64,000 nucleotides of DNA from Gammaproteobacteria bacterium (lineage in GTDB: Bacteria; Pseudomonadota; Gammaproteobacteria; Eutrophobiales; Eutrophobiaceae), in assembly GCA_965116585.1 (NCBI GenBank), contig OZ220714.1, forward strand, positions 1,477,088-1,541,087. Reading direction: 5' to 3'. Positions within the stretch are counted from its first letter, which is position 1. Every line of letters begins with the position of its first letter. The notes under the pieces are model-generated. The model searched no databases and was not told the DNA's origin. It worked only from the letters and a program-made list of their open reading frames with translations. The position numbers and the translations under genes were made by a program. Below are positions 1 through 64,000 of the stretch, piece after piece.

Positions 1-441
1 TTTGTAGCCCATGACAGTCTTTCGAAAAGCTGTCGGGATATCCCCCCTTGTTCTGTATTCCCTGTTCCATGGAGACGCCCAGTAATTTTCCCGTTCCGTC
101 ATAGCGCCAGTTGTGATAGGAGCATATCGGAAACTTGTTGTTCCCTCGTAATTCCCTGATTACCCTGGCGCCGCGGTGCGCACACCTGTTGACATAAGCG
201 TTTATCGAATCATCATGTGCACGCTGCAATACGACAGGGGTTGTCCCGATGTAAGTAGTCGTGAAATCCCCCGGGTCGGCAATATCGGCGAGGAGGGCTG
301 ACAAATGCCAGGTCGGCCCCTTGAAAATCAATTCCTGTTCCTGTTCAAAAACCTGCTGGTCGATATAAACATCGCATGGAATGAGCGTATGGTCCGAACT
401 GGGCCAGGATACAAGACGGCTATTTGCAGCTTCTGTGCTCA
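1..441 (-). CDS. Rieske [2Fe-2S] aromatic ring-hydroxylating oxygenase alpha subunit, N-terminal part; the gene runs off the window edge
   Basis: Reverse-strand translation from ATG at 439-441 gives MSTEAANSRLVSW...CAHRGARV...CSYHNWRYDG. CxH-X(15-17)-CxxH is the Rieske cluster ligand pattern. Not in the ORF track because the ORF is cut by the window edge. Confidence 0.55.
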
Positions 442-665
442 TATTTCTTCCAGTGTTTAAGAAAGCTCTGACCCAGAGTTTGATTAAATTACCGCACTCT
501 ACCACGTGTTAAAACACTTGTCTCAACATTTATCTGCTATACTATTCCGAGGATTAACAGGTGCCGGATGTCTTTACTCCATTATCCAGCCATGGGGGGA
601 TTATGTACAACCACAACAGTTTGAAGGGCAAATTTCGGTCTTCTCCGGGCAACCATATACTGTCG

Positions 666-2990
666 ATGTATGGTTTTGTTCTAGTCTGTTTATTCCCCGC
701 TCTGGCATCCGGCCAGGGTGGTGTTCTGGAAGAGGTGATCGTTACTGCGCAAAAACGCGAACAATCACTGCAGGATGTGCCCATTTCTGTTGCGGTCACA
801 TCCGGGGAAAGCATAGAAAAACAGAATTTAACCGACCTGGGCGAACTTGCCGCACAGACACCAAACATCATCATTTCAGATGCGCCGGCCAGCGATCAAC
901 TTTATATTCGCGGCGTTGGCTCCAGTATCAATGGTGGTTTCGAACAATCCGTCGGAACGTTTGTCGACGGCATCTATCATGGCCGGTCCCGGTATTCTCG
1001 CGGCCTTCTCTTTGATGTTGAGCGTGTAGAGTTGCTGCGCGGGCCCCAATCCACTTATTTCGGCAATAATGCCATCGCCGGGGCATTGAATGTCATCACT
1101 CGTAAGCCGGGTGATGAATTCGAAGGGTACGTCAACGTCCTGTTTGAGCCTGACGATGGCGAGAGGAGCGTTGAATTCGCCCTGGGCGGACCCGTGACCG
1201 ATACATTCGGTATCCGCGTCGCTACCAAAATCTATGGTATGAGTGGGTTCGTCAGGGATTTCCATACAGGTGTTCAGGGACCCGACCTGGATGACAAACA
1301 GATACGCGCCACTGCGACCTGGAAACCGACTGACTCGTTTGATGCAACGTTTAAAGCAGAAATTGCAGAGTCTGACGGTGACCGTAACCCACCTTTCCAG
1401 CTCTTTAACTGTCCCCCAGGTCCCCCCTTTCCGGGACCCGGTGGTGGTTGCGCCGTCGCGCTGAGTGTGTTTGGACCACTCAATGACGAGCTGGATACGA
1501 TAGCTGCCGATACACCCGGAGAGTTTACCTCCGCACATACCAGGGAGTACGTCTTAACCCTTAACATGGATTTGTGGAATCACACGTTTACCTCTGTCAC
1601 GGGGTATTCGAACTATGACTATCGCCAGGGTTTTGACGGGGACAGCGTCCCTTTACCTCTGTTAGGCGTCAATTTTAACGAGGATTTTGAACAATACAGC
1701 CAGGAATTCCGTATCACTTCACCAACCGACAATCGATTTGAATATATCGCGGGATTTTATTGGCAAACCAGTGACCTGTTCAACCAGAACAAGATTTATG
1801 CGGATATCGTTACTCCGCTTTTACTCGGGTCACCAGTCGGGCCATTGTATGCTCCATTTCTACCGGTCGGTCCACAAAATGATCTGTTCCAGGATGAAGA
1901 GACTTTTTCACTGTTCGGATCGCTGACTTGGCATGCCACTGATTCTTTACGCGGCACAGTCGGACTACGTTGGACAGACGTACAGAAGGACGGGGTCAAA
2001 AGCCTGTTTATCGGGTCGACAAATGGCGCTGCCGCACTTTCCGGTCCGTTTAAACCCTTGCCGTTTCCGCTCAGCATGTTTCCATTGCCGCCGAGGGGAC
2101 CTGTCGCCGGTGGCCTGGGAACGCCCCACGGACCGGTACCACTGAGCGTATCCAATGACGATGTAACGCCTTCAGTAAATATTCAGTACGATGTGACGGA
2201 AGATGTTATGACGTATTTTTCCTTTTCCCAGGGATTTAAATCGGGTGGTTTCGACGCGCAAAATGTGTCAGGCCCGCCCGACCCGTTGACGTTTGGTCCG
2301 GAAGAAGTGGATGCATACGAGGCAGGAGCAAAGGCAACCTGGTTCGATGGAAGACTTGCCACCAACCTGACCTGGTACCGTAACGAGTATACGGACCTGC
2401 AACAGGCCGTGCTCCAGACGGGGATTACCTTCAATGTAGAAAATGTGGGTAAACTCGTGGTTCAAGGTGTGGAGTTTGATGCGAGCCTCAAGGTGACCGA
2501 CAATCTCACTGTGGATACCGCGGTTGCCTATCTTGATTCTGAATATAAATCTTATCGGGATGGTGGTTGTACCGCCTTGCAGAGCCTACGGTTCGCAATG
2601 ACAAACCCCGGTCAAAGGTGTATGCAGGATCTGACTGGTAAACCCTCGCCGTATTCGCCTGAGTTCAGTGGCTACGTACATGCCCGCCATGTCTTGCCGC
2701 TGCCCCGGGACCTGAGACTCGTGACAGATATCAATGTTTACTTCACCGATGATTTTGAAATTATTTCCGACAACGACCCGTTGGTAACACAGGATTCTTA
2801 TGCAAAACTGGATGCGCGCATCGCCCTGGGCAACCAGGGAGATACCTGGGAAATTGCGGTGGTAGGAAAAAACCTCACAGACAAATACACCCGGCCATTC
2901 GCCAACGATTCGCCGCTCGCATCAGGAACTTTTCAGATGCTGCTTGACCGGCCAAGAAGCCTTGCAATTCAGGGACGATATAGCTGGTAG
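666..2990 (+). CDS. TonB-dependent outer-membrane receptor
   Basis: 809-aa ORF. Internal Met at 666 starts the signal peptide MYGFVLVCLFPALASG. Plug motif EEVIVTAQKREQSLQDVPISV. C-terminal aromatic residue (…RYSW) typical of TonB-dependent receptor barrels. Confidence 0.88.
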   Translation: MYGFVLVCLFPALASGQGGVLEEVIVTAQKREQSLQDVPISVAVTSGESIEKQNLTDLGELAAQTPNIIISDAPASDQLYIRGVGSSINGGFEQSVGTFVDGIYHGRSRYSRGLLFDVERVELLRGPQSTYFGNNAIAGALNVITRKPGDEFEGYVNVLFEPDDGERSVEFALGGPVTDTFGIRVATKIYGMSGFVRDFHTGVQGPDLDDKQIRATATWKPTDSFDATFKAEIAESDGDRNPPFQLFNCPPGPPFPGPGGGCAVALSVFGPLNDELDTIAADTPGEFTSAHTREYVLTLNMDLWNHTFTSVTGYSNYDYRQGFDGDSVPLPLLGVNFNEDFEQYSQEFRITSPTDNRFEYIAGFYWQTSDLFNQNKIYADIVTPLLLGSPVGPLYAPFLPVGPQNDLFQDEETFSLFGSLTWHATDSLRGTVGLRWTDVQKDGVKSLFIGSTNGAAALSGPFKPLPFPLSMFPLPPRGPVAGGLGTPHGPVPLSVSNDDVTPSVNIQYDVTEDVMTYFSFSQGFKSGGFDAQNVSGPPDPLTFGPEEVDAYEAGAKATWFDGRLATNLTWYRNEYTDLQQAVLQTGITFNVENVGKLVVQGVEFDASLKVTDNLTVDTAVAYLDSEYKSYRDGGCTALQSLRFAMTNPGQRCMQDLTGKPSPYSPEFSGYVHARHVLPLPRDLRLVTDINVYFTDDFEIISDNDPLVTQDSYAKLDARIALGNQGDTWEIAVVGKNLTDKYTRPFANDSPLASGTFQMLLDRPRSLAIQGRYSW

Positions 2991-3295
2991 GAAACCTGTA
3001 TAAACAATGCAGTATCAGATATTCCCGGTAGGGTGAAATGCCTTATAATGAATGCTGCTTTGCCCTGAGGATTATGTGCTGCGGTAAACAGAACATTTGC
3101 ATCCAGAAAAATCCGTTTCAATTTTGTCGTTCCAGAGATTTCCTGATTTGTGTACGTTCAAGTTCAGTCAATTGATCTTCTTTATTCCATTGTGCCACCT
3201 GTTCATCATCATAAATTTCGATTTCCATCACCGCGGCAGGTTTGAGGATCAATTCGTCCTTCCGCTCTTCCAGGATAAGCGCTCCCCCTCCTTTG

Positions 3296-5014
3296 CTATG
3301 GTTCCTGCCGCGCATAAACCACTTCACCCTCGATCATTGTTTTCTCAACGCTGACCTTGTGCAATTCTGTCACCGGGATGTTGTAGGGGTCGCGATCCAG
3401 CACGATGAGGTCGGCGAGCAGGCCGGGTTCGATGCGGCCAAGCTGGTCTGCCTTACCCAGGTGTTTGGCCGAGTTTACCGTAAATAAACGGATGGCCTGA
3501 TCCAGTGAAATCGCCTGTTCCTTGCCGAAACTCTGCTCACTGCCACCGGGTTTTTCACGGGTAACCAGCGCCTCAACTGCCACCCACGGATTGACTGAAG
3601 GGACCACCGCCCAGTCCGAGCCCGGCACTACCAGGGCGCCGCCGGCCAGCATGTCCCGCACCGGCCAGACCCGGCGGATACGCTGAGCGCCAATCTCCGT
3701 GGTGATGTCATCATTAATCGGGCTGGGGCTCCATAAATAAGGGGAGACCTCAAAGGTAACGCCTATCATTGACGCCCGGGGAATATCCTCTTCGGATACA
3801 AAAGTGCAATGTCCTACGTCGTGCAATTGACCACTGAAACCATTGGCGTTGCGCGCCGCCTGGAAAGCATTCAAGCCCGCACGGACTGCGGCATCGCCTG
3901 CGGCATGGAATTTTACGGTCAGCCCCATCCGGTCAAAACGGGTGACCGCTTCGTTCAGCACGTCCTGTTGCACCAGCAACATGCCGTAACGGCTGGCCTC
4001 ATCCGCGCGTCCTTCCATAGGTCGGGCATAAGGTTCCAGCATCGCCGCAGTGTGACTGTCGGTAGGCACGCCATCAAGGAAGATCTTGACGCAATCCGTC
4101 GCGACCCGTTCCCGGACATACAGGTTGCGCTTTGCGATCACCTGTTCCAGTTCCTCGTTCTCTTCCTCCCAGTTCAGGCATAACCTGACGCGCTGGCTGA
4201 CCTTGCCGTCATCGGCCAGTTGCGTGTAGAGCTGCATTTCCCGCTCCGTCCCGGCGATAAAACCGGTAGACGCCTCGGTATAGGAAGTGATGCCATGCGC
4301 CAACATCTCATTCATGCTCCATTCCAGCGCTGCGCGTAAATCCTCATCAGAATGAGGCGGCACGTGTTGCCTGACTGTATAGATGGCCGCTTCGCGCAAC
4401 ACACCGGTTGGCTCTCCCGCGTGATCGCGCTCAATAATCCCGCCTTCCGGGTCCGCGGTCTCAGCAGTGATGCCGGCAATGGCCAGCGCCGCGGAATTTG
4501 CCCAGGAACTGTGGCCGCTGGTGTCGTATAACAACACCGGGTTATCCGGGGCGATGGTATCCAGCATGGTCTTGTCCGGCACACGACCTATCGCCGAAGC
4601 ATCCCACTGCCCGCCGGTGATCCATTTGCCCGCGCCCCTGTTTTCAGCGCAGTTCTTGACCAGGGATTGTATCTGTTCCAAGGTCGAACCCTGCGGGATA
4701 TCGCACTCGGACCGGCGGATGCCGGAAAACAGCGGATGCACGTGCATGTCGTGAAAACCCGGCAATACCGTCTTGCCGCCGAGGTCAATGTGCCGGGTTT
4801 GGGCGCCGGCAAGCGCGCCAATGGAGGCCGCATCACCTACGGCCGTAATCACGCCGGTGCGTAGCGCCAGCGCTTCCGCCCTGGGTTGTTCCGGGTTCAG
4901 CGTGTATATGACGCCGTTGGTGAGTATGGTATCGGCCTGTCCGGCCATGGTTGAAGCGTGTCCACACAGCGCTGCCAGCACGACTGCCAGTCTGACGACA
5001 TTCCTGCCCCGCAT
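3296..5014 (-). CDS. Periplasmic metal-dependent amidohydrolase (amidohydrolase-3 family)
   Basis: Likely start MRGRNVVRLAVVLAALCGHAST (signal peptide) with an AGGAAGGAG ribosome-binding site (RBS) upstream. HDMHVHP metal-binding motif. Amidohydrolase fold hallmarks along its length. Confidence 0.8.
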   Translation of the reverse strand: MRGRNVVRLAVVLAALCGHASTMAGQADTILTNGVIYTLNPEQPRAEALALRTGVITAVGDAASIGALAGAQTRHIDLGGKTVLPGFHDMHVHPLFSGIRRSECDIPQGSTLEQIQSLVKNCAENRGAGKWITGGQWDASAIGRVPDKTMLDTIAPDNPVLLYDTSGHSSWANSAALAIAGITAETADPEGGIIERDHAGEPTGVLREAAIYTVRQHVPPHSDEDLRAALEWSMNEMLAHGITSYTEASTGFIAGTEREMQLYTQLADDGKVSQRVRLCLNWEEENEELEQVIAKRNLYVRERVATDCVKIFLDGVPTDSHTAAMLEPYARPMEGRADEASRYGMLLVQQDVLNEAVTRFDRMGLTVKFHAAGDAAVRAGLNAFQAARNANGFSGQLHDVGHCTFVSEEDIPRASMIGVTFEVSPYLWSPSPINDDITTEIGAQRIRRVWPVRDMLAGGALVVPGSDWAVVPSVNPWVAVEALVTREKPGGSEQSFGKEQAISLDQAIRLFTVNSAKHLGKADQLGRIEPGLLADLIVLDRDPYNIPVTELHKVSVEKTMIEGEVVYARQEP

Positions 5015-5125
5015 GTTCTTTCTCCTTCCTGAAAACAGGTTAAAGCAAACTCTGATTAAGCCAGAGGTTCCCGTGATACAGGGATGTATCGCCAAAATCA
5101 ATGACTGTAAGTCGTTGATTTTGAG

Positions 5126-5156
5126 AGCAAAGCAAAAGTCGCATTTTTGCTTTGCG
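5126..5156. promoter_or_regulatory. Near-perfect 12-bp inverted repeat (AGCAAAGCAAAA / TTTTGCTTTGCg) between the second TonB receptor and the amidohydrolase
   Basis: Seen directly in the sequence. No clean U-tract on either strand. Possible attenuator or operator within the receptor-amidohydrolase transcription unit. Confidence 0.4.
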
Positions 5157-5195
5157 TGCTCTGACAAGTCCAGGATGGACTTGTTCAGAGCTTTC

Positions 5196-7538
5196 CTAAA
5201 ATTCATAATCCAGGGAAACCCCGTAAGTAGCCGGCATACCATTCATCCTCACGTAACAACAGTTACTGGTGGACGTTGAGTGCCAGTACTCCTCATTGAA
5301 GATGTTCCGTCCCCAGATCGTCACACCCCAACGGTCGTCTGCCGCGCTCAACCGGGCCCGGGCATTCACCAGGAAATAATCGCTGATGGGCGGCTGGACG
5401 GCGCCGTCGTTATCATCCTTGTAGGAGAAGTCTCCCGCCACCATCATATTCATTGTGCCGGTTACCGGCCATTCATAAGTCAGCGTTCCGTTAGCCTGCC
5501 AGTTCGGCGAGTTTGCCAGATCGGAGCCGGAAGCGTCAAACGTTACCACGGTGGGAAATAGGCTGGCAAACTCATCTATGGCCTCGTATTCCTTGATTTC
5601 CGTATTCAGCCATGCGATACCCAGGTCCAAAGTCAACCCTGTTGTAACCAGCCAGTGCGATTCCATTTCTATGCCAACTGATTCCGATTCGGGCACATTC
5701 GTCAGGCCGGAGATGTTACCTACCGGTGTGACAGCCACGCTGGGCTCCTGCTTGTCTTCATAGTCATAATAGAAGCCGGCAAGGTTCAGTTGCAGCCGAC
5801 CGTCAAACAGTACGGATTTGAAACCTGCCTCGTATGCCGTCAGTGTTTCCGAGGTATACGGTAATAACTGACTGTGAGTCTGGGCCGCCGCGCCGTTGAA
5901 ACCGCCGGACTTGAAGCCTTTTGATACGGTGCCGTAAAGCAGCACGTCTTCTACGGGGCTGTAATCAAGCGTGACTTTCCACATCCATTTGTCGGTAGCG
6001 ATTTTATCGGAAAATACTGCCAGTTGACCGAAAGTGGGCGAACCGGGTCTTTCATCATAAATACCGCAACCATTCGGGGACAGGGGTCCGGGGTCCGGAA
6101 AGCCCTGCGGCACCATGACGAAAGGCGTGAGAATAAAATTCCACAGCGCGCCCAGCGAACCGTCGCCGCCGTCGTAAGTGCAACCACTCCATTCCCGTTC
6201 CTCATCCGTGTAGCGCGCGCCCAGGGTCAGGCGAGCATCCTGAATAAACTCATATTCTATATGAGCAAAGCCGGCAATGGCTTCCGTGGTCTGGTCGTAG
6301 CGGGTGTCGATCTCAAGCCCCGGCGGATTACCGAAAAAGGCGAAAAAGGATTCATCCATGTTGAAGTAATAACTTTCCTTCATCTTATCCCAGGAGTAAT
6401 AGGCGCCAACCAGCCAGTACAGGTTGGAGTCATTGTTTGATGAGATACGTAATTCCTGGGACACGACTTCCAGATCGGTGGTGTTGAGTATATCGGCGTC
6501 CTCAAATGCAACGCCGGACGTGTCAAAGGTTTCTTCCCGCTCAAACTTGTCGTAAGAGCTGATAGTCGTCACGTTTACTGCGCCGACGTCCCAATCCAGT
6601 TTTGCGGAAACACCCTTGAGAGTATTATCACGCTTTGGCGCGGCATCCGGCGACCAGTCGGCCAGCCGGTTCTTTCCTTCGGAAAATATGATATTTCCCG
6701 GGGTGTCCAGGAACAGTGCCGTGGGCAATCCGATGGTTGTTCCGTCGAACGGCGTCGCGGCCATATTATCGGAATTGTCTTCGTACCAATGCAGGTTGAG
6801 AAACAGTGACGCATTCTCATTGATGTCCAGGTCCAGCAGGCCGCGTACGGCAATATCGTCGTACTCTCCCAACCTGTCGCCGGGACGGCTCAGGCTTTTC
6901 TGCCAGCCGTCACCGGCTGACTGGGTGGTTTTCACTGCCACACGGGCGCGGGCTTTATCTGTCAGCGGACCGCTTGCATAGGCTTCGGCATCGATCACGT
7001 CAAAACGGCTGTATCCAAGCTTTATGCCTGCAGCAAATTCATCCGTCGGTTTGCGGCTGACGAAATTGATTTGTCCGGCGGTGGTATTACGTCCGTAGAG
7101 GTCGCCCTGCGGCCCTTTCAGCACCTCCACGCGTTCCACGTCGAACAATACGCCGCGGGTCATGACGCTGTAAGGAAGGTTGACTTCGTCGAAGTACAGC
7201 CCCACGGTACTTGAAGCAGAGGTGGTGTAGTCTGCAAAGCCGACGCCGCGGATGGTATATACGGGAACGCCCTGGGGTTGTGCGTTGGTAACGGTGAGCC
7301 CGGCGGTGATGGTTTCCAGGTCTTCCGCCGATCGCACACCGTAGTTTTCAAGCTGGGCCGCGGTGAATGCGTTGACGGTAATGCCGACGTCGTTGATCCC
7401 TTGCTCGCGTTTCTGCGCAGTCACGATAACCTCTTCGAGCGCGGTCTGCTGACCCGGTACGGAAGCAGGAAAAGCAGCAAACAAAATAATCAAGCAGCAA
7501 GCCAAACTAAGGGAGGAAAATTGGTTCTCGGCTGGCAT
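5196..7538 (-). CDS. TonB-dependent outer-membrane receptor (paralog of 666..2990)
   Basis: 780 aa. Signal peptide. Plug motif LEEVIVTAQKREQGINDVGITV nearly identical to the first receptor. C-terminal YEF. Confidence 0.9.
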   Translation of the reverse strand: MPAENQFSSLSLACCLIILFAAFPASVPGQQTALEEVIVTAQKREQGINDVGITVNAFTAAQLENYGVRSAEDLETITAGLTVTNAQPQGVPVYTIRGVGFADYTTSASSTVGLYFDEVNLPYSVMTRGVLFDVERVEVLKGPQGDLYGRNTTAGQINFVSRKPTDEFAAGIKLGYSRFDVIDAEAYASGPLTDKARARVAVKTTQSAGDGWQKSLSRPGDRLGEYDDIAVRGLLDLDINENASLFLNLHWYEDNSDNMAATPFDGTTIGLPTALFLDTPGNIIFSEGKNRLADWSPDAAPKRDNTLKGVSAKLDWDVGAVNVTTISSYDKFEREETFDTSGVAFEDADILNTTDLEVVSQELRISSNNDSNLYWLVGAYYSWDKMKESYYFNMDESFFAFFGNPPGLEIDTRYDQTTEAIAGFAHIEYEFIQDARLTLGARYTDEEREWSGCTYDGGDGSLGALWNFILTPFVMVPQGFPDPGPLSPNGCGIYDERPGSPTFGQLAVFSDKIATDKWMWKVTLDYSPVEDVLLYGTVSKGFKSGGFNGAAAQTHSQLLPYTSETLTAYEAGFKSVLFDGRLQLNLAGFYYDYEDKQEPSVAVTPVGNISGLTNVPESESVGIEMESHWLVTTGLTLDLGIAWLNTEIKEYEAIDEFASLFPTVVTFDASGSDLANSPNWQANGTLTYEWPVTGTMNMMVAGDFSYKDDNDGAVQPPISDYFLVNARARLSAADDRWGVTIWGRNIFNEEYWHSTSTSNCCYVRMNGMPATYGVSLDYEF

Positions 7539-7679
7539 GTTCTTTCTCCGATATTAACTACGAGTAATTATTCGCATACTGCCGTGTAAAGTCAAGATAA
7601 TTCCTGTATTATTTTGGCTAATCACTCAAACCAGGGGTAGAATTAGCCTGTCCCCATAAATTTACACAGCAAAATAATC

Positions 7680-8321
7680 ATGCAGGAAATCCCGGACGTC
7701 CACCAGAAGCTCTCCGCCAGAAAAAAGCCGTCTCAACCCCGTTCCCAGAAGATGGTGAAAGGTATCCTTGATGCAACTCGCAATCTGCTCTGGAAATCCG
7801 GCACCGCTGAAGTATCTCAGATAACAACCAATCACATTGCCAGGGAAGCGAAAATATCGGTTGGTTCACTCTACCAGTATTTCCCGAACAAGGAGGCGAT
7901 CCTGTTCGAATTGTACCGGGAACTCCTGGGACAGGTCACCCTGGTTCTGGAGAAGTTCAAATCCGAGCCCTGCCTGTCATTGCCGCGGGAAGAATTCTTT
8001 GATCGTTTCTACAGGGAAATGAAAGGCGCCGAGGCCGAGAGCAAAGTGATATTTGAAATGCACAATGCCGTGAAAATCTATCCGGCTCTTGCTGAAGCAG
8101 ACCGGCGCCATGCGGAACTGATCGCCCGGGAAATGGCCGGGTTTATGAAACATTTCGGCTCCCGGTGGCCGATGGAAAAACTGCAACGACTCGCGCTGCA
8201 CGCGTATTACGTCAATTACGGGACCTGGATGTATCGTGATCATGTACGTCCTGACTACGGAGAGGTCCTTGACTGGGAGATCAGCGCGCTGAATTTCATG
8301 ATCTCAAGATGCTTTGATTAG
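7680..8321 (+). CDS. TetR/AcrR-family transcriptional regulator
   Basis: N-terminal helix-turn-helix ILDATRNLLWKSGTAEVSQITTNHIAREAKISVGSLYQYFPNKEAILFELY. Divergent from the receptor-amidohydrolase unit. Confidence 0.85.
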   Translation: MQEIPDVHQKLSARKKPSQPRSQKMVKGILDATRNLLWKSGTAEVSQITTNHIAREAKISVGSLYQYFPNKEAILFELYRELLGQVTLVLEKFKSEPCLSLPREEFFDRFYREMKGAEAESKVIFEMHNAVKIYPALAEADRRHAELIAREMAGFMKHFGSRWPMEKLQRLALHAYYVNYGTWMYRDHVRPDYGEVLDWEISALNFMISRCFD

Positions 8322-8362
8322 CCTGGTACTGTTGCAGCAGGCTGGGCGCAACTAATGAGGAG

Positions 8363-9283
8363 TTGAAAACCATGAGAGCGATAATCGCACCTGTCATATT
8401 TTTTCTCATGCTGTTGAGTTCTACAGCATACGCGGATGCAAACAATCTCCGGGTGGAGATGTTCAAGGGGGAGTTTGCCACGGTGAACTCCTTCATTTTT
8501 TCCAACGGCAAGTCCATCATCGTCATGGACGTGCAGCGCAAGACCTTCGAGGCAAAAAAGCTGGTCGAACGCGTCAGGGCCTATAACCTGCCGGTTACCC
8601 ACATCCTGATCACCCACGGCCACACCGACCACTTCACCGGCATGCCCCTGTTCCGGGACGAGTTCCCCGATGCGAAGATCGTGGTAGCCAATGAAGACAT
8701 CCGCAAGGACATCAAGGCGTATGCCATTTACATGGACGGCTTTGGCGCCACTGCTGCTGAGCCGGTGCTGGAACCGCCCCTGAAACCCAAATCAGCCGAT
8801 AACCCGGACGGGTTCGATTATGAAAACACTATCCAACTGCTTGATGAGAACGTCCTGACCCTGGAGGGCGGCGGCGCCCTGGAATTGACTACGGATTACA
8901 AGCCGGCGGAAGCGGACCACATGACTACGGTCTACAGCCCGGAACTCAACGCCATTTTCCTGTCGGATTTCGGCTATAACCGCGTACATCACTGGCAGGG
9001 CGATGACATCAGTTGGCAGGATATCGCCAACTGGCGGGAAGAACTGCTGCGCATCAAACACGAATACGCCGAGCGTAATCCCACCGTCTATCCGGGACAT
9101 GGTGACGTGGGTGACATGGGCATGTTCGATGACATGGTCCAATACATCGACGACTATACCCGTATCGTACAGGCGGCAAAGAACCGGGAAGAGACCATGG
9201 AGAAAATGACTGCGTTATATCCTGACCACGGCGAGGCGGATTTTTTCCTCAAATACAGTATTCATAACCATATTCCGGAATAG
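8363..9283 (+). CDS. Secreted MBL-fold metallo-hydrolase
   Basis: Signal peptide MKTMRAIIAPVIFFLMLLSSTAYA. HxHxDH motif (ILITHGHTDHFTG). GAGGAG RBS upstream. Confidence 0.85.
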   Translation: MKTMRAIIAPVIFFLMLLSSTAYADANNLRVEMFKGEFATVNSFIFSNGKSIIVMDVQRKTFEAKKLVERVRAYNLPVTHILITHGHTDHFTGMPLFRDEFPDAKIVVANEDIRKDIKAYAIYMDGFGATAAEPVLEPPLKPKSADNPDGFDYENTIQLLDENVLTLEGGGALELTTDYKPAEADHMTTVYSPELNAIFLSDFGYNRVHHWQGDDISWQDIANWREELLRIKHEYAERNPTVYPGHGDVGDMGMFDDMVQYIDDYTRIVQAAKNREETMEKMTALYPDHGEADFFLKYSIHNHIPE

Positions 9284-9404
9284 GCCGGTACTAGCAACGG
9301 TTTGTGGTCAGCTCTGCAAAATTTGTCTGTGTATCATCACTCATGAACAAGGTATGACGGCTGAATATCATCCACTTAATGGTTGAACTTCAGCCATTCT
9401 GCTG

Positions 9405-10580
9405 TTATGTGGTTGATTCCAGAGTCGGGGCGATAAATTTACCCAACTCTCGATAAGGAATCAGCCGGTAACGGTCTGTTTCACGGGCTTGATCGCCAGT
9501 ATAGACTACACTGCCCGTCAGGCAGCGGGCGCCAGCCAGGTCTTGAAAATAGCGAATGCCTTTAAGATAGGAATCGTGCCAGGTTTGTGCAGATTTGATC
9601 TCAAACGGCGCCAGTTCCCGGCCTTGTTGCACCAGCAAGTCCAGTTCATTACCGCGGCTGTCCCGAAAGAAAAACAACCTGGGGTCCACGCCACGATTAA
9701 GCAGTGTTTTCAACGCTTCGACCACTACCATGTTTTCGAACAGGTGTCCCTTCAACGGGTCGCGCCGCATCTGTGTTTCGGTTTCAATACCCAGTAACCA
9801 GGCAGCCAACCCGGGATCAACAAAATACAGCTTGGGCGCTTTGATGATGCGTTTACCGAAATTCTCATAATAGGGTTGTAACCTGAAAATAACGAATGAC
9901 GCCTCCAGCACAGACAACCACTCTGCAATAGTGGCCGACGATACCCCCACGTCATTGGCCAGGGAGGACTGGTTCAGCAGTTGGCCCACCCTGCCGGCGC
10001 ACAGGCGCACGAAATTTTCAAATTTCACAAAGTCCTTTAATTGCACGAGTAAGCGTACGTCCCGTTCAATGTAGGTCTGAAAATAGCTGCGATAGAAGTC
10101 CGCAACAGGAATATCCTGAGCATGCTTGCCCGGCATAAACCCGTTCAGGAGCTCCTGCTCCATACTGACCTTTGCCGACCCCAATTCTTCAAAGCTGAGC
10201 GGTAGCAAGGTTAACAGTGCCGCGCGGCCTGCCAGAGACTGTGAAAGCGCCTGGCTGAGTTCAAGCTGGTGGCTGCCGGTCAGGATGAATTGTCCGTTTT
10301 CAGCATCCTCATCAACAATCGTTTGAATGTAAGACACTATCTCCGGTACTCTTTGCACCTCATCGATAATGACTTTGGAACGGTATTCATTGAGGAACGC
10401 GCGCGGGTCATCCCTTGCATAAACCCGCATATCAGGGTTTTCCAATGAGACATAACGGTATGCGGGGAATGCCAGCTTGCACAGCGTCGTCTTCCCGGCC
10501 TGACGCGGCCCGGTCAAACTGACCACCCGGAATAACCTGGACAGGGAGACTGTTTTATTTATGATCTGGCGGTTGAACAA
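9405..10580 (-). CDS. AAA-family ATPase with DUF4143 C-terminal domain
   Basis: Walker A SLTGPRQAGKTTL. Family-typical length (391 aa). TTG start per ORF track. Paralog at 55321..56802. Confidence 0.78.
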   Translation of the reverse strand: MFNRQIINKTVSLSRLFRVVSLTGPRQAGKTTLCKLAFPAYRYVSLENPDMRVYARDDPRAFLNEYRSKVIIDEVQRVPEIVSYIQTIVDEDAENGQFILTGSHQLELSQALSQSLAGRAALLTLLPLSFEELGSAKVSMEQELLNGFMPGKHAQDIPVADFYRSYFQTYIERDVRLLVQLKDFVKFENFVRLCAGRVGQLLNQSSLANDVGVSSATIAEWLSVLEASFVIFRLQPYYENFGKRIIKAPKLYFVDPGLAAWLLGIETETQMRRDPLKGHLFENMVVVEALKTLLNRGVDPRLFFFRDSRGNELDLLVQQGRELAPFEIKSAQTWHDSYLKGIRYFQDLAGARCLTGSVVYTGDQARETDRYRLIPYRELGKFIAPTLESTT

Positions 10581-10587
10581 GGGAGAA

Positions 10588-10640
10588 GGCGGTTTTCGTG
10601 TAATTTTTCAGTTGAACTATAAAATTACACGAAAACCGCC
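10588..10640. promoter_or_regulatory. Perfect 20-bp-arm palindrome (GGCGGTTTTCGTGTAATTTT - tcagttgaactat - AAAATTACACGAAAACCGCC) abutting the start of the DUF4143 ATPase gene
   Basis: Read directly. The loop core CAGTTGAACTAT recurs in the palindrome before the paralog at 55258-55300. Confidence 0.7.
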
Positions 10641-10803
10641 TGAATTACAACCACTGATGTTGATGGTACTCGTATCAAGTACGGGGCAGGCTCTGGATTT
10701 TGGTATCCACGTTTTCCGGCTGGCTTCCAGATAAGTCGATGAAAAGTTTGATGATTATACCATACGGCCCGGTCTTTGTCCAGTCACAAAGTTCACAAAA
10801 AAG

Positions 10804-10838
10804 TTGACTTCTCCCGACATTATCGTATCAACTGATAC
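10804..10838 (+). promoter_or_regulatory. Putative sigma70 promoter (TTGACT…TATCAA) with an overlapping GTATCA-N2-TGATAC inverted repeat upstream of the HupE-like gene
   Basis: -35 TTGACT at 10804-10809. Palindrome at 10825-10838 overlaps the candidate -10. Confidence 0.35.
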
Positions 10839-10855
10839 TACCGGAGCGGGCAATA

Positions 10856-11863
10856 ATGAAACGAGCATTATCATCACTACTTCTCATCGGTTTGTGTTTC
10901 ACGCACGCGCCGGTTGTATTTGCGCATGACGGGCGGCCGCTGTTTATCAACGTCAGTGAGGCCGGCGCGGATTCGGTGCGTCTCAGTTGGAAAGCGCCGC
11001 CCGTAGTCAGCCCGGACAATGCCCCGCTTGTGGCTCTGGCGGGTTGTAACGCATTGCAGCCGTCTCAACCGCAGCCACGCCTGGCGGGAGCGGAGTTGTA
11101 TTCCTGTGCAAACGGTGTGGCCGGGAAATCCCTTGGCATAGATTACCCGCTGTTCAATCCGGCCGTGCCACCTCTGGTACGGGTGGAGTTTGCCAGCGGG
11201 GAAACGCATAGCATCATACTTGAACCCGACGTGACGGAATGGCTGGTCCCGGCGCCGGAGACCTTTGCCGGCGTCATCAAGGACTATTTCGTGCTGGGCA
11301 TGGAACATATCTTCGGTGGCATAGACCACCTGCTGTTCCTGGCCGGCCTGTTGTATATCGCCCGTACCCTGCGCCGGGTTTTAATCACCGTCACCGGCTT
11401 TACCCTGGCCCACTCCGTCACCCTGTTCCTGGTGGCGCTGGACGTGCTGCGCGTCTCCGTCCCTGCCGTGGAAACGGTAATTGCCCTGTCCATCGTCATG
11501 CTTGCCAGCGAAATCGCCCGCAATGATCGCACCACGCTCACCTGGCGTCACCCATTGCTGGTCGCCTGCGGCTTCGGCCTGGTACACGGCGCCGGCTTCG
11601 CCGCCGCGCTGACTGAGACGGGTCTGCCGCAGACGGAGAAGACCAGCGCGCTGCTATTCTTCAACCTGGGTGTGGAAGCCGGCCAACTATGTATTATTGT
11701 TGCACTCTTCACCAGCCTCTGGCTGCTTGCGCGCCTGCCCGGCTCACTGTTGCCCGCTTATGACAACCGGCCGTTGCGCCTGCTGTTCAGTTACGCACTG
11801 GGGATTGTCTCGACGTTCTGGTTTATTGAGCGATTCAGCCTGGTGTTTATACAGGAATATTGA
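10856..11863 (+). CDS. HupE/UreJ-family membrane protein (putative Ni/Co transporter) with an N-terminal periplasmic domain
   Basis: Signal peptide. GMEHIFGGIDHLLFLAGLL His-rich motif. Multiple transmembrane segments. Confidence 0.6.
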   Translation: MKRALSSLLLIGLCFTHAPVVFAHDGRPLFINVSEAGADSVRLSWKAPPVVSPDNAPLVALAGCNALQPSQPQPRLAGAELYSCANGVAGKSLGIDYPLFNPAVPPLVRVEFASGETHSIILEPDVTEWLVPAPETFAGVIKDYFVLGMEHIFGGIDHLLFLAGLLYIARTLRRVLITVTGFTLAHSVTLFLVALDVLRVSVPAVETVIALSIVMLASEIARNDRTTLTWRHPLLVACGFGLVHGAGFAAALTETGLPQTEKTSALLFFNLGVEAGQLCIIVALFTSLWLLARLPGSLLPAYDNRPLRLLFSYALGIVSTFWFIERFSLVFIQEY

Positions 11864-11871
11864 AATGGAGG

Positions 11872-13371
11872 TCAGCGCTGATAAAACGGCGGAAGCTGTG
11901 CGTCATAGTTGATCCACACGGCTTTGGGTGAGGTGTAGTCGTGCAGGCATTCAATACCCATGTCCCTGCCGTAGCCGGATTCGCCCACACCGCCGAAGGG
12001 GGAGGCGGGGTGCACCCGTTTATAGCAGTTCACCCAGACCATACCGGCGCGGATGTTCTCTGAGAACCTGTGGGCGCGTTGCAGGTTATTGGTCCACAAG
12101 CCGCTGCCCAAACCGTAATTCGTTGCATTCGCCAGTTCCAGCGCCTCAGCGTCATCCTTGAAGCGGGTTACGGAGACGAACGGGCCGAATACCTCTTCCT
12201 TGAAAACGGTATCGTCCGGCCCGGCCTCGACGATGGTCGGCTCCAGGTAATAGCCCTTGCTGAGTTCCCCGTCATCCGGTTGTTTGCCGCCACTCAGTAT
12301 GGTATTGCCCTCCCTGCGGCAAGTCTCAAGGTAGTTGAGCACCCGCTCCAGGTGCATTTTCGAGGTGAGCGGACCCATCTCGGTAGCGGGGTCCAGCGGG
12401 TTGCCCAGCCTGATGGACCTGGCCAGGGCAACGAATTTTTCCAGGAACTGATCGGCGATGGCCTCGTGCAACAGCAGGCGGGAACCGGCGATACAGGCCT
12501 GACCCTGGTTATGGAAGATGGCGAAGGCCGAACCGCCGACGGCCGCGGGCAGGGTGGCGTCCTCGAACACGATATTGGGGCCTTTGCCCCCCATCTCCAG
12601 GGAGACCCGCTTCAGGTTCCCCGCAGAAGCCTGCACGATCTTGCGGCCGGTCGCGGTGGAACCGGTAAAAGCGATCTTGTCTATGTCCGGGTGTTCGGCA
12701 ATATGCTGGCCGGCAGTGTGGCCGTAGCCGGGGACGATGTTCACGACTCCCGGTGGAAAGCCCACCTCATGCATGAGGTCCACCAGCCTGAGCGTGGACA
12801 ACGGCGTGATTTCAGAAGGCTTCATCACCACGGTATTACCGGCGGCCAGGGCCGGACCCAGTTTCCAGCTACAGAACATGATGGGGAAGTTCCAGGGCAC
12901 GATCTGCCCCACCACCCCGACCGGCTTGCGCTTCACGATGCTCAGGAAGCCCGGTTCTACCGGCACTTCCCGACCGTCTATCTTGTCGGCAATGCCGCCG
13001 AAGTAACGCAGGTTGAGCAGAGTCCGGGGCAGGTCCAGGCGCCGGGTATCCTTCAGGGGGTGGCCGGTGTCCAGGCTTTCAAGCTCCGTGAACTCATCAA
13101 AATGTTGCTCCAGTTTGTCTGCCAGTTTCATGATGAGCCGCCCCCGTTCGGAGGCAAAGGTGCTGCTCCAGTCATGAAACGCAGCCCGCGCCGCGGCAAC
13201 CGCCTGGTCCACGTCCGCCGGCCCGGCCCCGGCAATGCGGGTAATCAAGCTACCATCATGGGGGTTGATGACGTCGATAACACTGCCGTCTGCCGCGTCC
13301 ACAAACTCGCCGTTAATGAACAACTGGTTGCGGATGTTTTCGGGTTTTACGGTAAGGGCTTTATCGGGCAT
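11872..13371 (-). CDS. NAD(P)+-dependent aldehyde dehydrogenase
   Basis: ALDH motifs ELGGKGPNIVF and catalytic Cys in GQACIAGSRLL. Likely start MPDKALTV (ATG at 13369-13371); the ORF track extends to an upstream TTG. Confidence 0.9.
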   Translation of the reverse strand: MPDKALTVKPENIRNQLFINGEFVDAADGSVIDVINPHDGSLITRIAGAGPADVDQAVAAARAAFHDWSSTFASERGRLIMKLADKLEQHFDEFTELESLDTGHPLKDTRRLDLPRTLLNLRYFGGIADKIDGREVPVEPGFLSIVKRKPVGVVGQIVPWNFPIMFCSWKLGPALAAGNTVVMKPSEITPLSTLRLVDLMHEVGFPPGVVNIVPGYGHTAGQHIAEHPDIDKIAFTGSTATGRKIVQASAGNLKRVSLEMGGKGPNIVFEDATLPAAVGGSAFAIFHNQGQACIAGSRLLLHEAIADQFLEKFVALARSIRLGNPLDPATEMGPLTSKMHLERVLNYLETCRREGNTILSGGKQPDDGELSKGYYLEPTIVEAGPDDTVFKEEVFGPFVSVTRFKDDAEALELANATNYGLGSGLWTNNLQRAHRFSENIRAGMVWVNCYKRVHPASPFGGVGESGYGRDMGIECLHDYTSPKAVWINYDAQLPPFYQR

Positions 13372-13513
13372 GGTAAGTTGATATGCGCTGCCCTGAACAG
13401 CACACAAGCATGACTTCGGTCACAGGTTAAATGCAGCGTGATAGTAGCAGAACTATTGAAATACAGCAATAATGGCGGGAGAATGGGTGTTTCATAATGG
13501 GGAGGGGTAAATC

Positions 13514-13921
13514 ATGGCTAAAATCGAAGGTGGCTGCCTGTGTAGCGCCATACGTTACACCAGTGAAGCAGAACCTCTGGCAACGGTAATTTGCAACTGC
13601 ATCAATTGCCAGAAACAGACCGGGGCGGCTTATTCATTAAACATTGTCCTGCCCAAGGGTGCGCTGGATGTACAAGGTGAAATGACCACTTACGTGGATA
13701 CGGGCGACAGCGGCAAGACCCTGGATCGCAATTTCTGTGGCCGATGCGGGTCATCCATCAGCAGTGAGCCCTCAGCAGTGGGTACCATCACCGTGCTCAA
13801 GGCCGGCACCCTGGATGACACCTCCTGGGTTAAACCCGTAATGGAAATCTACTGCGACAGCGCCCAGGCCTGGACCCGCGCGCCCGTGGAGCTGCAAGCC
13901 CATCCGAAGATGATGCCGTAA
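13514..13921 (+). CDS. GFA-family protein (glutathione-dependent formaldehyde-activating enzyme / CENP-V fold)
   Basis: Cys-rich zinc-binding pattern GGCLCSAIRY…CNCINCQKQTGAAYS…CGRCGSS. GGGGAGGGG RBS. Confidence 0.8.
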   Translation: MAKIEGGCLCSAIRYTSEAEPLATVICNCINCQKQTGAAYSLNIVLPKGALDVQGEMTTYVDTGDSGKTLDRNFCGRCGSSISSEPSAVGTITVLKAGTLDDTSWVKPVMEIYCDSAQAWTRAPVELQAHPKMMP

Positions 13922-13950
13922 CGGGTACATTTCAACGTATAGTCCAAGCC

Positions 13951-14934
13951 ATGAAATATATTGAGATCACTGAATTTGGCGATCCTGATGTGCTGCGACT
14001 GCGGGAGACCGAGGCGCCTGCCCCTGGCGCCGGCCAGGTGTTGGTTAAGGTTGCCGCAGCCGGGATCAATCGTCCTGACGTCATGCAGCGCCTGGGAAAA
14101 TATCCGCCGCCGCCCGGCGCGTCCGCAATCCCGGGGCTGGAAATTGCGGGGGAGGTGGTTGAGGCTGCTGATGACGTGAGTTGGCCCGGGCCCGGGGAGC
14201 AGGTCTGTGCGCTGGTAAGTGGTGGCGGCTATGCGGAATTCGCCGTAGCCGAAGCGACCTTGTGCTTGCCTGTCCCTGCGGGCTTCTCGGCAGTAGCAGC
14301 CGCGGCCTTGCCGGAAACCTTTTTCACCGTCTGGAGTAACCTGTTTGACCGCGCCGGCCTCAAGGCGGGCGAGACGGTGTTGATCCACGGCGGCAGCAGC
14401 GGTATCGGCACGACGGCGATACAGTTGGCAAAAGCGTTCGGCGCAACTGTGTTTACCACGGCCGGCACTGAGGCTAAATGTGAGGCATGTCAGGAATTGG
14501 GCGCCGATTACACGATAAACTATACTGCACGGGATTTCGTCGAGGTATGCAAGGGTGGCACACAAGGCAAGGGCATGGACGTCATACTCGATATGGTGGC
14601 GGGCGACTATACCAATCGCAATATTGAAGCCGCCGCCGAGGAAGGGCGGTATGTCATTATCGCGGGCTTGCGCGGGTTTTCAGCCGAGGTCTCCATCCGT
14701 TCCATCATGCTCAAGCGCCTGGTGATAACGGGTTCGACCCTGCGTCCGCGGCCGGTGGACTTCAAGGCGGCGATCGCGTCCGGGTTGAAAGAGCAGGTCT
14801 GGCCGTTGCTGGAGTCCGGACAGGTGAAGCCTGTTATTCACTCTGTCCTGCCTCTTGGCGAGGCGAATGAAGGTCATCGGCTGATGGAATCGAGCCGGCA
14901 TGTCGGCAAGATCATGTTGCGGGTCCCGGATTAG
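13951..14934 (+). CDS. NAD(P)H:quinone oxidoreductase (MDR superfamily, Qor/PIG3 type)
   Basis: VLVKVAAAGINRPDVMQRLGKYPPPPGAS and the nucleotide-binding GGSSGIGT motif. Confidence 0.85.
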   Translation: MKYIEITEFGDPDVLRLRETEAPAPGAGQVLVKVAAAGINRPDVMQRLGKYPPPPGASAIPGLEIAGEVVEAADDVSWPGPGEQVCALVSGGGYAEFAVAEATLCLPVPAGFSAVAAAALPETFFTVWSNLFDRAGLKAGETVLIHGGSSGIGTTAIQLAKAFGATVFTTAGTEAKCEACQELGADYTINYTARDFVEVCKGGTQGKGMDVILDMVAGDYTNRNIEAAAEEGRYVIIAGLRGFSAEVSIRSIMLKRLVITGSTLRPRPVDFKAAIASGLKEQVWPLLESGQVKPVIHSVLPLGEANEGHRLMESSRHVGKIMLRVPD

Positions 14935-15025
14935 GAAACCCGACAAACCGTTCAACCCGCCGCCGTATTGCTTTATAATCCCTACCTGATTCTGGACATT
15001 ACAACTGACTTGAGGAGTTCGGGAA

Positions 15026-15346
15026 ATGCCGAAAATTACTTATATTGCATTCGATGGAGAGGAAACCACGGTAGCTGCCAAAGAGGGTATGAGCGTGATG
15101 CAGACTGCCGTGAACAACGGAGTTGACGGTATCGTTGCCGAATGCGGCGGCGCGTGCAGTTGCGCCACCTGTCACGTCTTCGTGGAGCAGGAATGGTTGG
15201 ATAAACTGCCCGAGGCCCAGTCCATGGAGCAGGAAATGCTGGATTTCGTCATGAATCCGCAACCCAACAGCCGCCTGAGTTGCCAGATCAAGGTGACCCC
15301 GGAACTGGACGGCCTGGTCGTACACACGCCGGAATCGCAGTATTGA
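15026..15346 (+). CDS. [2Fe-2S] ferredoxin, adrenodoxin/putidaredoxin type
   Basis: [12 protein letters not shown]…C cluster-ligand pattern, 106 aa. Confidence 0.9.
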
Positions 15347-15361
15347 CGTCTTCCCACTGGA

Positions 15362-15379
15362 TTCCTGCTTGCGCAGGAG
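15362..15379. repeat. GNRA-type hairpin TTCCTGC-TTGC-GCAGGAG between convergent genes; identical 16-mer in inverted orientation at 54146-54161
   Basis: TCCTGCTTGCGCAGGA (15363-15378) equals the reverse complement of 54146-54161. Confidence 0.5.
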
Positions 15380-15394
15380 TGGCGCAGGGAGGAG

Positions 15395-18300
15395 TTAAGC
15401 AGTCGTGGACTCCAACCAGTTTATCTGCTGGTTGACGTCGTCCACATCGGCGTCCCGGTTGGTCATAACTTGTTGCAGTGTCTGGCGCCGGCGCGCTTCG
15501 GCTGACAGAATTTCTTCCTGCCCGGTGTAACCCTCCTCAGCCAGCCAGCGTTCCAGTTCCTCGATCTTGCCGGTGCGGAAGCCGGAAACCTGCCCTGCAC
15601 GCAAGGCCTGCGTCAGCGCCATGCCGTCTTCATTCACGTCTGCGGCCAGGTTGGTAACGCGGTCCATGAACCGGTCCGAAATGACGCGGGACTGCTCCAG
15701 GGCAATCCGGTCTACAGGCTTCCCCCTGCCCCGGCGCCATAACAACGTCCAGGCGTGCACAACCGCGCCGCGCAGCCTCAGCCTGTCCCGAAGTCCGTTA
15801 TCGGCCAGCGCGCTAGCCGCCGCGTCACTGTCCAGCAGGGCCTCAAGCTGGCCCAGACTGCTGATGCGCCAGGTGTCCATAAGCTGGTACAACAACTCCA
15901 GGTCGTCACGCAACAGGTAAAACAGGTGGGTCGCGCCGGGTTCCTGGCGCGGGTTCGGCAGCGGCACGCCGAGGGCGGAGGCATAGTCCCCGGGCTCCCG
16001 ACCCTGCGGAGACGGCAGGGCAGGTGGCAAGGCGATGTCATAGTCCTGCGGGGGACGCCCCTCCTGCGGAAAACGCACTGCGGCGAGATCAATCACAGGC
16101 GGTTCATTCCCGGTAGCCTGCCGCCATAACGCGTATTCGTGACGGCGGGCAGACAGGTAGAAGATCTGGCGGCCCTCCGTTTCAGCCAGCCGTTCCAGGC
16201 TATTGGCCATCACCATGAAGCGATCTTCATCGCTGGTGGTCAGCGCTTCGTCAAGAAACAGCGGCAAAGTCTCCCCGCCCTGCTCCTGGGCCTCGGTCCA
16301 GGCCAGGCGCAAGGCAAGCAGTAGTTGCATGCGGGTGCCTGATGAGAGTTCGCCTATGTTTCTTGATGCCTTTTGTTTGATGTCCTGTGCAAGGAATACA
16401 CCGTCCTTACCCAATAGCAGGTCGAAAGCATTAGCGGTTATTTCCTGGAACAGTACCCGCGCCCGGCTCAGCACTTCCGGTTCGTTTTCATTATGGAACG
16501 CCTGTTCAACATCATTGAGCAACAGTTCAGTCGCCTCAGACATAAAGGCCTCTTCAAGCTTATCCGACAACGCGGCCTTGGCGCTGCCAACTGCGGCACG
16601 GGCCTGACTTAACTTGTGGTCCTTGCCAGCATCCGTGAGCCGTGTGGTAATTTGTGTATGTTTCCGTACCAGTTCCGCGTATTCTCCTGCCTGCTCTGAA
16701 GCCTTGTCAAAATCACTCTGCAATTTTGCTGACTCACCTTCATCGACATTCCTGATAATTTCAGGATGAGACTCAAGTCGAGAACGTATACGTTCCTCCT
16801 CGAACTCTGCTTTCTGCAGCGCCTCCCGTTTCGCTTTCCACTCATCCAGTAGCCCAAGCCGCCGGTCAAGTTCATTATGGGCGTCCGGTTCGAGTTCACA
16901 TTCAGTAAAGACCTTTTCAGTTTCGGCCAGGTTGTCTTCAATGTCTTCCTTAATCGATTTAATGTTCTCCCGGCAGCGTTTTACATCCGCCCGTGCGTCT
17001 TTCGCTTTGTTAAGACGCCGTTCCAGGTGTTGGAATGAAGCCTGTAACAGGTTAATGTCCTGTCCCTCTTCACCCCCTTCGGACACCGGAGCATCCACCC
17101 TGCGCCATTGATCGAGGAAATCACGTATCACCGCGACGTCTTCAGCAATGTCCCGAGTTACCTCAGCAAGCGCGGCTTTTGCCTGTTCCCGGTCATTTTG
17201 CGCCACAGACAATTGGCGGCAGTGTTGCATGAAGATATCGGGGCTAACACTCGGTAACTCAGGGTCAAAGCCCAGTTCTTCGGATGCCTTGTGTTTTCGT
17301 GCTTCCAGTTTCGTGATGTCCGCTTCGACCATCTTGAGTTCAGCGCGTGTCCGCTCAGCCTGTTCCGCGCTAGCCCTTTGCTCTACCAGTTCACCGTAAC
17401 GCGCGTCAACTTCTACTCGCAGGTAATCCCGCACCGTGTCGGTGGTCCAGTCCGGCGGCCCGGCGAGACCGGTCAGGCCGAAGCGTAGTTTTGCCTCGTC
17501 AGCAGACAGACCGGCGGTAGGACCGCGACGCAAGCTGAACAAACCACACACCGCGGCGATGAGCGCAACCAGCGCGGCCGTCATGGTGGACAGGGCCTGT
17601 TGCAGCCACGCCAGCAGGGAGGCAACGCCGCTGGCAACCAAGGTGGTGGCCCAAAGCACCATACGTAAACGGCGGATGGACGCTTCCGGCTGGAACCCGG
17701 ACTCTACCTTGTTCGTCGCCAGCCACTCGCGCAGGGCGCTGCCAGCGTCATACAATCTGTTTATCTCGGCGCCATCGGGAGCCTCATCGGCTTCATCGAG
17801 TTTCAGTTGATATTCCCTTTGCTTGACTTTAGCCTCTATCAGCGGGACTGCAACTGTCTCGGCCTGCTCCAGGCTTTGCGCATCAAGCCTGGGTGGTTTC
17901 CCTGCACCATTAAATTGCTCACAAGCATTTTTAAGACCACCATCAGCCTTGGCCAGTTCTGTCCGCAAGTTGTTGCGATCCACCTCTTTTACTGCCAGTT
18001 GCTGCAAGCATCTGTCGATAGTGTCCAGGCGCGCCGGGTCAGGTTGTGAGTGTTCAAAACCAGTCACTTCAAGCGCTGCCTGAGCATCATGAAGCTTACG
18101 CTTCTGTTCTCGCAATTTATCCTGTTGCGTTCCCCTTTTCTCTTCAAGGCCAGTTAGACGTTTCTGCTCATCGCCGCGTAGCTTATCCATAGCGGGAGGA
18201 TATACCTCCAGTTCTTCTGTGCAGATTTTTTTTGCCTTGATGGCTTTATGTAAATCCAGCCCATGTTGCAGACGTTGCAGGTACTCCTGCGCAGCTTTTG

Positions 18301-18868
18301 CGGTCTCCATCTCACGGTTCAGACGCGGCAACTCCTCCTGTTCCTTGCGATCCAATTCGTCATATTCTCGTTCCACCCGCCGTAGTGTCTTCTGCACAGC
18401 GTTCAGATTTTTTTCATCATTCTGCGCAAAGCGCGACCCTAATTTAATGCGTGGCGCGTCCAGATCAAGGCCACCATGCAACCTGTTACGCAACTCTCGG
18501 GCAAAATCGCGGTCGCGGTCATCGTCCATCAGCAAGTGTTCTACGGACAGACGATACATGCCTTTCTGGCCGATACCGGGCAGTGCGGGCGGCATCGCGG
18601 CATTGCCGTCCCGGTACCAGCTTACCTGGCTACCGTTGCGCCGCACACGCCAGGTGCTGTCGCTGCTGACCAATTCGGCCTCCAGGGACAAGGCAATCGG
18701 GTCTTCCCTGCGCGCGCCGCGCAGCAGGTAGCCCAGCGCCCGCTCCAGGCTGCTTTTACCGATGGCGTTCGGCCCGGTGACAATATTGACGCCTTCCCCG
18801 GCAGGCGTAAAGGCAAATCCCGGCTCAATACCGGGCAACGTATGGATTTTGAGTTGTTTGAGATACAT
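15395..18868 (-). CDS. SMC-like AAA ATPase of the YhaN/SbcC type
   Basis: N-terminal Walker A NIVTGPNAIGKSSL. Very long coiled-coil regions. Central hydrophobic segment (LVASGVASLLAWL…LVALIAAVCGLFSL). C-terminal signature/Walker B (SSGTRMQ…LFLDEALTTSDEDRF). Then a ~280-aa extension with no recognisable motif. Likely start MYLKQLKI at 18866-18868, overlapping the upstream stop (TGATG). Confidence 0.8.
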   Translation of the reverse strand: MYLKQLKIHTLPGIEPGFAFTPAGEGVNIVTGPNAIGKSSLERALGYLLRGARREDPIALSLEAELVSSDSTWRVRRNGSQVSWYRDGNAAMPPALPGIGQKGMYRLSVEHLLMDDDRDRDFARELRNRLHGGLDLDAPRIKLGSRFAQNDEKNLNAVQKTLRRVEREYDELDRKEQEELPRLNREMETAKAAQEYLQRLQHGLDLHKAIKAKKICTEELEVYPPAMDKLRGDEQKRLTGLEEKRGTQQDKLREQKRKLHDAQAALEVTGFEHSQPDPARLDTIDRCLQQLAVKEVDRNNLRTELAKADGGLKNACEQFNGAGKPPRLDAQSLEQAETVAVPLIEAKVKQREYQLKLDEADEAPDGAEINRLYDAGSALREWLATNKVESGFQPEASIRRLRMVLWATTLVASGVASLLAWLQQALSTMTAALVALIAAVCGLFSLRRGPTAGLSADEAKLRFGLTGLAGPPDWTTDTVRDYLRVEVDARYGELVEQRASAEQAERTRAELKMVEADITKLEARKHKASEELGFDPELPSVSPDIFMQHCRQLSVAQNDREQAKAALAEVTRDIAEDVAVIRDFLDQWRRVDAPVSEGGEEGQDINLLQASFQHLERRLNKAKDARADVKRCRENIKSIKEDIEDNLAETEKVFTECELEPDAHNELDRRLGLLDEWKAKREALQKAEFEEERIRSRLESHPEIIRNVDEGESAKLQSDFDKASEQAGEYAELVRKHTQITTRLTDAGKDHKLSQARAAVGSAKAALSDKLEEAFMSEATELLLNDVEQAFHNENEPEVLSRARVLFQEITANAFDLLLGKDGVFLAQDIKQKASRNIGELSSGTRMQLLLALRLAWTEAQEQGGETLPLFLDEALTTSDEDRFMVMANSLERLAETEGRQIFYLSARRHEYALWRQATGNEPPVIDLAAVRFPQEGRPPQDYDIALPPALPSPQGREPGDYASALGVPLPNPRQEPGATHLFYLLRDDLELLYQLMDTWRISSLGQLEALLDSDAAASALADNGLRDRLRLRGAVVHAWTLLWRRGRGKPVDRIALEQSRVISDRFMDRVTNLAADVNEDGMALTQALRAGQVSGFRTGKIEELERWLAEEGYTGQEEILSAEARRRQTLQQVMTNRDADVDDVNQQINWLESTTA

Positions 18869-20157
18869 CAGGGGGCGTCCGCGTTTTGCGCCAGCAGTTG
18901 GTCCAGAGCGCGTAACCCTGCTTTGCGTAACCACTCAACCGCATCGGGCTGAGCGGTGTCCAGACCGTTCCATACGGGCTTTTGCCTCTGGTTACGCAGG
19001 CGCCGGGAGGCTCTGCTTACCAGTTCGTCGCGCTGCGGGTGGCCTTCCGGCTCGTCCAGCCACAACAGGCGCTGTGCCAGCAGCCCAGCCGGGGTTGGCT
19101 GCCCGGCAAGTTCCTCAAGGTTTATCTCGGGTCGCGTGGCAAGGCTGACCTTAACGATGAAATAGTTGCGGTTGCCGGAACCGACAGGGATGACCGCTCC
19201 CCTGCTGTTGCTGTCAACCACTTCAGCCAGCGCGGCTGTGCCGAAACGGGTGCGGCCGCACAACGTGAGGCTGACCCCGACGGCATCCGGCGTTGCGGCC
19301 AGTTCATGGGAGCTGGGAAATTCCGTGATCTGACGCTCAAGCTCACGCAATGTGTCCAGCACACGTGTGTTTGCCTGTGCCGGTTCGACTATGCCCTCCA
19401 GGTCAACCTCGACGGTTTCCCAGCGTAGCGGCGCCAGGGGGAGTTGCTCAACACCTTCAATCCGGCCCCCGGTTACGTCGATGAGCCAGGGGCCGTGCAC
19501 GCCGGTTTCACTGCGATCCAGTCCGGTGAGGCTGCCCAGGTAGCCGTGCAACGACTCGGCGGACAGGGCATCCGGTTTGTGGATGTGGCCGAGCAACCAG
19601 CCGTCCAGGCCCGCCTGGCGCAGTTCCTGGCTGCTGACCGGGGCGTAGGGGCTGTCTGTTACATCACGATCACAGTGCAACAAGCCCAGGTGGATGCCGG
19701 TCCCGGTGTCGAAGGTTTGCCCGGCCAGGGGGCTGCTGTGCACCGTCCGGCGGGGGAACGACCAGCCCCAGAGGGTAATCGAATCGGTGTCATCCGCAAC
19801 CTGCCGCGACTCCCATTGACCCTGCGCGCCCAGGAGTTGAAATTCAGGAATTTGTTGTGCCAGTCTTGGCAGGACTTTTACATCGTGGTTACCGGTGACC
19901 CCGATGACCTGGACACCGGCCCCGGTGAGCCGTTTCACACCACGCTCCAGCTCCCGGTAGGCTTCGAAGAAATCGTTTTCCCGTTCGACTACGTCACCGG
20001 CAAGCAGGACGGCCCTGACCCCGGCATCGACAGCGACGTTTACGGCACGCTCCCAGGCGCCACCCGGCCCCAGGCTGCGCGCCTGGCCGGCAAGTTCCTC
20101 AGGCAACCGGGACGGCGTCCACCCCAGGTGCATATCACCGACTGCGAGTATTCTCAT
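18868..20157 (-). CDS. Calcineurin-like metallophosphoesterase, SbcD/Mre11/YhaO-like nuclease
   Basis: Motifs GDMHLG, AGDVVE, GNHD, GHIHKP. Stop overlaps the downstream ATPase start by 1 nt. Confidence 0.85.
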   Translation of the reverse strand: MRILAVGDMHLGWTPSRLPEELAGQARSLGPGGAWERAVNVAVDAGVRAVLLAGDVVERENDFFEAYRELERGVKRLTGAGVQVIGVTGNHDVKVLPRLAQQIPEFQLLGAQGQWESRQVADDTDSITLWGWSFPRRTVHSSPLAGQTFDTGTGIHLGLLHCDRDVTDSPYAPVSSQELRQAGLDGWLLGHIHKPDALSAESLHGYLGSLTGLDRSETGVHGPWLIDVTGGRIEGVEQLPLAPLRWETVEVDLEGIVEPAQANTRVLDTLRELERQITEFPSSHELAATPDAVGVSLTLCGRTRFGTAALAEVVDSNSRGAVIPVGSGNRNYFIVKVSLATRPEINLEELAGQPTPAGLLAQRLLWLDEPEGHPQRDELVSRASRRLRNQRQKPVWNGLDTAQPDAVEWLRKAGLRALDQLLAQNADAP

Positions 20158-20262
20158 GCAGTCAACACGAGGTTAAGATCGAGACAGCAAGTCAGGAAGT
20201 CCATGGCGATTTTTAAGCGACTTGCTCGAAACATTGGCAGGCACACTATTCGCTTCACCCGT

Positions 20263-21480
20263 TCAGCTCCCCTGAAGCGCAGTGATCGGGTCCAGGCGGG
20301 AGGCTTGACGGGCGGGCTGGAAGCCGAAAAACACGCCGACTGCGGAGGCGGTGCCGATACCGCTTACCACGGATATGCCTGAGATGAGGAACTCCCATTC
20401 GGTGAACTGGCAGGCTACCCAGGTCACCAGTAAGCCGAGCACAACGCCAAGCGTTCCCCCCGCCACCGTCAGGATAACGGATTCAATGAGGAACTGGCTT
20501 TGAATGTCCCCCCGGCGTGCGCCCAGCGCGCGCCGGACCGCGATCTCGCGGCGGCGTTCCGCCACGGACACCAGCATGATATTCATGATCCCGATTCCGC
20601 CGACGATGAGGGAGATGCTGCCCACTGCAGCCAACAGCAGGGTCATGATGCGCATTTGCGCTTCCATCCGGGCTATCCATTCCTTGGCGGTGATGATGTC
20701 CAGAAGGAGATCCTGCGACCTGTTCCGCATGAATGAATGAACGTCTTGCACCGCCTGCTCGTAATGGACGCCGGCGCTTGACCTGGCAACGATCACGTCG
20801 ATCTCCGGGTTGTCGTCGAGGCGCTGCGAGGTCGTGATCGGTATGAAGACAGAATTATTTGCCTCCACCCGGATGGGCAAGGTGTAACTTTCTTGTTTGT
20901 CATTCAGTACACCCAGGACCGTGAAGAGTTCCTCGTCAATCTCCAGGATCTGTCCCACAAGCTGTTGTACCCCGACCTGGCGCATTGCCTCGGCAATGCT
21001 GGCGCCAACGACACAGTAGTGGCGGTTGGCATCCAGGTTCGAGATGAACCGGCCGGATGCCATGGACAAACGGTTCACACTGAAGTATGACGCGGTGACT
21101 CCCTGGATGGTTCCCTCGCCGACAGTCTTGCCGGCGTAACGGAAGTCCCCATAGCTCGCGATCCTGGGCGCAGCCTCGGCAATCGAAGGAAGCGCCGGCG
21201 CCAATGCTGTGGCATCTGCCAGGTCAATTTCCGCCTCCTCCTGCTCGGGGGTCGAGGTCTCGTACGACTTGCGAATGATCAGGATGTCGGTGCCGATAGC
21301 TTCGAATTCCTTGCGCGCCTGCTCTCTGGCTATCTCGCCCAACGAGACCATGGTAATAACCGATGAGATACCGATCATGATGCCAAGCAGCCCCAGCAGT
21401 GTGCGCAGCCTTGCCTTGCGCAGGCTGTTAACCGCCTCGCGGGCATTTGCCTGCAGGATTGCAAGAGATCTAGCCCGCAT
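20263..21480 (-). CDS. ABC exporter permease, FtsX/MacB-like (DevC-like) with an N-terminal periplasmic core domain
   Basis: Likely start MRARSLAIL. FtsX-type C-terminal four-helix bundle. The ORF track extends upstream into the ATPase gene. Confidence 0.85.
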   Translation of the reverse strand: MRARSLAILQANAREAVNSLRKARLRTLLGLLGIMIGISSVITMVSLGEIAREQARKEFEAIGTDILIIRKSYETSTPEQEEAEIDLADATALAPALPSIAEAAPRIASYGDFRYAGKTVGEGTIQGVTASYFSVNRLSMASGRFISNLDANRHYCVVGASIAEAMRQVGVQQLVGQILEIDEELFTVLGVLNDKQESYTLPIRVEANNSVFIPITTSQRLDDNPEIDVIVARSSAGVHYEQAVQDVHSFMRNRSQDLLLDIITAKEWIARMEAQMRIMTLLLAAVGSISLIVGGIGIMNIMLVSVAERRREIAVRRALGARRGDIQSQFLIESVILTVAGGTLGVVLGLLVTWVACQFTEWEFLISGISVVSGIGTASAVGVFFGFQPARQASRLDPITALQGS

Positions 21481-22240
21481 ACCCTGCCTGGGCGCCTGCA
21501 AGCGGTTGCCGCGTGGCAGCAACCCCCCGGGCAGACGTTCCCTTCTCCTGCAACAAGCCGTTATTGATGCGCAGTTGGCGCGTGCATTGCCGCGCCACCA
21601 GTGGGTCATGGGTGATGATCAGGATCGTCACCCCCTGCTCCGAGTTCAATTCCAGGAGCAGGGTCATGACCTCGGTCGCGGTGTCGCTATCCAGGGCACC
21701 GGTGGGTTCATCCGCAAGCAACAGCGCCGGCTTTCCCGCCAGTGCCCGGGCAATGGCAACTCGCTGCTTCTGTCCGCCGGAGAGCTGGTCGGGTCGATGC
21801 CCGGCCCAGTCATCCATGCCCACGCGCGCCAGCAGGGTCTGCGCCCGCTGCCTCATCTCCGCCTGCCCCATGCCCCGGTACACCAGCGGCAGGCAAACAT
21901 TTTCGATGGCCGTCAACTGCGGCAACAACTGGAAGGACTGGAACACAAACCCGATGTGCTCATTACGCAGCGAGGACAGCTCGTCATCCGTCAACCCGGA
22001 GATCGCGCGCCCGTTGAGGTAGCAGTCGCCGGTGCCCGGACGGTCGAGCAGGCCAATGATGTTCATCAACGTGGTCTTGCCACTACCCGAGGGCCCCATG
22101 ATCGAGAGCAGGTCACCCGTGTTGACCTCCAGGTGGATGCCTTGCAGGACCTCCCTGGTAGCCGGCCCGATGCGGTAGGACTTGCGCACGTCAACCAGAC
22201 GCAACATTTTATCTGGCGCGTTCATGACGGTAGCCGGCAA
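21470..22240 (-). CDS. ABC transporter ATP-binding protein (DevA/LolD/MacB-ATPase type)
   Basis: Walker A GPSGSGKTT, signature LSGGQKQRVAIARAL, Walker B LLLADEPT. Confidence 0.9.
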   Translation of the reverse strand: MPATVMNAPDKMLRLVDVRKSYRIGPATREVLQGIHLEVNTGDLLSIMGPSGSGKTTLMNIIGLLDRPGTGDCYLNGRAISGLTDDELSSLRNEHIGFVFQSFQLLPQLTAIENVCLPLVYRGMGQAEMRQRAQTLLARVGMDDWAGHRPDQLSGGQKQRVAIARALAGKPALLLADEPTGALDSDTATEVMTLLLELNSEQGVTILIITHDPLVARQCTRQLRINNGLLQEKGTSARGVAATRQPLAGAQAGYAG

Positions 22241-22256
22241 TAGCAGAGGTTGCCAT

Positions 22257-24050
22257 TCATCTTTCCGGGAGGACGATTTCTTCCCCGACCGCGAGTCCAG
22301 CCGTCACTTCGACCGAATCCAGTGTCGTGAAGCCTACTTCGACCGCGCGTTGTTCCAGCGCGGCAGTGTTCGGGTCGAGCACACGCACCCAGGTTTCAGC
22401 GCCGGACTCCTGCACCGCGCCGATCGGGATCAGCAACGCCTCCGGATCGCTGTGTACGATGATCGTGACGTAGGCCGACATGCCGACCCGTAACTGTTCA
22501 CGCGCGTCCGCATCCAACCTGTCCAGGGCAATCACGATATCGAACTCAGGCGTGCCCCGCTGCCTCCTGCCGCCAAGTACGCGCGACGAGACCCGGGTAA
22601 CGGTTCCACCGATTTCCAGGCCCGGAAACCCGGGGCCGGTAATCAAGGCGCGCTGACCGGGCTCGATCTTCCTGACATCCACCTCATCGACACTGGAGGC
22701 TACCGAAATCTGCTCGAAATCGGCGATGCTCAGCAGCAACTCACCCTGGGCCACCGGACGACCTTTGGCCAGGGGCTTGTCCGCAATGCCCGCATCGGCG
22801 ACAACGAGCCCTGCAATCGGGGCCTCGAGCTCAAGTTGATTCAGTTTCTGCTCATGCTGTTCCACCTGGCTTTGCGCATTCTCCACTTGCAGGCGCGCGA
22901 CCCGTCTTGCCTCAGCATCTCCTTTTTCTCTGGTCGATTCCAAATCCCGCTCGGCTTGTTCAAAATCCAGCTTGCGCTCCAGGTGTTGTTGCTGCGCAGA
23001 TTCGTGCTCGGAGGTAGGGACTATCCCCTCTTCCAGTAGAAAAGCAGTACGCTGGAGCCTCAGCTCGGAATCTTCGAGCGCTATTTTTGCCCGTCGCAAC
23101 AGGCGCCGGGCACCCGCCATTTCGTCGCTGTTTTCCCAGTCTTCAAGCTCGAGCAGCCTGTCACGCGCCTGGATATACTCGACCTGGACCCGACGGTAAT
23201 CCATCAGTAGCTGGCCGGGCTCAAGTTCGAGCAGCGCGTCGCCGGCGCCCACTCTCTCGCCATGGGCAACGTGGACCTCACTCACATGGCTGTCGACCGA
23301 GCTGACGACTTTTACGACGTGTCCCGGTGTCAGGTTGCCGCGCACCGCGAGGGTCGAGCGGAACTCCCGGGGTGCAACGGTTATGGTCTGCAAGGCCTCC
23401 GGGTCAGTGGCCTGCTCGGCGGCCTGGCCGTCTGCCAACAGCGCCGGCGCCGGGTCGGAATTGATGACGTCCAGCGGCTGAATGTACCAACCACCAATGG
23501 CGAGAAACAGTCCGGCCACCAATAACGCCGCGACACCACGCGTTGCCTGGACCTTCTTCATCATCACGGACAGCGTCTCGTTGCGGGACTCAATATCCCG
23601 ATAGGCGTTCTGGAGCTCACTGAGCTGGTTCTCGACGACTTTCGCCATGCGCAGTTCGGTCTCGCGCAGTTCCTTGATCTCGGAGATGTCGGAAACCACG
23701 GCAATCATTGCTACCTGCCCGGTCTGTTTTGTCCCGGATGCCAGCAGGTACGAGGTCGTGACGGACAACGAGCGGACTGCGTCACCGATATGCACACTCG
23801 CGATGCGGCGCTTGATCTCGCCCCGCTCGGTAATGGCATCCAGGATAATCTCGACGAACTCGTCAAAGCCCTCAAATGCCACAAATATTTCTGCAAAGGG
23901 GCGACCGGTTACCGCCTCGGCCTCGAGTCCGAAGATTTGGCAAAAGGCAGGATTGGTGAGACGCACGGCCCCATCGGTATCAACTGCCATCACACCGTCG
24001 GACAGGTTCTCCAGCAAAGTCCGGTAAATGTCTTGAGGGTCGTTTGCCAT
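22257..24050 (-). CDS. Membrane-fusion (HlyD/DevB-type) periplasmic adaptor with an N-terminal cytoplasmic PAS domain
   Basis: N-terminal ~130 aa PAS-like (LLENLSDGVMAVDTDGAVRLTNPAFCQIFGLEAEAVTGRPF). One transmembrane helix (GVAALLVAGLFLAIGGWYIQ). Coiled coil, then HlyD-type beta domains. ATG at 24048-24050 overlaps the TolC stop (TAATG) and has a GGAGA RBS. Confidence 0.8.
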   Translation of the reverse strand: MANDPQDIYRTLLENLSDGVMAVDTDGAVRLTNPAFCQIFGLEAEAVTGRPFAEIFVAFEGFDEFVEIILDAITERGEIKRRIASVHIGDAVRSLSVTTSYLLASGTKQTGQVAMIAVVSDISEIKELRETELRMAKVVENQLSELQNAYRDIESRNETLSVMMKKVQATRGVAALLVAGLFLAIGGWYIQPLDVINSDPAPALLADGQAAEQATDPEALQTITVAPREFRSTLAVRGNLTPGHVVKVVSSVDSHVSEVHVAHGERVGAGDALLELEPGQLLMDYRRVQVEYIQARDRLLELEDWENSDEMAGARRLLRRAKIALEDSELRLQRTAFLLEEGIVPTSEHESAQQQHLERKLDFEQAERDLESTREKGDAEARRVARLQVENAQSQVEQHEQKLNQLELEAPIAGLVVADAGIADKPLAKGRPVAQGELLLSIADFEQISVASSVDEVDVRKIEPGQRALITGPGFPGLEIGGTVTRVSSRVLGGRRQRGTPEFDIVIALDRLDADAREQLRVGMSAYVTIIVHSDPEALLIPIGAVQESGAETWVRVLDPNTAALEQRAVEVGFTTLDSVEVTAGLAVGEEIVLPER

Positions 24051-25447
24051 TACGGGAGAGTCTCCACTTGAATGCCCCAACTGTCCAGGGTGCGGCCTGA
24101 GATATAGTCAAGCCGCGTCAGCACGTCGAGATAGCTGAGGATCGCATCCACCTCGGCCACTTCGGCCTGTACGAGTTCGTCCTCGGACGACGATACCTCG
24201 AAGGATGATGACAGGCCATAACCGAATTTCTCGCGTTCAATGTCCAGGTTCTCTTCTGCCAGCAGGCGCGCGTCGCGGGCCAGTTCCGTCAACCGATGCC
24301 CTACCTTGACGTCGTTGACAGCCTGACGTACGGACACGTCGATCGACTCGCGCAGCTCAAGCTGGGCTCTCTCGGCTTTGAGCAGGTCGTTACGCGCCCT
24401 GAGACGGTCCACGTCGCGAAAACGGTCATTGAAAGGGATGGAAATGTCCAGCCGCACTTGCGCGTCCTTGCGTCCCGGGTCGTTATCGCTCAACTCAACC
24501 CCCAGGGACAGGTCCGGCAACCGGTTGTTTTTGGCAACCGCCAGGTTGATGCGGGCAATGTCGATCAGCGCTCCGGATTGAAGGTAATCGGCGCGCTTGC
24601 GCAACGCTTCTGCGAATACCGCTTCGAAGGTGGCCCGGTTCGACTCAACGTTCAATCTTTCCAACGGATGGATACGCACCGTACTGCCCAGTTCGAGGAT
24701 GTCAAGCAAACGGAAGTTTGCGGCGTCCAGGCGGTTGCGCGCCTGGGTCAGCGCCAGCTCTCGGGTGGCGATGGTTACCTCGGCGCGCACCGCTTCCCGC
24801 TCTGCCACGCGCCCGGCGCGTATCAGGGCGCGGGTTGCTTGCAACTGCTCACGCGCGCGCTGCAATGCGGTCTCGGAAATCTCCACTTGCCGCACCGCGC
24901 CGATAAGCGTGCGGTATGCGCTGATGACCGCAACGACCAGATCTTCCACCGTCTGCCGAAACGAGAGCACGTTAAGCCTTTCACCCAGCCGGGCCTGCCG
25001 GATCGGGGCAGTCTCTATGTCAATCCAGGCGCCTTTCAACAGCGGCTGGGAAAAACTCAGGGACTGCGAGCGGGAATCCTCGAACTCGCTGGACAGTCTT
25101 TCATCCCAGCGCAGGGCGAACTGGCCGCCGGTGGGCACGCGCATGCTGACCTGGCTGCTGACTCCCGTCTCGCGATCCTGCCGGTCCTTGCTGACGAAGG
25201 GGCGGAGGGTGGCTCGAGGCGTCCAACGGTCTTCAACCACTTCCAGGGAAAATTTTTGCACCTCGCGATCCAGGCGCCGGTTAAGCAGCGGCCGGTTCTG
25301 CTCCAGCGCGAGATCGATCGCCCGCTCCAGGGTCAGGTCGAGCGGTGCGGTGTCCGCGCTCAGGGACAGCGGGACCAGCAGGAAGGCTACGGCCCAGACA
25401 TATTGCAGCAAAATTCGCACAGGGTTTCTGATCGGACGTTGCCTCAT
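24050..25447 (-). CDS. TolC-family outer-membrane efflux channel
   Basis: Signal peptide. Two-repeat OEP architecture. Typical TolC N-terminus LERAIDLALEQN. Confidence 0.85.
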   Translation of the reverse strand: MRQRPIRNPVRILLQYVWAVAFLLVPLSLSADTAPLDLTLERAIDLALEQNRPLLNRRLDREVQKFSLEVVEDRWTPRATLRPFVSKDRQDRETGVSSQVSMRVPTGGQFALRWDERLSSEFEDSRSQSLSFSQPLLKGAWIDIETAPIRQARLGERLNVLSFRQTVEDLVVAVISAYRTLIGAVRQVEISETALQRAREQLQATRALIRAGRVAEREAVRAEVTIATRELALTQARNRLDAANFRLLDILELGSTVRIHPLERLNVESNRATFEAVFAEALRKRADYLQSGALIDIARINLAVAKNNRLPDLSLGVELSDNDPGRKDAQVRLDISIPFNDRFRDVDRLRARNDLLKAERAQLELRESIDVSVRQAVNDVKVGHRLTELARDARLLAEENLDIEREKFGYGLSSSFEVSSSEDELVQAEVAEVDAILSYLDVLTRLDYISGRTLDSWGIQVETLP

Positions 25448-25459
25448 AGCAAACAGCCA

Positions 25460-26665
25460 CTACATACGTTCAAGCACCACGCCAATCCCCTGCCCGATAC
25501 CGATACACATGCTGACCAGCGCGTAGCGGCCGGCGCTGCGTTCCAGTTGCCGTAATGCCGTGAGGATGAGGCGCGCGCCGGAGGCGCCCAGCGGGTGGCC
25601 GATGCTGATGGCGCCGCCGTTCGGGTTCACCCGTTCATCGTGGAAATCGATCTGCAGTTGTTTCAGGCAGCCGAGCACCTGGCTGGCGAAGGCCTCGTTG
25701 ATTTCGATCACGTCCATATCCGCCAGTGACAGGCCCGCCCGTTGCAAGGCTTTCTGTACCGCCGGCACCGGACCGATGCCCATTACCCGGGGTTCAACAC
25801 CGGCGATGGCGCCGGTGAGGATGCGCGCGCGCGGGGTCAGACCCAGTTTTTTGCCGATGTCCTCGTTGCCGAGCAACAGCGCCGCGGCGCCGTCGTTAAT
25901 GCCGGAGGCGTTGCCGGCGGTGACCACGCCATCCTCAAACAAGGCGGGCAAGGCAGCCAGTTTCTCCAGCGTGGTGCCGGGCCTGGGGTGTTCATCAGCC
26001 GTTACTTTGGTCGGGGGGTCTTTGCGCCGGCGCGCCGGGATTTCCATTTCCAGCAATTCCTCGTCAAAAAACCCGGCAGTTCTCGCCGCTTCATATTTGT
26101 GCTGGGAGGCGCACGCAAACGCATCGCTGTCTTCCCGGCTGACGGCAAAGTCCCGGGCCAGGTTGTCCGCGGTCTGCGGCATGGTGTCGTCGCCGTATTG
26201 CTGCAGGAGCGCCTTGTTGGGGAAGCGCCAGCCGAGCACTGTGTCGTACATCTTCTGGTTGCGGTCGAAGCCGGTTTCCGCCTTGCTCAGCACCCAGGGC
26301 GCGCGGCTCATGTTCTCCACGCCGCCGGCGATGAATAACTGCCCCTGGGAACAGGCGATGGCCCGGGCCGCATCCAGGGTCGCGGCCGCACCGCTGCCGC
26401 ACAGGCGGTTCACGGTCACGCCGCCGACCGACGTGTGCATGCCGGCCAGCAAAGCGGCGTTGCGGGCCACGTTGCGGCAGTCCTCGCCGGCCTGGTTGGT
26501 ATTGCCGAGGACCACGTCTTCGATCAGGCTGCTCTCGATGCCGTTGCGCGCCAGCAGGGCTTTGATGACGCGTGCAGCCAGGTCATCCGGGCGCAGCGCC
26601 GAGAGCCCGCCGCCGTAACGCCCGAAGGGGGAACGGATGCCGTCATAGATGATTGCCTGGTTCAT
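25460..26665 (-). CDS. Acetyl-CoA C-acyltransferase / 3-oxoadipyl-CoA thiolase (PcaF/PaaJ-like)
   Basis: Thiolase motifs NRLCGSG, C-terminal catalytic Cys (MCIGIGQG), GHP. Confidence 0.9.
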   Translation of the reverse strand: MNQAIIYDGIRSPFGRYGGGLSALRPDDLAARVIKALLARNGIESSLIEDVVLGNTNQAGEDCRNVARNAALLAGMHTSVGGVTVNRLCGSGAAATLDAARAIACSQGQLFIAGGVENMSRAPWVLSKAETGFDRNQKMYDTVLGWRFPNKALLQQYGDDTMPQTADNLARDFAVSREDSDAFACASQHKYEAARTAGFFDEELLEMEIPARRRKDPPTKVTADEHPRPGTTLEKLAALPALFEDGVVTAGNASGINDGAAALLLGNEDIGKKLGLTPRARILTGAIAGVEPRVMGIGPVPAVQKALQRAGLSLADMDVIEINEAFASQVLGCLKQLQIDFHDERVNPNGGAISIGHPLGASGARLILTALRQLERSAGRYALVSMCIGIGQGIGVVLERM

Positions 26666-26671
26666 CTTGCC

Positions 26672-27679
26672 TCAACCATTCTGCAGGACAACCTTGCCCA
26701 TCTGACCGAATGATTCCAGTAATTTGTGCGCGGCGACGGCCTCGCTCATGGGGAATACCCGGTCCACCACCGGCTCAATCTTCCTCTCGCCGACAAAATC
26801 CAGCATTGCCTTGAACTCGGCATTGGAACCCATCATCGTCCCCTGGATACGCGTCTGGTTGAAAAACAGTCTCGGAATTTCCAGCCCTGTGGAGGGGACG
26901 CCCAGGGTGGCGCCGAAGAAAACGAAACGTCCGGCAGGTCTCAACGTGCTCAGCAGGTTATTTACGTCGTCCCCGCCGGCGCTGTCGATGATGGCGTTAA
27001 ATCCACCTGCCTGCTTTCTCAGGGTTTTATGATAGTCCTCCTGCCGGTAGCTGATGCCGCCGACGGCGCCGATAGCCTTGGCCTTTTCAATTTTTTCCTC
27101 TGAACCGCTGGTGACGTATACCTCGGCGCCCAATGCGCTTGCCCACTGGATGGCAAAGGTGGAAACGCCGCTGCCGGCGCCGGTGACCAGTACGGTCTGT
27201 CCGGCCTGCACTTCGGCCTGGGTCACGACCGCGCGCCAGGCGGTCAGGCCGGCCAGCGGGACCGCAGCCGCCTGTTCCCAGCTCAAGTGGGCGGGTCTGT
27301 CGTACACGTCTGTTGCCGGGCAGCAGATATATTCAGCGAAGGTGCCCTGGTCCGGCATCCCCAGCACCCGAAAATCGGGCCCGGATACGGCCTCGCTGTC
27401 TCCCCAGTCCCGCGCCGGATAGACCACCACTTCTCTGCCGCTCATGCCAGCGTCGACTCCTGCACCGACGGCATCGATTGTCCCGGCCCCGTCCGACCCG
27501 GCGATACAGGGCAGGCTGGTACGCGGGTACCTGCCGATGGTGATCCAGTAATCGCGCCGGTTCAAGGCGGAATTTTTCAGTCTTACCCGTACCTCACCCG
27601 GCCCAGGCTCAGGCGTATCCACCTCCTTGATCTCCAGGTTATCCGGCCCACCGAGTTCTTCTAATACCACTGCTTTCAT
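26672..27679 (-). CDS. Zinc-type alcohol dehydrogenase / MDR-family oxidoreductase
   Basis: MDR fold. GAGSGVSTFAIQ nucleotide-binding motif. Confidence 0.85.
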   Translation of the reverse strand: MKAVVLEELGGPDNLEIKEVDTPEPGPGEVRVRLKNSALNRRDYWITIGRYPRTSLPCIAGSDGAGTIDAVGAGVDAGMSGREVVVYPARDWGDSEAVSGPDFRVLGMPDQGTFAEYICCPATDVYDRPAHLSWEQAAAVPLAGLTAWRAVVTQAEVQAGQTVLVTGAGSGVSTFAIQWASALGAEVYVTSGSEEKIEKAKAIGAVGGISYRQEDYHKTLRKQAGGFNAIIDSAGGDDVNNLLSTLRPAGRFVFFGATLGVPSTGLEIPRLFFNQTRIQGTMMGSNAEFKAMLDFVGERKIEPVVDRVFPMSEAVAAHKLLESFGQMGKVVLQNG

Positions 27680-27876
27680 ATCGTACTCCTGAAAAAATCT
27701 ATGTATGGTTTGAGGATACTATTCTAACGTGTTAGGAGGGGGTTTTGTAACTGTCACTCGAATTTCATTCAGCGTAACCCGATAACCATCAGGGCGACAC
27801 TAAAGAGTAATCGATTTTCACATTAGAGGACATAAATAATCAAAATTCACATAGAATAAGCATGGAGGTAACGAAA

Positions 27877-28791
27877 ATGAGCTATCAGGTTATCCGAAAC
27901 AAGCTTAATAACAAGCAAATTGTCCTGCTGGACGGAGGCACCGGTTCGGAGATTGGGCGCTTGGGCGTTGAGATGAACGACCTGGCCTGGTGTGGTATCG
28001 CCCACATGAAGCAGCCGGAGGTGGTGCGTCAAGTCCATGAAAGCTATATTCACGCCGGGGCCGATATTATTATCGCCAATACGTTCGGCACGGCTCCGCA
28101 TATAATCAAACGCCTGGGACTGGACGATCAGGTTGCGGAAATTAACCAGTCTGCAGTCAGGCTGGCGCTGGCGGCGCGGGATAACTGCCGCAGGGACGTA
28201 TGCGTTGCCGTTTCCATATCCTCCATGCCGGCGTTTGATGAATTCTCCATTCCCATCAACGATGAAGTCAGGACAGGGTTTCTCAGGCAGGCCGAGTTGC
28301 TGGCGGAAGCCGGGGCGGAACTGATTATCGCCGAGATGATGCGTGACCTGGACATTTCCGACATGGTCATCGCGGCCGCCCGGGCAACCGGCTTACCTGT
28401 GTGGACAGGTTTCAGCGCCAGCAAGGACAACACGGGTTCACTCATCAGCTACGAGTCGCCAGTGCGCAACGATGTGTTGATGCCTTTCAGGCAGCTTGCG
28501 CAAGCCGTACTGGAAATGGGCTGTGACGCGGCCGGTGTGATGCATTCCAGCGTGCATGATACCGGTCCGGCATTGACGGAATTGAGTGAATTATGGGACG
28601 GACCCACGTTCGCCTACGCAGAAAGCGGGCACTTTGTCCCACCAAACTGGAAGTTCGAAGACATCATTTCGCCACAGGATTATCTGCGCTATTCAAAACA
28701 ATGGCTCAGCCAGGGCACACAGATCATCGGCGGCTGCTGCGGCATCGGCCCGGAGCATATCAGGGAGTTGCAAAACAACCTGGGGGTTTGA
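27877..28791 (+). CDS. Homocysteine S-methyltransferase family protein (MmuM-like)
   Basis: LLDGGTGSEIG N-terminus. C-terminal GGCCGIGPEHI zinc-site motif. GGAGG RBS before the ATG at 27877. Confidence 0.85.
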   Translation: MSYQVIRNKLNNKQIVLLDGGTGSEIGRLGVEMNDLAWCGIAHMKQPEVVRQVHESYIHAGADIIIANTFGTAPHIIKRLGLDDQVAEINQSAVRLALAARDNCRRDVCVAVSISSMPAFDEFSIPINDEVRTGFLRQAELLAEAGAELIIAEMMRDLDISDMVIAAARATGLPVWTGFSASKDNTGSLISYESPVRNDVLMPFRQLAQAVLEMGCDAAGVMHSSVHDTGPALTELSELWDGPTFAYAESGHFVPPNWKFEDIISPQDYLRYSKQWLSQGTQIIGGCCGIGPEHIRELQNNLGV

Positions 28792-28908
28792 CACAAATGG
28801 AGCAAAAATGAATTGATTGATGCTGGACCCATCCTGTCTGGCAACCATGGCGACCTTTTCTTTTAATGATGTCGGTAGTCTCAATGGATAGGTTGATATT
28901 TCAGCCAT
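28693..28908 (-). CDS. Possible small ribbon-helix-helix (Arc/CopG-like) DNA-binding protein; the C-terminal part of this ORF overlaps the mmuM 3' end antisense
   Basis: MAEISTYPLRLPTSLKEKVAMVARQDGSSINQFI fits the RHH pattern (beta-strand xPhRhP, then two helices). Strong GAGGAG RBS 8 nt upstream of the ATG at 28906-28908. The true stop is uncertain. Confidence 0.35.
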   Translation of the reverse strand: MAEISTYPLRLPTSLKEKVAMVARQDGSSINQFIFAPFVSNPQVVLQLPDMLRADAAAAADDLCALAEPLF

Positions 28909-29175
28909 TTCTTACTCTCCTCAATGCTTCCGCTGGATTGATCACTGCAATATTAACATTGTCGATACCATACTGGCACTGCTGGGCGGCTCTGAACATG
29001 CCAAAGTTAAGCTAACACCGGTCAGAAACTTGTCCCCACGGAGATCTTGATTGAGCGTAGCGGGGTGTTGGTCTCGAAGGTATCCACGAACGGGTCCGGG
29101 CCGGGGAAGCCGAAGTCTGCGCCGATTGTTACGTATCAGTTTGTTCATTTTCGTTCCTCCGGTAACTTTAGTGTT

Positions 29176-30228
29176 TCAAGAAGCGCTTGCCATGACGTTG
29201 GCGGTCTGTTCCGCAAACAGTGTTTTCATGATCCTGCGCGCTTTCATCGAGTGCGTATCCGCGCTGACGAGAATCTCCCGCGGATTTTGTTGTGCCGAGA
29301 TCATTTTCTCGACCGCCTCCACCGCGTCGATGTCCTCATCGATCACCGCGGCAAATACGTTATTGACCGTGTCGGTAACGTCCTGATTGTCTCGGGCAAA
29401 GGTGCGCGACCAGGCCACCAGGTAGTTGGTGGAGGTGGCGGTTGCCGGGGTCACCGCGTGACAGACCCGGTACTGGGCGATCGCCTCGCCACCCGGTTCG
29501 ATAAACTTCTCCCGCGCCACGTGCAGGTTAGGCGGATAAAAATCGATCAGCACCTCGCGATCCAGCGGCCCTTCAGTGCCCAGCGCGTCCTTGAAGAAAC
29601 CGGTGAGTTTCTCGTTAGGGATCATACGCAGCCCGCGCAGGAAGCCATCATGTTCGGTAATTTCCACCTGGGTCGCGGCCACGGAATCCGTGCCTATGGT
29701 GCCCGGGTGCAGGTAGGACAGGTGCGAAATATCAGTGAGGTTCTCATGCAGCAACTGGGCGCGGCCGTTGATCTGGTTGGTGAGCGCCGGCAGCGCCAGC
29801 CATCCGGGTTCGGTCAGGCGTATTTCGTCGTGGTCGGGTATGCGGTCGGGGTCGGCCTGTGCCGGGTCGCCAACCCAGATCCACAGCCACTCCCATTGCT
29901 CGACCAGCACGTAAGCCGGTACCCGGCAGACTTCAGGGATGGTGTCCTGGCTGGGTATGTGCACGCACTTGCCGTCCGGGCCGTACTGGAACCCGTGGTA
30001 GCCGCATTCCAGCACGTCGCCGCGCACCCGGCCCTTGCCCAGCGGGAAACTGCGGTGCGAGCAACGCCCATGCAGGGCAACGGCCCTGCCTTTGGTATCG
30101 CGGTAGAACACCACTGGTTGCCCGCAGATCCAGCGCTCGAACGGACGCTCGGCGGTGACCTCGCTGCTCCAGGCCGCGACGTACCATTGGTTTTGCAGGA
30201 AATCTTCGCCTTCAGCAAATGGCCACAT
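29176..30228 (-). CDS. Rieske non-haem iron oxygenase alpha subunit, VanA/phthalate-family (O-demethylase-like)
   Basis: Rieske ligands CSHRSF…CGYHGF. C-terminal catalytic domain. 350 aa, typical of VanA-like single-component oxygenases. Confidence 0.85.
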   Translation of the reverse strand: MWPFAEGEDFLQNQWYVAAWSSEVTAERPFERWICGQPVVFYRDTKGRAVALHGRCSHRSFPLGKGRVRGDVLECGYHGFQYGPDGKCVHIPSQDTIPEVCRVPAYVLVEQWEWLWIWVGDPAQADPDRIPDHDEIRLTEPGWLALPALTNQINGRAQLLHENLTDISHLSYLHPGTIGTDSVAATQVEITEHDGFLRGLRMIPNEKLTGFFKDALGTEGPLDREVLIDFYPPNLHVAREKFIEPGGEAIAQYRVCHAVTPATATSTNYLVAWSRTFARDNQDVTDTVNNVFAAVIDEDIDAVEAVEKMISAQQNPREILVSADTHSMKARRIMKTLFAEQTANVMASAS

Positions 30229-30255
30229 GTGCTTCTCTCCGCGTATTTACTGTTA

Positions 30256-31599
30256 TCAGCCGACTGCCGCCACCTCTGCCGGCGCGGCATCGGAATAGTC
30301 GATCAGTCGCGACTTATATACTTCCCGCGGCAGCGTTCCGTACGGCACCAGCCGGATATCGGTTGGCACCAGCAGCCGTGACTTCACCTCATCGGTAATG
30401 CGTTGTTGCAGGTGCAAGGGCGGCGCCGGGCTCTGTTCTCCGAGTTCCACCACCACCGGCAACGGCAGGGATTGCCTGACGCCTTGCTGTCTCGGGCGCA
30501 CCTGTATCAGGCCCGACACGTCAGGCGTGAACTCCTTGAGCACGCTGCGCAGCGCCGACGGGAACAGGTTAACACCGCGTACAATAAGCATATCGTCGGT
30601 GCGTCCCACGCAGCGTATTCTGGGGCCGGTGCGCCCCAGCGGGTTGGGTTGCATGTTGACCACGACGTGGTCGCGGCTGCGGAAGCGCAGCAGCGGCATG
30701 GCTTCCCGCTGCAATGCCGTGTACACCAGTTCGCCCTCGGCGCCGTCTTTCCAGGCGCGCGGCGCACCGGTATCGGGGTCTATCAATTCAACGTGGGCAT
30801 AGCCGCGCGCCATGAAGTGCATGCCGTTGCCGTCCGCGTCCTCGGCCCAGGCCGATAAGGTAATGTCGCCGATACCCATGGACTCGCGTACCCGGCAACC
30901 GAACGCGTCTTCCAGGCGCCCGCGAATCAACGGGTCGCCACCACCCGGCTCACCGGCGGTAATCATGTTTTTCAGCCCCAGGCTGCGGGTCGCGATACCC
31001 TGCTTGGCACACCAGTCGATAAGGTACAGTCCGTAGGAGGGCGTGCAACTGATCCCCGTCGCCTGCAAGCGTTGCATGGCGCTGACCAGCCGTTCGGTAT
31101 TGCCGGTGCCTATGGGGATGACCGTGCAACCTATCTTGTTAAAACCGTCATACACCGCGCCGGCGACAAACGGCCCCGCGTTAAACCCGACTACGATACG
31201 CTGCTCCCTGGAAAAACCGGCCGCCGTGTAACCGCGCGCGACATTGGTCGCGTACGCGTCCAGGTCGTTACGGGTCATGCCCAGCAGGCAGGACACCCCG
31301 GTGGTGCCGCTGGTATTGTAAATACGGCGTAATGCTTCCGGGGGGCAGGCCAAGTGCTCACCGAACGGTGGGGAAGCGGCCTGGGTCGCCCTCAGCTCGT
31401 CTTTCTCCGTGAACGGCAGGTGCGCGATGTTATCCAGTTCTCCCACCTGTTCCGGGCTGTGAAACCCGGCCTCGCGCAACTTGCGCTGGTAAAATGTGGA
31501 GCGCTCAAACAGGTACCTGACCTGGTTCCGGTAGGTTTCCCGGTCCAGTGCGAACTGTTCATCGACCGGGCGGGTTTCAATTTCCCGGTCGAACATCAA
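30256..31599 (-). CDS. Phenylacetate-CoA ligase-like adenylate-forming enzyme (PaaK / F390 synthetase family)
   Basis: AMP-binding motif TSGTTGVS. 447 aa. ATGA overlap with the upstream VOC gene. Confidence 0.85.
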   Translation of the reverse strand: MMFDREIETRPVDEQFALDRETYRNQVRYLFERSTFYQRKLREAGFHSPEQVGELDNIAHLPFTEKDELRATQAASPPFGEHLACPPEALRRIYNTSGTTGVSCLLGMTRNDLDAYATNVARGYTAAGFSREQRIVVGFNAGPFVAGAVYDGFNKIGCTVIPIGTGNTERLVSAMQRLQATGISCTPSYGLYLIDWCAKQGIATRSLGLKNMITAGEPGGGDPLIRGRLEDAFGCRVRESMGIGDITLSAWAEDADGNGMHFMARGYAHVELIDPDTGAPRAWKDGAEGELVYTALQREAMPLLRFRSRDHVVVNMQPNPLGRTGPRIRCVGRTDDMLIVRGVNLFPSALRSVLKEFTPDVSGLIQVRPRQQGVRQSLPLPVVVELGEQSPAPPLHLQQRITDEVKSRLLVPTDIRLVPYGTLPREVYKSRLIDYSDAAPAEVAAVG

Positions 31600-32138
31600 C
31601 GGTGGTACGCCTCGTTATTCGGGGTGTGGTCACCGGCAAGCCAGCGCTCAAGTTCGCGCTGGGCCTTGCCGCGCTGGTCTGCGTTGATCTGGTCCATGTC
31701 CTCGTGATCGACGGTAAACTCGATCAGCAGTTTGGACGGGTCATAGACATACAGCGAATAGCAGTAGCCGTGGTTGAGGATGTACATGTCGGGCTCCTGG
31801 TAGCCGGCGTCCCGTAGTCGCGCGACGATGCCATCCTGGGTCTCCTGGTCTACCTTCATGGCCAGGTGCCGGAACGCGGAAAGCGGTAACTCCGGCCCGA
31901 ATTCCTGCTGGTCGTCCTCGTTGGCAAACTGGAAAAAAGCCAGGCATTCGCCATCACCGATATCAAAAAAGCAATGCATATAGATGCGTTCCTTGCCGAA
32001 CAAATCGTTCTTCTCACACCAGGTCGCCACCAGCGGGAAACCGATGATGTCCTCGTAGAACTTCCTGGTAGCCACCATATCCGCAGTGACGTGCGCATTG
32101 TGGTGCAGCCGGCTGTATGCCTTGGGTTTCTCGTTCAT
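31596..32138 (-). CDS. VOC-family (glyoxalase / extradiol dioxygenase-like) protein
   Basis: Two beta-alpha-beta-beta-beta modules with His/Glu metal ligands (HHNAHVTAD…). Confidence 0.75.
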   Translation of the reverse strand: MNEKPKAYSRLHHNAHVTADMVATRKFYEDIIGFPLVATWCEKNDLFGKERIYMHCFFDIGDGECLAFFQFANEDDQQEFGPELPLSAFRHLAMKVDQETQDGIVARLRDAGYQEPDMYILNHGYCYSLYVYDPSKLLIEFTVDHEDMDQINADQRGKAQRELERWLAGDHTPNNEAYHR

Positions 32139-32442
32139 TTTCAGTTACTCCCCCGGGGTGTCCGATTACCGTAACGTGTTATAGCGCGGGATACTATAAT
32201 TTTCGGAAATCGAAGTCAAGTTCGATATGCGAAAAAACTGAACACAGCTTAGGATAACATTTTCAAGATACGCGGTAAATACATCCCGGTACGCTCGACT
32301 ACAGCCATCCCTGGCTTCCGACGGTCTTGTAAATGTTATCCCAAGCTGCCCGTACACTGACATGCCTCCCTTTAACCATTTTGATTCATGCTATAGTTAA
32401 TTGTTCGAACTCCTGTAACTTCAACGAGATAGGGTAATACTG

Positions 32443-33210
32443 GTGAACGACAAGGCGCCGCCGAGCACGGCTATTTGCGGGTTTGACGCTGACAACATAC
32501 TGATTCGCGGGAAAAATCTCGTGAGTGACATCATGGGCAAGTATTCGTTTACGGAATTGTTCCTGCTACAGGCGCTGGGTCGGGAACCTACGGCCCGGCA
32601 ATGCCGCATCGTGGACGCGGTGATGGTGACCATCATGGAACATGGACTGGTGCCTTCGGCGCTGGCTACCCGCTTGACGCATCATGGCGCACCGGAGTCG
32701 TTCCAGGGCGCGGTGGCTGCCGGTCTGCTGGGGGTGGGTGATCGTTATGCCGGCACTGCCGGAGAGTGTGGGGCGCTGCTGGAAGCGATCGTGGCCGCGC
32801 CGGAACCGGAGCGGCAGTCCGTAGCGATGGAGCAGGTTAAAGCTCATCGGCAGATGCGCCGACCCGTTCCCGGTTTCGGCCATCCTATCCATCACGGCAC
32901 AGACCCGCGTGTTGAGAAACTGCTGGAGATTGCGGCGGCGGCGGAGATAGACGGGGACTACGTCAAGGCGATGCGTTTGCTTGAATCCTGTCTGCAGAAG
33001 GCGCTGGACAGACCCCTGGTGATTAACGTCAGCGCCGCCATTGCCGCGGTGCTGGGTGAAGCCGGGGTACCGGCCGCCATGATGCGCGGGGTGGTGCTGA
33101 CCGCCCGCTGCGCCGGCCTGGTGGGCCACCTGTTCGAAGAAATGAATAATCCGATCGCGGGCGCGCTGTGGGTTGACGGCAAGAAAAATATTCAATACCA
33201 GGACCACTAA
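32443..33210 (+). CDS. Citrate-synthase-like small-domain protein (citryl-CoA lyase-like)
   Basis: GFGHPIH resembles the citrate synthase GFGHRVY catalytic motif. ~255 aa, short-form family. Confidence 0.65.
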   Translation: MNDKAPPSTAICGFDADNILIRGKNLVSDIMGKYSFTELFLLQALGREPTARQCRIVDAVMVTIMEHGLVPSALATRLTHHGAPESFQGAVAAGLLGVGDRYAGTAGECGALLEAIVAAPEPERQSVAMEQVKAHRQMRRPVPGFGHPIHHGTDPRVEKLLEIAAAAEIDGDYVKAMRLLESCLQKALDRPLVINVSAAIAAVLGEAGVPAAMMRGVVLTARCAGLVGHLFEEMNNPIAGALWVDGKKNIQYQDH

Positions 33211-34013
33211 TGTGGGTTGACGTCAGCGGCGGCCGGTTGTACCTGGAGCAGGCGGGGGAAGGAACACCGTTACTGCTGATGCACGGCTGGACCCTGGACC
33301 ACCGTATGTTTGCACCGCAGATGTCACCGCTCAGTGAACGCTTGCATGTCATCACCTACGATCGGCGCGGGTTTGGCCGCTCTGACGTGACCCCGGACCT
33401 GGACCTGGAACTTGACGACCTGGACCGCATCGCTGACGTCTTGTCCCTGGATACCTTGCACCTGCTGGGCATGTCCCAGGGCGCGCGGCTGGCGTTGCGC
33501 TATGCCGTGACCAGGCCGCAACGCTTACGCTCCCTGCTATTGCAGGGCGCGGTGGTGGACGGGCTGGTCGTCGACGGGCCGGAGCATGAGACCATTCCTT
33601 TCTTCGACTATGCGGAACTGGTGCGCACCGGACAGATCGAGCTCATGCGCCGGCGCTGGTCGCAGCATCCGTTACTGGCGCTACGTCCTGGGCTGGCGCG
33701 CGCCAGACACCTGCTTGACGACATCCTCAACGATTACAACGGCGCCGACCTGCTCGATTTCTCGCCAGAGATGTTTACCACCACCCTGGACGTGCTCGGG
33801 AAACTTCCCCTGTTGCGCGTGCCGACCCTGCTCCTCACCGGCGCAATGGAAACCGTCCGGCTGCGGGCACATGCCGGAAAACTGCTGGAGCTGATTCCGC
33901 ACAGCCGGGAGGTGGTCTTTGCACACAGCGGCCACCTGAGCAACATGAGCGAACCGGAGTTATTTAACGAGCAGGTGCTGCGCTTCTGCGCGGGTGTTGA
34001 TGAGGTACTGTAA
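33210..34013 (+). CDS. Alpha/beta-fold hydrolase
   Basis: HGW oxyanion motif and GMSQG nucleophile elbow. Confidence 0.85.
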   Translation: MWVDVSGGRLYLEQAGEGTPLLLMHGWTLDHRMFAPQMSPLSERLHVITYDRRGFGRSDVTPDLDLELDDLDRIADVLSLDTLHLLGMSQGARLALRYAVTRPQRLRSLLLQGAVVDGLVVDGPEHETIPFFDYAELVRTGQIELMRRRWSQHPLLALRPGLARARHLLDDILNDYNGADLLDFSPEMFTTTLDVLGKLPLLRVPTLLLTGAMETVRLRAHAGKLLELIPHSREVVFAHSGHLSNMSEPELFNEQVLRFCAGVDEVL

Positions 34014-34044
34014 TGATCTGAATAGCGCCACACTCGTCACTACA

Positions 34045-34200
34045 AACCCTCCTTAAAATGCCACCTCTTGACCATCAGCGTGACCTATGTACTATACTTC
34101 ATAAAGAGCCAGTAACAACGCGCAATAACACCCGGCACAGGCCGCACCATGAATAACACGATGTAATAATAATTGGAGGCTATCCTCATGAGCAAACCCG
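34045..34200 (+). promoter_or_regulatory. Promoter/5'UTR block of giant gene 1 (TTGACC-16/17-TACTAT around 34068-34096); ~150 bp near-identical copy at 40938-41092
   Basis: Direct sequence comparison. Only ~3 mismatches over the shared ~140 bp, including an identical GGAGG RBS and MSKP start. Confidence 0.65.
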
Positions 34201-37200
34201 TTGGAACCCTTGAGCAAATCGCTGATCAACTGATTCAAGGCGCCATCAAATGGGCCACGTCCAGCGCCAGGCCCATCCCGGTGGATCTCTCCCGCCTTGA
34301 CGCCGACGGCCAATTCCTCGCCCGCACCGCGCTCGACTTGTGGACCAGCGCCACCGGCATCAGGTTCGAGGAGGTCAGCATCCCAGTCGACCAGGGCGGG
34401 ACTCCGCAGGACCGCGGCATACTCTTCGAGTATCACAGTTCATCCCAGTTCACTTGGCATACCTATGGTGTCGACGGCTGGATTTCCTCCTCCGTCCGTG
34501 TGCGCCAGGCCGTTGCGTCCAACGCCGTCAGCCAGAATCAGTCCGGCGAATACACCATCGACAATCCGCGATCACTGCATATTTTCGTGCACGAGATCGG
34601 CCATGCCCTCGGGCTTGGGCATCCCGGTAACTACGACGGCGGCGGGGTGACTTATGAGAATAACGCCAAATTCGCCAACGACAGTTGGCAGATCTCGGTC
34701 ATGTCCTACTTCAGGCAAGAGGAGAACACCTGGCTCGACGCCACCAACGCTGGTCCGGCGACCCCCATGGCCGCCGACATCCTCGCCCTTGAGAAGCTTT
34801 ACGGAGACAGCAATGCCATCCGTACCGGCGACACTACCTATGGCTTCCATTCCGACGCCGGCGGCTTCCTCGACGAGCTTGCCCGGCACATGCAGGCAGG
34901 CGGGCTGTTCGCCTTTACCCTGATCGACGACGGCGGCACGGACACTTTTGATTATTCCGGTGCCAGTAAGGACAGCCGCGTTGACCTGACCCCCGGTGCC
35001 GCCTCCGACATCTTCGGTGGCGAGGGCAACATGGTGATCTACCAGGACAGCGTCATCGAGCATTTTGCCGGTGGCGCCGGTGCTGACGATGTCACCGGCA
35101 ATGATGTCAACAACGTGCTTCGTGGCAATGCAGGGAATGACACACTCGATGGCGGCGAGGGTAATGACATTCTGATCGGTGGCGCCGGCGGCGATACCTT
35201 GACGGGTGGCGCCGGCACCGACACCTTCTGGTTTGCGCACAGTAATTTCGGCGCCGACACCATCACCGATTTCGAGGATGGCGCGGAGCAGATCAGTTTC
35301 AGCGGCTCGGGACTCAGCTATACCGATCTCACCATCAGCGACAGTGGCGCCGACAAGCTCATCGACGCCGGCGCTGGCAACCGTATCACCCTGACCGGGC
35401 AGGCGGGCGCCACGATTGACGCGGCGGACTTCGTCTTCGTCGAGCCGAGCCTGACCATCGACGACGTCACGGTCATTGAAAGCGGCACCGCCCGGTTTGT
35501 GCTGCGCCTGTCCAGCGCTGTCACGACCAACGTTGCTGTCGAATGGCGCACTCAGGATGGTACTGCTATTGACGGCAGCGACTATAAGGGCGCCAGCCAA
35601 TGGCAGACTGCCGTAATTCGTGCGACAGAGCTCGAAACGGCAATTGAAATTCGGATAGCCCACGACCTCATCGTTGAGGGCGACGAGAATTTCAGCCTTG
35701 AGCTGCGCAATCCGCAAGGCGCTACCCTCACCGATGCGACGGTCGAAGCTGTCATCAAGAACGCCGCCCCACCCGTCGTATCGGTTGGGGATGTCACGGT
35801 TAACGAATCACAAGGCCCGGCGCAGATTCCCGTCACGCTTGACCGGCCGCTCGAGGCAGGTGAGCAGGTCACTTTCCGCTTACGCTTTCTTGACGGCACC
35901 GCTGAAGGAGGGGCTGATTACAATGTTCTGAAGAATGCCGCCGCCAGGAAGGTATACGTCATCGAGGGTGAGGGCGCCGACCAGTTGCTCGTGCCGCGTG
36001 CCGTAATCAACGATAAACTCCACGAGTCAGACGAGCAGTTCACGCTTGAGATTTTCAACGTTGAAGGCGCAACGGTGGCGGATGCGACCGGCACTGTCAC
36101 TATCGTCGACAATGACAATGATTCCCATCCCACAATCTCATTAGGCGCCTCAGGGATTGCGAATGAAGGCCGCTATGCCATCGTAGGTGTGCAGTTGAGC
36201 AAGCCGCACGATGAAGAAATCACTGTCTACTATACGGTGAATAATTTTACCGCGACAGAGGGTGAGGACTATTTGCGTGGCTACACGGGCTCTTCGGGAC
36301 AAGTCACTGTGCCAGCGGGTCAGCTTTACGCGCCGATTGTTGTGGAGACCCTAGCTGACAGCAAGGACGAAGGATGGTATGAGGATGCCTTGGTGCGAAT
36401 TACCGGTGTCGAGGGAAATTTCAAGCTTCAGCGATTTGCGACCCAGCGCTCAATAACCATCTACGAGGATAACTACAAAACAATCCATCCTGTCAGCATT
36501 GAAGATATTACCGTCATTGAAGGCGGGAAGGCCCAAATAACTCTCAGCAAGCCTACCCGGTATGATGGCGGTGTCTTGATAGATGTGAGCACCGCAGATG
36601 GCACGGCGCAGGCTGGTAGCGACTATATAGCCGTCACCAATCAGCAGGTCTTTATTCCTTCGGACGCCTACAGCGCCAGTTTTACCGTGGACATCCTGGA
36701 TGATGGTGTTCTCGAAGGTGAGGAAAGCTTCAAAGTCATCTTGAACGAACTGAAAGGTGGCGCCAGGCTGGTGGATTCGGTTGCCACTGTCTCGATACTC
36801 GACGGGCCTTCTTCAACAGGGCAGGAACAGCAAGCGGAGGAGACGCCCGCATACGATGGTCTGACCGTCACCGGCACCGACGCCGGTGAGATATTGGAAG
36901 GTGACAGGGACGGCGACCTGATCGAAGGCCTTGGCGGGAATGACGATCTGTTCGGCTACGGCGGCGATGACATCATCAGGGGTGGGCCCGGCAAGGATTT
37001 CCTCGAAGGCGGCGCGGGCGATGACATACTCGAGGGTGGCGCGGACAGCGACGTCCTGACCGGCGCACTCGGTAACGACACTTTGCGCGGCGGCGCCGGT
37101 GCGGATGCGTTTGACATCTACGGTGGAGACGGGCAGGACGTGGTGGAAGACTTCGATCCGGATGCCGGCGATATGGTCATCCTGGACTCGGTGGGCTTTG

Positions 37201-40187
37201 CCGACTATGCCGGGATGCTGGCTAACCATGCCGTGCAGGACGGCAATGACGTGGTGATTTATACCGACGAAAGCGGCACGACCAATAGTGTCACATTAAA
37301 GAACACGCAACTGTCGGACCTGAGCGCGAACGATTTCTCGATCACACCATCGGAAGATTTCAGCGAGGACATTAGCCAGGACACGGGGCAGGGGGCCGAT
37401 CCGGACTACAGCGAGTTGATTGGCATGGTGCGGGGCTATGCTGCGGAGACGTTCCAGGGTCAGGCGCACGTGGACCGCTGGATGAAGGTGCTGGCGGCCT
37501 TTGGTGATGACAACGGCTATGCGCCCATGACGGCGGAGGAAGCCCAGACCTATGCCGGTTACGGCTGGCACCGCTGGCTACGGGTGGCCGAGGCATTGAC
37601 CGAAATCGAAGCGGAACAGGAGGCAAGCACGCCGCCGGTGGCCGCTATCGACAATGTGACCGTCACCGAGGGCGGCGATGCCGCGTTCACTGTGAGTCTC
37701 AACAAGACCTGGACCGAGGACGTCACCCTTACCTGGAGAATAGCCGACGGCACAGCAACGTATGGCAGCGACTACACCGGCCAGACCGGCCAAACCCTGA
37801 CCATCGCCGCGGGCCAGCAGAGTGCGACCATCACCGTGCAGACCACTGATGATGCCATCGACGAGCCGGATGAAACCTTCGCTGTCATATTGAGCGCTCC
37901 CTCCAATGCCACCATCGGCACAGCCGCAGGAGAGGCCACCCTCACCGACAACGATGCCGCGCCCTCATTGTCCATTGACGACGTAACCGGGACCGAAGGC
38001 GATATGCTCCAGTTCACTGTCTCGCTCGATGCAGTCTCCGGCAAGGACGTTACTGTCAACTGGAGCACGACCGACGGCACTGCAACGGATGGCAGCGACT
38101 ACACCGGCCAGACCGGTCAAACCCTGACCATCACCGCCGGCCAGCAGGATGCCACCATTACGGTGCCGACCACCGACGACAGTGACGATGAGCCAGACGA
38201 GACCTTCACTATCACCCTGAGCTCCCCCACCAATGCCACCCTGGGCGATACCAGCGGCGAAGCCACCCTCACCGATAACGATGACCCGCCACCACCAGGC
38301 AAGTACGACGCGCTGATTGCCGACGTGCGTGACTATGCCGCCGAGACGCACCAGGGCCAGGCCCACGTGGACCGCTGGATGCAGGTGCTGGCGGCCTTTG
38401 GTGATGACAATGGCTATACGCCCATGACTGCGGAGGAAGCCCAGACATTCGCCGGTTACGGCTGGCACCGCTGGCTACGGGTGGCCGAAGCATTGACCGA
38501 AATCGAAGCAGAGCAGGCGGCGCAGCAAGCGGCAAGCACGCCGCCGGTGGCCGCTATCGACGATGTATCCGTCACCGAAGGCGGCGATGTCGAGTTCACC
38601 GTCAGTCTCGACAAGACCTGGACAGAAGACGTCACCCTTACCTGGGACACGTCCGACGGCACAGCTACAGATGGCAGCGACTACACCGGCCAGACCGGTC
38701 AGACACTCACCATCGCCGCCGGCCAGCAAGACGCCACCATAACAGTGCAGACCACCGATGACGCCATTGATGAGCCGGATGAGAACTTTACGGTGACCTT
38801 GAGCGCTCCCACCAATGCCACCATCGGCACAGCCACCGGGGAGGCCACCCTCACCGACAACGACGCCGCGCCGTCGCTGTCCATTGATGATGTAAGCGGG
38901 ACCGAAGGCGACATGCTCGAGTTCACCGTCTCGCTCGATGCGGTCTCCGGCAAAGACGTGACGGTCAACTGGACTGCGACCGACGGCACGGCAACAGATG
39001 GCAGTGACTACACCGGCCAGACCGGTCAAACCCTCACCCTCGCCGCGGGCGCACATTTCGCGACCCTCTGGGTGCAGACCACGGATGACAGTGAGGATGA
39101 GACCGACGAGACCTTTACCATCACCTTGAGTTCACCCACCAACGCCACCATCAGCGATGCCATTGGCGAGGCCACCATTACCGACAACGATGAGCCCACC
39201 CCCTCCCTGGACGACCCGCTCACCCCGCCCGACAACGGCCAGGGGAAGAAGGCGGAGGAAGGGAATGACTACAGCGAGCTGATTGCCGACGTGCGCGCTT
39301 ATGCTGCCGAAACCCACCAGGGACAGGTCCACGTGGACCGCTGGATGCAAGTGCTGGCGGCGCTGGGCGAGGACAACGGCTATACCCCCATGAGTGCCAC
39401 CGAGGCCCAGACCTACGCCGACCGTGGCTGGGCGCGCTGGGACCCGGTGGTGGAAGCCTTGACCGAGATAGAGGCGGAATCCGAGCCAGAGCCAGAGCCA
39501 GAGCCTGAACTCGAACCAGACCCGGAACCCGAACCCGAGCCAGACCCGGAACCAGAGCCGGAACCCGAGCCGGACCCGGAACCCGAACCCGACCCGGCGC
39601 CCACCCCCTGGCACCACAACGGCCTCACCCTGACCGGCACCGACGAGGTGGACTCGCTGGTTGGCTCAGACGACAACGACCTGATCGACGGGCGCGGGGG
39701 CAGGGACTATATCAACGGTAGCTTCGGCCACGACCGCATGACCGGCGGCGCGGGCGATGACAGGTTTACCATCTACGGCAACTTCGGCCGCGACGTGATC
39801 ACCGATTTCAACCCGGATGAGGGCGACAGCTTCTTCCTCATCCAGGTGGGCTTCGCCGACTTCGACGAGATGCTGGCGAACCATGCCGAACAAATCGGCA
39901 ACGACGTGGTCATTTACACCGATCCCAGCGGCAAGGAAGACAGCATCACCTTGTTGGACACCGACCTTGCCGATCTGGACGAATCCCAGTTTGCGATTTT
40001 CGCGGGCACGGGGCCGACGCCACCGGCGTCTCAGTTGAGCGCTCAGGTAGCCGGCCGCGTGTCCGTGCCGGCGCTGTCGTTGGCCTTGGGGGATGGGGGT
40101 GTGGGGGGTTACGATGCCGGTGTGGATGAGTTTGGCATTGAGGCACTGATAGGAGACTATTACGACGGGTACTTTGGGATTGTTTAG
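34188..40187 (+). CDS. Giant secreted multidomain protein: serralysin-like (M10B) zinc metalloprotease + RTX beta-roll + multiple Calx-beta domains + 3 copies of an unrecognised ~70-aa module + Glu/Pro linker + RTX repeats + C-terminal tail; likely a type I secretion substrate
   Basis: [12 protein letters not shown] zinc motif and SVMSY Met-turn. GGxGxD nonapeptide runs ([35 protein letters not shown]). Repeated Calx-beta-like units (…DGTAxxGSDY…). No N-terminal signal peptide. ATG at 34188 with a GGAGG RBS; the ORF-track start at 34173 is a TTG. Confidence 0.9.
39478..39600 (+). repeat. (GARCCN)n hexanucleotide microsatellite encoding an (E/D)P dipeptide linker
   Basis: gagccagagccagagccagagcctgaactcgaaccagacccggaacccgaacccgagccagacccggaacc… translates to [40 protein letters not shown]. 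Confidence 0.85.
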
Positions 40188-40238
40188 TCACTGTATGTAT
40201 CAATGGAATGCCGCGCTCTTGATCGAGTGCACGAGTAT
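40186..40238. pseudogene. Duplicated fragment of the iclR 3' end and its downstream sequence (copy of 43518-43571)
   Basis: cgcgctcttgatcgagtgcacgagta at 40212-40237 is identical to 43545-43570, the last codons (…LVHSIKSA) of the IclR gene at 43534..44358. Confidence 0.6.
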
Positions 40239-40279
40239 AAGTAACTTGCAGTGGGGGACGTTAGGCAGTAATGAGGGTG

Positions 40280-40651
40280 TTATTTCGGAAAGTACCTGAC
40301 GTTTTTTAAATCCTTGAAATCCATATCCTGCGTCCATATTGTTGCATTATATCTCCGCGCCGTTGCGTAAATTATGCTGTCTGCCAAGGGAAGTTTATAT
40401 TCAACTCCAAAGTAGGCCGCTTTCACCGCCAACCCCTCAGTCAGTGAAACAACCTTCCCCTGTTCCATATGTGTAATAGCCTTCAGAGCTGCATCCTCAC
40501 CCCGCCGACGCATGATAACTTTGAAAACCTCAGTCAAGGTGATGCTGGGCACCAGCAATTCTTCCAGTCGTCCAATCGGTTCGGCAAAACATCGTGAATT
40601 TTTTTCACTGGTAAAATAGGATAACCACCCGGATGAGTCGACCACGTTCAT
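40280..40651 (-). CDS. vapC: VapC-type PIN-domain toxin
   Basis: MNVVDSSGWLSYF N-terminus. Conserved PIN acidic residues. 123 aa. ATGA overlap with the upstream antitoxin. Confidence 0.85.
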   Translation of the reverse strand: MNVVDSSGWLSYFTSEKNSRCFAEPIGRLEELLVPSITLTEVFKVIMRRRGEDAALKAITHMEQGKVVSLTEGLAVKAAYFGVEYKLPLADSIIYATARRYNATIWTQDMDFKDLKNVRYFPK

Positions 40652-40854
40652 ACCCGATCTTCATCGCGCTCCAGAGTTGTATCCATGCCTTTCAGAAAGC
40701 CTCTCAAGTTCTCCATTGGCTCTATGGGAATCAGATGTATCCGATCGCGGTAATTGATCATCTGAATCTTCTGTCCCGAGACAATTCCACTTTCCTCCCT
40801 GATTTCTTTAGGAATTACAATCTGATATTTTGGTGAGACGGTAACAGTAGTCAT
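40648..40854 (-). CDS. vapB: AbrB/MazE/SpoVT-type antitoxin (VapB)
   Basis: MTTVTVSPKYQIVIPKEIREESGI swapped-hairpin motif. Internal ATG at 40852-40854 with a GGAAGAG RBS. Canonical toxin-antitoxin size and overlap. Confidence 0.75.
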   Translation of the reverse strand: MTTVTVSPKYQIVIPKEIREESGIVSGQKIQMINYRDRIHLIPIEPMENLRGFLKGMDTTLERDEDRV

Positions 40855-41079
40855 GGGAGCTCTTCCATCGAAAAAATATGGTACTACGATAGTATTATCG
40901 ATACGGGATGTCAAGAAAAAGCAACACCCTGTTCAAAAACAACCCAAATCCCAAACCTCTTGACCATCAGCACGACCTATGTACTATACTTCATAAAGAG
41001 CCAGTAACAACGCGCAATAACACCCGGCACAGGCCGCACCATGAATAACACGATGTAATAATAATTGGAGGCTATTCCC

Positions 41080-43467
41080 ATGAGCAAACCTAGCATATCG
41101 GTTGGGGATGTCACGGTTAACGAATCACAAGGCCCGGCGCAGATTCCCGTCACGCTTGACCGGCCGCTCAAGGCAGGCGAACAGGTCACTTTCCGCGTGC
41201 GCTTTCTTGACGGCACCGCGGAAGGCGGGCCTGACTACAATCCTCTGCAGAATGCCGCCGCCAGGAAGGTATACGTCATCGAGGGCGAGGGAACCGATCA
41301 GTTGCTCATTCCGCGCGCCGTGATTAACGACAGACTTCACGAGTCTGACGAGCAGTTCACGCTTGAGATTTTCAACGTTGAAGGCGCAACGGTGGCGGAT
41401 GCGACCGGCACTGTCACCATCGTCGATAACGATAGTGATACTTCCCAGCCGACAGCCTTCATCGGGGACTTCGCAAAAGTGATTGAAGGCAACTACGCTG
41501 TCTTGCAGATAGGGCTGAGCAAGCGAGTCGCGCACGATGTCACAGTTACTTATGAGCTGGTGGACGATTCCGCGACAGCGGGTGAGGACTATGAGCGCGG
41601 CTACTCTGGCGCTCTGGGAACAGTCACCATCCCCGCGGGGCAGGCCAGTGCGCCAATCACAGTGCAAACCCTGCCCGACAACCTCAGTGAAGGTGGGGAG
41701 TTGCTTATCATATTTATCCGCGAGGTCAATGGAGGCGTTACCCATCCACCCCTGAATGCAGGCTTCGTGAAGATCTATGACGACAGGAAATTTCCACTTC
41801 CTGGCATTACCATTGACGATGTTACCGTCATTGAGGGCGGCAAGGCACAGTTCACCGTCAAGCTGGCATATGCTGCTTCCGGCGGTGTCACGCTGGACTG
41901 GAGCACTTCGGACGGCACGGCGCAAGCCGACGACGACTACGTTGCGGTGACCAATCAGCAGGTTTTCATTCCCGGGCCCGAAAAAAGTGCCACCTTCACC
42001 GTGGATATCCTCAGTGATGCTGTTCTCGAAGGCGAGGAAAGCTTCACCGTGACCTTGAGCAATCCGCAAGGTTTCGGTCGCCTGGTGGACGCGACGGGCA
42101 CAGTCACGGTGCTCGACGGGCCTGTTTCAACAGGGCAGGCACAGCAAGCGGAGCAGGAGCCCGCGCAACAAGAGACGCCCGCATACGATGGTCTGACCGT
42201 CACCGGCACCGACGCCGGTGAGGTGCTCGAAGGCGACGTGGACGGCGACCTGATCGAGGGCCTTGGCGGGAATGACGATCTGTTCGGCTACGGCGGCGAT
42301 GACATCATCAGGGGCGGGCCCGGCAAGGATTTTCTCGAAGGCGGCGCGGGCGATGACACGCTCGAGGGTGGCGCGGACAGCGACGTCCTGACCGGCGCCG
42401 AGGGCAACGACACCTTGCGCGGCGGCGCGGGCGCGGATGCGTTTGACATCTACGGCGGAGACGGGCAGGACGTGGTGGAAGACTTCGATCCGGATGCCGG
42501 CGATATGGTCATCCTGGACTCGGTGGGCTTTGCCGACTATGCCGGGATGATCGCCAACCATGCCGTGCAAAACGGTAATGACGTGGTGATTTATACCGAC
42601 GAGAGCGGTACCACCAACAGCGTCACCCTGAAGAATACGCTGCTATCGGACCTGAGTGCGAACGATTTCTCGATCACACCATCGGAAGCTTTCAGCGAGG
42701 ACAATAGCCAGGACACGGGGCAGGGGACCGATCCGGACTACAGCGAGTTGATTGGCATGGTGCGGGGCTATGCTGCGGAGACATTCCAGGGTCAGGCGCA
42801 CGTGGACCGCTGGATGCAGGTGCTGGCCGCGTTTGGTGATGACAACGGCTACACGCCCATGAGTGCCACCGAGGCGCAGACCTACGCCGACCGCGGCTGG
42901 TCGCGCTGGGACCCGGTGGTGGAAGCATTGACCGAAATCGAAGCGGAGCAGGCGGCGCAACAACAAGAGCCGGCCCCCACGCTGGACGATCTCACCACAC
43001 CTGACAACGGCCAGGGGAAGAAATCGGAGGAAGGGAACGACTACAGCGGGCTGATTGCCGACGTGCGCGGCTATGCCGCCGAGACGCACCACGGCCAGGC
43101 CCATGTCGACCGCTGGATGAAAGTGCTGGCGGCCTTCGGCGATGACAACGGCTATACGCCCATGACCGCCGCCGAGGCGCAGGAGATGGCCGACAAATGG
43201 TCGGCGAGCCGCTGGAACCCGGTGGTGGAAGCCCTTACCGAGATCGAAGCGGAACAGGCAGCGCAACAAGCCAGGGATACCTCAACCGAACCCGACCCGG
43301 CGCCCGATCCTGTACCCCAAACCGAGCCAGACCCGGCACCCGAACCCGTCCCGGCGCTGTCATTGGCCTTGGGGGATGGGGGTGTGGGGGGGTACGATGC
43401 CGGTGTGGATGAGTTTGGCATTGAGGCGCTGATAGGGGACTATTACGACGGGTACTTTGGGAATTAG
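41080..43467 (+). CDS. Truncated mosaic paralog of the giant protein: Calx-beta domains + RTX repeats + 2 copies of the unknown module + the same C-terminal tail; no protease domain
   Basis: Same 5'UTR and MSKP start. N-terminus aligns to gene 1 at ~35.77 kb. Blocks identical to gene 1 alternate with diverged blocks. Confidence 0.85.
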   Translation: MSKPSISVGDVTVNESQGPAQIPVTLDRPLKAGEQVTFRVRFLDGTAEGGPDYNPLQNAAARKVYVIEGEGTDQLLIPRAVINDRLHESDEQFTLEIFNVEGATVADATGTVTIVDNDSDTSQPTAFIGDFAKVIEGNYAVLQIGLSKRVAHDVTVTYELVDDSATAGEDYERGYSGALGTVTIPAGQASAPITVQTLPDNLSEGGELLIIFIREVNGGVTHPPLNAGFVKIYDDRKFPLPGITIDDVTVIEGGKAQFTVKLAYAASGGVTLDWSTSDGTAQADDDYVAVTNQQVFIPGPEKSATFTVDILSDAVLEGEESFTVTLSNPQGFGRLVDATGTVTVLDGPVSTGQAQQAEQEPAQQETPAYDGLTVTGTDAGEVLEGDVDGDLIEGLGGNDDLFGYGGDDIIRGGPGKDFLEGGAGDDTLEGGADSDVLTGAEGNDTLRGGAGADAFDIYGGDGQDVVEDFDPDAGDMVILDSVGFADYAGMIANHAVQNGNDVVIYTDESGTTNSVTLKNTLLSDLSANDFSITPSEAFSEDNSQDTGQGTDPDYSELIGMVRGYAAETFQGQAHVDRWMQVLAAFGDDNGYTPMSATEAQTYADRGWSRWDPVVEALTEIEAEQAAQQQEPAPTLDDLTTPDNGQGKKSEEGNDYSGLIADVRGYAAETHHGQAHVDRWMKVLAAFGDDNGYTPMTAAEAQEMADKWSASRWNPVVEALTEIEAEQAAQQARDTSTEPDPAPDPVPQTEPDPAPEPVPALSLALGDGGVGGYDAGVDEFGIEALIGDYYDGYFGN

Positions 43468-43490
43468 GAATTAGGAATTAAGAATTGGGA
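43461..43490 (+). repeat. Heptanucleotide tandem repeat (GAATTAG)x~4 spanning the stop codon of the paralog; absent from gene 1
   Basis: gene 2: …tttgggAATTAGGAATTAGGAATTAAGAATTGGGAttgtttag. gene 1: …tttgggattgtttag. Changes the C-terminus from …YFGIV to …YFGN. Confidence 0.8.
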
Positions 43491-43533
43491 TTGTTTAGGG
43501 AAACTCTGCCCCCAGACCCTTAATCGCTGTATG

Positions 43534-44358
43534 TCAATGGGATGTCGCGCTCTTGATCGAGTGCACGAGTACCGGGTAGCGGCGTAATTCCTGTTCGATT
43601 TTTTTGGCCGCTGCCTGCAGGTGCGGCAGGCGCGTGGTGATCATCTCCTCCTGGTTGACCCGAGTGGTCGCGGTGGAACAGTTGATCGCCGCAAGGATCT
43701 CGCCGTCATTATCGAATACCGGCACGGCGACGGAGACAATGCCGTAATCCAGTTCATCCTGGACGGAGGCAAAACCCTGGCGCCTGCAACGCGTCAGGAT
43801 TTTTCGGAGTTGCGCCCTGGAGGTCACCGTCTTGTCGGTAAGTTTCTCCGGTTTGATCCGGCTCAGGTAGTCTTCGATATAAGCATCGGCCTGATAGGCG
43901 ACCAGCACCCGGCCCAGGGACGTCGGGTAGACCGGAAAGCGCGTGCCGAAACCGGCGCCGAGCCTGACCATGCGGTTGGTGGAAACATGCACCAGGTATA
44001 AAATATCAAGCTGTGACAGCACTGCCAGCGAGGTGCTGTCCCCGGTGCTGTCACGCACGTCCTGGAGGTGAGGGCGGGCAATCTCTTCCAGGTTGACCGA
44101 ATCCAGGAACGCGGAAGCGAAACCTGTCACTTCAGGCGTCAGCAGAAACAATTTGCCTCTCTTCCCGACATAACCCAGTTCCACCAGGGTATTCAAACAC
44201 CGCCTGGCGACGGCGGGGTTCAGACCCGTTGCCGCAGCGACTTCACTCAATGTCATTTCCGGGTTGTCCCCGGTGAACGAGCGCAGCACCGACAGCCCGC
44301 GCGCCAGGGTGCTGAGGTATTCGCCGTCTTTTTTCGGCTTGTCTGCTTTGTTGTTCAC
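43534..44358 (-). CDS. IclR-family transcriptional regulator (PcaR/PobR-like)
   Basis: N-terminal winged helix-turn-helix LSVLRSFTGDNPEMTLSEVAAATGLNPAVARRCLNTLVELGYV. C-terminal effector domain. Confidence 0.9.
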   Translation of the reverse strand: MNNKADKPKKDGEYLSTLARGLSVLRSFTGDNPEMTLSEVAAATGLNPAVARRCLNTLVELGYVGKRGKLFLLTPEVTGFASAFLDSVNLEEIARPHLQDVRDSTGDSTSLAVLSQLDILYLVHVSTNRMVRLGAGFGTRFPVYPTSLGRVLVAYQADAYIEDYLSRIKPEKLTDKTVTSRAQLRKILTRCRRQGFASVQDELDYGIVSVAVPVFDNDGEILAAINCSTATTRVNQEEMITTRLPHLQAAAKKIEQELRRYPVLVHSIKSATSH

Positions 44359-45116
44359 GGCCTGACACCATCGCAGCCTGACGGCGCCGGCAGGGTCGCG
44401 ACCGTGGTTTCAATCCAATCCTCCGTTTCACGGATGATTTGTGCGGCCTTCTTGCCCTGCGTCGGTATGGGCGGGCCGATGACCATGCGGATCCGGCCGG
44501 GCCGTTTGAGAAAGCTGTTGCGTGGCCACAGGTAGCCGGCATTGTGTGCGATGGGGACCACCGGACAGCCGGACTTTTCCGCCAGCATGGCGCCGCCGGG
44601 ATGGTATTTTTGGCGCACACCCGGTGGCAGCCGGGTGCCTTCCGGGAACACCACCACCCATAATCCTGCGTTCAACCGTTCCATGCCCTGGCGCACGATC
44701 TGTTTCAGTGAACGGACGCCCAGGGAACGGTCGATGGCGATGGGCTTCATGGCCGCCAGTCCCCAGCCGTAGATAGGGATATGCAGCAATTCCCGCTTCA
44801 GTATCCACACCTGGGGCGGAAACAATAGCTGGATCATGAGGGTTTCCCAGGCGGACTGGTGCTTGCACATGATGATCGCGGGCTCATCAATAATGTTTTC
44901 CCGCCCGGCAACGTCCGCTTTTATCCCGCAGGTCACCCCCAGCCACCACAGGTTGAACCTGGCCCAGTTCGCTACCAGGCGAAACCTGAGCGGGAAGGGG
45001 ACCGCCAGCAGCAGCAAGGTAATGGGCACCGCAATGAGGGTCGAGATTGCCATTCCCAGTAGAAACAGCGCGGACCTGAACCACCGTAACAGGCCGGGCC
45101 CGGCGCGCTCATCCAT
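44355..45116 (-). CDS. plsC: 1-acyl-sn-glycerol-3-phosphate (lysophospholipid) acyltransferase
   Basis: HQSxxE acyltransferase motif (KHQSAWET) and FPEGTR motif. Likely start MDERAGP at 45114-45116; the ORF-track N-terminal extension overlaps gmhB. Confidence 0.85.
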   Translation of the reverse strand: MDERAGPGLLRWFRSALFLLGMAISTLIAVPITLLLLAVPFPLRFRLVANWARFNLWWLGVTCGIKADVAGRENIIDEPAIIMCKHQSAWETLMIQLLFPPQVWILKRELLHIPIYGWGLAAMKPIAIDRSLGVRSLKQIVRQGMERLNAGLWVVVFPEGTRLPPGVRQKYHPGGAMLAEKSGCPVVPIAHNAGYLWPRNSFLKRPGRIRMVIGPPIPTQGKKAAQIIRETEDWIETTVATLPAPSGCDGVRP

Positions 45117-45651
45117 GATCGGCAAGGAGTGCGGCGGCAGCCTGGGCCAGGTCGTCATGGACGGGGATGTTGTCCGGGATGATGCCCTCGTCCAGTTGCC
45201 TTTGCCCTTTGCCGGTTCTGACCAGGATGGGGCTTGCGCCGACGGCCTGCGCGGCCTGTATGTCACTCAGCCGGTCGCCGATGACGGGCACGCCGGACAG
45301 TGGCGTATGCAGCCTTCTTTCAATTTCCCGGAACATTCCCGGCGCGGGTTTACGGCAGTCACAGCCTGCGTCCGGCCCATGCGGACAGAAGAAAACGGCT
45401 TCTACCACACCGCCGTACTGGGCCAGGTGAGTGTGCATTTTCCTGTGGATCCGGTTCAATTCCTGCAAGGTGAACTTGCCCCTGGCCAGTCCGGACTGGT
45501 TGCTGGCGATGACCGCGTGGTAGCCGCTTTGATTAAGCCGGGCGATGGCTTGCAGGCTGCCGGGCAGGGCCTGCCATTCCTGTTCCGACTTGATATAGTC
45601 GTCGGAATGCCGGTTAATCACACCATCCATGTCGAGGATGATCAACTTCAT
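45109..45651 (-). CDS. gmhB: D-glycero-beta-D-manno-heptose-1,7-bisphosphate 7-phosphatase (HAD family)
   Basis: DMDGVIN HAD motif I. CxH…CxC zinc site (CPHGPDAGCDCRKP). Conserved position after glyS as in Pseudomonas. Confidence 0.85.
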   Translation of the reverse strand: MKLIILDMDGVINRHSDDYIKSEQEWQALPGSLQAIARLNQSGYHAVIASNQSGLARGKFTLQELNRIHRKMHTHLAQYGGVVEAVFFCPHGPDAGCDCRKPAPGMFREIERRLHTPLSGVPVIGDRLSDIQAAQAVGASPILVRTGKGQRQLDEGIIPDNIPVHDDLAQAAAALLADHG

Positions 45652-47777
45652 TGCAGTCTTGAGACGTCGGCTGTCGCCAGGAACAGTTGTCGTAACCCGT
45701 GTAACAGGGCCAGCCGGTTGTGTCTTAACGCCGTATCCTCACACATGACCATCACTTCGTCGAAGAAGGCGTCCACGCCATCCCGCAAACCTGCCAGCGC
45801 GGTCAGGCGGGTGATGTAGTCGTTTGTCGCGCCCTGCTGCTGCGCCTGACACTCAAGCATTTTCTCATGCAGCGCCTGCTCTGTTTGTTCCACCAGCAAG
45901 GCCTGGTCCGGGCCGTTCCCGCCGCTGAATTGCGCCTGTTTCAGGATATTGCGGATGCGTTTGTTGGCGCTTACCAGATCCTCGGCTTCCGGCAGGCGCA
46001 GAAACTCGCCTACGGCCAGCACCCGCAGGTTGAAATCATGCGGCTGCGTTGGCCGGCACGCCTGCACCGCATCAAACACGCCGGGAGCGGCCCCGTTATC
46101 CAGGTAATAACGCCGCAACCGGTCCAGCATAAAGTCAAATACTGCGCCGGTCACTGCCGCAGCATTCACGGAGTCCGGAAAAGTGCCGGCCGCGTGTGTC
46201 AGGCAGGCTTCCAGGTCCAGCGGCAGGGCACATTCAATCATGATGCGCAGACACCCGAGGCCGGCGCGGCGCAGGCCGAAAGGGTCCTTGGCGCCGGTGG
46301 GGCCTTTACCGATGGCAAAAATCCCGGTCAGGGTATCGAGTTTGTCCGCCAGCGCCAATGCCCGACCAGTATCGGTCTGCGGTAACGCGGCGCCGGCGTA
46401 GCCGGGCATGTATTGCTCTTGCAGCGCCTGGGCGACTTCCGGGTGTTCACCGCTTTCTTCGGCGTAGTAACGTCCCATCGTCCCTTGTAGTTCCGGAAAC
46501 TCACCGACCATCTCACTCAACAAATCGCATTTGGCCAGGCGGGCTGCGCGTGCGACCCGGTCCGGCGCAAATCCCAGTTGCTCTGCAATATACCTGCCCA
46601 GGCTGCCGATACGCGCCGTCTTGTCTGCAAGTGTGCCGAGTTGTTGCTGGAAAATCACCTTGTCGGTCTCGCCCAGATACTCAAGCGGCGCCTTGCCCGG
46701 AGATACGTTGGCGGATGCTGTGCCCGCGCCGCTTGACGCTTGGGTTTGCAGCCTGGCGCGATCCCTCTCCCGGAAAAATGCAGCATCGCTCAAACGCGGC
46801 CGGATGACCCGTTCATTGCCGCGCTGGACCGCGTCGGGGTCGGCGCTGTCGATATTGGCGATAGTAATAAAATTGGCGGTTAATGCGCCGGTATCCGGGT
46901 CCAGTACGGGAAAATATTTCTGGTGCGACTGCATACTGGCAATCAGCACTTCTTGCGGGAGTTGCAGAAATTCGGCATCGAATGTCCCGGTGACGGCAAC
47001 CGGCCACTCCACCAGCGCGCTGACCTCGTCCAGTAACGCCTCATCGATCTGTGCCCTGCCTCCACAGTCATGCGCAATATCGGTGGCGGCCCGTTTAATC
47101 TGCTGTTTCCTCTCCTTGAAATCCGCAATCACGCGCCCTTCATCCCGCAACCGGGTTAAATATTGCCCGGCAGCGCCCAGGCTGATCGCCTGCGGATGGT
47201 GAAAGCGATGGCCGCGGGTTTCCCGGCCCGTTGCCATCCCCAGCAGCGTCGCGGGGATGACGTCTGCTCCAAACAGCAACACCACCCAGTGCACCGGCCG
47301 CACAAACTCAACGGCGCCCGCGCCCCAGCGCATACGCTTTGCGACCGGCAACCCGGCCAGCGCCTGCTCAATGATGCCGGGCAAGAGTTCAGCGACACCA
47401 CTGCCTTGCACCAGGCTCCGGTAGGCAAGCCAACTGCCCTTGTCGGTGTCCAGGCGGGTCAGTTCCTCGACCGCCACGCCACAGGAGCGGGCAAACCCCT
47501 GGGCGGCTTTGGTGGGATTGCCGTCCTGGTCATACGCGGCGGCGACGGCCGGCCCGCGCCGGGTGACCTGTTTATCCGCCTGTGCCGGCGCAAGGTTCCG
47601 CACCATAACGGCAAGCCGGCGCGGGGTGGCATACCAGGCGTGGTCCCCGTGTTCAAGGTCTTGTTCCTGCAAACCCCGGTGGACGGCATCGGCCAGCGCT
47701 GCGGCCAGCTTTGCCAGGGACTTCGGTGGCAATTCTTCCGTGCCGATTTCCAGCAATAAATCTTTGTTCTCACTCAT
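45648..47777 (-). CDS. glyS: Glycine--tRNA ligase beta subunit
   Basis: Start [21 protein letters not shown] typical of GlyS. ~710 aa. Follows glyQ directly. Confidence 0.95.
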
Positions 47778-48657
47778 GGCTGCCGCATAACGGAAATCCC
47801 AGCTTTTCCCGCTTGTCGTAATAGGCTTGAGCCACTGCGCGCGCGCTGGTTCTGACCCTGAGGATGAAACGTTGCCGCTCGGTGACGCTGATCGCATGGC
47901 GGGCGTCCAGCAGGTTGAAGATGTGCGATGCCTTCAGCACCAGTTCGTAGGCGGGCAGCGGCAAGCTGTCCTCCACCAGTTTCAGGCACTGCGCTTCACA
48001 TTCATCGAACCAGCGGAACAGGGCGGCGGTATCCGCCTGCTCGAAATTGTAGGCCGACATTTCCACCTCGTCCTGGTGATGGATGGCGCCATAGGTCACC
48101 GGGCCGTTTGCTCCATCTGTCCAGATCAGGTCGTAAACGCTGTCAACGTTCTGCAGGTAAACGGCTATCCGTTCCAGGCCATAGGTAATCTCACCGGAGA
48201 CCGGCTTGCACTCCAGTCCTCCGGCCTGCTGAAAGTACGTGAACTGGCTGATTTCCATACCGTTCAGCCAGACCTCCCAGCCCAGCCCCCAGGCGCCCAG
48301 GGTGGGTGATTCCCAGTTGTCCTCGATAAACCGCACGTCGTGCGTCAACGTATCGATGCCCAGGTGTTGCAATGATGTCAGGTAGAGTTCCTGGATATCG
48401 GCAGGCGAGGGCTTCAATATCACCTGGAACTGGTAGTAGCGTTGCAGGCGGTTCGGGTTATCGCCATAACGCCCGTCGGTAGGCCGCCGGGAAGGTTGCA
48501 CGTAGGCGCAGTGCCAGGGTTCCGGGCCGATTGCGCGCAGAAACGTGGCCGGATGGAACGTGCCGGCGCCCACTTCCATATCGTAGGGTTGTTGTATCAC
48601 GCAACCCCGCTCTGCCCAGAACGCCTGCAGGGACGCAATCAGTTGCTGGAACGTCAT
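47770..48657 (-). CDS. glyQ: Glycine--tRNA ligase alpha subunit
   Basis: [39 protein letters not shown], highly conserved GlyQ N-terminus. 295 aa. Confidence 0.95.
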
Positions 48658-48726
48658 TGATTACGAGTATCAGTTGATGAACATAAACAAGAAAATTACC
48701 ATGCATCTTAACAGGATAGAAATAAA

Positions 48727-48757
48727 AAAGCCGCCCTTTCGGGCGGCTGACCGACTG
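48727..48757 (-). terminator. Rho-independent terminator downstream of the phasin gene (GCCGCCC-TTTC-GGGCGGC followed by a U-tract on the minus strand)
   Basis: Plus strand aaaaaagccgccctttcgggcggctg. The minus strand gives a GC hairpin plus TTTTTTATTT. Confidence 0.8.
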
Positions 48758-48804
48758 CCGGCTATAGGGGGGTGAGCCGGCAGTGAGGAGGGTCTGGTGA
48801 CTGC

Positions 48805-49164
48805 TTATTTGCTTTTTGCAGCAGTCCTGGCAGCCGTTGCAGTGATGGGCGCTTCCTGCTTGAGCGTGTCGTTGACGACCTGTTGCACCTTGTCGGTGTA
48901 GCTCACACCCAGTTCCAGCGCAGACTGGCCGTCCTGGACAAGACGCTCGCCCAGGGATTTCACCACCTCGGCCTGCTCGGTGAAGTACTTCTTCAGGCCA
49001 TCAACGTCCTTGATGTCGGCTGCGGCTTTCATCTGCTCAACGCCCAGCCTGGCGGTGTCGTTGATTGACTTGAGCTGGATGTTCAGCAGCTTCTCAACGT
49101 TTTCCAGGGCCAGGGTGTTAATCTCCCGGACGGGTTCAAGGTATTTTGCGGCTTGTACATTCAT
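48805..49164 (-). CDS. Phasin-family protein (PHA granule-associated, Phasin_2-like)
   Basis: Likely start MNVQAAKYLEP with an AGGAGA RBS. Amphipathic helical composition. C-terminal Ala/Lys-rich tail. Confidence 0.65.
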   Translation of the reverse strand: MNVQAAKYLEPVREINTLALENVEKLLNIQLKSINDTARLGVEQMKAAADIKDVDGLKKYFTEQAEVVKSLGERLVQDGQSALELGVSYTDKVQQVVNDTLKQEAPITATAARTAAKSK

Positions 49165-49348
49165 GGTTGCTATCTCCTGTGATTTAAGTGGATGTTGCGT
49201 TGCATCATACACCCAACATTTGTGCAGTGCAACAGGAAATTGCGATTTTTTTGAAAAAAACTACAACTTTTTTTGTTATTCTTTATAAAACAGTGTGTTA
49301 GGAATGAAAATTTTTGAAATAATTGTGTTTTGGTGCAGTTTGGGCATG

Positions 49349-49519
49349 GATTCATCCGCAGATGACGCAGATTAACGCAGATTATTGTTGTAAATTCGGA
49401 GGACAGGCTTAAGTCTGTCCCCCCGACCGGAGTTACATTTTGTCGGGTTGTACAAAACCCTGATCCTGAAGGTTCTGTAAAAAATATCTGTGTTAATCTG
49501 CGTCATCTGCGGATGAATC
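49349..49519. repeat. 171-bp element bounded by perfect 28-bp inverted repeats (GATTCATCCGCAGATGACGCAGATTAAC … GTTAATCTGCGTCATCTGCGGATGAATC) with nested internal hairpins; MITE-like or giant hairpin
   Basis: Arms read directly at 49349-49376 and 49492-49519. The right arm contains the last 8 codons plus the stop of the DUF4340 gene. The spacer holds GGACAGGCTTAAGTCTGTCC and CCCGAC…GTCGGG hairpins. Confidence 0.7.
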
Positions 49520-50608
49520 TTTATCTCCTGTGGCTGCTTCCGGTACGCGCACCAGGTCTTCCAGGGTCTGGCCGTACAACTCCACCTTGGAAGTGGCTAA
49601 CTGGTAAGCCCAGCCTTGCAGCAAGCTGTTCAGGGTTGCGGCTTCCTGTTCCGGCGTCAATTTGGTTTCTTCCTCTGCGCCTGCTTCATCATCAGTGGTC
49701 TCCGCACTGTCCGTAGCGCTTTCCTGCGCGCTGAAGGAAAATCTCGCATAGGACTGCTCGTCGCTTTGCACGACCTCAATCTGCGCCGTCAGACCATCGA
49801 ACGCGGTCACGTCAAGCACGGAAACCGGGCTGGAGAAATCGATATTTTCCGCTTTTCTTACGCCGTCCACGTACACGTTCTCAAGGACGGTCGCCATGCG
49901 GCTGATCAGGTACTCGGATGCCTGTTCCTTGCCGGCCGGGATATCCTGTAATGCCAGTTCGTCCGTGGATTCATCCCGGTTCAGGTTTATTTCCACCCCG
50001 CCGGCCGGACGCAAGCGCACGGCCTTGACCCGGTCTGCTTCGATATTGATGATGTCCCGCTTGATCCACTGGATGATATCGGCGCTGATCGAAAGTCTGC
50101 CCTCCACCAGCAGGGCTTGCTGTTGATCAGGAATGCGCACGTACAGGCCCGGCGCGCTGACGGCGGATTTGCTTCTCCTGGTGTTGCCGACAACCAGTCT
50201 GGCCAGTTCATCCTCGGCGCCGGCCAACGTCAACATGGTGGACGTCGCGCCCCGGCTGTCGATATCCTCCACGCCCAGCCGCTTGTAGAGTTCGGGCTTG
50301 TCGGTCTTTTCTGCGATGACTTTCAGGTCTGAGACAGCCAGCGCGGTTTCTTTCACCTTGTCAACCAGCGCGGGATAATTATCCGCCTCAGCGATACCCC
50401 AGTTGCCGTCCACGCGTTGCACCGTCAAGGTGTTCTGGTCATCCTCAACCACCAGCCTGCTTATATCGTTAATGCGTTCGGCAAGTTCCGGGAACAGCGC
50501 AGTTTTTTCCCTGCTCGTCTCGGGCGCCCGCTGCTGGCTGACGATCACTGCCGCAATGACGACCACGGCAGTCAGCGCGGCGGCTATGGCGTACCTGTTC
50601 TTCATCAT
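49493..50608 (-). CDS. DUF4340-domain protein (auxiliary component of the GldG-type ABC system)
   Basis: N-terminal transmembrane anchor MMKNRYAIAAALTAVVVIAAVIV. ATGA overlap with the upstream GldG-like gene. Acidic C-terminal tail. Confidence 0.75.
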   Translation of the reverse strand: MMKNRYAIAAALTAVVVIAAVIVSQQRAPETSREKTALFPELAERINDISRLVVEDDQNTLTVQRVDGNWGIAEADNYPALVDKVKETALAVSDLKVIAEKTDKPELYKRLGVEDIDSRGATSTMLTLAGAEDELARLVVGNTRRSKSAVSAPGLYVRIPDQQQALLVEGRLSISADIIQWIKRDIINIEADRVKAVRLRPAGGVEINLNRDESTDELALQDIPAGKEQASEYLISRMATVLENVYVDGVRKAENIDFSSPVSVLDVTAFDGLTAQIEVVQSDEQSYARFSFSAQESATDSAETTDDEAGAEEETKLTPEQEAATLNSLLQGWAYQLATSKVELYGQTLEDLVRVPEAATGDKDSSADDAD

Positions 50609-52467
50609 GCTCGAACACGCGCCCGCCGCAGACCCGCTACCAGGGCCAGTAACGCGATCAGCAAAGGTATCAAGCCGATATTGATGAATTTGAGTTGCGT
50701 GCCCAGACGTTCGATATTCTTTTGCAGTTCGTGTTGTACTGCGCGTAGTTCCTTGCGCGTGCTGATCTGCTCAAGCCTGAATTTTTCAATCTCATCGGCC
50801 TGTTCCTGGCTCAGCAACAACGCGCCCTCCCCGCCTTCCTGCTGCAACTGGGCTATCTTCTGTTCGGTCTCCTCCAGGCGGGATTGCAGCGCCTGTTCCT
50901 GTTCACGGAAGCGCGCTTCCGCATCCCGGCGTATCTGTTCGACCACGGTAAACGGGCGGGAGAACTCACCCCGGCTGCGCAGGCTGATCAAGTCGGTATT
51001 GCCGGCCAGGTTATCCAGGGTGTTGACGACGAAATCGCCGTTGTTGGCAATACTCTGGGGAATCTGCACCCCGAAGAAGTTCTGCATCCGGATCCAGAAA
51101 TGATCCGCGAGGATGTCGGTATCGCCCACCAGCACCACGTCAATTCTACCCTCCTTGACGGTCTCTTCCGGCGCCGCGGGGTCGTCTTCCTCATCCGCTC
51201 CCGGCAAGCCGTCCGGATAAGCGCTGGGCACTGTGCCGCTGATCCTGGCAGCGAGTACCAGGGCCGTATTTTCCGCGGCAAAATTGGCCAGCATGACGTT
51301 GGGGTCGCGCTGGAAGAAGATCAGGTCCCGTTCCATCTTCATGGAGTCCGTGGTGGTCTCTATCAGGGGGGTCAATGCGACAGCGGCATCGTCCTGGCGT
51401 TCGATAATGCCTGCCGTGCCCATGTGCACCTGGTTTAACTCACTGGTGCTGAAGTCCTCGCGATTGAGGTTCTGCTCCCCTAGCTGCAACCAGGGCAGGT
51501 AATTGGTTTCCTGGGGGCCGCGCGCGCCCTGGGTCTGCACGCGCATCGCCAGGTTGATGTCCGCCGCGAGCTTGCTGGTATCGACTTTCAGGCCCCAGCC
51601 TTCCAGCATCACGTTCAGGTTGGAAGACAGGTCCGGCATCACGTACGGGTTGGCCGGGTCAGGTTCCGTGGCGTCACCCTCGGCCAGCGGGTCCACGAAC
51701 AACATGGCATGGCCGCCACGCAGCAGGAACTGGTCAATGGCGAACAGCGCTCCCTCGCTGAAATTCTTGGGATGAACCACCATCAATACGTCCACGTCTT
51801 CATCAATGTAGTCCGCATTTGCGCCAAGATTGCGCACCTCGAAGAATTCTTCCATGACACCAACGATGGCCCAGCTTTCCTGAATGCCGCGCGCCGGGTC
51901 GCCGAACAACGGCAGCGCCGACATCACCCCGACGACGCGCTTTTCCGGATTCGCAAGGTTGTAGATCAGTTTGGTGACATCGTACTCCAGCGCATTTTCC
52001 CGGCTTGCCTGGAAGAACGGAATGGTGGCTTCATCATCCGTGGAGTTGACCCCTACCAGCCCGAAGTAGGCCCGGTCACCCGCGGCATTGACGGAGATCC
52101 CGTTCAGGCCGCTGGCCACGGCCTGGTCCTCTTCCTCGGAGAAAGGCTCCGGTTCAATGACGGACAGCCGGATCATACCGTCCGATTTGGCCGCATACTC
52201 TTCCAGCAGGTCGCGCACCCGGTTGGCGTAATTCACCAGTTGCGGGAAGTCTGCCATGCTCTTGCGGGACAGGTAGAAATCCAGGCTGACCGGCTCGTCC
52301 AGGGTGGTAATGATGTTGATGGAGCCCGGTGACAGCGTGAACAGCCGGTTTTCCGTCAGGTCCAGGCGCACACCGGTGAACAGGTTGTTGCTGATGGTGA
52401 TCAGCGCCACCGCCAGCGCCGCCGCCAGCAGGATGCCTGAACCCGATAACAGATGTTTATACTTCAT
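50605..52467 (-). CDS. GldG-like ABC-transporter auxiliary protein (ABC_transp_aux family)
   Basis: N- and C-terminal transmembrane anchors flanking a large periplasmic domain. C-terminal coiled coil. Conserved position after the ABC-2 permease. Confidence 0.8.
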   Translation of the reverse strand: MKYKHLLSGSGILLAAALAVALITISNNLFTGVRLDLTENRLFTLSPGSINIITTLDEPVSLDFYLSRKSMADFPQLVNYANRVRDLLEEYAAKSDGMIRLSVIEPEPFSEEEDQAVASGLNGISVNAAGDRAYFGLVGVNSTDDEATIPFFQASRENALEYDVTKLIYNLANPEKRVVGVMSALPLFGDPARGIQESWAIVGVMEEFFEVRNLGANADYIDEDVDVLMVVHPKNFSEGALFAIDQFLLRGGHAMLFVDPLAEGDATEPDPANPYVMPDLSSNLNVMLEGWGLKVDTSKLAADINLAMRVQTQGARGPQETNYLPWLQLGEQNLNREDFSTSELNQVHMGTAGIIERQDDAAVALTPLIETTTDSMKMERDLIFFQRDPNVMLANFAAENTALVLAARISGTVPSAYPDGLPGADEEDDPAAPEETVKEGRIDVVLVGDTDILADHFWIRMQNFFGVQIPQSIANNGDFVVNTLDNLAGNTDLISLRSRGEFSRPFTVVEQIRRDAEARFREQEQALQSRLEETEQKIAQLQQEGGEGALLLSQEQADEIEKFRLEQISTRKELRAVQHELQKNIERLGTQLKFINIGLIPLLIALLALVAGLRRARVRA

Positions 52468-52476
52468 ATCCGTCCC

Positions 52477-53229
52477 TCACGCAGCCTTGCGGGAATCGAT
52501 CACCACGACGTTGGCATACAGCCAGAACGAGATCAGCGCCAGGTAATAAATCACGTCGCGCAGGTCGATCACGCCTTTATTGATGGAATCGAAGTGGGTC
52601 AGGAAACTGAGCGAGGAAATCACATCCACCAGGGCCTGGGGTGCCCAGCCCTGGAAGAAATCCAGCACCAGTGGGAATCCGCTCAGGATGAACAGGAAAC
52701 AGATCACGACACTGATCACGAAAGCGATGACCTGGCTCTTGGACAGGGCGGAGATGCACGAACCGATGGCCAGGAAGCCGCCGGCCATGAGCAGGCTGCC
52801 CAGGTAACCGGCCAGGATCACGGTGTTGTCCGGGTCGCCCAGGTAATTGACGGTAATCCACATGGGAAACGTCAAGACCAGAGCCACCGCGGTAAAACAC
52901 CAAGCAGCCAGGAACTTGCCCAGCACCGCATCCGTGATAGTTACCGGCAGCGTCATCAGCAGTTCTATGGTGCCGGTCTTGCGTTCTTCCGACCAGAGCC
53001 GCATGGAGATGGCCGGTATCAGGAACAGGTAAAGCCAGGGATGGAACCGGAAAAACGGCTCCAGGTCCGCCTGGCCGCGCTCGTAGAACGCACCCAGGTA
53101 AAAACTGAAGATGCCGGTCAGAAACAGGAAGATAATGATAAAGACGTAGGCAACGGGTGTGTGAAAATACCCGTACAGCTCCCGTTTCATTACCGCCTTG
53201 ATATTGTTGTTCATAATCGGGTTGTTCAT
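52477..53229 (-). CDS. ABC-2 type transporter permease (GldF-like)
   Basis: Six predicted transmembrane helices, 250 aa. ATGA-type overlap with the ATPase gene. Confidence 0.8.
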   Translation of the reverse strand: MNNPIMNNNIKAVMKRELYGYFHTPVAYVFIIIFLFLTGIFSFYLGAFYERGQADLEPFFRFHPWLYLFLIPAISMRLWSEERKTGTIELLMTLPVTITDAVLGKFLAAWCFTAVALVLTFPMWITVNYLGDPDNTVILAGYLGSLLMAGGFLAIGSCISALSKSQVIAFVISVVICFLFILSGFPLVLDFFQGWAPQALVDVISSLSFLTHFDSINKGVIDLRDVIYYLALISFWLYANVVVIDSRKAA

Positions 53230-54002
53230 GACTGCCCCGCCTCGCCCTGACTGGCATAGAACCGGCTGGTGATGGCGCGGAACGCATCGTCGTAGTCATT
53301 CTGCCCGGACTCGGCCCTGAGTTCAGCCGGCGTGCCGTCAAACAGGATCTGTCCGGCGGCAATGATAATCGCCCGGCTGCACACGGCGTCCACCTCCTCC
53401 AGGATGTGGGTGGAAATAACGATGGCCTTCTGCTCAGCCATTTCCTTGATCAGGCTCCTCACTTCATGCTTCTGGTTGGGGTCCAGGCCGTCGGTGGGTT
53501 CGTCCATGATCAACACGTCCGGGTCGTGCAACAGCGCCTGGGCCACGCCCACGCGGCGCTTGAAACCCTTGGACAAGGTCTCTACCGTCTGGTTCAGCAC
53601 GCCGTCCAGGTGCACCAGGTCAACCACCCGGTCTACCCGCTGCTGTTTTTCCGAGCCCTTGAAGCCGCGTATCTCCGCCACAAATTCCAGGAACCGCCTG
53701 ACCGTCATCTCGCCATAAGCCGGCGCGCCCTCCGGCAGATAGCCGATAGACGCCTTGACGCGGATGGGGTCGGTCAGCACGTCATGGCCGTTCACCAGCA
53801 CGGTGCCGTCGGTCGGCTCCAGAAAGCCGGTAATCATCTTCATGGTCGTGGACTTCCCCGCGCCGTTGGGCCCCAGAAAGCCCAGCACCTCGCCGTGCCG
53901 CACGGAGAAAGACACATTCCGCACCGCATGAATAGGCCCGAAGCGCTTGTCCAGCCCCTTGACCTCTATCGCCGGTGTATTGTCATTAGCTGACATAATC
54001 AA
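53226..54002 (-). CDS. ABC transporter ATP-binding protein (GldA-like)
   Basis: Walker A GPNGAGKST, signature LSKGFKRRVGVAQAL, Walker B VLIMDEPT. Confidence 0.9.
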   Translation of the reverse strand: MIMSANDNTPAIEVKGLDKRFGPIHAVRNVSFSVRHGEVLGFLGPNGAGKSTTMKMITGFLEPTDGTVLVNGHDVLTDPIRVKASIGYLPEGAPAYGEMTVRRFLEFVAEIRGFKGSEKQQRVDRVVDLVHLDGVLNQTVETLSKGFKRRVGVAQALLHDPDVLIMDEPTDGLDPNQKHEVRSLIKEMAEQKAIVISTHILEEVDAVCSRAIIIAAGQILFDGTPAELRAESGQNDYDDAFRAITSRFYASQGEAGQS

Positions 54003-54143
54003 TATTCAGTTGATTCTTTCAATTTTCGGGAATTAATACCGATCAGGCAGAAAACCTGTGAGAAGCGATATTCTCCATATTTATCAGTTTCAGTCAAGTA
54101 GTAACAATCGGAATGATTGATCACAGGTGCGCGGGAGAGAACC

Positions 54144-54163
54144 ACTCCTGCGCAAGCAGGAGT
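54144..54163. repeat. GNRA-loop hairpin ACTCCTGC-GCAA-GCAGGAGT (inverted copy of the motif at 15362-15379)
   Basis: Perfect 8-bp stem with a 4-nt loop. Sits between a gene end (54216) and a gene start (54002) on the minus strand. Confidence 0.5.
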
Positions 54164-54215
54164 CTATCCGTACCAATGGCTCACTCTATTCTTGTCCTGT
54201 CCCTGCAGGATTTCA

Positions 54216-55079
54216 CTAACCTGCGGGCCTCTTCAACCGGTACAGGGCGGAGATGTCCTCGTCGCCGTAGCCCTGTTCCATCAATTGCTCATAGTGGCTG
54301 AGGGTGGTATCAACCAGCGGCAGGGAAAGCTTGCCCGCTTCCCGCGCCATGGCCTTGCAGATGCCCAGGTCCTTGTGGTGCAGGTTCACCTTGAAGCCGG
54401 TGGCATTATCGTCCACCAGCATGGTCTTGCCGCGATGGTCCAGGAACCAGTTGCCGGCGGCGCCCTTCGCCACCACATCCACCACCTTGTCCATATCCAG
54501 CCCCATGGCCTCGCCGAAGGCCAGGGCTTCGGTCACAGCCTGGTTGACCCCCGCGCACATGATCTGGTTCACCGCCTTGCAAGCCTGGCCGCTGCCGCTG
54601 GGGCCTATCAACGTAATGGTCGCGGCTATTGAGCGCAAGGTATCTTCCACCTTTGCCAGCGCGTCAGGGTCACCCCCCACCATCATCGCCAGCGTACCGT
54701 TCCTGGCCCCTTCCACCCCGCCGGACACCGGGCAGTCCAGGAACGCAACCTTCTGTTCCGCCAACATCCCCGCAGCCTGCCGCGCGGTGGCGCTGCTGAC
54801 GGTGGAAGTATCCACCACAATCGCGCCGGCAGCTATGGCCGAGCCAACCTGCTCCACCATCTCCAGCACGTCCTCATCCCGGGACACGCACAGCAACACC
54901 AGTTCGCACTGCGCCGCCAGCGCCGCCGGCGAGTCAAACAGGATGACCCCACTACGCCCCGCAATGTCTTGCGCCTTGCTGCGAGTGCGGTTCCACACCC
55001 CATGCAAATATCCCGCCTTGTGCAGGTTCAAGGCCATCCCCCCACCCATGGCGCCCAGGCCGATTACTCCGGTTTTCAT
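54216..55079 (-). CDS. NAD(P)-dependent 3-hydroxyisobutyrate dehydrogenase-family oxidoreductase (MmsB / tartronate semialdehyde reductase-like)
   Basis: MKTGVIGLGAMGGGMALNL Rossmann motif. C-terminal 6-PGDH-like helical domain. Confidence 0.85.
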   Translation of the reverse strand: MKTGVIGLGAMGGGMALNLHKAGYLHGVWNRTRSKAQDIAGRSGVILFDSPAALAAQCELVLLCVSRDEDVLEMVEQVGSAIAAGAIVVDTSTVSSATARQAAGMLAEQKVAFLDCPVSGGVEGARNGTLAMMVGGDPDALAKVEDTLRSIAATITLIGPSGSGQACKAVNQIMCAGVNQAVTEALAFGEAMGLDMDKVVDVVAKGAAGNWFLDHRGKTMLVDDNATGFKVNLHHKDLGICKAMAREAGKLSLPLVDTTLSHYEQLMEQGYGDEDISALYRLKRPAG

Positions 55080-55257
55080 TTGGTTGTACCTCCAAACTCT
55101 CATGCTCAGGGTTCTGAGCTCTCCGACGAAATGCAACTCGGGACAGAATGTGTCCGTCCCCTGATTCCATTAGCAAGCTACGCATGCAATCCAGGGGGAT
55201 TGTAGCGTATTCCAACCTGTATTTCTCACAGACTCAACACTTGACTCCGGCTTGGTT

Positions 55258-55300
55258 ATATTAGGATAATTCAAAATCACAGTTTGAACTATCCTAATAT
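55258..55300. promoter_or_regulatory. 11-bp-arm palindrome ATATTAGGATA…TATCCTAATAT with loop core CAGTTTGAACTAT, 20 nt upstream of the second DUF4143 ATPase gene
   Basis: Read directly. The loop core matches that of the palindrome at 10588-10640 (CAGTTGAACTAT). Confidence 0.65.
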
Positions 55301-55320
55301 TACTGGTAGAGTCCAAGGTT

Positions 55321-56802
55321 ATGATCTATCGCGACCTGACTCTGGAAATAATCAAGGCAGCAACCCGGGCGCCAGCCATAACGCTGACGGGACCCAGGCA
55401 GAGTGGCAAGACGTTGTTATGCAGGGCACTATTTCCAGACCACCCGTACAGAACGCTTGAGGACCCTGACCAGCGCGCGTTTGCACTGGAGGACCCTCGA
55501 ACATTTCTGGCGCAATTTCCAGATGGCGCAGTCATTGACGAGGTGCAACGCGTACCCGGACTGCTATCGTATCTACAGGGTATCATCGATAACAACCCTG
55601 TGCCCGGACGTTGGATACTCAGCGGTTCACAAAATTTGTCCTTGCTGGAATCAATCAGCCAGTCACTGGCAGGACGAACCGAGGTGCACCAGCTATTACC
55701 ACTGACCTGGAGTGAGATCAGTCGCTTCGCCAAGTACCCCAAACGCCTTGAAGATATCCTGTTCAGCGGTGGCTATCCCCGCATATTCGATCGTGAGCTT
55801 GAGCCATCTGCCTGGTTACGCTCCTATGTCGCCACTTATCTTGAACGGGACGTTCGAATGCTGGGTAACGTGGGAGACCTGGTGACATTTCAACGCTTCG
55901 TCGAGCTATGTGCCGGCCGCACCGGACAACTGCTGAACTATTCCTCCCTGGCCAACGATTGCGGCATTTCCCAACCGACCGCAAAAACCTGGTTCAGCAT
56001 TCTGGAGGCCAGTTTTATTGCTTTCCGCCTGCCTTCGTTCAGCTTCAGATTACGTAAACGTCTGGTAAAGATGCCAAAGTTGTATTTTTACGATACCGGA
56101 CTGGTCTGCTGGCTACTGGGAATCCGTGAAGCGCAACAACTCCTCACACATCCTCTACGCGGCGCCATTTTCGAGACCTGGATCACATCGGAAATCCTGA
56201 AACATCGTACCAATCAGGGCGAAACCCGAGGACTTTCATTCTATCGGGACAGCAACGGCGCCGAAGTTGATCTTGTTATTGAACAGCCTGATGGTATAAC
56301 GCTGCTCGAGGCCAAATCCTCCGCAACCCCGGCAAAAAGATTGTTTGACAGTGTCAGGCGAGTGCAACGGCATTTCCCCGATGCGCCATTGCCGGAATTG
56401 ACGGTAGTTTACGGTGGCGAGGAATTTCAACAGCGTGCAGAAGGCCGGCTGATACCGTGGCGGATGCTGCGTGCAACGGCGCTGCCTGATGCCGGCGCCA
56501 TCGTGCGGGTCAGTTCGGGAGGGCATCCGCTCGCGTCTGCCGACATACTTGCGTTATTCCCAAACAAAACCTTCAAGTCCGCACAGACAGATGAACACGG
56601 CGAGGCGAGACTTGATTTGCATTCCCTTCATCTTCCAATGACGGTGTTCGTGACTGCCAACGGGTTCAGGGCACACTTGCAGCAGAACTGGGTGCCCGCC
56701 GAGCAGATACTGCATATCAATCTAGCTCCGCTTCAGAGTGGGGGGTCGGTAATTTTTCCAAATAATTTTACTATGATCGCCTCAAGAAATCCGAGCATAT
56801 GA
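55321..56802 (+). CDS. AAA-family ATPase with DUF4143 domain (paralog of 9405..10580) and a ~100-aa C-terminal extension
   Basis: Walker A ITLTGPRQSGKTLL. Alignable with the first paralog over ~390 aa. Confidence 0.8.
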   Translation: MIYRDLTLEIIKAATRAPAITLTGPRQSGKTLLCRALFPDHPYRTLEDPDQRAFALEDPRTFLAQFPDGAVIDEVQRVPGLLSYLQGIIDNNPVPGRWILSGSQNLSLLESISQSLAGRTEVHQLLPLTWSEISRFAKYPKRLEDILFSGGYPRIFDRELEPSAWLRSYVATYLERDVRMLGNVGDLVTFQRFVELCAGRTGQLLNYSSLANDCGISQPTAKTWFSILEASFIAFRLPSFSFRLRKRLVKMPKLYFYDTGLVCWLLGIREAQQLLTHPLRGAIFETWITSEILKHRTNQGETRGLSFYRDSNGAEVDLVIEQPDGITLLEAKSSATPAKRLFDSVRRVQRHFPDAPLPELTVVYGGEEFQQRAEGRLIPWRMLRATALPDAGAIVRVSSGGHPLASADILALFPNKTFKSAQTDEHGEARLDLHSLHLPMTVFVTANGFRAHLQQNWVPAEQILHINLAPLQSGGSVIFPNNFTMIASRNPSI

Positions 56803-56810
56803 ACATTTGG

Positions 56811-57800
56811 CTATTGACCGGAGAGCGTTGATTCTCTTATCGGAAGCGTCTCGAGCAGGCGTTCCGTTTCCTGAACCAGCTCATTGACTATTTCACCGGC
56901 TGGTTTGATTGAATCCACACTGCCCACGCTTTGTCCGGCGTACTGGGCCATGGCTTCAACATTCCCGATGCTGCCGACAAGAGGAGAAAATACGCTGAAA
57001 CGGGGGACATCTATGGTATTACCACCCAGTTGTATCTCCCCCACTATACCGTCTTCACTGGCTTTGGCCGCTGCCAGGGATTGTTTCAATACCCGGTGCG
57101 GCGCATCGGGCCACATGACCGAGAAGCGATCGGTGTACACTGCATCTTCACTTTTTGCATTCAGGAGATTCTGGATATATTGCGGGTGATAACCGGATTC
57201 AGGCGTGGCGACGAAACGTGTGCCCATGCGCACCGCGCCGGCGCCGGCAGCCAGCGCGGCGGCGATCCCGGACGCGTTGGCAATGCCCCCTGCGGCAATA
57301 ACCGGGGTCTGCACTTGTTCCAGGACATTTTCCAGTATGGGCAACAGGGAAACCGTGCCTCTGACGTGCCCCCCGGCCTCGAATCCTTGCACGATGACAA
57401 AATCACACCTGGCCTCAACAGCCGATACGGCTTCATCAACACCGCCGACCTGCCAAGCAGCCAGCGCCTTGCCTGCATGGACCTGTTTAACCAGATCACT
57501 ATCCGGGTCTCCATAGAAAAACTCCACAACACGGCAGCGCCGGGCGGCTATGTCAATGACGCTCCTGTCCTCCAGGAACGGAATAAGAAAATTGATACCC
57601 AGACATCCTGGAGAAACGTCGCCAATTTCGTCCAGCGTGGTTTCCAGGGTCGCCGGAGACAATAACGTGCCGCTCAGCATACCCAAAGCGCCAGCCCTGG
57701 CGACAGCAGCCCCCAACGCCGGTGATGCCGTACCCATGCCCGCGTTCTGGATAGGATGTCGGCAGCCGACCAGTTCAGTGAATGCTGTGGTTATTGTCAA
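56811..57800 (-). CDS. Nitronate monooxygenase / 2-nitropropane dioxygenase-family FMN enzyme
   Basis: N-terminus LVGCRHPIQNAGMGTAS. TIM-barrel FMN-binding motifs. Confidence 0.85.
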   Translation of the reverse strand: MTITTAFTELVGCRHPIQNAGMGTASPALGAAVARAGALGMLSGTLLSPATLETTLDEIGDVSPGCLGINFLIPFLEDRSVIDIAARRCRVVEFFYGDPDSDLVKQVHAGKALAAWQVGGVDEAVSAVEARCDFVIVQGFEAGGHVRGTVSLLPILENVLEQVQTPVIAAGGIANASGIAAALAAGAGAVRMGTRFVATPESGYHPQYIQNLLNAKSEDAVYTDRFSVMWPDAPHRVLKQSLAAAKASEDGIVGEIQLGGNTIDVPRFSVFSPLVGSIGNVEAMAQYAGQSVGSVDSIKPAGEIVNELVQETERLLETLPIRESTLSGQ

Positions 57801-58037
57801 TAGTGACCGCCTGCCTCATACTATGAGTCTGTGCGTTCTTTCATAGTGTTAATCACACTTGATCGTATTTTATTCGAGCCTGTTGTCAACAAATATGGCC
57901 GTTGCAAATGACAACGCTCATCTTACCGGATACGGATTGCACCCGGTATCCGACCGAAAGGAAGTGGAATTTGGTATTGCATTGCCTGAATCCCAGGACT
58001 ATACTCGACATAAATATGTGTTCTTAGGGAGAGAATT

Positions 58038-58229
58038 TTGACCATGTTCAAAATAAGACAACATTCCAGAGAGGAAGTATCCGAGTTTCTCGAGGATGCT
58101 GCGATAAGATTCTTTCAGGACCCCAATGTCCAGGAAATTCTGAGATCTGAACCTGAAACCAGCAAAATGCTTGATGAAGCACTCAAGCGGCAACAAACGG
58201 CAACTACGATTTTGCAAAAACCGTTCTGA
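58038..58229 (+). CDS. Small hypothetical protein (63 aa) in an AT-rich intergenic patch
   Basis: GGGAGAG RBS 8 nt upstream of the ATG. No recognisable motif. Confidence 0.3.
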   Translation: MTMFKIRQHSREEVSEFLEDAAIRFFQDPNVQEILRSEPETSKMLDEALKRQQTATTILQKPF

Positions 58230-58367
58230 CTTCAGGAATTGGCGGTGCGGTAATTGGCGGTATTGCGACTTATTATTTTCAACGCTGTGATAAGTGAAAG
58301 AGACTGTGGGATGTGAGTACTGCAGCCTAATCCGGTACACAGTTGTTCCTCATGGAATACCTGAAAA

Positions 58368-61300
58368 TCACTCAATCACCACCAGCAAATCGCCGTTGTC
58401 CACCACGTGGTTGGCGCTCACGACTACTCGTTTGATGATGCCGCTTTTCCCTGCGGGGATGGAGGATTGCATTTTCATGGCCTCCAGCACTACCACTGTA
58501 TCGCCCTGCCGGACGCGTTCCCCGGCTGATACCTCTACGGCTACTACCAGTCCCGGCATAGGCGCGGCGAGTTGGCCGGGATCGGCGGGGTCGGCTTTTT
58601 CGTTCTGGTGGACTTCGTGGCTGAGGCTGTTGTCCCTGACGATAACGGTCTGGGGTTGGCCGTTCAGCTCGAAGAATACCCGGCGCATGCCCTCTTCGTC
58701 CGGCTCGGAGGTGGCCAGGTAATGCACTATCGCCTGCCGGTGGCCTTCAAAGGATAAAACCGTCTCCTCGCCGATCGCCAGTCCGTAGAAGAAAACATGG
58801 GTGGGCAACAGGCTGACCGCGGCGTATTTGCGTTTCATTTCGACATAGTCGAGAAACACGTTCGGGTACATCAGGTAGGACGCCAGGTCAAAATCGGACA
58901 CCTCTTCCTTGAGTTGGGCCTTGAGGTTGTCCCTGGCCAGTTCCAGGTCAACCGGCGCCAGTGACGCGCCGGGGCGGCCTTGTAGCGGCGCTTTACCGTT
59001 CAGTACCTTGGCCTGCAACGCCGGTGGAAACCCGCCCACGGGTTGTCCCATTTCGCCGTGAAAAAACTGGATGACCGATTCGGGAAAGGCAATTTCCTGG
59101 TCGGGATCGAGGATGTCCTGTTGCGTCAGCCCGGCCGTCACCATGGCCAGGGCCATGTCGCCCACTACCTTGGAGGTCGGCGTGACCTTGATGATATCCC
59201 CGAACAGCTCGTTCACGTCCGCGTAAGCCCGGGCGATTTCCGGCCAGCGCCGGTCGATGCCCAGGGAGCGCGCCTGTTCGCGCAGGTTGGTGTACTGGCC
59301 GCCCGGCATTTCATGCACGTAAACTTCCGAGGCGCCCGCGCGTATCTCCGGTTCAAATGCACAGTATTGTTCCCTCACTTCTTCCCAGTACCGGCTGATC
59401 ACCTGGATGGCCTCCGTGTCCAGGTGCGTGCTGCGGTCGGTATGTTCCAGGGCCGCAACGATCGCGCCCAAGTTCGGCTGCGAGGTCAGGCCGCTCATGC
59501 TGTCGATGGCGGCATCGACAATATCCGCGCCCGCTTCCACCGCGGCCAGCACGGTGCCCGCGGAGATGCCGCTGGTATCATGGGTATGCAGGTGGATGGG
59601 CAGGTCAATCTCCTGTTTCAACGCGGTGATCAGCAACCGCGCCGCGCCCGGCTTCAGCAGGCCGGCCATGTCTTTTATGCCCAGGATATGCGCGCCCATG
59701 TCGCGGTATTTGCCGGCCAGGTCCAGGTAGTAATCCAGTGTGTATTTCTGTTTGCCCGGATCCAGTATGTCACCCGTATAACAGATTGCCGTCTCGATGA
59801 CTTTCCCGGTTTCCCCGACCGCATCCACGGCCACCTGCATATTTTCCGGCCAGTTCAGGCTGTCGAAGATCCTGAATACGTCGACACCGGCCGCGGCAGC
59901 CTGCTTGACAAAATACCTGACCACGTTATCCGGATAATTGGTGTAGCCCACCGCGTTGGAAGCGCGCAGCAGCATCTGCTGCATGATGTTGGGCATGGCC
60001 GTGCTCAAGTCGAATAACCGCTGCCACGGGTCTTCATGCAAAAACCTGAGCGCCACGTCGAAGGTGGCGCCGCCCCAGGACTCGACGGAAAACAGCCCGG
60101 ACATGTTATGCGCGTAATACGGCGCGATCGCGACCAGGTCCTTGCTCCTGAGCCGGGTCGCCAGCAGCGACTGGTGTGCGTCACGAAACGTGGTGTCCGT
60201 AACCAGCGGTTGGGGCTGTTCCCGGATCCAGTCCATCAGGCCGCTCGGTCCTGTTTCGTCGAACACTGCCTTGGGTCCGTTTACAGGTGGTTTCCCCACG
60301 CATACCGGCGCCGCGGGCTCACGTAACGAGGCCGGGACAGGCCGGTCCTGCACGTCCTTGTTGCCGTTCACGATCACGTCGGCAATAAAACGGAGCAAGC
60401 GCTCAATCTGGCTTTGCCGCCTGCCGAATTCAAACAACTCGGTCGTCTCGTCGATGAAACGGGTATTGTAAGCGCCGGACTGGAAGCCGGAGTGGTCCAG
60501 AAGTTGTAATAAAAACGGCAGGTTGGTGGCCACCCCGCGCACGCGGAATTCCAGCAGGGCGCGCCGCATTCGGTTGATGCTCTCTTCGCCATCGCCCCCG
60601 CGGGAGGTGACTTTTACCAGCAAGCTGTCGTAGGCGCGGGAGATCCAGGCGCCGGAATAGGCCGCGCCGCCGTCGAGTCGAATGCCGGGTCCCGCGGGAC
60701 TCCGGTAGGCGATGATATTGCCGTAATCCGGGATAAAGTTGTTGTTCGGGTCCTCGGCGGTGACGCGGCATTGCAGCGCGGTGCCGATGACCCGGATATC
60801 GGACTGCGGCGGGATGACCGCGCCGGCCTGGCCGATTTTTTCTCCCTGCGCGATCCTGATTTGCGCCTTGACGATATCAATGCCCGTGATCTCTTCGGTA
60901 ACCGTGTGCTCGACCTGTACCCTGGGATTGACCTCAATGAAATAAAAGGCCTCAGCCGCCTTGTCGTACAGGAACTCCACGGTTGCCGCATTGTCCACGC
61001 CCGCCTTGCGGGCCAGTTTCACCGCCGCCCGGCAGATCTCCTCGCGTTTGTCCGGCGCCAGGTGAATGGCCGGGGCGCGCTCGATCACCTTTTGATGGCG
61101 GCGTTGCAGTGAGCAGTCACGCTCATATAAATGCACGATGTTGCCATGATGATCGCCCAGGATCTGCACTTCGATGTGCAGCGCATCCTCTACCAGCTTT
61201 TCAAAAAACACCTCGTCGTTGCCGAACGCGGTGTTTGCTTCCTGGCGCGCACGCGTGACCACGTCGTGCATACCGTTACCGGCCCTGATCACCCGCATCC

Positions 61301-61838
61301 CGCGCCCGCCCCCGCCCCAACTGGCCTTCAGCATCAGCGGGAAACCGATCGACCCGGCAATGCGTTCCGTCTCCCCCTCATCGTCCGGCAACGGGCCCGA
61401 CGCCGGCATCACGGCAATCCCGGCCCTGTCAGCCAGTTCCCGTGCCTGTACCTTGTTGCCCAGGCCCCGCAACACTGCGGGCCGCGGGCCGATAAAATTG
61501 ATGCCCTGCCGTTCACACTGTTCGGCAAAATCGGCATTTTCGGATAAAAAACCGTAACCGGGATGCAGCGCATCACATTCGGCTTCAACGGCCACGCGCA
61601 GTATATCGGCGCCGTCCAGGTACGCCTCAACAGGCCCCACCCCTATGCCGATCTGGTAAGACTGATCCGGCTTGAACCGGTGCAGGGCCAGACGGTCTTC
61701 CTCGGAGAAGATGCCCACCGTGGCGATGCCCATCTCCTGTGCGGCGCGCACCACCCGCACTGCGATCTCCCCCCGGTTGGCGACAAGTATGCGTTTGATT
61801 GTGTTTCCGGAATTACGCAAGACAAACATCCACGGCAA
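58368..61838 (-). CDS. pyc: Pyruvate carboxylase, single-chain (biotin carboxylase + carboxyltransferase + biotinyl carrier domains)
   Basis: LVANRGEIAVR biotin-carboxylase N-terminus. Carboxyltransferase TIM-barrel motifs. C-terminal EAMKMQ biotin attachment site. 1,156 aa. Confidence 0.95.
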   Translation of the reverse strand: MPWMFVLRNSGNTIKRILVANRGEIAVRVVRAAQEMGIATVGIFSEEDRLALHRFKPDQSYQIGIGVGPVEAYLDGADILRVAVEAECDALHPGYGFLSENADFAEQCERQGINFIGPRPAVLRGLGNKVQARELADRAGIAVMPASGPLPDDEGETERIAGSIGFPLMLKASWGGGGRGMRVIRAGNGMHDVVTRARQEANTAFGNDEVFFEKLVEDALHIEVQILGDHHGNIVHLYERDCSLQRRHQKVIERAPAIHLAPDKREEICRAAVKLARKAGVDNAATVEFLYDKAAEAFYFIEVNPRVQVEHTVTEEITGIDIVKAQIRIAQGEKIGQAGAVIPPQSDIRVIGTALQCRVTAEDPNNNFIPDYGNIIAYRSPAGPGIRLDGGAAYSGAWISRAYDSLLVKVTSRGGDGEESINRMRRALLEFRVRGVATNLPFLLQLLDHSGFQSGAYNTRFIDETTELFEFGRRQSQIERLLRFIADVIVNGNKDVQDRPVPASLREPAAPVCVGKPPVNGPKAVFDETGPSGLMDWIREQPQPLVTDTTFRDAHQSLLATRLRSKDLVAIAPYYAHNMSGLFSVESWGGATFDVALRFLHEDPWQRLFDLSTAMPNIMQQMLLRASNAVGYTNYPDNVVRYFVKQAAAAGVDVFRIFDSLNWPENMQVAVDAVGETGKVIETAICYTGDILDPGKQKYTLDYYLDLAGKYRDMGAHILGIKDMAGLLKPGAARLLITALKQEIDLPIHLHTHDTSGISAGTVLAAVEAGADIVDAAIDSMSGLTSQPNLGAIVAALEHTDRSTHLDTEAIQVISRYWEEVREQYCAFEPEIRAGASEVYVHEMPGGQYTNLREQARSLGIDRRWPEIARAYADVNELFGDIIKVTPTSKVVGDMALAMVTAGLTQQDILDPDQEIAFPESVIQFFHGEMGQPVGGFPPALQAKVLNGKAPLQGRPGASLAPVDLELARDNLKAQLKEEVSDFDLASYLMYPNVFLDYVEMKRKYAAVSLLPTHVFFYGLAIGEETVLSFEGHRQAIVHYLATSEPDEEGMRRVFFELNGQPQTVIVRDNSLSHEVHQNEKADPADPGQLAAPMPGLVVAVEVSAGERVRQGDTVVVLEAMKMQSSIPAGKSGIIKRVVVSANHVVDNGDLLVVIE

Positions 61839-61904
61839 AAAAGGATGTCTATCTTATCGCAGTATCAGGTCAAAGCAATAAGGAATGGTTGTCCCACCCA
61901 AAAT

Positions 61905-63161
61905 TCAGGCCTTACTACTATAAATTCCTCTATATTCGTCACGCAGTAGAGCATATTCAATACAGTTGATCAAAAACCGTTTGGCATCCTGCCAGCTTAT
62001 GTTTCGATCAGTGGGTAATTTCCCAAGGAAGACTCTACCGTTTCGCAGCAGATGTGGCGCCTTTGCTCCGACATACTCAAGGACGAGATTTCGCTTTACA
62101 CTGCCCAATTTTCCTGCTGTGAGCCTCCCGTTATGCCAAATCAATGCATGTTGTCCGTTTTTTTCAACAAATTTATCCATATCCAACTGCAAAGAGTGAT
62201 GTGGTTGTTTTTCATAATCGTCAATTGCAATATTCAACTGTGTATTCCCCCTTCGATTTCCCCATGTTGGATCGTTTTTTCGTGACATGGTGCCGGTAAT
62301 TGAAAAACTGACAATCTGGTCGTCTCCATCCTTATCCTTAATGATGAAACTTCGATAATGGCTCGTATATCCTCCACCAGCAGCATTTCCAAAACTGGAA
62401 TAACGCAACGCTAAATCTTCACTAATAGTAATGTTCCTATTTTTGATTGGTAGTTTTGGAGATTTATTTTTATCGCGTAGTAAGCCCACCAGATTGGCGA
62501 AAAAAGGCAAATTTTCATCAGGGCTGTCCACGCCAAAACAACCATAGTCACGATGTCCTTTTTTGCCTGTCCCAAAATCAAACCTCCCATCCCTTATTGC
62601 ATTGGATATGTCCTTGTGCTCTGGGCGTTTCCATGGTTTTTGCTTTTGCCTCCTATAGTCATAGTCCCTGATTTTCATCATCTCTTTGTAAGTTAAAATT
62701 CCTTTTGCATTGTGCCATTCTTCATTTTCTCGAATGACTATTTCAGACTCGACGCCATTAGTCAGAATAACTATTCTGGTTCCAGAACAATCGGCATAAG
62801 TCTTTGCTTGTTCAAAAACACTTTGTGTCAATGGTGTTTCTGGTTTCTTACATTCAACAACAAAAAGTGGTTTTTCTTGCGTGACAAGACCAACAATATC
62901 AGCGCGCCCCCTCGCCCCTCTCTTGTAATGAGACATTGCATCTTCGACACGTAACATTGTTTCTGGCACGCCAACTTTTTCCTGCAAAAAAACGATAAAT
63001 TCTTGCCGTACTTTCTCTTCTTCAGTAACGTGCACAAACATCTTGCGGACTGCACACAAGTAAACATCTTCTCCACCACGCTTATATCGCCTTGGATCCT
63101 TCAGCAATTGAAATGCTAAATTCTTTATTGGCTTTTTCTTTTTTATTGATAGTTGCTTCAA
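61905..63161 (-). CDS. Hypothetical protein with an N-terminal HsdR-N-like PD-(D/E)xK nuclease fold and an unknown ~270-aa C-terminal domain; on an AT-rich islet
   Basis: GRADIVGLV…PLFVVECKKPE is a D…ExK pattern resembling the type I restriction enzyme R-subunit N-terminal domain. Local GC clearly below its flanks. ATGA overlap with the upstream gene. Confidence 0.6.
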   Translation of the reverse strand: MKQLSIKKKKPIKNLAFQLLKDPRRYKRGGEDVYLCAVRKMFVHVTEEEKVRQEFIVFLQEKVGVPETMLRVEDAMSHYKRGARGRADIVGLVTQEKPLFVVECKKPETPLTQSVFEQAKTYADCSGTRIVILTNGVESEIVIRENEEWHNAKGILTYKEMMKIRDYDYRRQKQKPWKRPEHKDISNAIRDGRFDFGTGKKGHRDYGCFGVDSPDENLPFFANLVGLLRDKNKSPKLPIKNRNITISEDLALRYSSFGNAAGGGYTSHYRSFIIKDKDGDDQIVSFSITGTMSRKNDPTWGNRRGNTQLNIAIDDYEKQPHHSLQLDMDKFVEKNGQHALIWHNGRLTAGKLGSVKRNLVLEYVGAKAPHLLRNGRVFLGKLPTDRNISWQDAKRFLINCIEYALLRDEYRGIYSSKA

Positions 63162-63739
63162 GTCATTTCCATACTGATGTAGTTAACAGTGTAATCCTTG
63201 CTCGAACCCTGTGGAGGAATGTCAGGGATAGTCTCTGGTGGTATAACTGGCCCAATCAGGTCATGACGGGTGCTGAGACCATAAGCAACGGCTAATCGAT
63301 AGAAGCCTCTCGGCGCCAACTCCTTAGCCTCAAGGTTCTCCGGCTTCGGAAGATCAATAAAATCCAAGTCAGCTTTTGGTATTGTATGTTTTCCCGCTAA
63401 TTTGAGAGATTCCTCATAAAGTCCGATTTTGCATCCTCCCCCGCATAATAAAACCGGCAGGCTATTCTCCCAGACTTCTGCCAAAGGATTCCGTCGAGTT
63501 TTCGTTTCGTGTAGGACAGCACTGATCAACTTGGTGCATCGGCTACGGAAATTGCTCTCGATCTTTCCGAGTCCCCCGTCATCAATAGGGATAGGCTTAT
63601 AGGCTTCCAAAGGCGGCAGTGGCGAAACCCCGTCATTGATCGCCAGGATTTTGTTCAACTGTTCTTTTACATAGGCTTCCACATCGATTACACGCTGACG
63701 GTGAAGGGAATAACCCGCATATCTCACCAACCCTACCAT
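63158..63739 (-). CDS. Hypothetical 193-aa protein, first gene of the AT-rich two-gene module
   Basis: In-frame stop 5 codons upstream of the ATG, so the N-terminus is complete. No motif I can name (contains LLCGGGCK and a Pro-rich C-terminus). Confidence 0.55.
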   Translation of the reverse strand: MVGLVRYAGYSLHRQRVIDVEAYVKEQLNKILAINDGVSPLPPLEAYKPIPIDDGGLGKIESNFRSRCTKLISAVLHETKTRRNPLAEVWENSLPVLLCGGGCKIGLYEESLKLAGKHTIPKADLDFIDLPKPENLEAKELAPRGFYRLAVAYGLSTRHDLIGPVIPPETIPDIPPQGSSKDYTVNYISMEMT

Positions 63740-64000
63740 ACAGCGACAAACAGGCTATCCGACATTGATTCATACACTGCATAGGGTCGGCAGGACAGGT
63801 CACCACACAAACAGGTGAAGCACATGGCCTGTTTGTCGTAAAAATCGGGTGATATAGCGGCTTTTCCCTGCCCAGGCGGGTGTGAAGCGTTGCTTGGGCC
63901 AAGAGCGGCCGTTCACGGCGGGACAGCCGTGTTGGTCAGGGAACAGGTGCGGGCCGGCAGATCAGCCGGGCGGGTCGGGCACGGGGCGCTCTCGCAGTCG

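Follow-up and report, generated by a model that had tools for sequence, protein, structure and literature searches.

The C-boxes of the controller (C) proteins, known from restriction-modification systems (C.PvuII, C.AhdI, and C.Esp1396I), appear to be the closest analogue of the palindromes described here. In the C-box circuit, a small dedicated helix-turn-helix (HTH) protein works with two adjacent dyads of the GACT...AGTC type, and both activation and repression occur. The role of the circuit is the control of nuclease expression after transfer into a new host, and the pvuIIC transcripts, at least, are leaderless. Another class is that of the toxin-antitoxin and defence operators, which are served by antitoxins of the HTH or RHH type or by regulators of the BrxR/CapW type. 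In these systems, the regulator or antitoxin is a separate protein, and the arms of the operator are usually shorter than those reported below.

The family considered here is that of the DUF4143 ATPases. DUF4143 has been classed as a PD-(D/E)XK fold (PMC3424549). PDC-S01, an ATPase fused to a PD-(D/E)XK domain, has been counted 29,494 times in bacteria and 9,986 times in archaea, and this single-gene phage defence candidate of PADLOC is reported to rank fourth among the defence entries of prokaryotes (PMC12988326). In rumen genomes, no other individual locus was more frequent (PMC13356809). In the literature found for DUF4143, COG1373, PDC-S01, and the Pfam accessions, the last of which returned mostly noise, no upstream palindrome, operator, or leaderless layout is described.

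Two genes of this family, A and B, lie in the 64-kb stretch of DNA analysed here (the window), and each of them is preceded by a long palindrome. With a probability of roughly 0.55, these palindromes are duplex operators in the core promoters of DUF4143 (PDC-S01) genes, probably self-repressing via a winged helix. Like a C-box, each is a palindromic element placed directly 5′ of the putative promoter of a mobile, defence-related gene and extending into it, and its predicted binder is encoded by the same unit. The differences are that a single long dyad, occasionally two, is found here, composed of AAGTT-N-AACTT and outer A/T-rich blocks, and that the DUF4143 unit is without a separate regulator, the candidate binder being the ATPase-nuclease of ~390 aa. 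With the toxin-antitoxin and defence operators, the palindromes share inverted repeats over the -35 and -10 boxes of a mobile, potentially toxic locus and, as predicted here, negative feedback; conservation across phyla like that of the DUF4143 dyad is, however, atypical for them. A third likeness is to archaeal Orc1/Cdc6, AAA+ proteins with a C-terminal winged helix whose dyad sites (ORB) lie directly 5′ of their own gene. In contrast, the ORB elements have a role in replication and are placed around an unwinding element, whereas no sign of an origin is seen at the DUF4143 dyads, and the DUF4143 protein adds a PD-(D/E)XK nuclease.

Two palindromes and the genes behind them

The proteins encoded by genes A and B are 43% identical. 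Both match the AAA_14 and DUF4143 profiles and the PADLOC PDC-S01 models (E about 1e-100), and neither gene has an exact entry in the gene-position index. In the window, gene A has an MBL-fold gene on one side and hupE on the other. The product of gene B is truncated at the C-terminus compared with orthologs of ~565 aa. The features of both loci are collected in Table 1.

Table 1. Palindromes, genes, and promoter-like sites at loci A and B, with positions in the window.
Feature	Position	Strand	Description
Gene A	9405..10580	-	AAA_14 + DUF4143, PADLOC candidate PDC-S01; 391 aa; TTG start
Palindrome A	10587..10641	no strand	27-nt arms (10587-10613 / 10615-10641) around central base G10614 (repeat finder)
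Ortholog-invariant stretch of palindrome A	10597..10635	-	TTTTCGTGTAATTTTATAGTTCAACTKAAAAATTACACG; single variable base
Central core AGTT-G-AACT of the A-subfamily dyad	10610..10618		Family consensus AAGTT-N-AACTT; within the previously noted CAGTTGAACTAT (10609-10620)
Candidate promoter of gene A	10622..10650	-	TTGTAA 10650-10645, 17 nt, TAATTT 10627-10622 (left arm)
Sigma-70-like site	10754..10782	-	TGGACA-17-TATAAT (with TG); 11/12 matches; non-conserved flank
Palindrome B	55255..55303	no strand	21-nt arms 55255-55275 / 55283-55303 around 7 nt; axis A55279
Ortholog-kept stretch of palindrome B	55263..55295		AGGATAATTCAAA - N7 - TTTGAA(C/T)TATCCT
Previously noted core CAGTTTGAACTAT in B	55280..55292	+	Spans variable centre (CAG) and right arm
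Putative promoter of gene B	55284..55312	+	-35 TTGAAC 55284-55289, 17 nt, -10 TAGAGT 55307-55312
Gene B	55321..56802	+	AAA_14 + DUF4143 (PDC-S01); 493 aa; ATG at 55321

A reading made from the window alone (the sequence-only reading) had placed a perfect palindrome with 20-bp arms directly 5′ of gene A. These outer arms of 20 nt are indeed perfect, GGCGGTTTTCGTGTAATTTT (10589-10608) and AAAATTACACGAAAACCGCC (10622-10641) flanking TCAGTTGAACTAT, and the symmetry extends inward past them, so that the repeat finder returns arms of 27 nt with 93% complementarity. The TTG start of gene A lies 7 nt beyond the palindrome, and no Shine-Dalgarno (SD) sequence precedes it. The 11-bp-arm palindrome reported 5′ of the paralog at 55321 was likewise recovered, its arms ATATTAGGATA and TATCCTAATAT being included in the 21-nt arms, which are 90% complementary according to the repeat finder. 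The arm sequences of the two palindromes differ although both occur in one genome, which is the pattern expected of insulated paralogous regulators. No further copies of palindrome A, palindrome B, or their half-sites are present in the 64-kb window.

The same reading had proposed a conserved core, CAGTT(T)GAACTAT, shared by both palindromes. The string itself is present at both loci, with exactly 2 matches in the window (10609-10620 and 55280-55292) and 0 matches in 100 shuffles, a test that is post hoc because the pattern was chosen by eye. Its positional homology and its conservation in B orthologs did not hold. In A the core is on the dyad axis; in B it is found at +1 to +13 from the axis and, given an axis at A55279, extends from the edge of the loop into the right arm. 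As the + strand carries both copies and the genes are on opposite strands, the core points in opposite directions with respect to the two genes. Among B orthologs, TTTGAATTAT, preceded by a variable N7, takes the place of the core, and the counterparts of CAGTTTGAACTAT are ACATTTTGAATTGT, AGAGTTTGAATTAT, ACAGTTTTAATTAG, or TAAATTTGAATTAG. The ortholog consensus reads GAATTAT where B in the window reads GAACTAT, a T-to-C change present in the window copy only. It is this change, together with the “CAG” contributed by the variable centre, that produces the match of B to the core of A. The exact 12/13-nt core is thus due in part to chance, its two copies being without positional homology, and the true common ground of A and B is one promoter-proximal dyad family rather than a string.

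Comparison with orthologs separates the palindromes from their surroundings. Close orthologs of gene A encode proteins that are 91-93% identical and are found on metagenomic contigs with other neighbours: the gene lies downstream of an aldehyde dehydrogenase gene in L001 and L002, and between a TonB-dependent receptor on one side and an S8 peptidase on the other in L003. When the DNA of the window is aligned with these contigs, similarity runs from TTTTCGTGTAATTTT in the left arm to the stop codon; the flanks cannot be aligned, and the neighbouring genes are unrelated. Within this stretch, 38/39 nt of the inner palindrome are invariant, compared with a difference of ~10% in the coding sequence. 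The outermost arms vary by lineage, with GGCGG/CCGCC in the window, GGTAG/CTGTC in L003, and unpaired sequences in L001. The orthologs of gene B (L164-L167; 93, 83, 75, and 71% identity) also occur in unrelated neighbourhoods and keep AGGATAATTCAAA-N7-TTTGAATTATCCT, followed by a TAnnnT box 17 nt past TTGAAT and by the ATG 8 nt further on. The palindromes are therefore kept in close relatives of both genes. Since homology spans the interval from the palindrome, or just upstream of it, to the stop codon, palindrome and gene move as a single unit. This conserved unit consists of one gene only, and no second gene belongs to it.

An earlier suggestion that the palindromes are recombinogenic sites is not supported. 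The 3′ end of the unit carries no second copy: in the 150 nt past the stop codon of 89 loci, the best match to the half-site of the same locus scored 9.88 on average versus 9.81/17 in controls. The sequence GAAGTTCAACC, located ~17 nt past the stop codon of gene A, was considered as a second site and is taken as a chance occurrence because 3′-end half-sites are not enriched across these 89 loci. Terminal inverted repeats of a transposon and an attC-like site are unsupported for the same reason. No conserved recombinase gene was found in the neighbourhoods of the A or B orthologs, and no relatives were found among IMG/VR viral contigs with the patterns tried.

The dyad across the gene family

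The survey of the family comprised 80 A-type genome loci (48-64% identity to A; Chlamydiota, Bacteroidota, Verrucomicrobiota, Latescibacterota, Spirochaetota, Clostridia, Gammaproteobacteria, and others) and 80 B-type metagenome loci (45-72% identity to B). The dyad score was defined as the number of complementary pairs among 20 positions on each side of the axis, with a threshold of 15/20. A score of at least 15/20 was reached by 46% of the regions upstream of DUF4143 genes (n=162), compared with 0.38% of control windows from the same loci (n=6378) and 2.1% of the regions upstream of neighbouring genes (n=188). The cis element is therefore specific to this ATPase family, as had been supposed from the two paralogs. 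Similarly, AGTT-N-AACT with at most 1 mismatch is found in the 150 nt upstream of the gene in 58/83 A-type loci, whereas 0.05 occurrences per 150 nt are expected from the remainder of the same loci. These surveys confirm that the upstream dyad generalises far beyond the two paralogs.

A complete absence of function, in which the resemblance of A and B would be due to chance and the palindromes would be neutral quasi-palindromes, is extremely improbable. The exact 12/13-mer of A and B is indeed partly coincidental, but the palindromes are enriched ~20-fold to 100-fold over controls, and orthologs that differ in their flanks share an invariant element. This explanation is refuted for the palindromes and holds solely for the exact shared 13-mer.

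The common consensus of the dyad is ttTRTRCAAATnnnAAGTT-N-AACTTnnnATTTGYAYAaa. Variant outer arms include GGATAATC, which is the form of B, CCGGCTAAT, and GACTAAAAT, and the B-type relatives have GGACAAATTGTAAATC-N-GATTGACAATTTGTCC. The extent of the dyad was determined with the axis picked on alternate positions, as a guard against circularity. Between positions 5 and 17 from the axis, the arms are more complementary than independence would predict, and by position 23 the background level is reached; examples are position 6 (0.66 observed, 0.28 expected), position 13 (0.89 and 0.41), and position 16 (0.78 and 0.30). Across the family, the dyad measures ~35-41 bp, and occasionally two dyads are present. 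Its centre and its A/T-rich blocks are conserved as sequence, beyond pairing alone.

Among more distant, plasmid-borne homologs (31-47% identity), that of Treponema succinifaciens has a 19/20 dyad, and those of Thiothrix and Allochromatium have weaker ones. Direct repeats replace the dyad in the Rhizobium and Ruminococcus albus homologs, and no obvious dyad is found in the region upstream of the Azotobacter homolog.

The two arms change together during divergence. Among 38 phylogenetically independent pairs of homologs, 107 compensatory double changes are counted where ~15 would be expected, along with 77 single changes and 22 non-complementary double changes. The earlier impression of compensatory evolution is thus correct, but the accompanying idea of a stem that presents a fixed loop is not supported, because in most loci the symmetry passes through the centre, with one unpaired base. 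The best axis is a single base in 74/83 A-type loci, and in these the centre is usually the conserved palindrome AAGTT-N-AACTT. Such a centre, with one base on the axis and a conserved palindromic tip, disfavours the geometry of a hairpin loop. On the sense strand, arm mismatches comprise 75 of the G:T type and 88 of the A:C type, with no excess of the G:U type; as a transcribed stem on either strand would strongly skew the types of mismatch, no RNA stem is suggested. In Rfam 15 there was no match at the gathering score, and only generic hairpin (miRNA-type) matches were found below threshold. Taken at the level of sequence patterns, these features point to an element that acts as DNA, not as an RNA stem-loop.

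The same data bear on the alternative that the palindrome is used as folded DNA, i.e., as a cruciform or single-strand hairpin at the promoter that would be recognised by the ATPase-nuclease or by other structure-specific proteins. In this case, it could serve in regulation, as a signal of self DNA, or in the movement of the one-gene cassette. The strong co-variation of the arms even among close relatives speaks for it, as does the fact that the high-entropy positions 6, 7, and 16 remain complementary. Mismatches without strand bias suit a cruciform as well as a duplex, and the boundary of the mobile unit coincides with the palindrome. However, at the centre and in the A/T-rich blocks it is the sequence, and not pairing alone, that is conserved, the 3′ end of the unit has no half-site, and no recombinase is linked to it. 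In addition, replication template switching can homogenise the arms of quasi-palindromes without selection for structure. Considering also the promoter spacing given below, this alternative is unlikely.

Promoter register and putative leaderless starts

The duplex-operator reading places the dyad within the core promoter. Of 82 loci, 73 have a best sigma-70-like match that overlaps the dyad, these promoter calls being consensus matches with conserved spacing that use the sigma-70 consensus, yet many of the hosts are non-Proteobacteria. Preferred registers of the -35 box, measured from the axis to its first base, are +3 to +5 (31 loci), -2 (8 loci), and -18 to -16 (10 loci). The register was also examined in 126 loci without choosing a best promoter, by recording offsets from the start codon. 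TAnnnT ends 6 nt before the start codon in 31 loci and 7 nt before it in 12, a total of 43/126, against a background of ~4-5 loci per offset. For TTGnnn, the peak is found at a distance of 29 nt from the start codon (24 of these loci). SD-like tetramers are present in 27/126 loci, compared with 10% at random positions. As the -10 box often ends 6-7 nt short of the start codon and SD motifs are few, about one third of the genes of the family look leaderless. From these offsets we infer an overlap of the dyad with the promoter boxes and a leaderless layout. A distance to the start codon that is quantised, as promoter registers predict, also tells against the use of the palindrome as folded DNA.

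Gene B illustrates this arrangement. Its putative -35 box lies inside the right arm and also inside the previously noted core, and the boxes with their spacing are kept in L164-L167, the register being the same in L164 and L165. The ATG is 8 nt past the -10 box, and the mRNA of gene B would thus be leaderless or nearly so.

For gene A, the three unrelated flanks each provide a TTGnnn 16-17 nt 5′ of the TAATTT in the left arm, and transcription is accordingly predicted to start near the dyad centre. The layout of this gene is atypical: its internal promoter candidate is weak, it begins with TTG, and it lacks an SD. In addition, 110 nt upstream of palindrome A there is a strong sigma-70-like site, and if this promoter is active, the whole palindrome would be included in the transcript. 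An intrinsic terminator at palindrome A was considered and rejected, as the stem has its T-run on the wrong side and a terminator scan was negative at the site.

These observations are relevant to a further possibility, raised by the sequence-only reading, that the transcribed palindrome forms a 5′-UTR hairpin hiding the ribosome-binding region. Folding of the 5′ region of locus A did give a very stable hairpin (-42.5 kcal/mol, z = -9.3), which ends 7 nt before the TTG and leaves no space for an SD sequence, and a transcript reading through from the site 110 nt upstream would be translationally blocked. An RNA-level block is thus possible at locus A only, by way of the upstream promoter-like site. 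As an explanation of the element it is very unlikely. G:U pairs are not in excess among the mismatches, SD sequences are few, and the core is oriented oppositely relative to genes A and B. The -35 and -10 boxes are in the dyad or just past it, and the start codon follows the -10 box by 6-8 nt, which would leave most transcripts without the left arm. The single central base, the conserved palindromic tip, and the lack of an Rfam match tell against it as well.

The autoregulatory operator, which the sequence-only reading had raised as one possibility, remains the best reading of a dyad that is seen in the DNA, conserved in the family, and linked to the gene. The operator of ~35-41 bp would act as double-stranded DNA embedded in the core promoter of the DUF4143 (PDC-S01) gene, and promoter, operator, and gene would form a compact cassette, inherited and transferred jointly. 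If a symmetric oligomer occupied the dyad, the -35 box, the -10 box, or the transcription start would lie beneath it, and RNA polymerase would be blocked. Repression is in this sense the outcome that we infer for binding of the dyad. The binder would most likely be the product of the gene itself, acting through its winged helix-turn-helix in negative autoregulation. Such a circuit would keep the level of a potentially toxic AAA+/PD-(D/E)XK nuclease low independently of the host.

An operator of this kind would account for the safe expression, following horizontal transfer, of a lone nuclease gene that is potentially toxic. If this holds, the unit is a self-contained and often leaderless expression cassette that functions across phyla. 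Two practical points follow for work on these genes. For annotation, the true start codon of many members is to be sought 6-8 nt past the -10 box. For cloning, a construct with “150 bp of native promoter” brings the operator along.

The encoded protein as candidate binder

In an AlphaFold model (pLDDT 89.9), the protein consists of an AAA+ domain (1-135), a helical linker, a winged helix-turn-helix (184-253), and a PD-(D/E)XK domain (277-383). The recognition helix corresponds to residues 215-227, and the HTH segment is LANDVGVSSATIAEWLSVLE. Among 20 homologs, E282, D307, E312, D314, E327, and K329 are invariant, so that the PD-(D/E)XK nuclease is apparently intact. Also invariant are G242, K243, R244, K247, and K250, which belong to the wing motif GKRxxKxPK. 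Searches of PDB sequences and of NCBIfam gave no match. Foldseek retrieved Can2 as a relative of the nuclease part; further structural relatives are the Walker ATPase 2qen of Pyrococcus abyssi (TM 0.44-0.48) and STAND and clamp-loader ATPases (Apaf-1, MalT, and RFC). Orc1/Cdc6 bound to origin DNA (2qby) was also retrieved, with a TM of about 0.25, and this likeness is one of generic AAA+ fold similarity.

On the basis of this model, the product of the gene is the most likely candidate to bind the dyad, via its winged-helix domain. Beyond this, it is tentatively proposed that the DUF4143/PDC-S01 ATPase-nuclease is in general a sequence- or structure-specific DNA binder with its cognate site in its own promoter, a proposal that we consider possible rather than probable. 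In a stronger version, the protein would recognise the extruded cruciform, and its nuclease would thereby be tied to the sensing of four-way or hairpin DNA. The dyads are in any case a concrete candidate DNA ligand for PDC-S01, an abundant candidate-defence family. If the proposal is true, they form a natural catalogue of the code by which this family, among the most abundant of the uncharacterised candidates for defence, recognises DNA.

It can also be supposed that the operator serves a regulator encoded elsewhere, either a host factor or one of a mobile element. In favour of this, the winged helix may have a structural role instead of reading DNA, as the same module has in ATPases of the STAND/ORC type. 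The divergence of the operator follows that of the protein (rho 0.74 overall, 0.75 for the winged-helix segment), which tells against such a regulator, but the partial correlation between winged-helix and operator divergence is not significant (rho 0.21, p = 0.15), which leaves room for it. A mutual-information scan between protein and operator was dominated by alignment artefacts and gappy C-terminal columns, and inspection of the co-variation by eye gave mixed signals. The distribution of the element also weighs against a foreign regulator: it is kept in Chlamydiota, Bacteroidota, Verrucomicrobiota, Spirochaetota, Clostridia, Gammaproteobacteria, and others, it accompanies the gene into unrelated neighbourhoods, and the conserved unit contains no second gene. 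We regard a regulator from outside the unit as rather improbable. A box for LexA or another host global regulator was rejected, as the element is kept across phyla and travels with the gene; SOS boxes differ among phyla.

With regard to self-repression through the winged helix, one observation counts against a simple model in which the recognition helix reads the arms. Members with near-identical recognition helices (SSHTVKEW) have very different, GC-rich, and perfectly complementary outer arms, which are unrelated to one another (CCCGGCAG, CCGGCTAA, and GGCGGTTTT), and the simple model fails to predict this divergence. It is possible that a different part of the protein reads the outer arms. 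It is also possible that the site works as a cruciform, and the use of folded DNA is favoured both by these unrelated arms and by the apparently intact nuclease with its invariant residues. A further possibility is that replication template switching homogenises the arms of the quasi-palindromes. The concerted evolution of the arms provides a clean natural data set on the maintenance of long palindromes.

The start region of gene A

Upstream of gene A, which encodes a protein with AAA_14 and DUF4143 domains, a sigma-70-like site is directed at the gene and lies within the non-conserved flank. A transcript initiated from this predicted promoter would include the whole of palindrome A, the mirror-symmetric site that precedes the gene. 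The start codon itself is TTG and lacks a Shine-Dalgarno sequence. It is kept in every close ortholog (the metagenomic loci L001-L003), and it is unusual for the family, as ATG is the start codon in 115 of the 126 members.

Coordinates of the features (window positions unless a locus is named)
Feature	Position	Strand	Description
Sigma-70-like site	10754-10782	(-)	TGGACA-17-TATAAT with TG; near-consensus, 11/12 matches
Gene A start codon	10578-10580	(-)	TTG; 4001-4003 in L001-L003
GAAGTTCAACC	9380-9390		about 17 nt past the gene A stop
Gene B	55321-56802	(+)	paralog of gene A
Nitronate-monooxygenase-like gene	56811-57800		convergent with gene B; stop codons of both 8 nt apart
Direct repeat, L172 (Rhizobium sp. 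CB3090 plasmid)	250-343		TTGA(A/C)TTTCAAT(T/C)GGTCA, two copies and a partial third copy, GTTTCAAACGGTCA
Direct repeat, L170 (Ruminococcus albus pRUMAL01)	310-400		TTTGAATT(G/A)CA

Site architecture and plasmid-borne relatives

In some homologs (L014, L020, L062, and L078; within the 100 nt preceding the match), two tandem dyads are found 50-70 nt apart, with an axis-to-axis distance of 63 nt in L020, and this arrangement recalls paired operators. Two distant homologs, both plasmid-borne, carry direct repeats in place of the dyad, which suggests an altered architecture of the putative binding site. Relatives of gene A were found on 185 plasmids in a PLSDB search, 38 of them from Rhizobium, 30 from Moraxella, 16 from Agrobacterium, and 13 from Thermus. 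Such hosts are cultured organisms amenable to tests of the candidate operator.

Surroundings of gene A and the end of gene B

Past the gene A stop codon, GAAGTTCAACC is similar to the dyad core; this resemblance is probably due to chance, because no enrichment of the half-site, that is, one arm of a locus's own dyad, was observed 3′ of the stop codon across 89 loci. The neighbours of gene A common to the window (7680-13407) and to L001 and L002 are hupE-like and aldehyde-dehydrogenase genes, whose order and relative orientation differ between the window and these two loci, which indicates a local rearrangement around the cassette formed by the gene and its palindrome.

The C-terminal extension of the gene B subfamily, of roughly 180 aa, has no Pfam match. 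The gene B product is truncated at this end (493 aa, whereas its orthologs have 559-572 aa), and its resemblance to them ends soon past “...VIFP”. The tail “...IASRNPSI*” may be an echo of “AGRLNPIRD” in the orthologs.

Follow-up and report, generated by a model that had tools for sequence, protein, structure and literature searches.

The window considered here is a 64-kb stretch of DNA from a Gammaproteobacteria bacterium (OZ220714.1), in which two related genes lie one behind the other between an alpha/beta hydrolase gene (33210..34013, plus strand; Pfam Abhydrolase_1), i.e. a conserved left flank 96-97% identical to its counterpart in the relative L023, and an intact iclR-family regulator gene (43534..44358, minus strand; Pfam HTH_IclR and IclR_C), whose dS relative to L023 is 0.069. 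A first promoter/leader block (34063..34187, plus strand), 97% identical to its second copy and ~93% identical to L023 9876-10000, carries TTGACC (34068-34073), a 16-nt spacer, TACTAT (34090-34095), a mini-ORF reading MNNTM-stop (34149-34166) and a GGAGG motif (34175-34179), and precedes a giant gene of 1999 aa (34188..40187, plus strand) starting with ATG at 34188 and the residues MSKP. Then come an iclR relic (40188..40237, minus strand), a remnant of the ancestral gene/iclR junction with a 12-nt spacer and the last 38 nt of iclR, and, at the duplication join, a foreign insert of 717 nt (40238..40954, minus strand) made of a 682-nt vapBC cassette (40237-40918, minus strand), with a near-identical copy in L024, and a 36-nt filler (40919-40954) matching nothing else. 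Within the cassette and all on the minus strand lie vapC (40280-40651; Pfam PIN), vapB (40648-40854; AbrB/MazE type) and a promoter-like site with the motif TTGACA-17-TATCGT (40914-40886). The second promoter/leader block (40955..41079, plus strand) repeats TTGACC (40960-40965), TACTAT (40982-40987), the mini-ORF (41041-41058) and GGAGG (41067-41071) ahead of a short paralog of 795 aa (41080..43467, plus strand), which also opens with ATG (41080) and MSKP. Its junction with iclR alone holds a derived extra sequence (43460..43524, plus strand), namely 4.4 repeats of GGAATTA (43460-43490) and ~25 nt, and the last 38 nt of the intact iclR (43534-43571) correspond to the duplicated part.

The giant gene product begins with a serralysin-like Zn-protease and a first RTX beta-roll, followed by Calx-beta domains 1-4 and an RTX block, then by an unknown helical module (module 1), a Calx-beta pair, module 2, another Calx-beta pair, module 3, a Pro/Glu-rich linker (39470-39597), RTX block 2 (39607-40025) and a tail shared with the paralog (40063-40184). 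The metzincin zinc site HEXXHXXGXXH is found at aa 135 (34590-34622) and the Met-turn SVMSY at aa 170; the protease region matches Peptidase_M10 and Peptidase_M10_C, and 12 GGxGxD-like motifs are distributed in three blocks (HemolysinCabind, E 1e-23), the tail ending in DGYFGIV. With HEXXHXXGXXH, SxMSY, GGxGxD beta-rolls and an acidic C-terminus ending in hydrophobic residues, the protein is like the serralysins and RTX exoproteins reviewed in PMC3034196, but it differs from serralysins in carrying ~1500 aa of Calx-beta, an undescribed helical module and two further RTX blocks after the protease, in scoring 201 bits against the NCBIfam Zn_serralysin cut-off of 500, i.e. below the family threshold, and in being encoded in a window with no dedicated type I operon. 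The paralog, which has no protease, is arranged as MSKP, Calx-beta 2-4, RTX block, two helical modules, a Pro/Asp-rich linker and the shared tail. The repeated helical module received no assignment by Pfam, NCBIfam or PDB fold search. Both genes retain promoter-like sites and intact reading frames, and judging from their families both products are probably Ca2+-dependent type I secretion substrates. No cognate ABC, MFP or OMP genes were found in the window, which has only a MacB-type pump (20263-25447), while a relative (L020) sits near C39-ABC, membrane-fusion and AprE-like genes. As for the duplicated leaders (~90 nt), neither copy gave an Rfam hit at E<=1 and both fold worse than shuffled sequences (z +1.0 and +1.7), and no riboswitch or other structured RNA was identified there.

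Comparison of the two copies bears out the tandem segmental duplication proposed in the first-pass annotation, the unit of which starts at the promoter and ends 38 nt into iclR. The near-identical upstream block, described at that stage as ~150 bp beginning at 34045 and 40938, is real but begins at 34063 and 40955, the positions 34063-34198 and 40955-41090 giving an ungapped alignment of 136 nt with 4 mismatches (97.1%) and no alignable homology between the copies being found to the left of it. The shared TTGACC/TACTAT sites (34068-34095 and 40960-40987), GGAGG (34175-34179 and 41067-41071) and MSKP start are present in both, as had been announced. Downstream, collinear matches join 41096-41439 to 35779-36122 (91%), 41811-42956 to 36497-37624 (84%), 42960-43354 to 39184-39579 (79%) and, at the gene tail, 43346-43462 to 40063-40179 (117 nt, 96%); matches of such length and identity cannot be due to chance. 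The duplication extends beyond the coding repeats, as both the 136-nt upstream block and the end of iclR are doubled. The iclR remnant that had been read after the first gene does exist, with bounds at 40188-40237 and 43520-43571 instead of 40186-40238 and 43518-43571: on the minus strand, 40200-40237 encodes LVHSIKSAAFH-stop (stop tca at 40200-40202), against LVHSIKSATSH-stop in the real iclR, and the homology ends at 40237 (= 43571). This relic has accumulated 3 private substitutions in 50 nt and, compared with the real iclR end, shows 3 differing positions and one indel. As the relatives derive from metagenomes with several closely related genomes, a giant allele and a vapBC/short-gene allele could conceivably have been joined falsely at the shared tail and iclR; such an assembly artefact is nonetheless very improbable, given these differences between relic and iclR, the sharp and unique junction to the cassette, the divergence of the copies throughout their length and the occurrence of an analogous layout in an independent assembly, L021.

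The most informative comparison is provided by L023, a near-conspecific relative with flanks 97% identical over 30000-34234 and 43525-48000 (dS 0.06-0.09). Between the same abhydrolase and iclR, it harbours one 1332-aa gene and no vapBC, which supplies the copy-number variant that had been predicted. L023 has a single promoter block, a single tail and a single gene/iclR junction, each of which is found in two copies in the window, the duplicated unit being equivalent to L023 9876-14049 (~4.2 kb); the junction between copy 1 and the relic gives an ungapped alignment with the tail-iclR junction of L023. Private differences in the promoter block number 2 in P1, 2 in P2 and 7 in L023, and in the tail 3, 1 and 2, respectively; such branch lengths indicate that the duplication, or the last homogenisation of the copies, is younger than the split between the window and L023. 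Regarding the paralog, it was first taken for a cut-down giant, which does not hold, since its body instead follows the single L023 gene collinearly, at 91% identity (dN/dS ~0.4 against the L023 body). It thus corresponds to the L023-type gene minus codons 5-541: the announced loss of the protease and first RTX stands, together with that of Calx-beta 1, but relative to the L023 gene nothing else was lost. The extra Calx-beta pairs, module 2 and the second RTX block are features of the giant's different lineage, the interior of the giant (~34240-40060) being an allelic type that differs from both L023 and the paralog. At the other end of the paralog, the expansion of the heptamer GGAATTA creates an early TAG, so that the protein ends in GYFGN instead of GYFGIV, and the extra sequence 43460..43524 occurs neither in copy 1 nor in L023. 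More widely, the abhydrolase lies 13-125 nt from iclR, tail-to-tail, in 11 of the 12 relatives having an abhydrolase, and none of the 17 more distant relatives has a family gene at the site; from this comparison, the whole block is an insertion between abhydrolase and iclR. In L014, the same abhydrolase-iclR gap is occupied by an unrelated 607-aa ORF.

The cassette at the join encodes a VapBC pair (PIN, E 3.8e-17; MazE/AbrB, E 3.3e-8; TIGR01439, 1.6e-12) in a single operon, vapB first and vapC second with a 4-nt overlap. Its 682 nt are 98.5% identical, without gaps, to L024 9734-10415, where the context is unrelated (RHS and pilus genes), and the segment has a GC content of 44.7% against 57.4% for the window. 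The edges are sharp, the left one lying at the iclR breakpoint 40237/40238. These sequence features indicate a mobile, horizontally acquired cassette; the position between the copies given in the first-pass annotation is right, but rather than a passive occupant of the junction it is a mobile element, and its left edge and the breakpoint of the duplication are one and the same. No transposase or integrase is encoded in the insert, its only ORFs with domain hits being PIN and AbrB/MazE, a PLSDB plasmid search with the cassette gave no match, and its ends show neither terminal inverted repeats nor target-site duplication. An integron-like mechanism is not supported, the hairpin repeat flanking the L024 cassette being absent from the window. 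Close to each boundary of the unit there is a 19-nt match, CTCTTGAnnnnnnGCACGA (14/19), which may be due to chance; as a microhomology it was given no weight, because both copies continue undamaged on the two sides of the insert and the join is thus not inside the match. A direct repeat of a 3' end around foreign low-GC DNA is otherwise the classic signature of a genomic island, and one could envisage a vapBC-promoter-short gene island integrated site-specifically at the iclR 3' end, with the relic and the iclR end as attL and attR, the more so as the L014 gap is also occupied. This is scarcely credible, as 40238-43519 contains no integrase or recombinase, the repeat runs on unbroken beyond iclR into the 117-nt tail and the rest of the gene, the L023 gene was already beside iclR before any insertion, and only 682 nt of the segment are foreign.

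Along the two genes, near-identical blocks alternate with divergent ones, as the first-pass annotation had it: amino-acid identity reaches ~92% in Calx-beta 2 and ~96% in the RTX block but falls to ~35-60% in Calx-beta 3-4, and synonymous divergence ranges from 0-0.15 up to >1.3, with a clustering reached in 0 of 5000 permutations. Two central regions exceed a dS of 1 but the unit ends differ by only 3-4%, below the neutral distance of 6-9% between the window and L023, from which it follows that the deep divergence is older than the duplication; it apparently entered through recombination with other members of the family. In its centre, the giant matches the short L021 gene (88.8%), while the centre of the paralog matches the long gene of L021 (88.6%) and L023 (91%). 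The gene heads form a patchwork across four loci, the L023 head being 88% identical to the giant head, and different genomes of one sample share family segments at 98-100% identity. The recombination-prone character attributed to the locus is thus upheld by the clustered dS, the shared allelic types and the patchwork heads. Local hypermutation, for instance by a diversity-generating retroelement, was not favoured, the divergent types being discrete, ~700 nt long, synonymously saturated and common to several genomes, a pattern that points to recombination; the mosaic would therefore stem from family-wide recombination and not from divergence in situ. No donor for the presumed replacement of the giant interior is visible in the 64-kb window.

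Identity to L023 drops from 96-97% to ~88-91% at ~34235 and rises again at ~43525, and dS against L023 amounts to 0.18-0.32 inside the locus and 0.07 in the flanks. Both this step and the 98-100% identical segments shared across genomes of one sample would be expected if the tandem had formed in another strain or species and entered by whole-locus allele replacement via the conserved flanks, as likened to capsule or O-antigen loci, in which case the local history would be silent on where the duplication formed. We hold this to be quite unlikely: the promoter block, the tail and the relic stand near the neutral flank distance from L023 and so look vertically inherited, and a replacement shifts the event elsewhere while still needing a duplication that includes the iclR 3' end.

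The same data could also be read in the reverse direction, with an old tandem pair whose unit ends were kept alike by gene conversion and L023 as the product of a collapse through a crossover in Calx-beta 2, by which it lost the left body, vapBC and promoter 2. The L023 gene does combine a giant-type head with a paralog-type body, as a crossover between 35779-36122 and 41096-41439 predicts; besides, the central types A and B have a dS >1 and both occur in L021, the long-TA-short layout is also present there, and leaders and tails are alike within genomes and unrelated between them, as concerted evolution gives. The reading is nevertheless unlikely. The non-functional iclR relic, with its few private substitutions, is too young for a dS >1, the 2/2/7 promoter branches misfit an orthology of P1 and L023 with an older P2, and heads of other loci are as near to the giant head as the L023 head is. 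In addition, the 98.5% identity of vapBC to a copy elsewhere makes it young, and a collapse would entail the loss of an addiction module.

Altogether, we regard a scheme made of an ancestral single gene, a vapBC insertion with target duplication and a later remodelling as reasonably probable. The ancestral arrangement, i.e. one RTX/Calx-beta protease gene with its own promoter between convergent abhydrolase and iclR, is still found in L023. After the split from L023, the 717 nt of foreign vapBC DNA would have been fixed, flanked by a direct duplication of the 4.2-kb unit, which begins 5 nt before the -35 box and ends 38 nt into iclR. The pattern would be that of an insertion with long target duplication, and a spontaneous tandem duplication followed by entry of the cassette at the join would fit equally. 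The right copy would then have lost codons 5-541 in frame while keeping promoter, RBS and MSKP, yielding a protease-less Calx-beta/RTX protein, and the heptamer expansion at its 3' end would have changed the last residues. As for the left copy, its interior (~34240-40060) would have been replaced or extended through recombination with members of the multi-locus family, so that its central Calx-beta domains are now of a different, ancient type and it has gained modules and a second RTX block; the order of these later changes is deduced. Several observations go against the scheme: the right edge of the cassette is separated from the unit by the 36-nt filler, so that only the left edge abuts it, and the similarity of the unit ends might be owed to subsequent gene conversion instead of a young duplication. 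The great length of the duplicated target, the lack of a visible donor for the giant interior and the existence of tandem RTX arrays without addiction module also count against it.

Insertion with long target duplication has been described for restriction-modification (R-M) complexes (Nobusato et al. 2000; PMC2853133), R-M insertions being flanked by target duplications of 46-423 bp without other mobility genes (PMC2853133; Furuta, Abe & Kobayashi 2010). Here likewise, a small addiction-type module without transposase or integrase and with deviant GC is absent from a collinear relative and is bracketed by direct repeats of a sequence which the empty genome contains only once. Of the features retained by Furuta and colleagues, the absence of the insert from L023, repeats >30 bp and an insert (717 nt) <20 kb devoid of mobility genes are all found, but in place of R and M homologues the insert holds VapB and VapC; the locus resembles the R-M target duplications and is not a member of the class as that paper defines it. 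It also departs from the R-M cases in the ~4.2-kb length of the target, ~ten times longer than any published case, in the duplication of a complete promoter and gene unit giving a new paralog and in the 36-nt filler on one side. Toxin-antitoxin (TA) loci protect arrays rich in repeats from deletion (Szekeres et al. 2007, as reported in PMC5543033), with relBE/parDE of the Vibrio superintegron and mosAT of SXT as examples (reviewed in PMC5543033). In common with these, the TA pair is flanked by long direct repeats and would be deleted if they recombined; unlike them, it is associated with no integron, attC site or ICE, and what it would stabilise is a tandem gene duplication of two copies. With regard to shuffling multigene families and Rhs/CdiA orphans, the locus shares conserved ends, a discrete variable centre, a full-length gene followed by a shorter relative and exchange by homologous recombination in conserved segments, but its short gene differs from orphan modules in possessing its own promoter, RBS and start, in missing the N-terminal head and in being accompanied by no immunity genes.

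Tandem duplications are frequent in bacteria and quickly lost by recombination, and how a duplicate can persist until it has diverged is a long-standing question known as Ohno's dilemma. Homologous recombination between the present copies would delete vapBC, and post-segregational killing would disfavour such a collapse; we infer that the TA pair may thereby contribute to preventing the loss of the duplication. In L021, a long and a short family gene with duplicated leaders are separated by a spacer that is filled by an unrelated VapBC; as candidate relatives, the two VapBC pairs were set aside, their similarity going no further than fold level. In L025, a methyltransferase and a weak HincII-like ORF (a probable R-M pair) lie between tandem members. 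TA or R-M genes thus occupy 3 of the 8 joins examined, while the four L026 joins and the first L025 join are tandem RTX arrays without addiction module, which shows that TA is not required for tandem arrays. Scans of JGI metagenomes with the paralog and with a module profile found no relatives. That small addiction modules act in general as a duplication ratchet, insertion with kb-scale target duplication leading to persisting extra copies and then to new paralogs, is a doubtful proposition; if true, collapse would delete the module and kill the cell, and selfish cassettes would recurrently drive the birth of paralogs in secreted-protein families.

Beyond that proposition, the locus and its L023 counterpart would constitute a natural before-and-after pair, in which a promoter and gene unit was doubled around an acquired TA pair and then rapidly remodelled through protease loss and central exchange. 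They also reveal an actively recombining, multi-locus family of RTX/Calx-beta proteases with discrete central allelic types in uncultured marine-type Gammaproteobacteria. If the cassette does protect the duplication, a little-known behaviour described for R-M systems would be extended to TA systems and to gene-scale duplications, and a simple, testable route would lead from selfish modules to new secreted-protein paralogs.

The family gene occurs twice in tandem between an alpha/beta hydrolase gene on the left (33210-34013) and a convergent IclR-family regulator gene on the right (43534-44358, minus strand). Based on Pfam and NCBIfam, the giant gene (34188-40187, 1999 aa) combines a serralysin-like zinc protease head, including the Met-turn and an RTX beta-roll, with seven to eight Calx-beta domains, two further RTX blocks and a Pro/Glu-rich linker, the protease head scoring under the NCBIfam serralysin cut-off; the short gene or paralog (41080-43467, 795 aa, same strand) comprises three Calx-beta domains and one RTX block, the protease being absent. 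By family knowledge, the giant product would most likely be a Ca2+-dependent metalloprotease exported through type I secretion and borne on a long Calx-beta stalk, and the short gene product would be the stalk, RTX and module part minus the enzyme. No type I secretion operon is present in the 64-kb window and the only pump is of the MacB type (20263-25447; tripartite cluster of OEP, HlyD-family and MacB/FtsX proteins), where, unusually, a PAS domain is fused at the N-terminus of the 607-aa HlyD-family protein. Elsewhere in the window, a 1179-aa ORF (15395-18934, minus strand) has no Pfam match at E<=1e-5. Besides, a so far undescribed domain, about 75 aa long and with EALTEIEAE in its sequence, is found three times in the giant gene (37401-37631, 38298-38528 and 39264-39494) and twice in the paralog (42733-42963 and 43036-43266), without match in Pfam, NCBIfam or a PDB fold search; its best AlphaFold model is a predicted four-helix unit (pLDDT 90.9, the other four models at 53-72) and its profile retrieves 907 representative proteins, mostly with 2-5 copies each.

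The collinear tandem duplication proposed in the first-pass annotation is real. Repeat search and blastn recover six matched blocks at 79-97% identity, namely, paralog side against giant side, 40955-41090 and 34063-34198 (97%, 136 nt with 4 mismatches), 41096-41439 and 35779-36122 (91%), 41811-42956 and 36497-37624 (84%), 42960-43354 and 39184-39579 (79%), 43346-43462 and 40063-40179 (96%), and 43520-43571 and 40184-40237 (89%). The upstream identity, previously put at some 150 bp, holds for the 136 nt of the first block but starts at 34063 and 40955, as 18 extra nt do not align. Both upstream blocks carry the TTGACC-16-TACTAT promoter, and both copies the MSKP start with GGAGG eight nt ahead of the ATG. 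The duplicated leader is unstructured and matches no Rfam family. In both copies it contains a five-codon mini-ORF, MNNTM* (ATG AAT AAC ACG ATG TAA; 34149-34166 and 41041-41058), about 20 nt upstream of the RBS, which could be a leader peptide or occur by chance; in L023, a near-conspecific genome, it reads MNNTT* at about 9962-9979. The iclR relic after gene 1 was also read correctly and includes the final 11 iclR codons plus the stop codon. A 19-nt similarity, CTCTTGAnnnnnnGCACGA (14/19), links 40216-40234 with 40957-40975, and likewise 43552-43570 with 34065-34083; its distance to either boundary of the unit is at most 4 nt, the iclR 3' end containing one copy and the -35 region the other. 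It is possibly a microhomology that aligned the breakpoints, or else due to chance.

The VapBC pair does sit at the junction between the giant and short genes, in the form of an antitoxin gene of the AbrB/MazE type (40648-40854) and a toxin gene of the PIN kind (40280-40651), both on the minus strand and overlapping by 4 nt. This segment is poorer in GC than the window as a whole (44.7% and 57.4%, respectively). The VapC nearest to its own (98% amino-acid identity) is encoded on L024, a contig of another sample, with RHS-repeat genes on one side and a pilus/T2SS-like cluster on the other, and the similarity there extends over a gapless 682 nt at 98.5% identity (window 40237-40918, L024 10415-9734) before dropping abruptly at both ends. 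The left edge of this cassette is the exact nucleotide where the relic-iclR match ends; on its right, a filler of 36 nt (40919-40954) precedes the second promoter and is unmatched anywhere. Transposase, integrase, terminal inverted repeat and target-site duplication are all absent from the segment, and the cassette is absent from PLSDB plasmids. Of note, the L024 copy lies within an array of 163-nt repeats (8827-10627; spacings of 348 and 1235 nt), each with a GGGATGG...CCATCCC hairpin, reminiscent of a cassette array; this repeat is not present in the window.

Scanning species-representative genomes with IclR retrieved 17 relatives (62-86% amino-acid identity) with labels such as uncultured Gammaproteobacteria and Woeseiaceae. 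The hydrolase gene is 13-125 nt from iclR in 11 of the 12 relatives that keep it, and in all 17 the surrounding 10 kb are free of family genes and vapBC; the whole block 34014-43533 is hence an insertion. In one of them, the Halioglobus MAG L014, an unrelated 607-aa ORF (10817-12640) occupies the convergent iclR/hydrolase gap, so that cargo seems to land in this gap repeatedly. A protein search with the giant gene returned close homologues all belonging to one ENA sample. Among these, L023 has flanks 97% identical to the window (dS of 0.06-0.09 in five flanking genes) and a sole gene, 1332 aa long, separating hydrolase from iclR. The promoter block of this gene corresponds to both P1 and P2, the two window copies of promoter and leader; its head is 88% identical to the giant head, its body is collinear with the entire short gene (41093-43462, 91%), and its tail-to-iclR junction aligns ungapped at 94% with the junction between the first tail and the relic in the window. 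The copy-number variant sought in the first-pass annotation therefore exists in nature, and the window and L023 form a natural before-and-after pair for the duplication. As for the losses previously attributed to the paralog (protease, first RTX block and several Calx-beta domains), the protease is indeed missing, but the short gene equates to an L023-type gene minus codons 5-541.

The mosaic nature of the paralog, where near-identical and divergent blocks alternate, is borne out by protein identity (about 92% in Calx-beta 2, 35-60% in Calx-beta 3-4, about 96% in the RTX block and first module) as well as by synonymous sites. In sliding windows, dS between the copies goes from 0-0.15 (low tracts at 42100-42540 and 42661-42804) up to more than 1.3 (high tract at 41620-41980), with a fine-scale switch at 42541-42660. 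Since synonymous differences are clustered even among codons of identical amino acids, the observed variance being reached in 0 of 5000 permutations, differing constraint is no explanation and segments of the copies have different histories.

Private sites are few at the ends of the unit, amounting to 2 for P1, 2 for P2 and 7 for L023 in the 136-nt promoter block, and to 3, 1 and 2 for copy 1, copy 2 and L023 in the gene tail; within the 50 nt of the relic, 3 substitutions are private and one site agrees with the window iclR against L023. Set against a neutral window-L023 distance of 6-9%, these counts fit a duplication, or a last homogenisation, that would be younger than the split between the window and L023. 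A central dS above 1 does not fit with them; it was thus not the duplication in the window that made the central domains so deeply divergent.

Regarding its source, a second genome of the same ENA sample holds two further loci, L020, a single long gene adjoining C39-ABC and AprE-like secretion genes, and L021, where a long gene, a VapBC pair and a short gene without protease follow one another. The centre of the giant gene is 88.8% identical to the L021 short gene and that of the paralog 88.6% identical to the L021 long gene; compared with the window, the two body types have traded places. In an alignment of seven sequences, the Calx-beta 3-4 segment falls into at least four discrete types (35-75% identity between types), flanked by Calx-beta 2 and RTX/module segments 85-99% identical over all loci. 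Tracts 98-100% identical join L023 (11622-12100) to the L021 long gene (11590-12070) across Calx-beta 2-3, and L021 to L020 (10001-10200) at the 5' end, beside tracts at 85-90%, which indicates that these co-occurring genomes exchanged sequence very recently. The second RTX block of the giant gene (39607-40025) is of the L020/L021 kind (83-85%) and both promoter and tail follow the local L023 type; the giant gene is thus a chimera with local ends and a foreign-type interior. The family in its entirety evolves through frequent recombination within the conserved segments.

The anatomy of the locus is that of a small addiction-type module, devoid of mobility genes and flanked by direct repeats whose sequence occurs just once in a collinear relative. 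Such a pattern of insert and direct repeats matches the "insertion with long target duplication" described by Kobayashi and colleagues for restriction-modification genes, with repeats of 46-423 bp (PMC2853133), except that the insert is here a TA pair and the target a 4.2-kb promoter-plus-gene unit reaching 38 nt into iclR. Either the duplication arose by arrival of the cassette, or the cassette entered the join of a spontaneous duplication. From the differences seen between the copies, the right one would later have undergone an in-frame deletion of codons 5-541 and a GGAATTA heptamer expansion turning the C-terminus from ...GIV to ...N, and the interior of the left one would have been replaced or extended. 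The expansion (43460-43524; 4.4 GGAATTA units and about 25 extra nt, only at the paralog 3' end) adds an early stop, the protein ending in ...GYFGN and not ...GYFGIV, which might affect a C-terminal secretion signal. The first-pass interpretation is partly supported and substantially refined.

Such an arrangement recurs at L021 (9158-19081), flanked by argS and a pseudouridine synthase gene. Common to the long and short genes there are a 158-nt upstream block (93%) and a tail, both unrelated to those of the window, and the spacer from unit end to unit start contains only a VapBC pair, likewise unrelated. An extra FitA/PIN pair is located upstream and a HepT-like toxin gene downstream. The right-hand breakpoint of the deletion (CCn-AnC-ATA-TCG) is common to the short genes of the window and L021, but the left-hand one is not, following codon 3-4 in one of these genes and codon 8 in its counterpart. 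At the L025 locus (1-14100), three tandem members have a common leader and tail; the first join is clean and only the second harbours a DNA adenine methyltransferase gene together with a 227-aa ORF weakly similar to HincII (E 0.02). At L026, five tandem RTX genes are free of TA or R-M-type inserts. Altogether, 3 of the 8 joins examined contain an addiction module, far above random-intergenic expectation, yet variable regions in general also accumulate modules of this type. Protection of repeat-rich arrays against deletion is a known property of TA loci (Szekeres et al. 2007, as reviewed in PMC5543033), and by extension the vapBC pair may protect the duplication in the window. The locus offers a testable idea on how duplicates are retained.

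Follow-up and report, generated by a model that had tools for sequence, protein, structure and literature searches.

Upstream of the gene for pyruvate carboxylase (pyc), a stretch of gammaproteobacterial DNA of 64,000 nucleotides, called here the window, contains two short AT-rich genes whose coding sequences overlap. Do these genes, A and B, form a functional unit, or has something else made them neighbors? The first-pass annotation of the window described them as a translationally coupled two-gene module, recently acquired, of the kind found in anti-phage defence or abortive infection. Both open reading frames are where that annotation placed them, and the features needed for the discussion are listed below.

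58368..61838, minus strand: open reading frame of pyc, with a probable start codon ATG at 61829; conserved anchor of the hotspot.
61839..61915: 3' end of gene B and spacer between gene B and pyc; insertion point in the near-identical relative L106.
61905..63161, minus strand: gene B, an intact open reading frame of 418 amino acids with a TTG start; predicted solitary nuclease gene.
61908..62549, minus strand: C-terminal domain of gene B (residues 205-418, approximately), beta-rich with a long C-terminal helix.
62667..63104, minus strand: putative N-terminal PD-(D/E)xK domain of gene B (residues 20-165, approximately), with D88...E103-x-K105.
63158..63161, minus strand: overlap of genes A and B, the four nucleotides TTGA, made of the stop TGA of gene A and the start TTG of gene B.
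63158..63739, minus strand: gene A, an open reading frame of 193 amino acids; apparent 3' third of a gene for an actin/Hsp70-fold (ASKHA) ATPase.
63740..64000: GC-rich stretch (0.61) that marks where the islet breaks off upstream; every one of the six frames has stops, and the sequence is not related to the A family.
63744..63838: inverted repeat, with arms at 63744-63758 and 63824-63838, 65 nucleotides apart.

Composition and edges of the islet

The reported drop in GC content over the two genes is real, but its depth is not the same in both. Gene B has a GC content of 0.407, against 0.609 for pyc and also for the stretch 63740-64000, and it is the lowest of all segments of 1257 nucleotides in the 64 kb (mean 0.575, standard deviation 0.045). 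For segments of this length, values under 0.48 occur nowhere except in the islet. Gene A, at 0.479, is merely moderately AT-rich. At third codon positions, the GC content is 0.485 for gene A and 0.363 for gene B, a gap that makes the two genes unlike in composition.

The composition of the segment supports a foreign origin. The part of the horizontal acquisition claim that fails is the word “recent”, since related MAGs carry a homologue of gene B at the same site 5' of pyc. The pyc product of the window is 92% identical in amino acids to those of the relatives L009 and L004, both of which have a B homologue upstream. In L106, an independent metagenome contig, a segment of 1.07 kb with a NYN-domain gene (Pfam match) is inserted between the 3' end of gene B and pyc: positions 1-1441 of the contig align with 63355-61915 of the window, and positions 2512-2663 with 61900-61758.

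The repeats noticed at the edges of the islet fared differently. The 8-mer GACAAACA had been proposed as a possible target-site duplication, with a left copy at 61842-61849. This copy is in fact at 61821-61828, inside coding sequence, where it makes up the first three codons of pyc (ATGTTTGTC); homology to the relatives continues unbroken across this edge, and the 8-mer has five copies in the window, for an expected 1.9. The 12-bp inverted repeat 5' of gene A, read earlier as a possible operator, is exact at 63744-63755 and 63827-63838, and extends to 15 nucleotides at 93% complementarity. It adjoins the point where gene A is truncated, at which A-family homology and low GC both end. Matches to it with at most one mismatch number three in the window, for an expected 0.43; its fold is unexceptional (z = -1.5), and no further copy of the element was found in the window or in any relative locus compared, nor any match in Rfam.

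No tRNA genes were found near the islet, and promoter and terminator scans around it gave no signal over background. Open reading frames of equal length (295 and 371 amino acids) exist in the window and in L009; homology between them was rejected, and the equality is a coincidence. The best reading of the islet is that of a variable hotspot 5' of pyc, which holds one working gene and one wreck, the latter debris of a defence island.

Gene A and the two-gene question

A word-indexed search for homologues of gene A returns gene A alone, and its relatives came from an exhaustive phmmer search. The full-length relatives have 450-650 amino acids, or 2.5-3 times the length of gene A, which aligns along its entire length with their C-terminal third, at 31-47% identity. 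Gene A retains the family fold, the native C-terminus and the adenosine motif LPVxLCGGG, in the form LPVFLCGGG. Absent are the first 330 residues or so, including the two ATP-binding motifs, phosphate-1 (DxGxxxxK) and phosphate-2 (DxGxxTxD): relatives carry them as GxDFGTSCTKV and LLVDVGAxTLDV, and gene A begins past both. Since both motifs are missing, gene A is probably a pseudogene remnant. It is the sole protein of its length class among 5.8 billion proteins, and it has no match in PADLOC-DB v2.0.0.

The native setting of the family is quite regular. In 60 of 80 loci, a DrmD-type SNF2 helicase gene lies about 4 nucleotides upstream of the full-length A-family gene, and the helicase matches the DrmD model of PADLOC with an E-value of 1e-277. 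Compared with these DrmD-linked Hsp70/actin-fold ATPases, which show a weak similarity to the PADLOC candidate PDC-M61B, gene A has their C-terminal third and nothing of the remainder. The 260 nucleotides between gene A and the end of the window are non-coding and unrelated to the A family, and contain neither a DrmD gene nor the rest of A. Gene A is a 5'-truncated leftover of an ATPase that is normally paired with a DrmD-type SNF2 helicase, in modules that belong to defence islands of a DISARM-like kind.

A by-product of this comparison is the conserved pair itself. Eukaryotic SNF2 remodellers use actin-related proteins, and an ASKHA ATPase encoded beside a DrmD-type SNF2 helicase formally recalls that use. 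In the searchable literature, we found no description of this pairing, and nothing relevant on PDC-M61.

We can now return to the possibility that A and B are a translationally coupled defence or abortive-infection pair, with A as regulator or sensor and B as the cleaving enzyme. The stop of gene A and the start of gene B do overlap by four nucleotides, although the overlap reads cTTGA instead of the ATGA first reported, with an ATG nearby in the frame of gene A. The open reading frame of gene A is whole, from an ATG to the native C-terminus of its family, and the same junction is found at 98.8% identity in L106. However, this near-identical copy of the locus is the sole co-occurrence of the two genes. 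A B-family gene is present in none of the 80 A-family loci; no A-family match exists in the B loci L001-L020, which represent about nine distinct contexts; and the genes listed for four later B contexts include no A-like or DrmD/SNF2 annotation. The closest B homologues beside pyc lack gene A altogether. The first-pass annotation had itself named synteny of the homologues in other genomes as a test of the pair, and that synteny is absent. Since homologues of A and B are never neighbors elsewhere, gene A is not the partner of gene B. The singular length of gene A, its missing ATP-binding motifs and the gap in third-position GC also count against a coupled pair, which we hold to be highly improbable.

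With gene A read as an unrelated remnant, a residual role of the fragment may still be considered, because the junction is kept in a second sample: at most, gene A would today be a translated leader for gene B. The locus illustrates how a seemingly neat coupled two-gene cassette can arise by accident of defence-island decay.

Gene B, its family and its contexts

The two motifs first noticed in gene B, RADIVGLV...FVVECKKP and GNAAGGGYTSH, are both present, and the HsdR-N-like PD-(D/E)xK core suggested by the former is borne out by several comparisons. The Pfam family HSDR_N_2 (PF13588) matches residues 48-143 with 66.9 bits, for a cut-off of 25 (E = 2e-18), and it also matches all 50 aligned homologues; residues D88, E103 and K105 are invariant across these homologues and also present in the tandem paralogue. 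In the AlphaFold model (pLDDT 93.4), the N-terminal domain has a restriction-endonuclease-like alpha/beta fold that matches the nuclease domains of HsdR and BpuSI. Judged on sequence, then, the N-terminal half of gene B is a catalytically intact HsdR-N-type PD-(D/E)xK domain. No Pfam match to SF2 motor domains (ResIII / Helicase_C) was found in gene B or in the 50 homologues, and the NCBIfam model of EcoAI-type HsdR scores gene B at 21 bits, for a cut-off of 550. PADLOC-DB v2.0.0 (2023) contains no full-length system model for gene B, which agrees with the earlier remark that no described defence system fits it; the only models that it matches are of fused methyltransferases, and there the similarity is between the N-terminal domain and the N-terminus of the model.

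The C-terminal domain, of about 215 amino acids, is modelled confidently as beta-rich, and its conserved motifs are FGNAAGG, HxSLQLxLD, WHNG and YALLRDExR. We found no relatives of it in Pfam or in the PDB, and recognised in it none of the known modified-base readers (SRA, EVE/ASCH/PUA-like, YTH, winged helix, sulfur-binding domain). A word-indexed search with this domain alone returned three truncated relatives and zero new architectures; an hhalign comparison of the two domains was negative for internal duplication.

The family has at least 435 members, about 400 amino acids long, which are conserved over their full length and annotated as nothing beyond “HsdR N-terminal domain-containing protein”. 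Its distribution is patchy, and extends from Gammaproteobacteria associated with sponges or the sea to Veillonella of the gut, Bacteroidota and Bacillota. With dN/dS values of 0.09-0.16 against its relatives, gene B is intact and under purifying selection. No link to defence through a known homologue was found, nor any relevant literature on HSDR_N_2/PF13588 or the HsdR N-terminal domain in defence.

The genomic contexts of B homologues number about a dozen: the nine or so of L001-L020 and the four later ones. Across them there is no conserved neighbor and no DNA methyltransferase beside the B homologue; in the window, the stretch from pyc to the end shows neither a methyltransferase nor a specificity subunit. 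The defence setting proposed for the islet is well founded in the sense that B homologues are often found amid defence, toxin-antitoxin and mobile genes: neighbors include AbiEi/AbiEii, RelB/ParE, an LmuB-like ATPase, AAA_14/DUF4143, NYN, transposases, integrases and, on a mobilizable plasmid, IS5. A search of plasmids gave two full-length matches and no more.

These neighbors suggest a first alternative, in which B is a toxin-type nuclease of an abortive-infection or toxin-antitoxin system, curbed by a small upstream regulator, that kills or arrests the infected cell and does not discriminate foreign DNA. B homologues do lie directly 3' of RelB-like or RelB/ParE genes in L005 and L007; in L018 an HTH_17 protein lies upstream of the homologue, and in L001 AbiEi/AbiEii and an LmuB-like ATPase do. 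However, the upstream gene is different in every context, several contexts have no upstream gene on the same strand, and the RelB of L007 is already paired with ParE. Without a conserved antidote, a cell would not tolerate a toxin nuclease that is solitary and constitutive, and we regard this alternative as unlikely.

The LmuB-like neighbor of L001 suggests another alternative: B could be a detachable effector, comparable to LmuA in Lamassu-type systems, that works with an ATPase machine encoded by other genes, the partner not being nearby in the window. The neighbor is an SMC ATPase of 770 amino acids (PADLOC LmuB, E = 1.4e-23) that ends 57 nucleotides 5' of the B homologue. LmuA consists of an N-terminal PD-(D/E)xK domain and a C-terminal adaptor-like domain, an architecture that B may be said to recall. 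But such a neighbor occurs in just one of the dozen or so contexts, gene B has no PADLOC match to LmuA, and the window has no SMC-like gene near it; the probability of this alternative is very low.

The third alternative takes gene B out of immunity altogether, and makes it a cellular nuclease of DNA metabolism, active in repair, recombination or the processing of DNA structures. Several related MAGs keep it in the same place beside pyc, a stability that would also fit a cellular role; in Veillonella-like genomes (L012-17), found in many samples, the homologue lies between housekeeping genes; and purifying selection on B is strong. B relatives were also absent from phages, both in 50,697 INPHARED records searched with tblastn and in IMG/VR scanned with patterns of close relatives. 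Against these observations stand the patchy distribution, the frequent transposase, integrase or toxin-antitoxin neighbors, and a foreign composition in every host examined, with B at 37-43% GC and the host at 50-56%. Degraded or truncated copies exist in L007, P0007 and L011, the last being a degraded second copy. Synonymous divergence points the same way: between the window and L009, dS is 1.17 for gene B and 0.57 for pyc, and between L009 and L004 it is 0.004 for gene B and 0.10 for pyc, so that B is out of step with its flanking gene. A purely cellular role is, in our judgment, decidedly unlikely. Gene B is an accessory or mobile, cassette-like gene, solitary, whose position beside pyc is conserved.

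Gene B among known nuclease systems

Taken as a whole, the explanation that we favor, with slightly better than even confidence, is that gene B encodes a stand-alone, single-gene nuclease, likely an accessory one in defence, and that gene A is an unrelated remnant. Gene B would be a self-contained single polypeptide whose predicted nuclease activity needs neither a dedicated partner gene nor a cognate methyltransferase, its C-terminal domain presumably serving in substrate recognition or sensing. The most specific guess that we would venture is a type IV-like, modification-dependent enzyme, cutting DNA that carries a feature absent from the host. A bolder proposal, which is conceivable but on balance doubtful, is that the family constitutes a new class of single-protein immune nucleases, in which the C-terminal domain is a hitherto unseen sensor or DNA-reader fold that licenses cutting by the PD-(D/E)xK domain on meeting a phage-specific DNA modification or another infection cue.

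With the N-terminal domains of HsdR and type IIG enzymes (PF13588, HSDR_N PF04313; structures 3h1t, 2w00 and BpuSI 3s1s), gene B shares a sequence family, a fold, and the D...ExK triad followed by a QxxxY helix. Unlike them, it has no SF2 translocase/helicase domains, no fused methyltransferase and no hsdM or hsdS neighbors; it has instead the 215-residue C-terminal domain, which is absent from solved structures and from Pfam. It differs from type I and II restriction-modification systems in having no adjoining methyltransferase, in the window as in the dozen or so other contexts, and from LmuA of Lamassu in the lack of a PADLOC match and in an LmuB-like neighbor confined to L001.

Another parallel is with type IV restriction enzymes, which join one nuclease and one DNA-reader domain (the MspJI, PvuRts1I/AbaSI, Mrr and DpnI classes). 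Like them, gene B is a solitary, single polypeptide with a second, non-catalytic domain and no cognate methyltransferase, and like them it is patchy in distribution, foreign in composition, and located in variable or defence regions. Its second domain, however, matches no known reader fold, and both the order of the domains and the HsdR-N-type nuclease subfamily differ. Since the C-terminal domain is unlike any known modified-base reader, type IV-like behavior is an analogy, and gene B is possibly a defence nuclease of this kind. If it is a defence nuclease, then the solitary restriction-like enzymes gain a single-gene family that is widespread and whose recognition domain is structurally uncharacterised; such enzymes can be useful as reagents if they read a DNA modification.

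Layout and composition of the locus

The genes considered here lie on the minus strand, and the reading frames of A and B are exactly where the first-pass annotation had placed them:

63158..63739, minus strand: gene A, 193 aa
61905..63161, minus strand: gene B, 418 aa
58368..61838, minus strand: pyc, the pyruvate carboxylase gene, downstream of B after a spacer of 66 nt

The reported drop in GC content is real, and the anomaly is strong: GC is 40.7% in B and 47.9% in A, against 60.9% in both pyc and the final 260 nt of the window. Gene B is the minimum among all 1257-nt windows of the 64 kb (mean 57.5%, standard deviation 4.5%), and its region is the only part that falls below 48% at this window size. 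The two genes have unlike compositions, with a GC3 of 0.485 in A and 0.363 in B, and the supposed ATGA overlap between them actually reads cTTGA, where TTG is the start of B.

The 8-mer GACAAACA had been proposed as a target-site-like repeat at both edges. It occurs five times in the window for 1.9 expected, and its left copy, which had been misplaced, is at 61821-61828; as this copy is part of codons 1-3 of pyc (ATG TTT GTC), a target-site duplication is rejected. The 12-nt inverted repeat is exact and can be extended to 15 nt (63744-63758 / 63824-63838). It adjoins the point where A-family homology and low GC both end, and may mark a rearrangement at the 5' break of A; it has no second copy in any sequence compared, and is otherwise unremarkable.

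Gene A and its family

A word-indexed homologue search with A returned only A itself. When 1.84 billion representatives were searched exhaustively with phmmer, 581 relatives were recovered, almost all of 450-650 aa, and A aligns to their last ~190 residues: in the 519-aa homologue P0122, to residues 333-518 with 47% identity. The family alignment contains the actin/Hsp70 signature, with motifs GxDFGTSCTKV (phosphate 1), LLVDVGAxTLDV (phosphate 2) and LPVFLCGGGS (adenosine), and A starts beyond both phosphate motifs. In tblastn comparisons with seven full-length members, homology is restricted to 63164-63730; none is found in any frame of 63740-64000, where all six frames are interrupted by stop codons. 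Given this late start and this confined homology, A reads, at the level of sequence, as a 5'-truncated stump predicted to be unable to bind ATP.

The native context of the family was taken from 80 metagenomic loci (L021-L100). In 60 of them, a ~1040-aa protein encoded on the same strand ends ~4 nt upstream of the A-family gene: it is a full-length DrmD-type SNF2 helicase (PADLOC PDLC02623, E 1e-277 and 1e-283), with Pfam domains SNF2-rel_dom and Helicase_C. Two examples of the pair are:

L022, 2473-7494: helicase and A-family gene
L037, 2814-7434: helicase and A-family gene

Further genes in these loci are UvrD-like, DpdE-like, and type I methyltransferase and specificity genes; the UvrD-like gene often precedes the pair. 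Full-length A-family ATPases have no Pfam family, and are weakly similar to the PADLOC candidate PDC-M61B and to nothing stronger. The pairing of an SNF2 helicase with an actin-fold partner recalls the eukaryotic remodellers that contain actin-related proteins, and we found no description of it in the searchable literature. Gene A is what remains of one such DrmD-associated, Hsp70-like ATPase gene, and is probably dead.

The two adjacent genes had originally been proposed to form a two-gene system. An HMM search finds a B-family ORF in 0 of the 80 A-family loci and, conversely, no A-family gene is present in L001-L020, which represent about nine distinct B contexts; the gene listings of four later B contexts (L101-L105, L107) contain no A-like or DrmD-type helicase gene. 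Elsewhere, an A fragment accompanies B only in contig LXNI01014085 (L106), whose 98.8% identity to the window marks it as this very locus from a closely related organism. A and B are not a system.

Domains and history of gene B

Residues 48-143 of B match HSDR_N_2 (Pfam PF13588, E 2e-18), and the top PDB sequence match is 3h1t, the nuclease domain of a Vibrio HsdR. A database search returned at least 435 relatives; among the 120 listed, nearly all have ~400 aa and align over more than 90% of B. Across 50 aligned relatives, invariant residues are found in the PD-(D/E)xK core (R86, D88, E103, K105, Q118, Y122) and in the C-terminal half (N259, G262, H343, G345, Y403, R407), together with many further near-invariant positions in the latter; the conserved C-terminal residues fall in motifs FGNAAGG, HxSLQLxLD, WHNG and YALLRDExR. 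With dN/dS of 0.09-0.16 against five relatives, at dS from 0.9 to 1.7, B is under purifying selection.

AlphaFold predicts the structure of B with confidence (mean pLDDT 93.4, pTM 0.87). The C-domain has no match by Foldseek against the PDB, in Pfam scans of all 50 aligned members, or in a profile search of PDB sequences; it is not the N-domain duplicated and diverged, a comparison of the two being negative. B is not covered by any PADLOC model; similarity is confined to its N-domain, which resembles the N-termini of fused methyltransferases. Databases annotate the family by its nuclease domain only, which is of a known kind, while the C-domain is without known relative; we found no characterisation of the family in the searchable literature.

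The composition of the islet had been read as recent acquisition. A B homologue with 73% amino-acid identity is, however, directly upstream of pyc in related Gammaproteobacteria MAGs (L009; L002-4), so B was not acquired recently. Nucleotide homology with these MAGs extends from pyc through B and ends at 63140, ~20 nt inside B; hence B, not A, is common to them and the window. The window and L009 differ at synonymous sites more in B (dS 1.17) than in pyc (0.57). L009 and L004 have almost identical B genes (dS 0.004) beside pyc genes with a dS of 0.10, which suggests that the B allele was recently replaced by recombination or transfer.

Locus L008 has a B that is 78% identical in a different context. 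The genome of L001 holds a degraded second copy (L011), internally deleted, at 10001-10456; L007 has a 351-aa version (8001-9056), and protein P0007, of 299 aa, lacks the nuclease domain. These copies show turnover of the family. In L106, 1.07 kb of inserted DNA carrying a NYN-domain gene (1441-2512; window ~61900-61915) falls precisely on the 3' end of B and alters the final residues of the protein; this makes the B-pyc junction an active insertion point. The GC of B is 37-43% in all these higher-GC hosts. Its relatives are rare on plasmids, and none was found in 50,697 phage records or in IMG/VR scans. B behaves like an exchangeable cassette, and the DNA upstream of pyc where it lies is a variable hotspot; the alternative that it is a nuclease of cellular DNA metabolism is to be weighed against this behaviour.

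Other variable DNA surrounds pyc. The segment ~55093-56846 of the window, with an AAA_14/DUF4143 ATPase gene of 493 aa (55321-56802, plus strand), is missing from the otherwise syntenic L009, and the AAA_14/DUF4143 gene that L002 and L009 have upstream of B is not the same one. Downstream of pyc, the low-GC spacer 57812-58370 (43-45%) contains only small ORFs, one of 113 aa on the minus strand and one of 63 aa on the plus strand, neither of which matches a family; in L009 its place is taken by 4.4 kb of other DNA, and in L004 a phage-type integrase is found there. It is a second variable spot flanking pyc.

Neighbours and possible function of B

The gene upstream of the B homologue is different in every context, and no DNA methyltransferase is adjacent to it in any of the contexts compared:

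L001, 7632-9944: LmuB-like SMC ATPase, 770 aa, 57 nt upstream, in an AbiE/SNF2 island
L005, L007: RelB, or RelB/ParE, upstream
L002-4, L009: divergently oriented 295-aa gene, function unknown, upstream
L012-17 (Veillonella-like): tandem paralogue upstream, catalytic residues kept
L018: HTH_17 protein upstream
L101-L105: transposases, integrase fragments, DUF2779/DUF4007 and Uma2 upstream
Mobilizable Hymenobacter plasmid: IS5 upstream

In L001, the LmuB-like gene overlaps the end of an AbiEi/AbiEii pair, with a separate SNF2 helicase upstream. The tandem paralogues of the Veillonella-like gut contigs (385 and 399 aa; in L012, 4787-5944 and 6001-7200) lie between the genes for malic enzyme and a ClpB-like protein; both have the D/ExK residues, the NDPxWGNRxG loop of the C-domain is missing from one, and they could form a heterodimer.

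Two further alternatives come from these neighbourhoods: B as the effector of an SMC-like ATPase encoded by a gene of its own, as the arrangement of L001 would have it, or B as a toxin- or Abi-type nuclease, as the RelB, ParE and AbiE neighbours would have it. Both have to face the change of neighbour from one context to the next.

We hold the anatomical and evolutionary statements on the locus, taken jointly, with high confidence: B is a solitary protein, intact and under selection, that joins a PD-(D/E)xK nuclease domain to an orphan C-terminal domain. That it is an accessory defence nuclease acting alone is a conjecture to which we give even chances, and the C-domain would then supply recognition or sensing. 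Since a host without a methyltransferase would not survive a sequence-specific nuclease that is always active, the closest functional analogy would be a type IV restriction enzyme; that nuclease action depends specifically on DNA modification is a more doubtful proposition. B is placed among solitary restriction-like nucleases, a known kind, and not in a new two-gene system.
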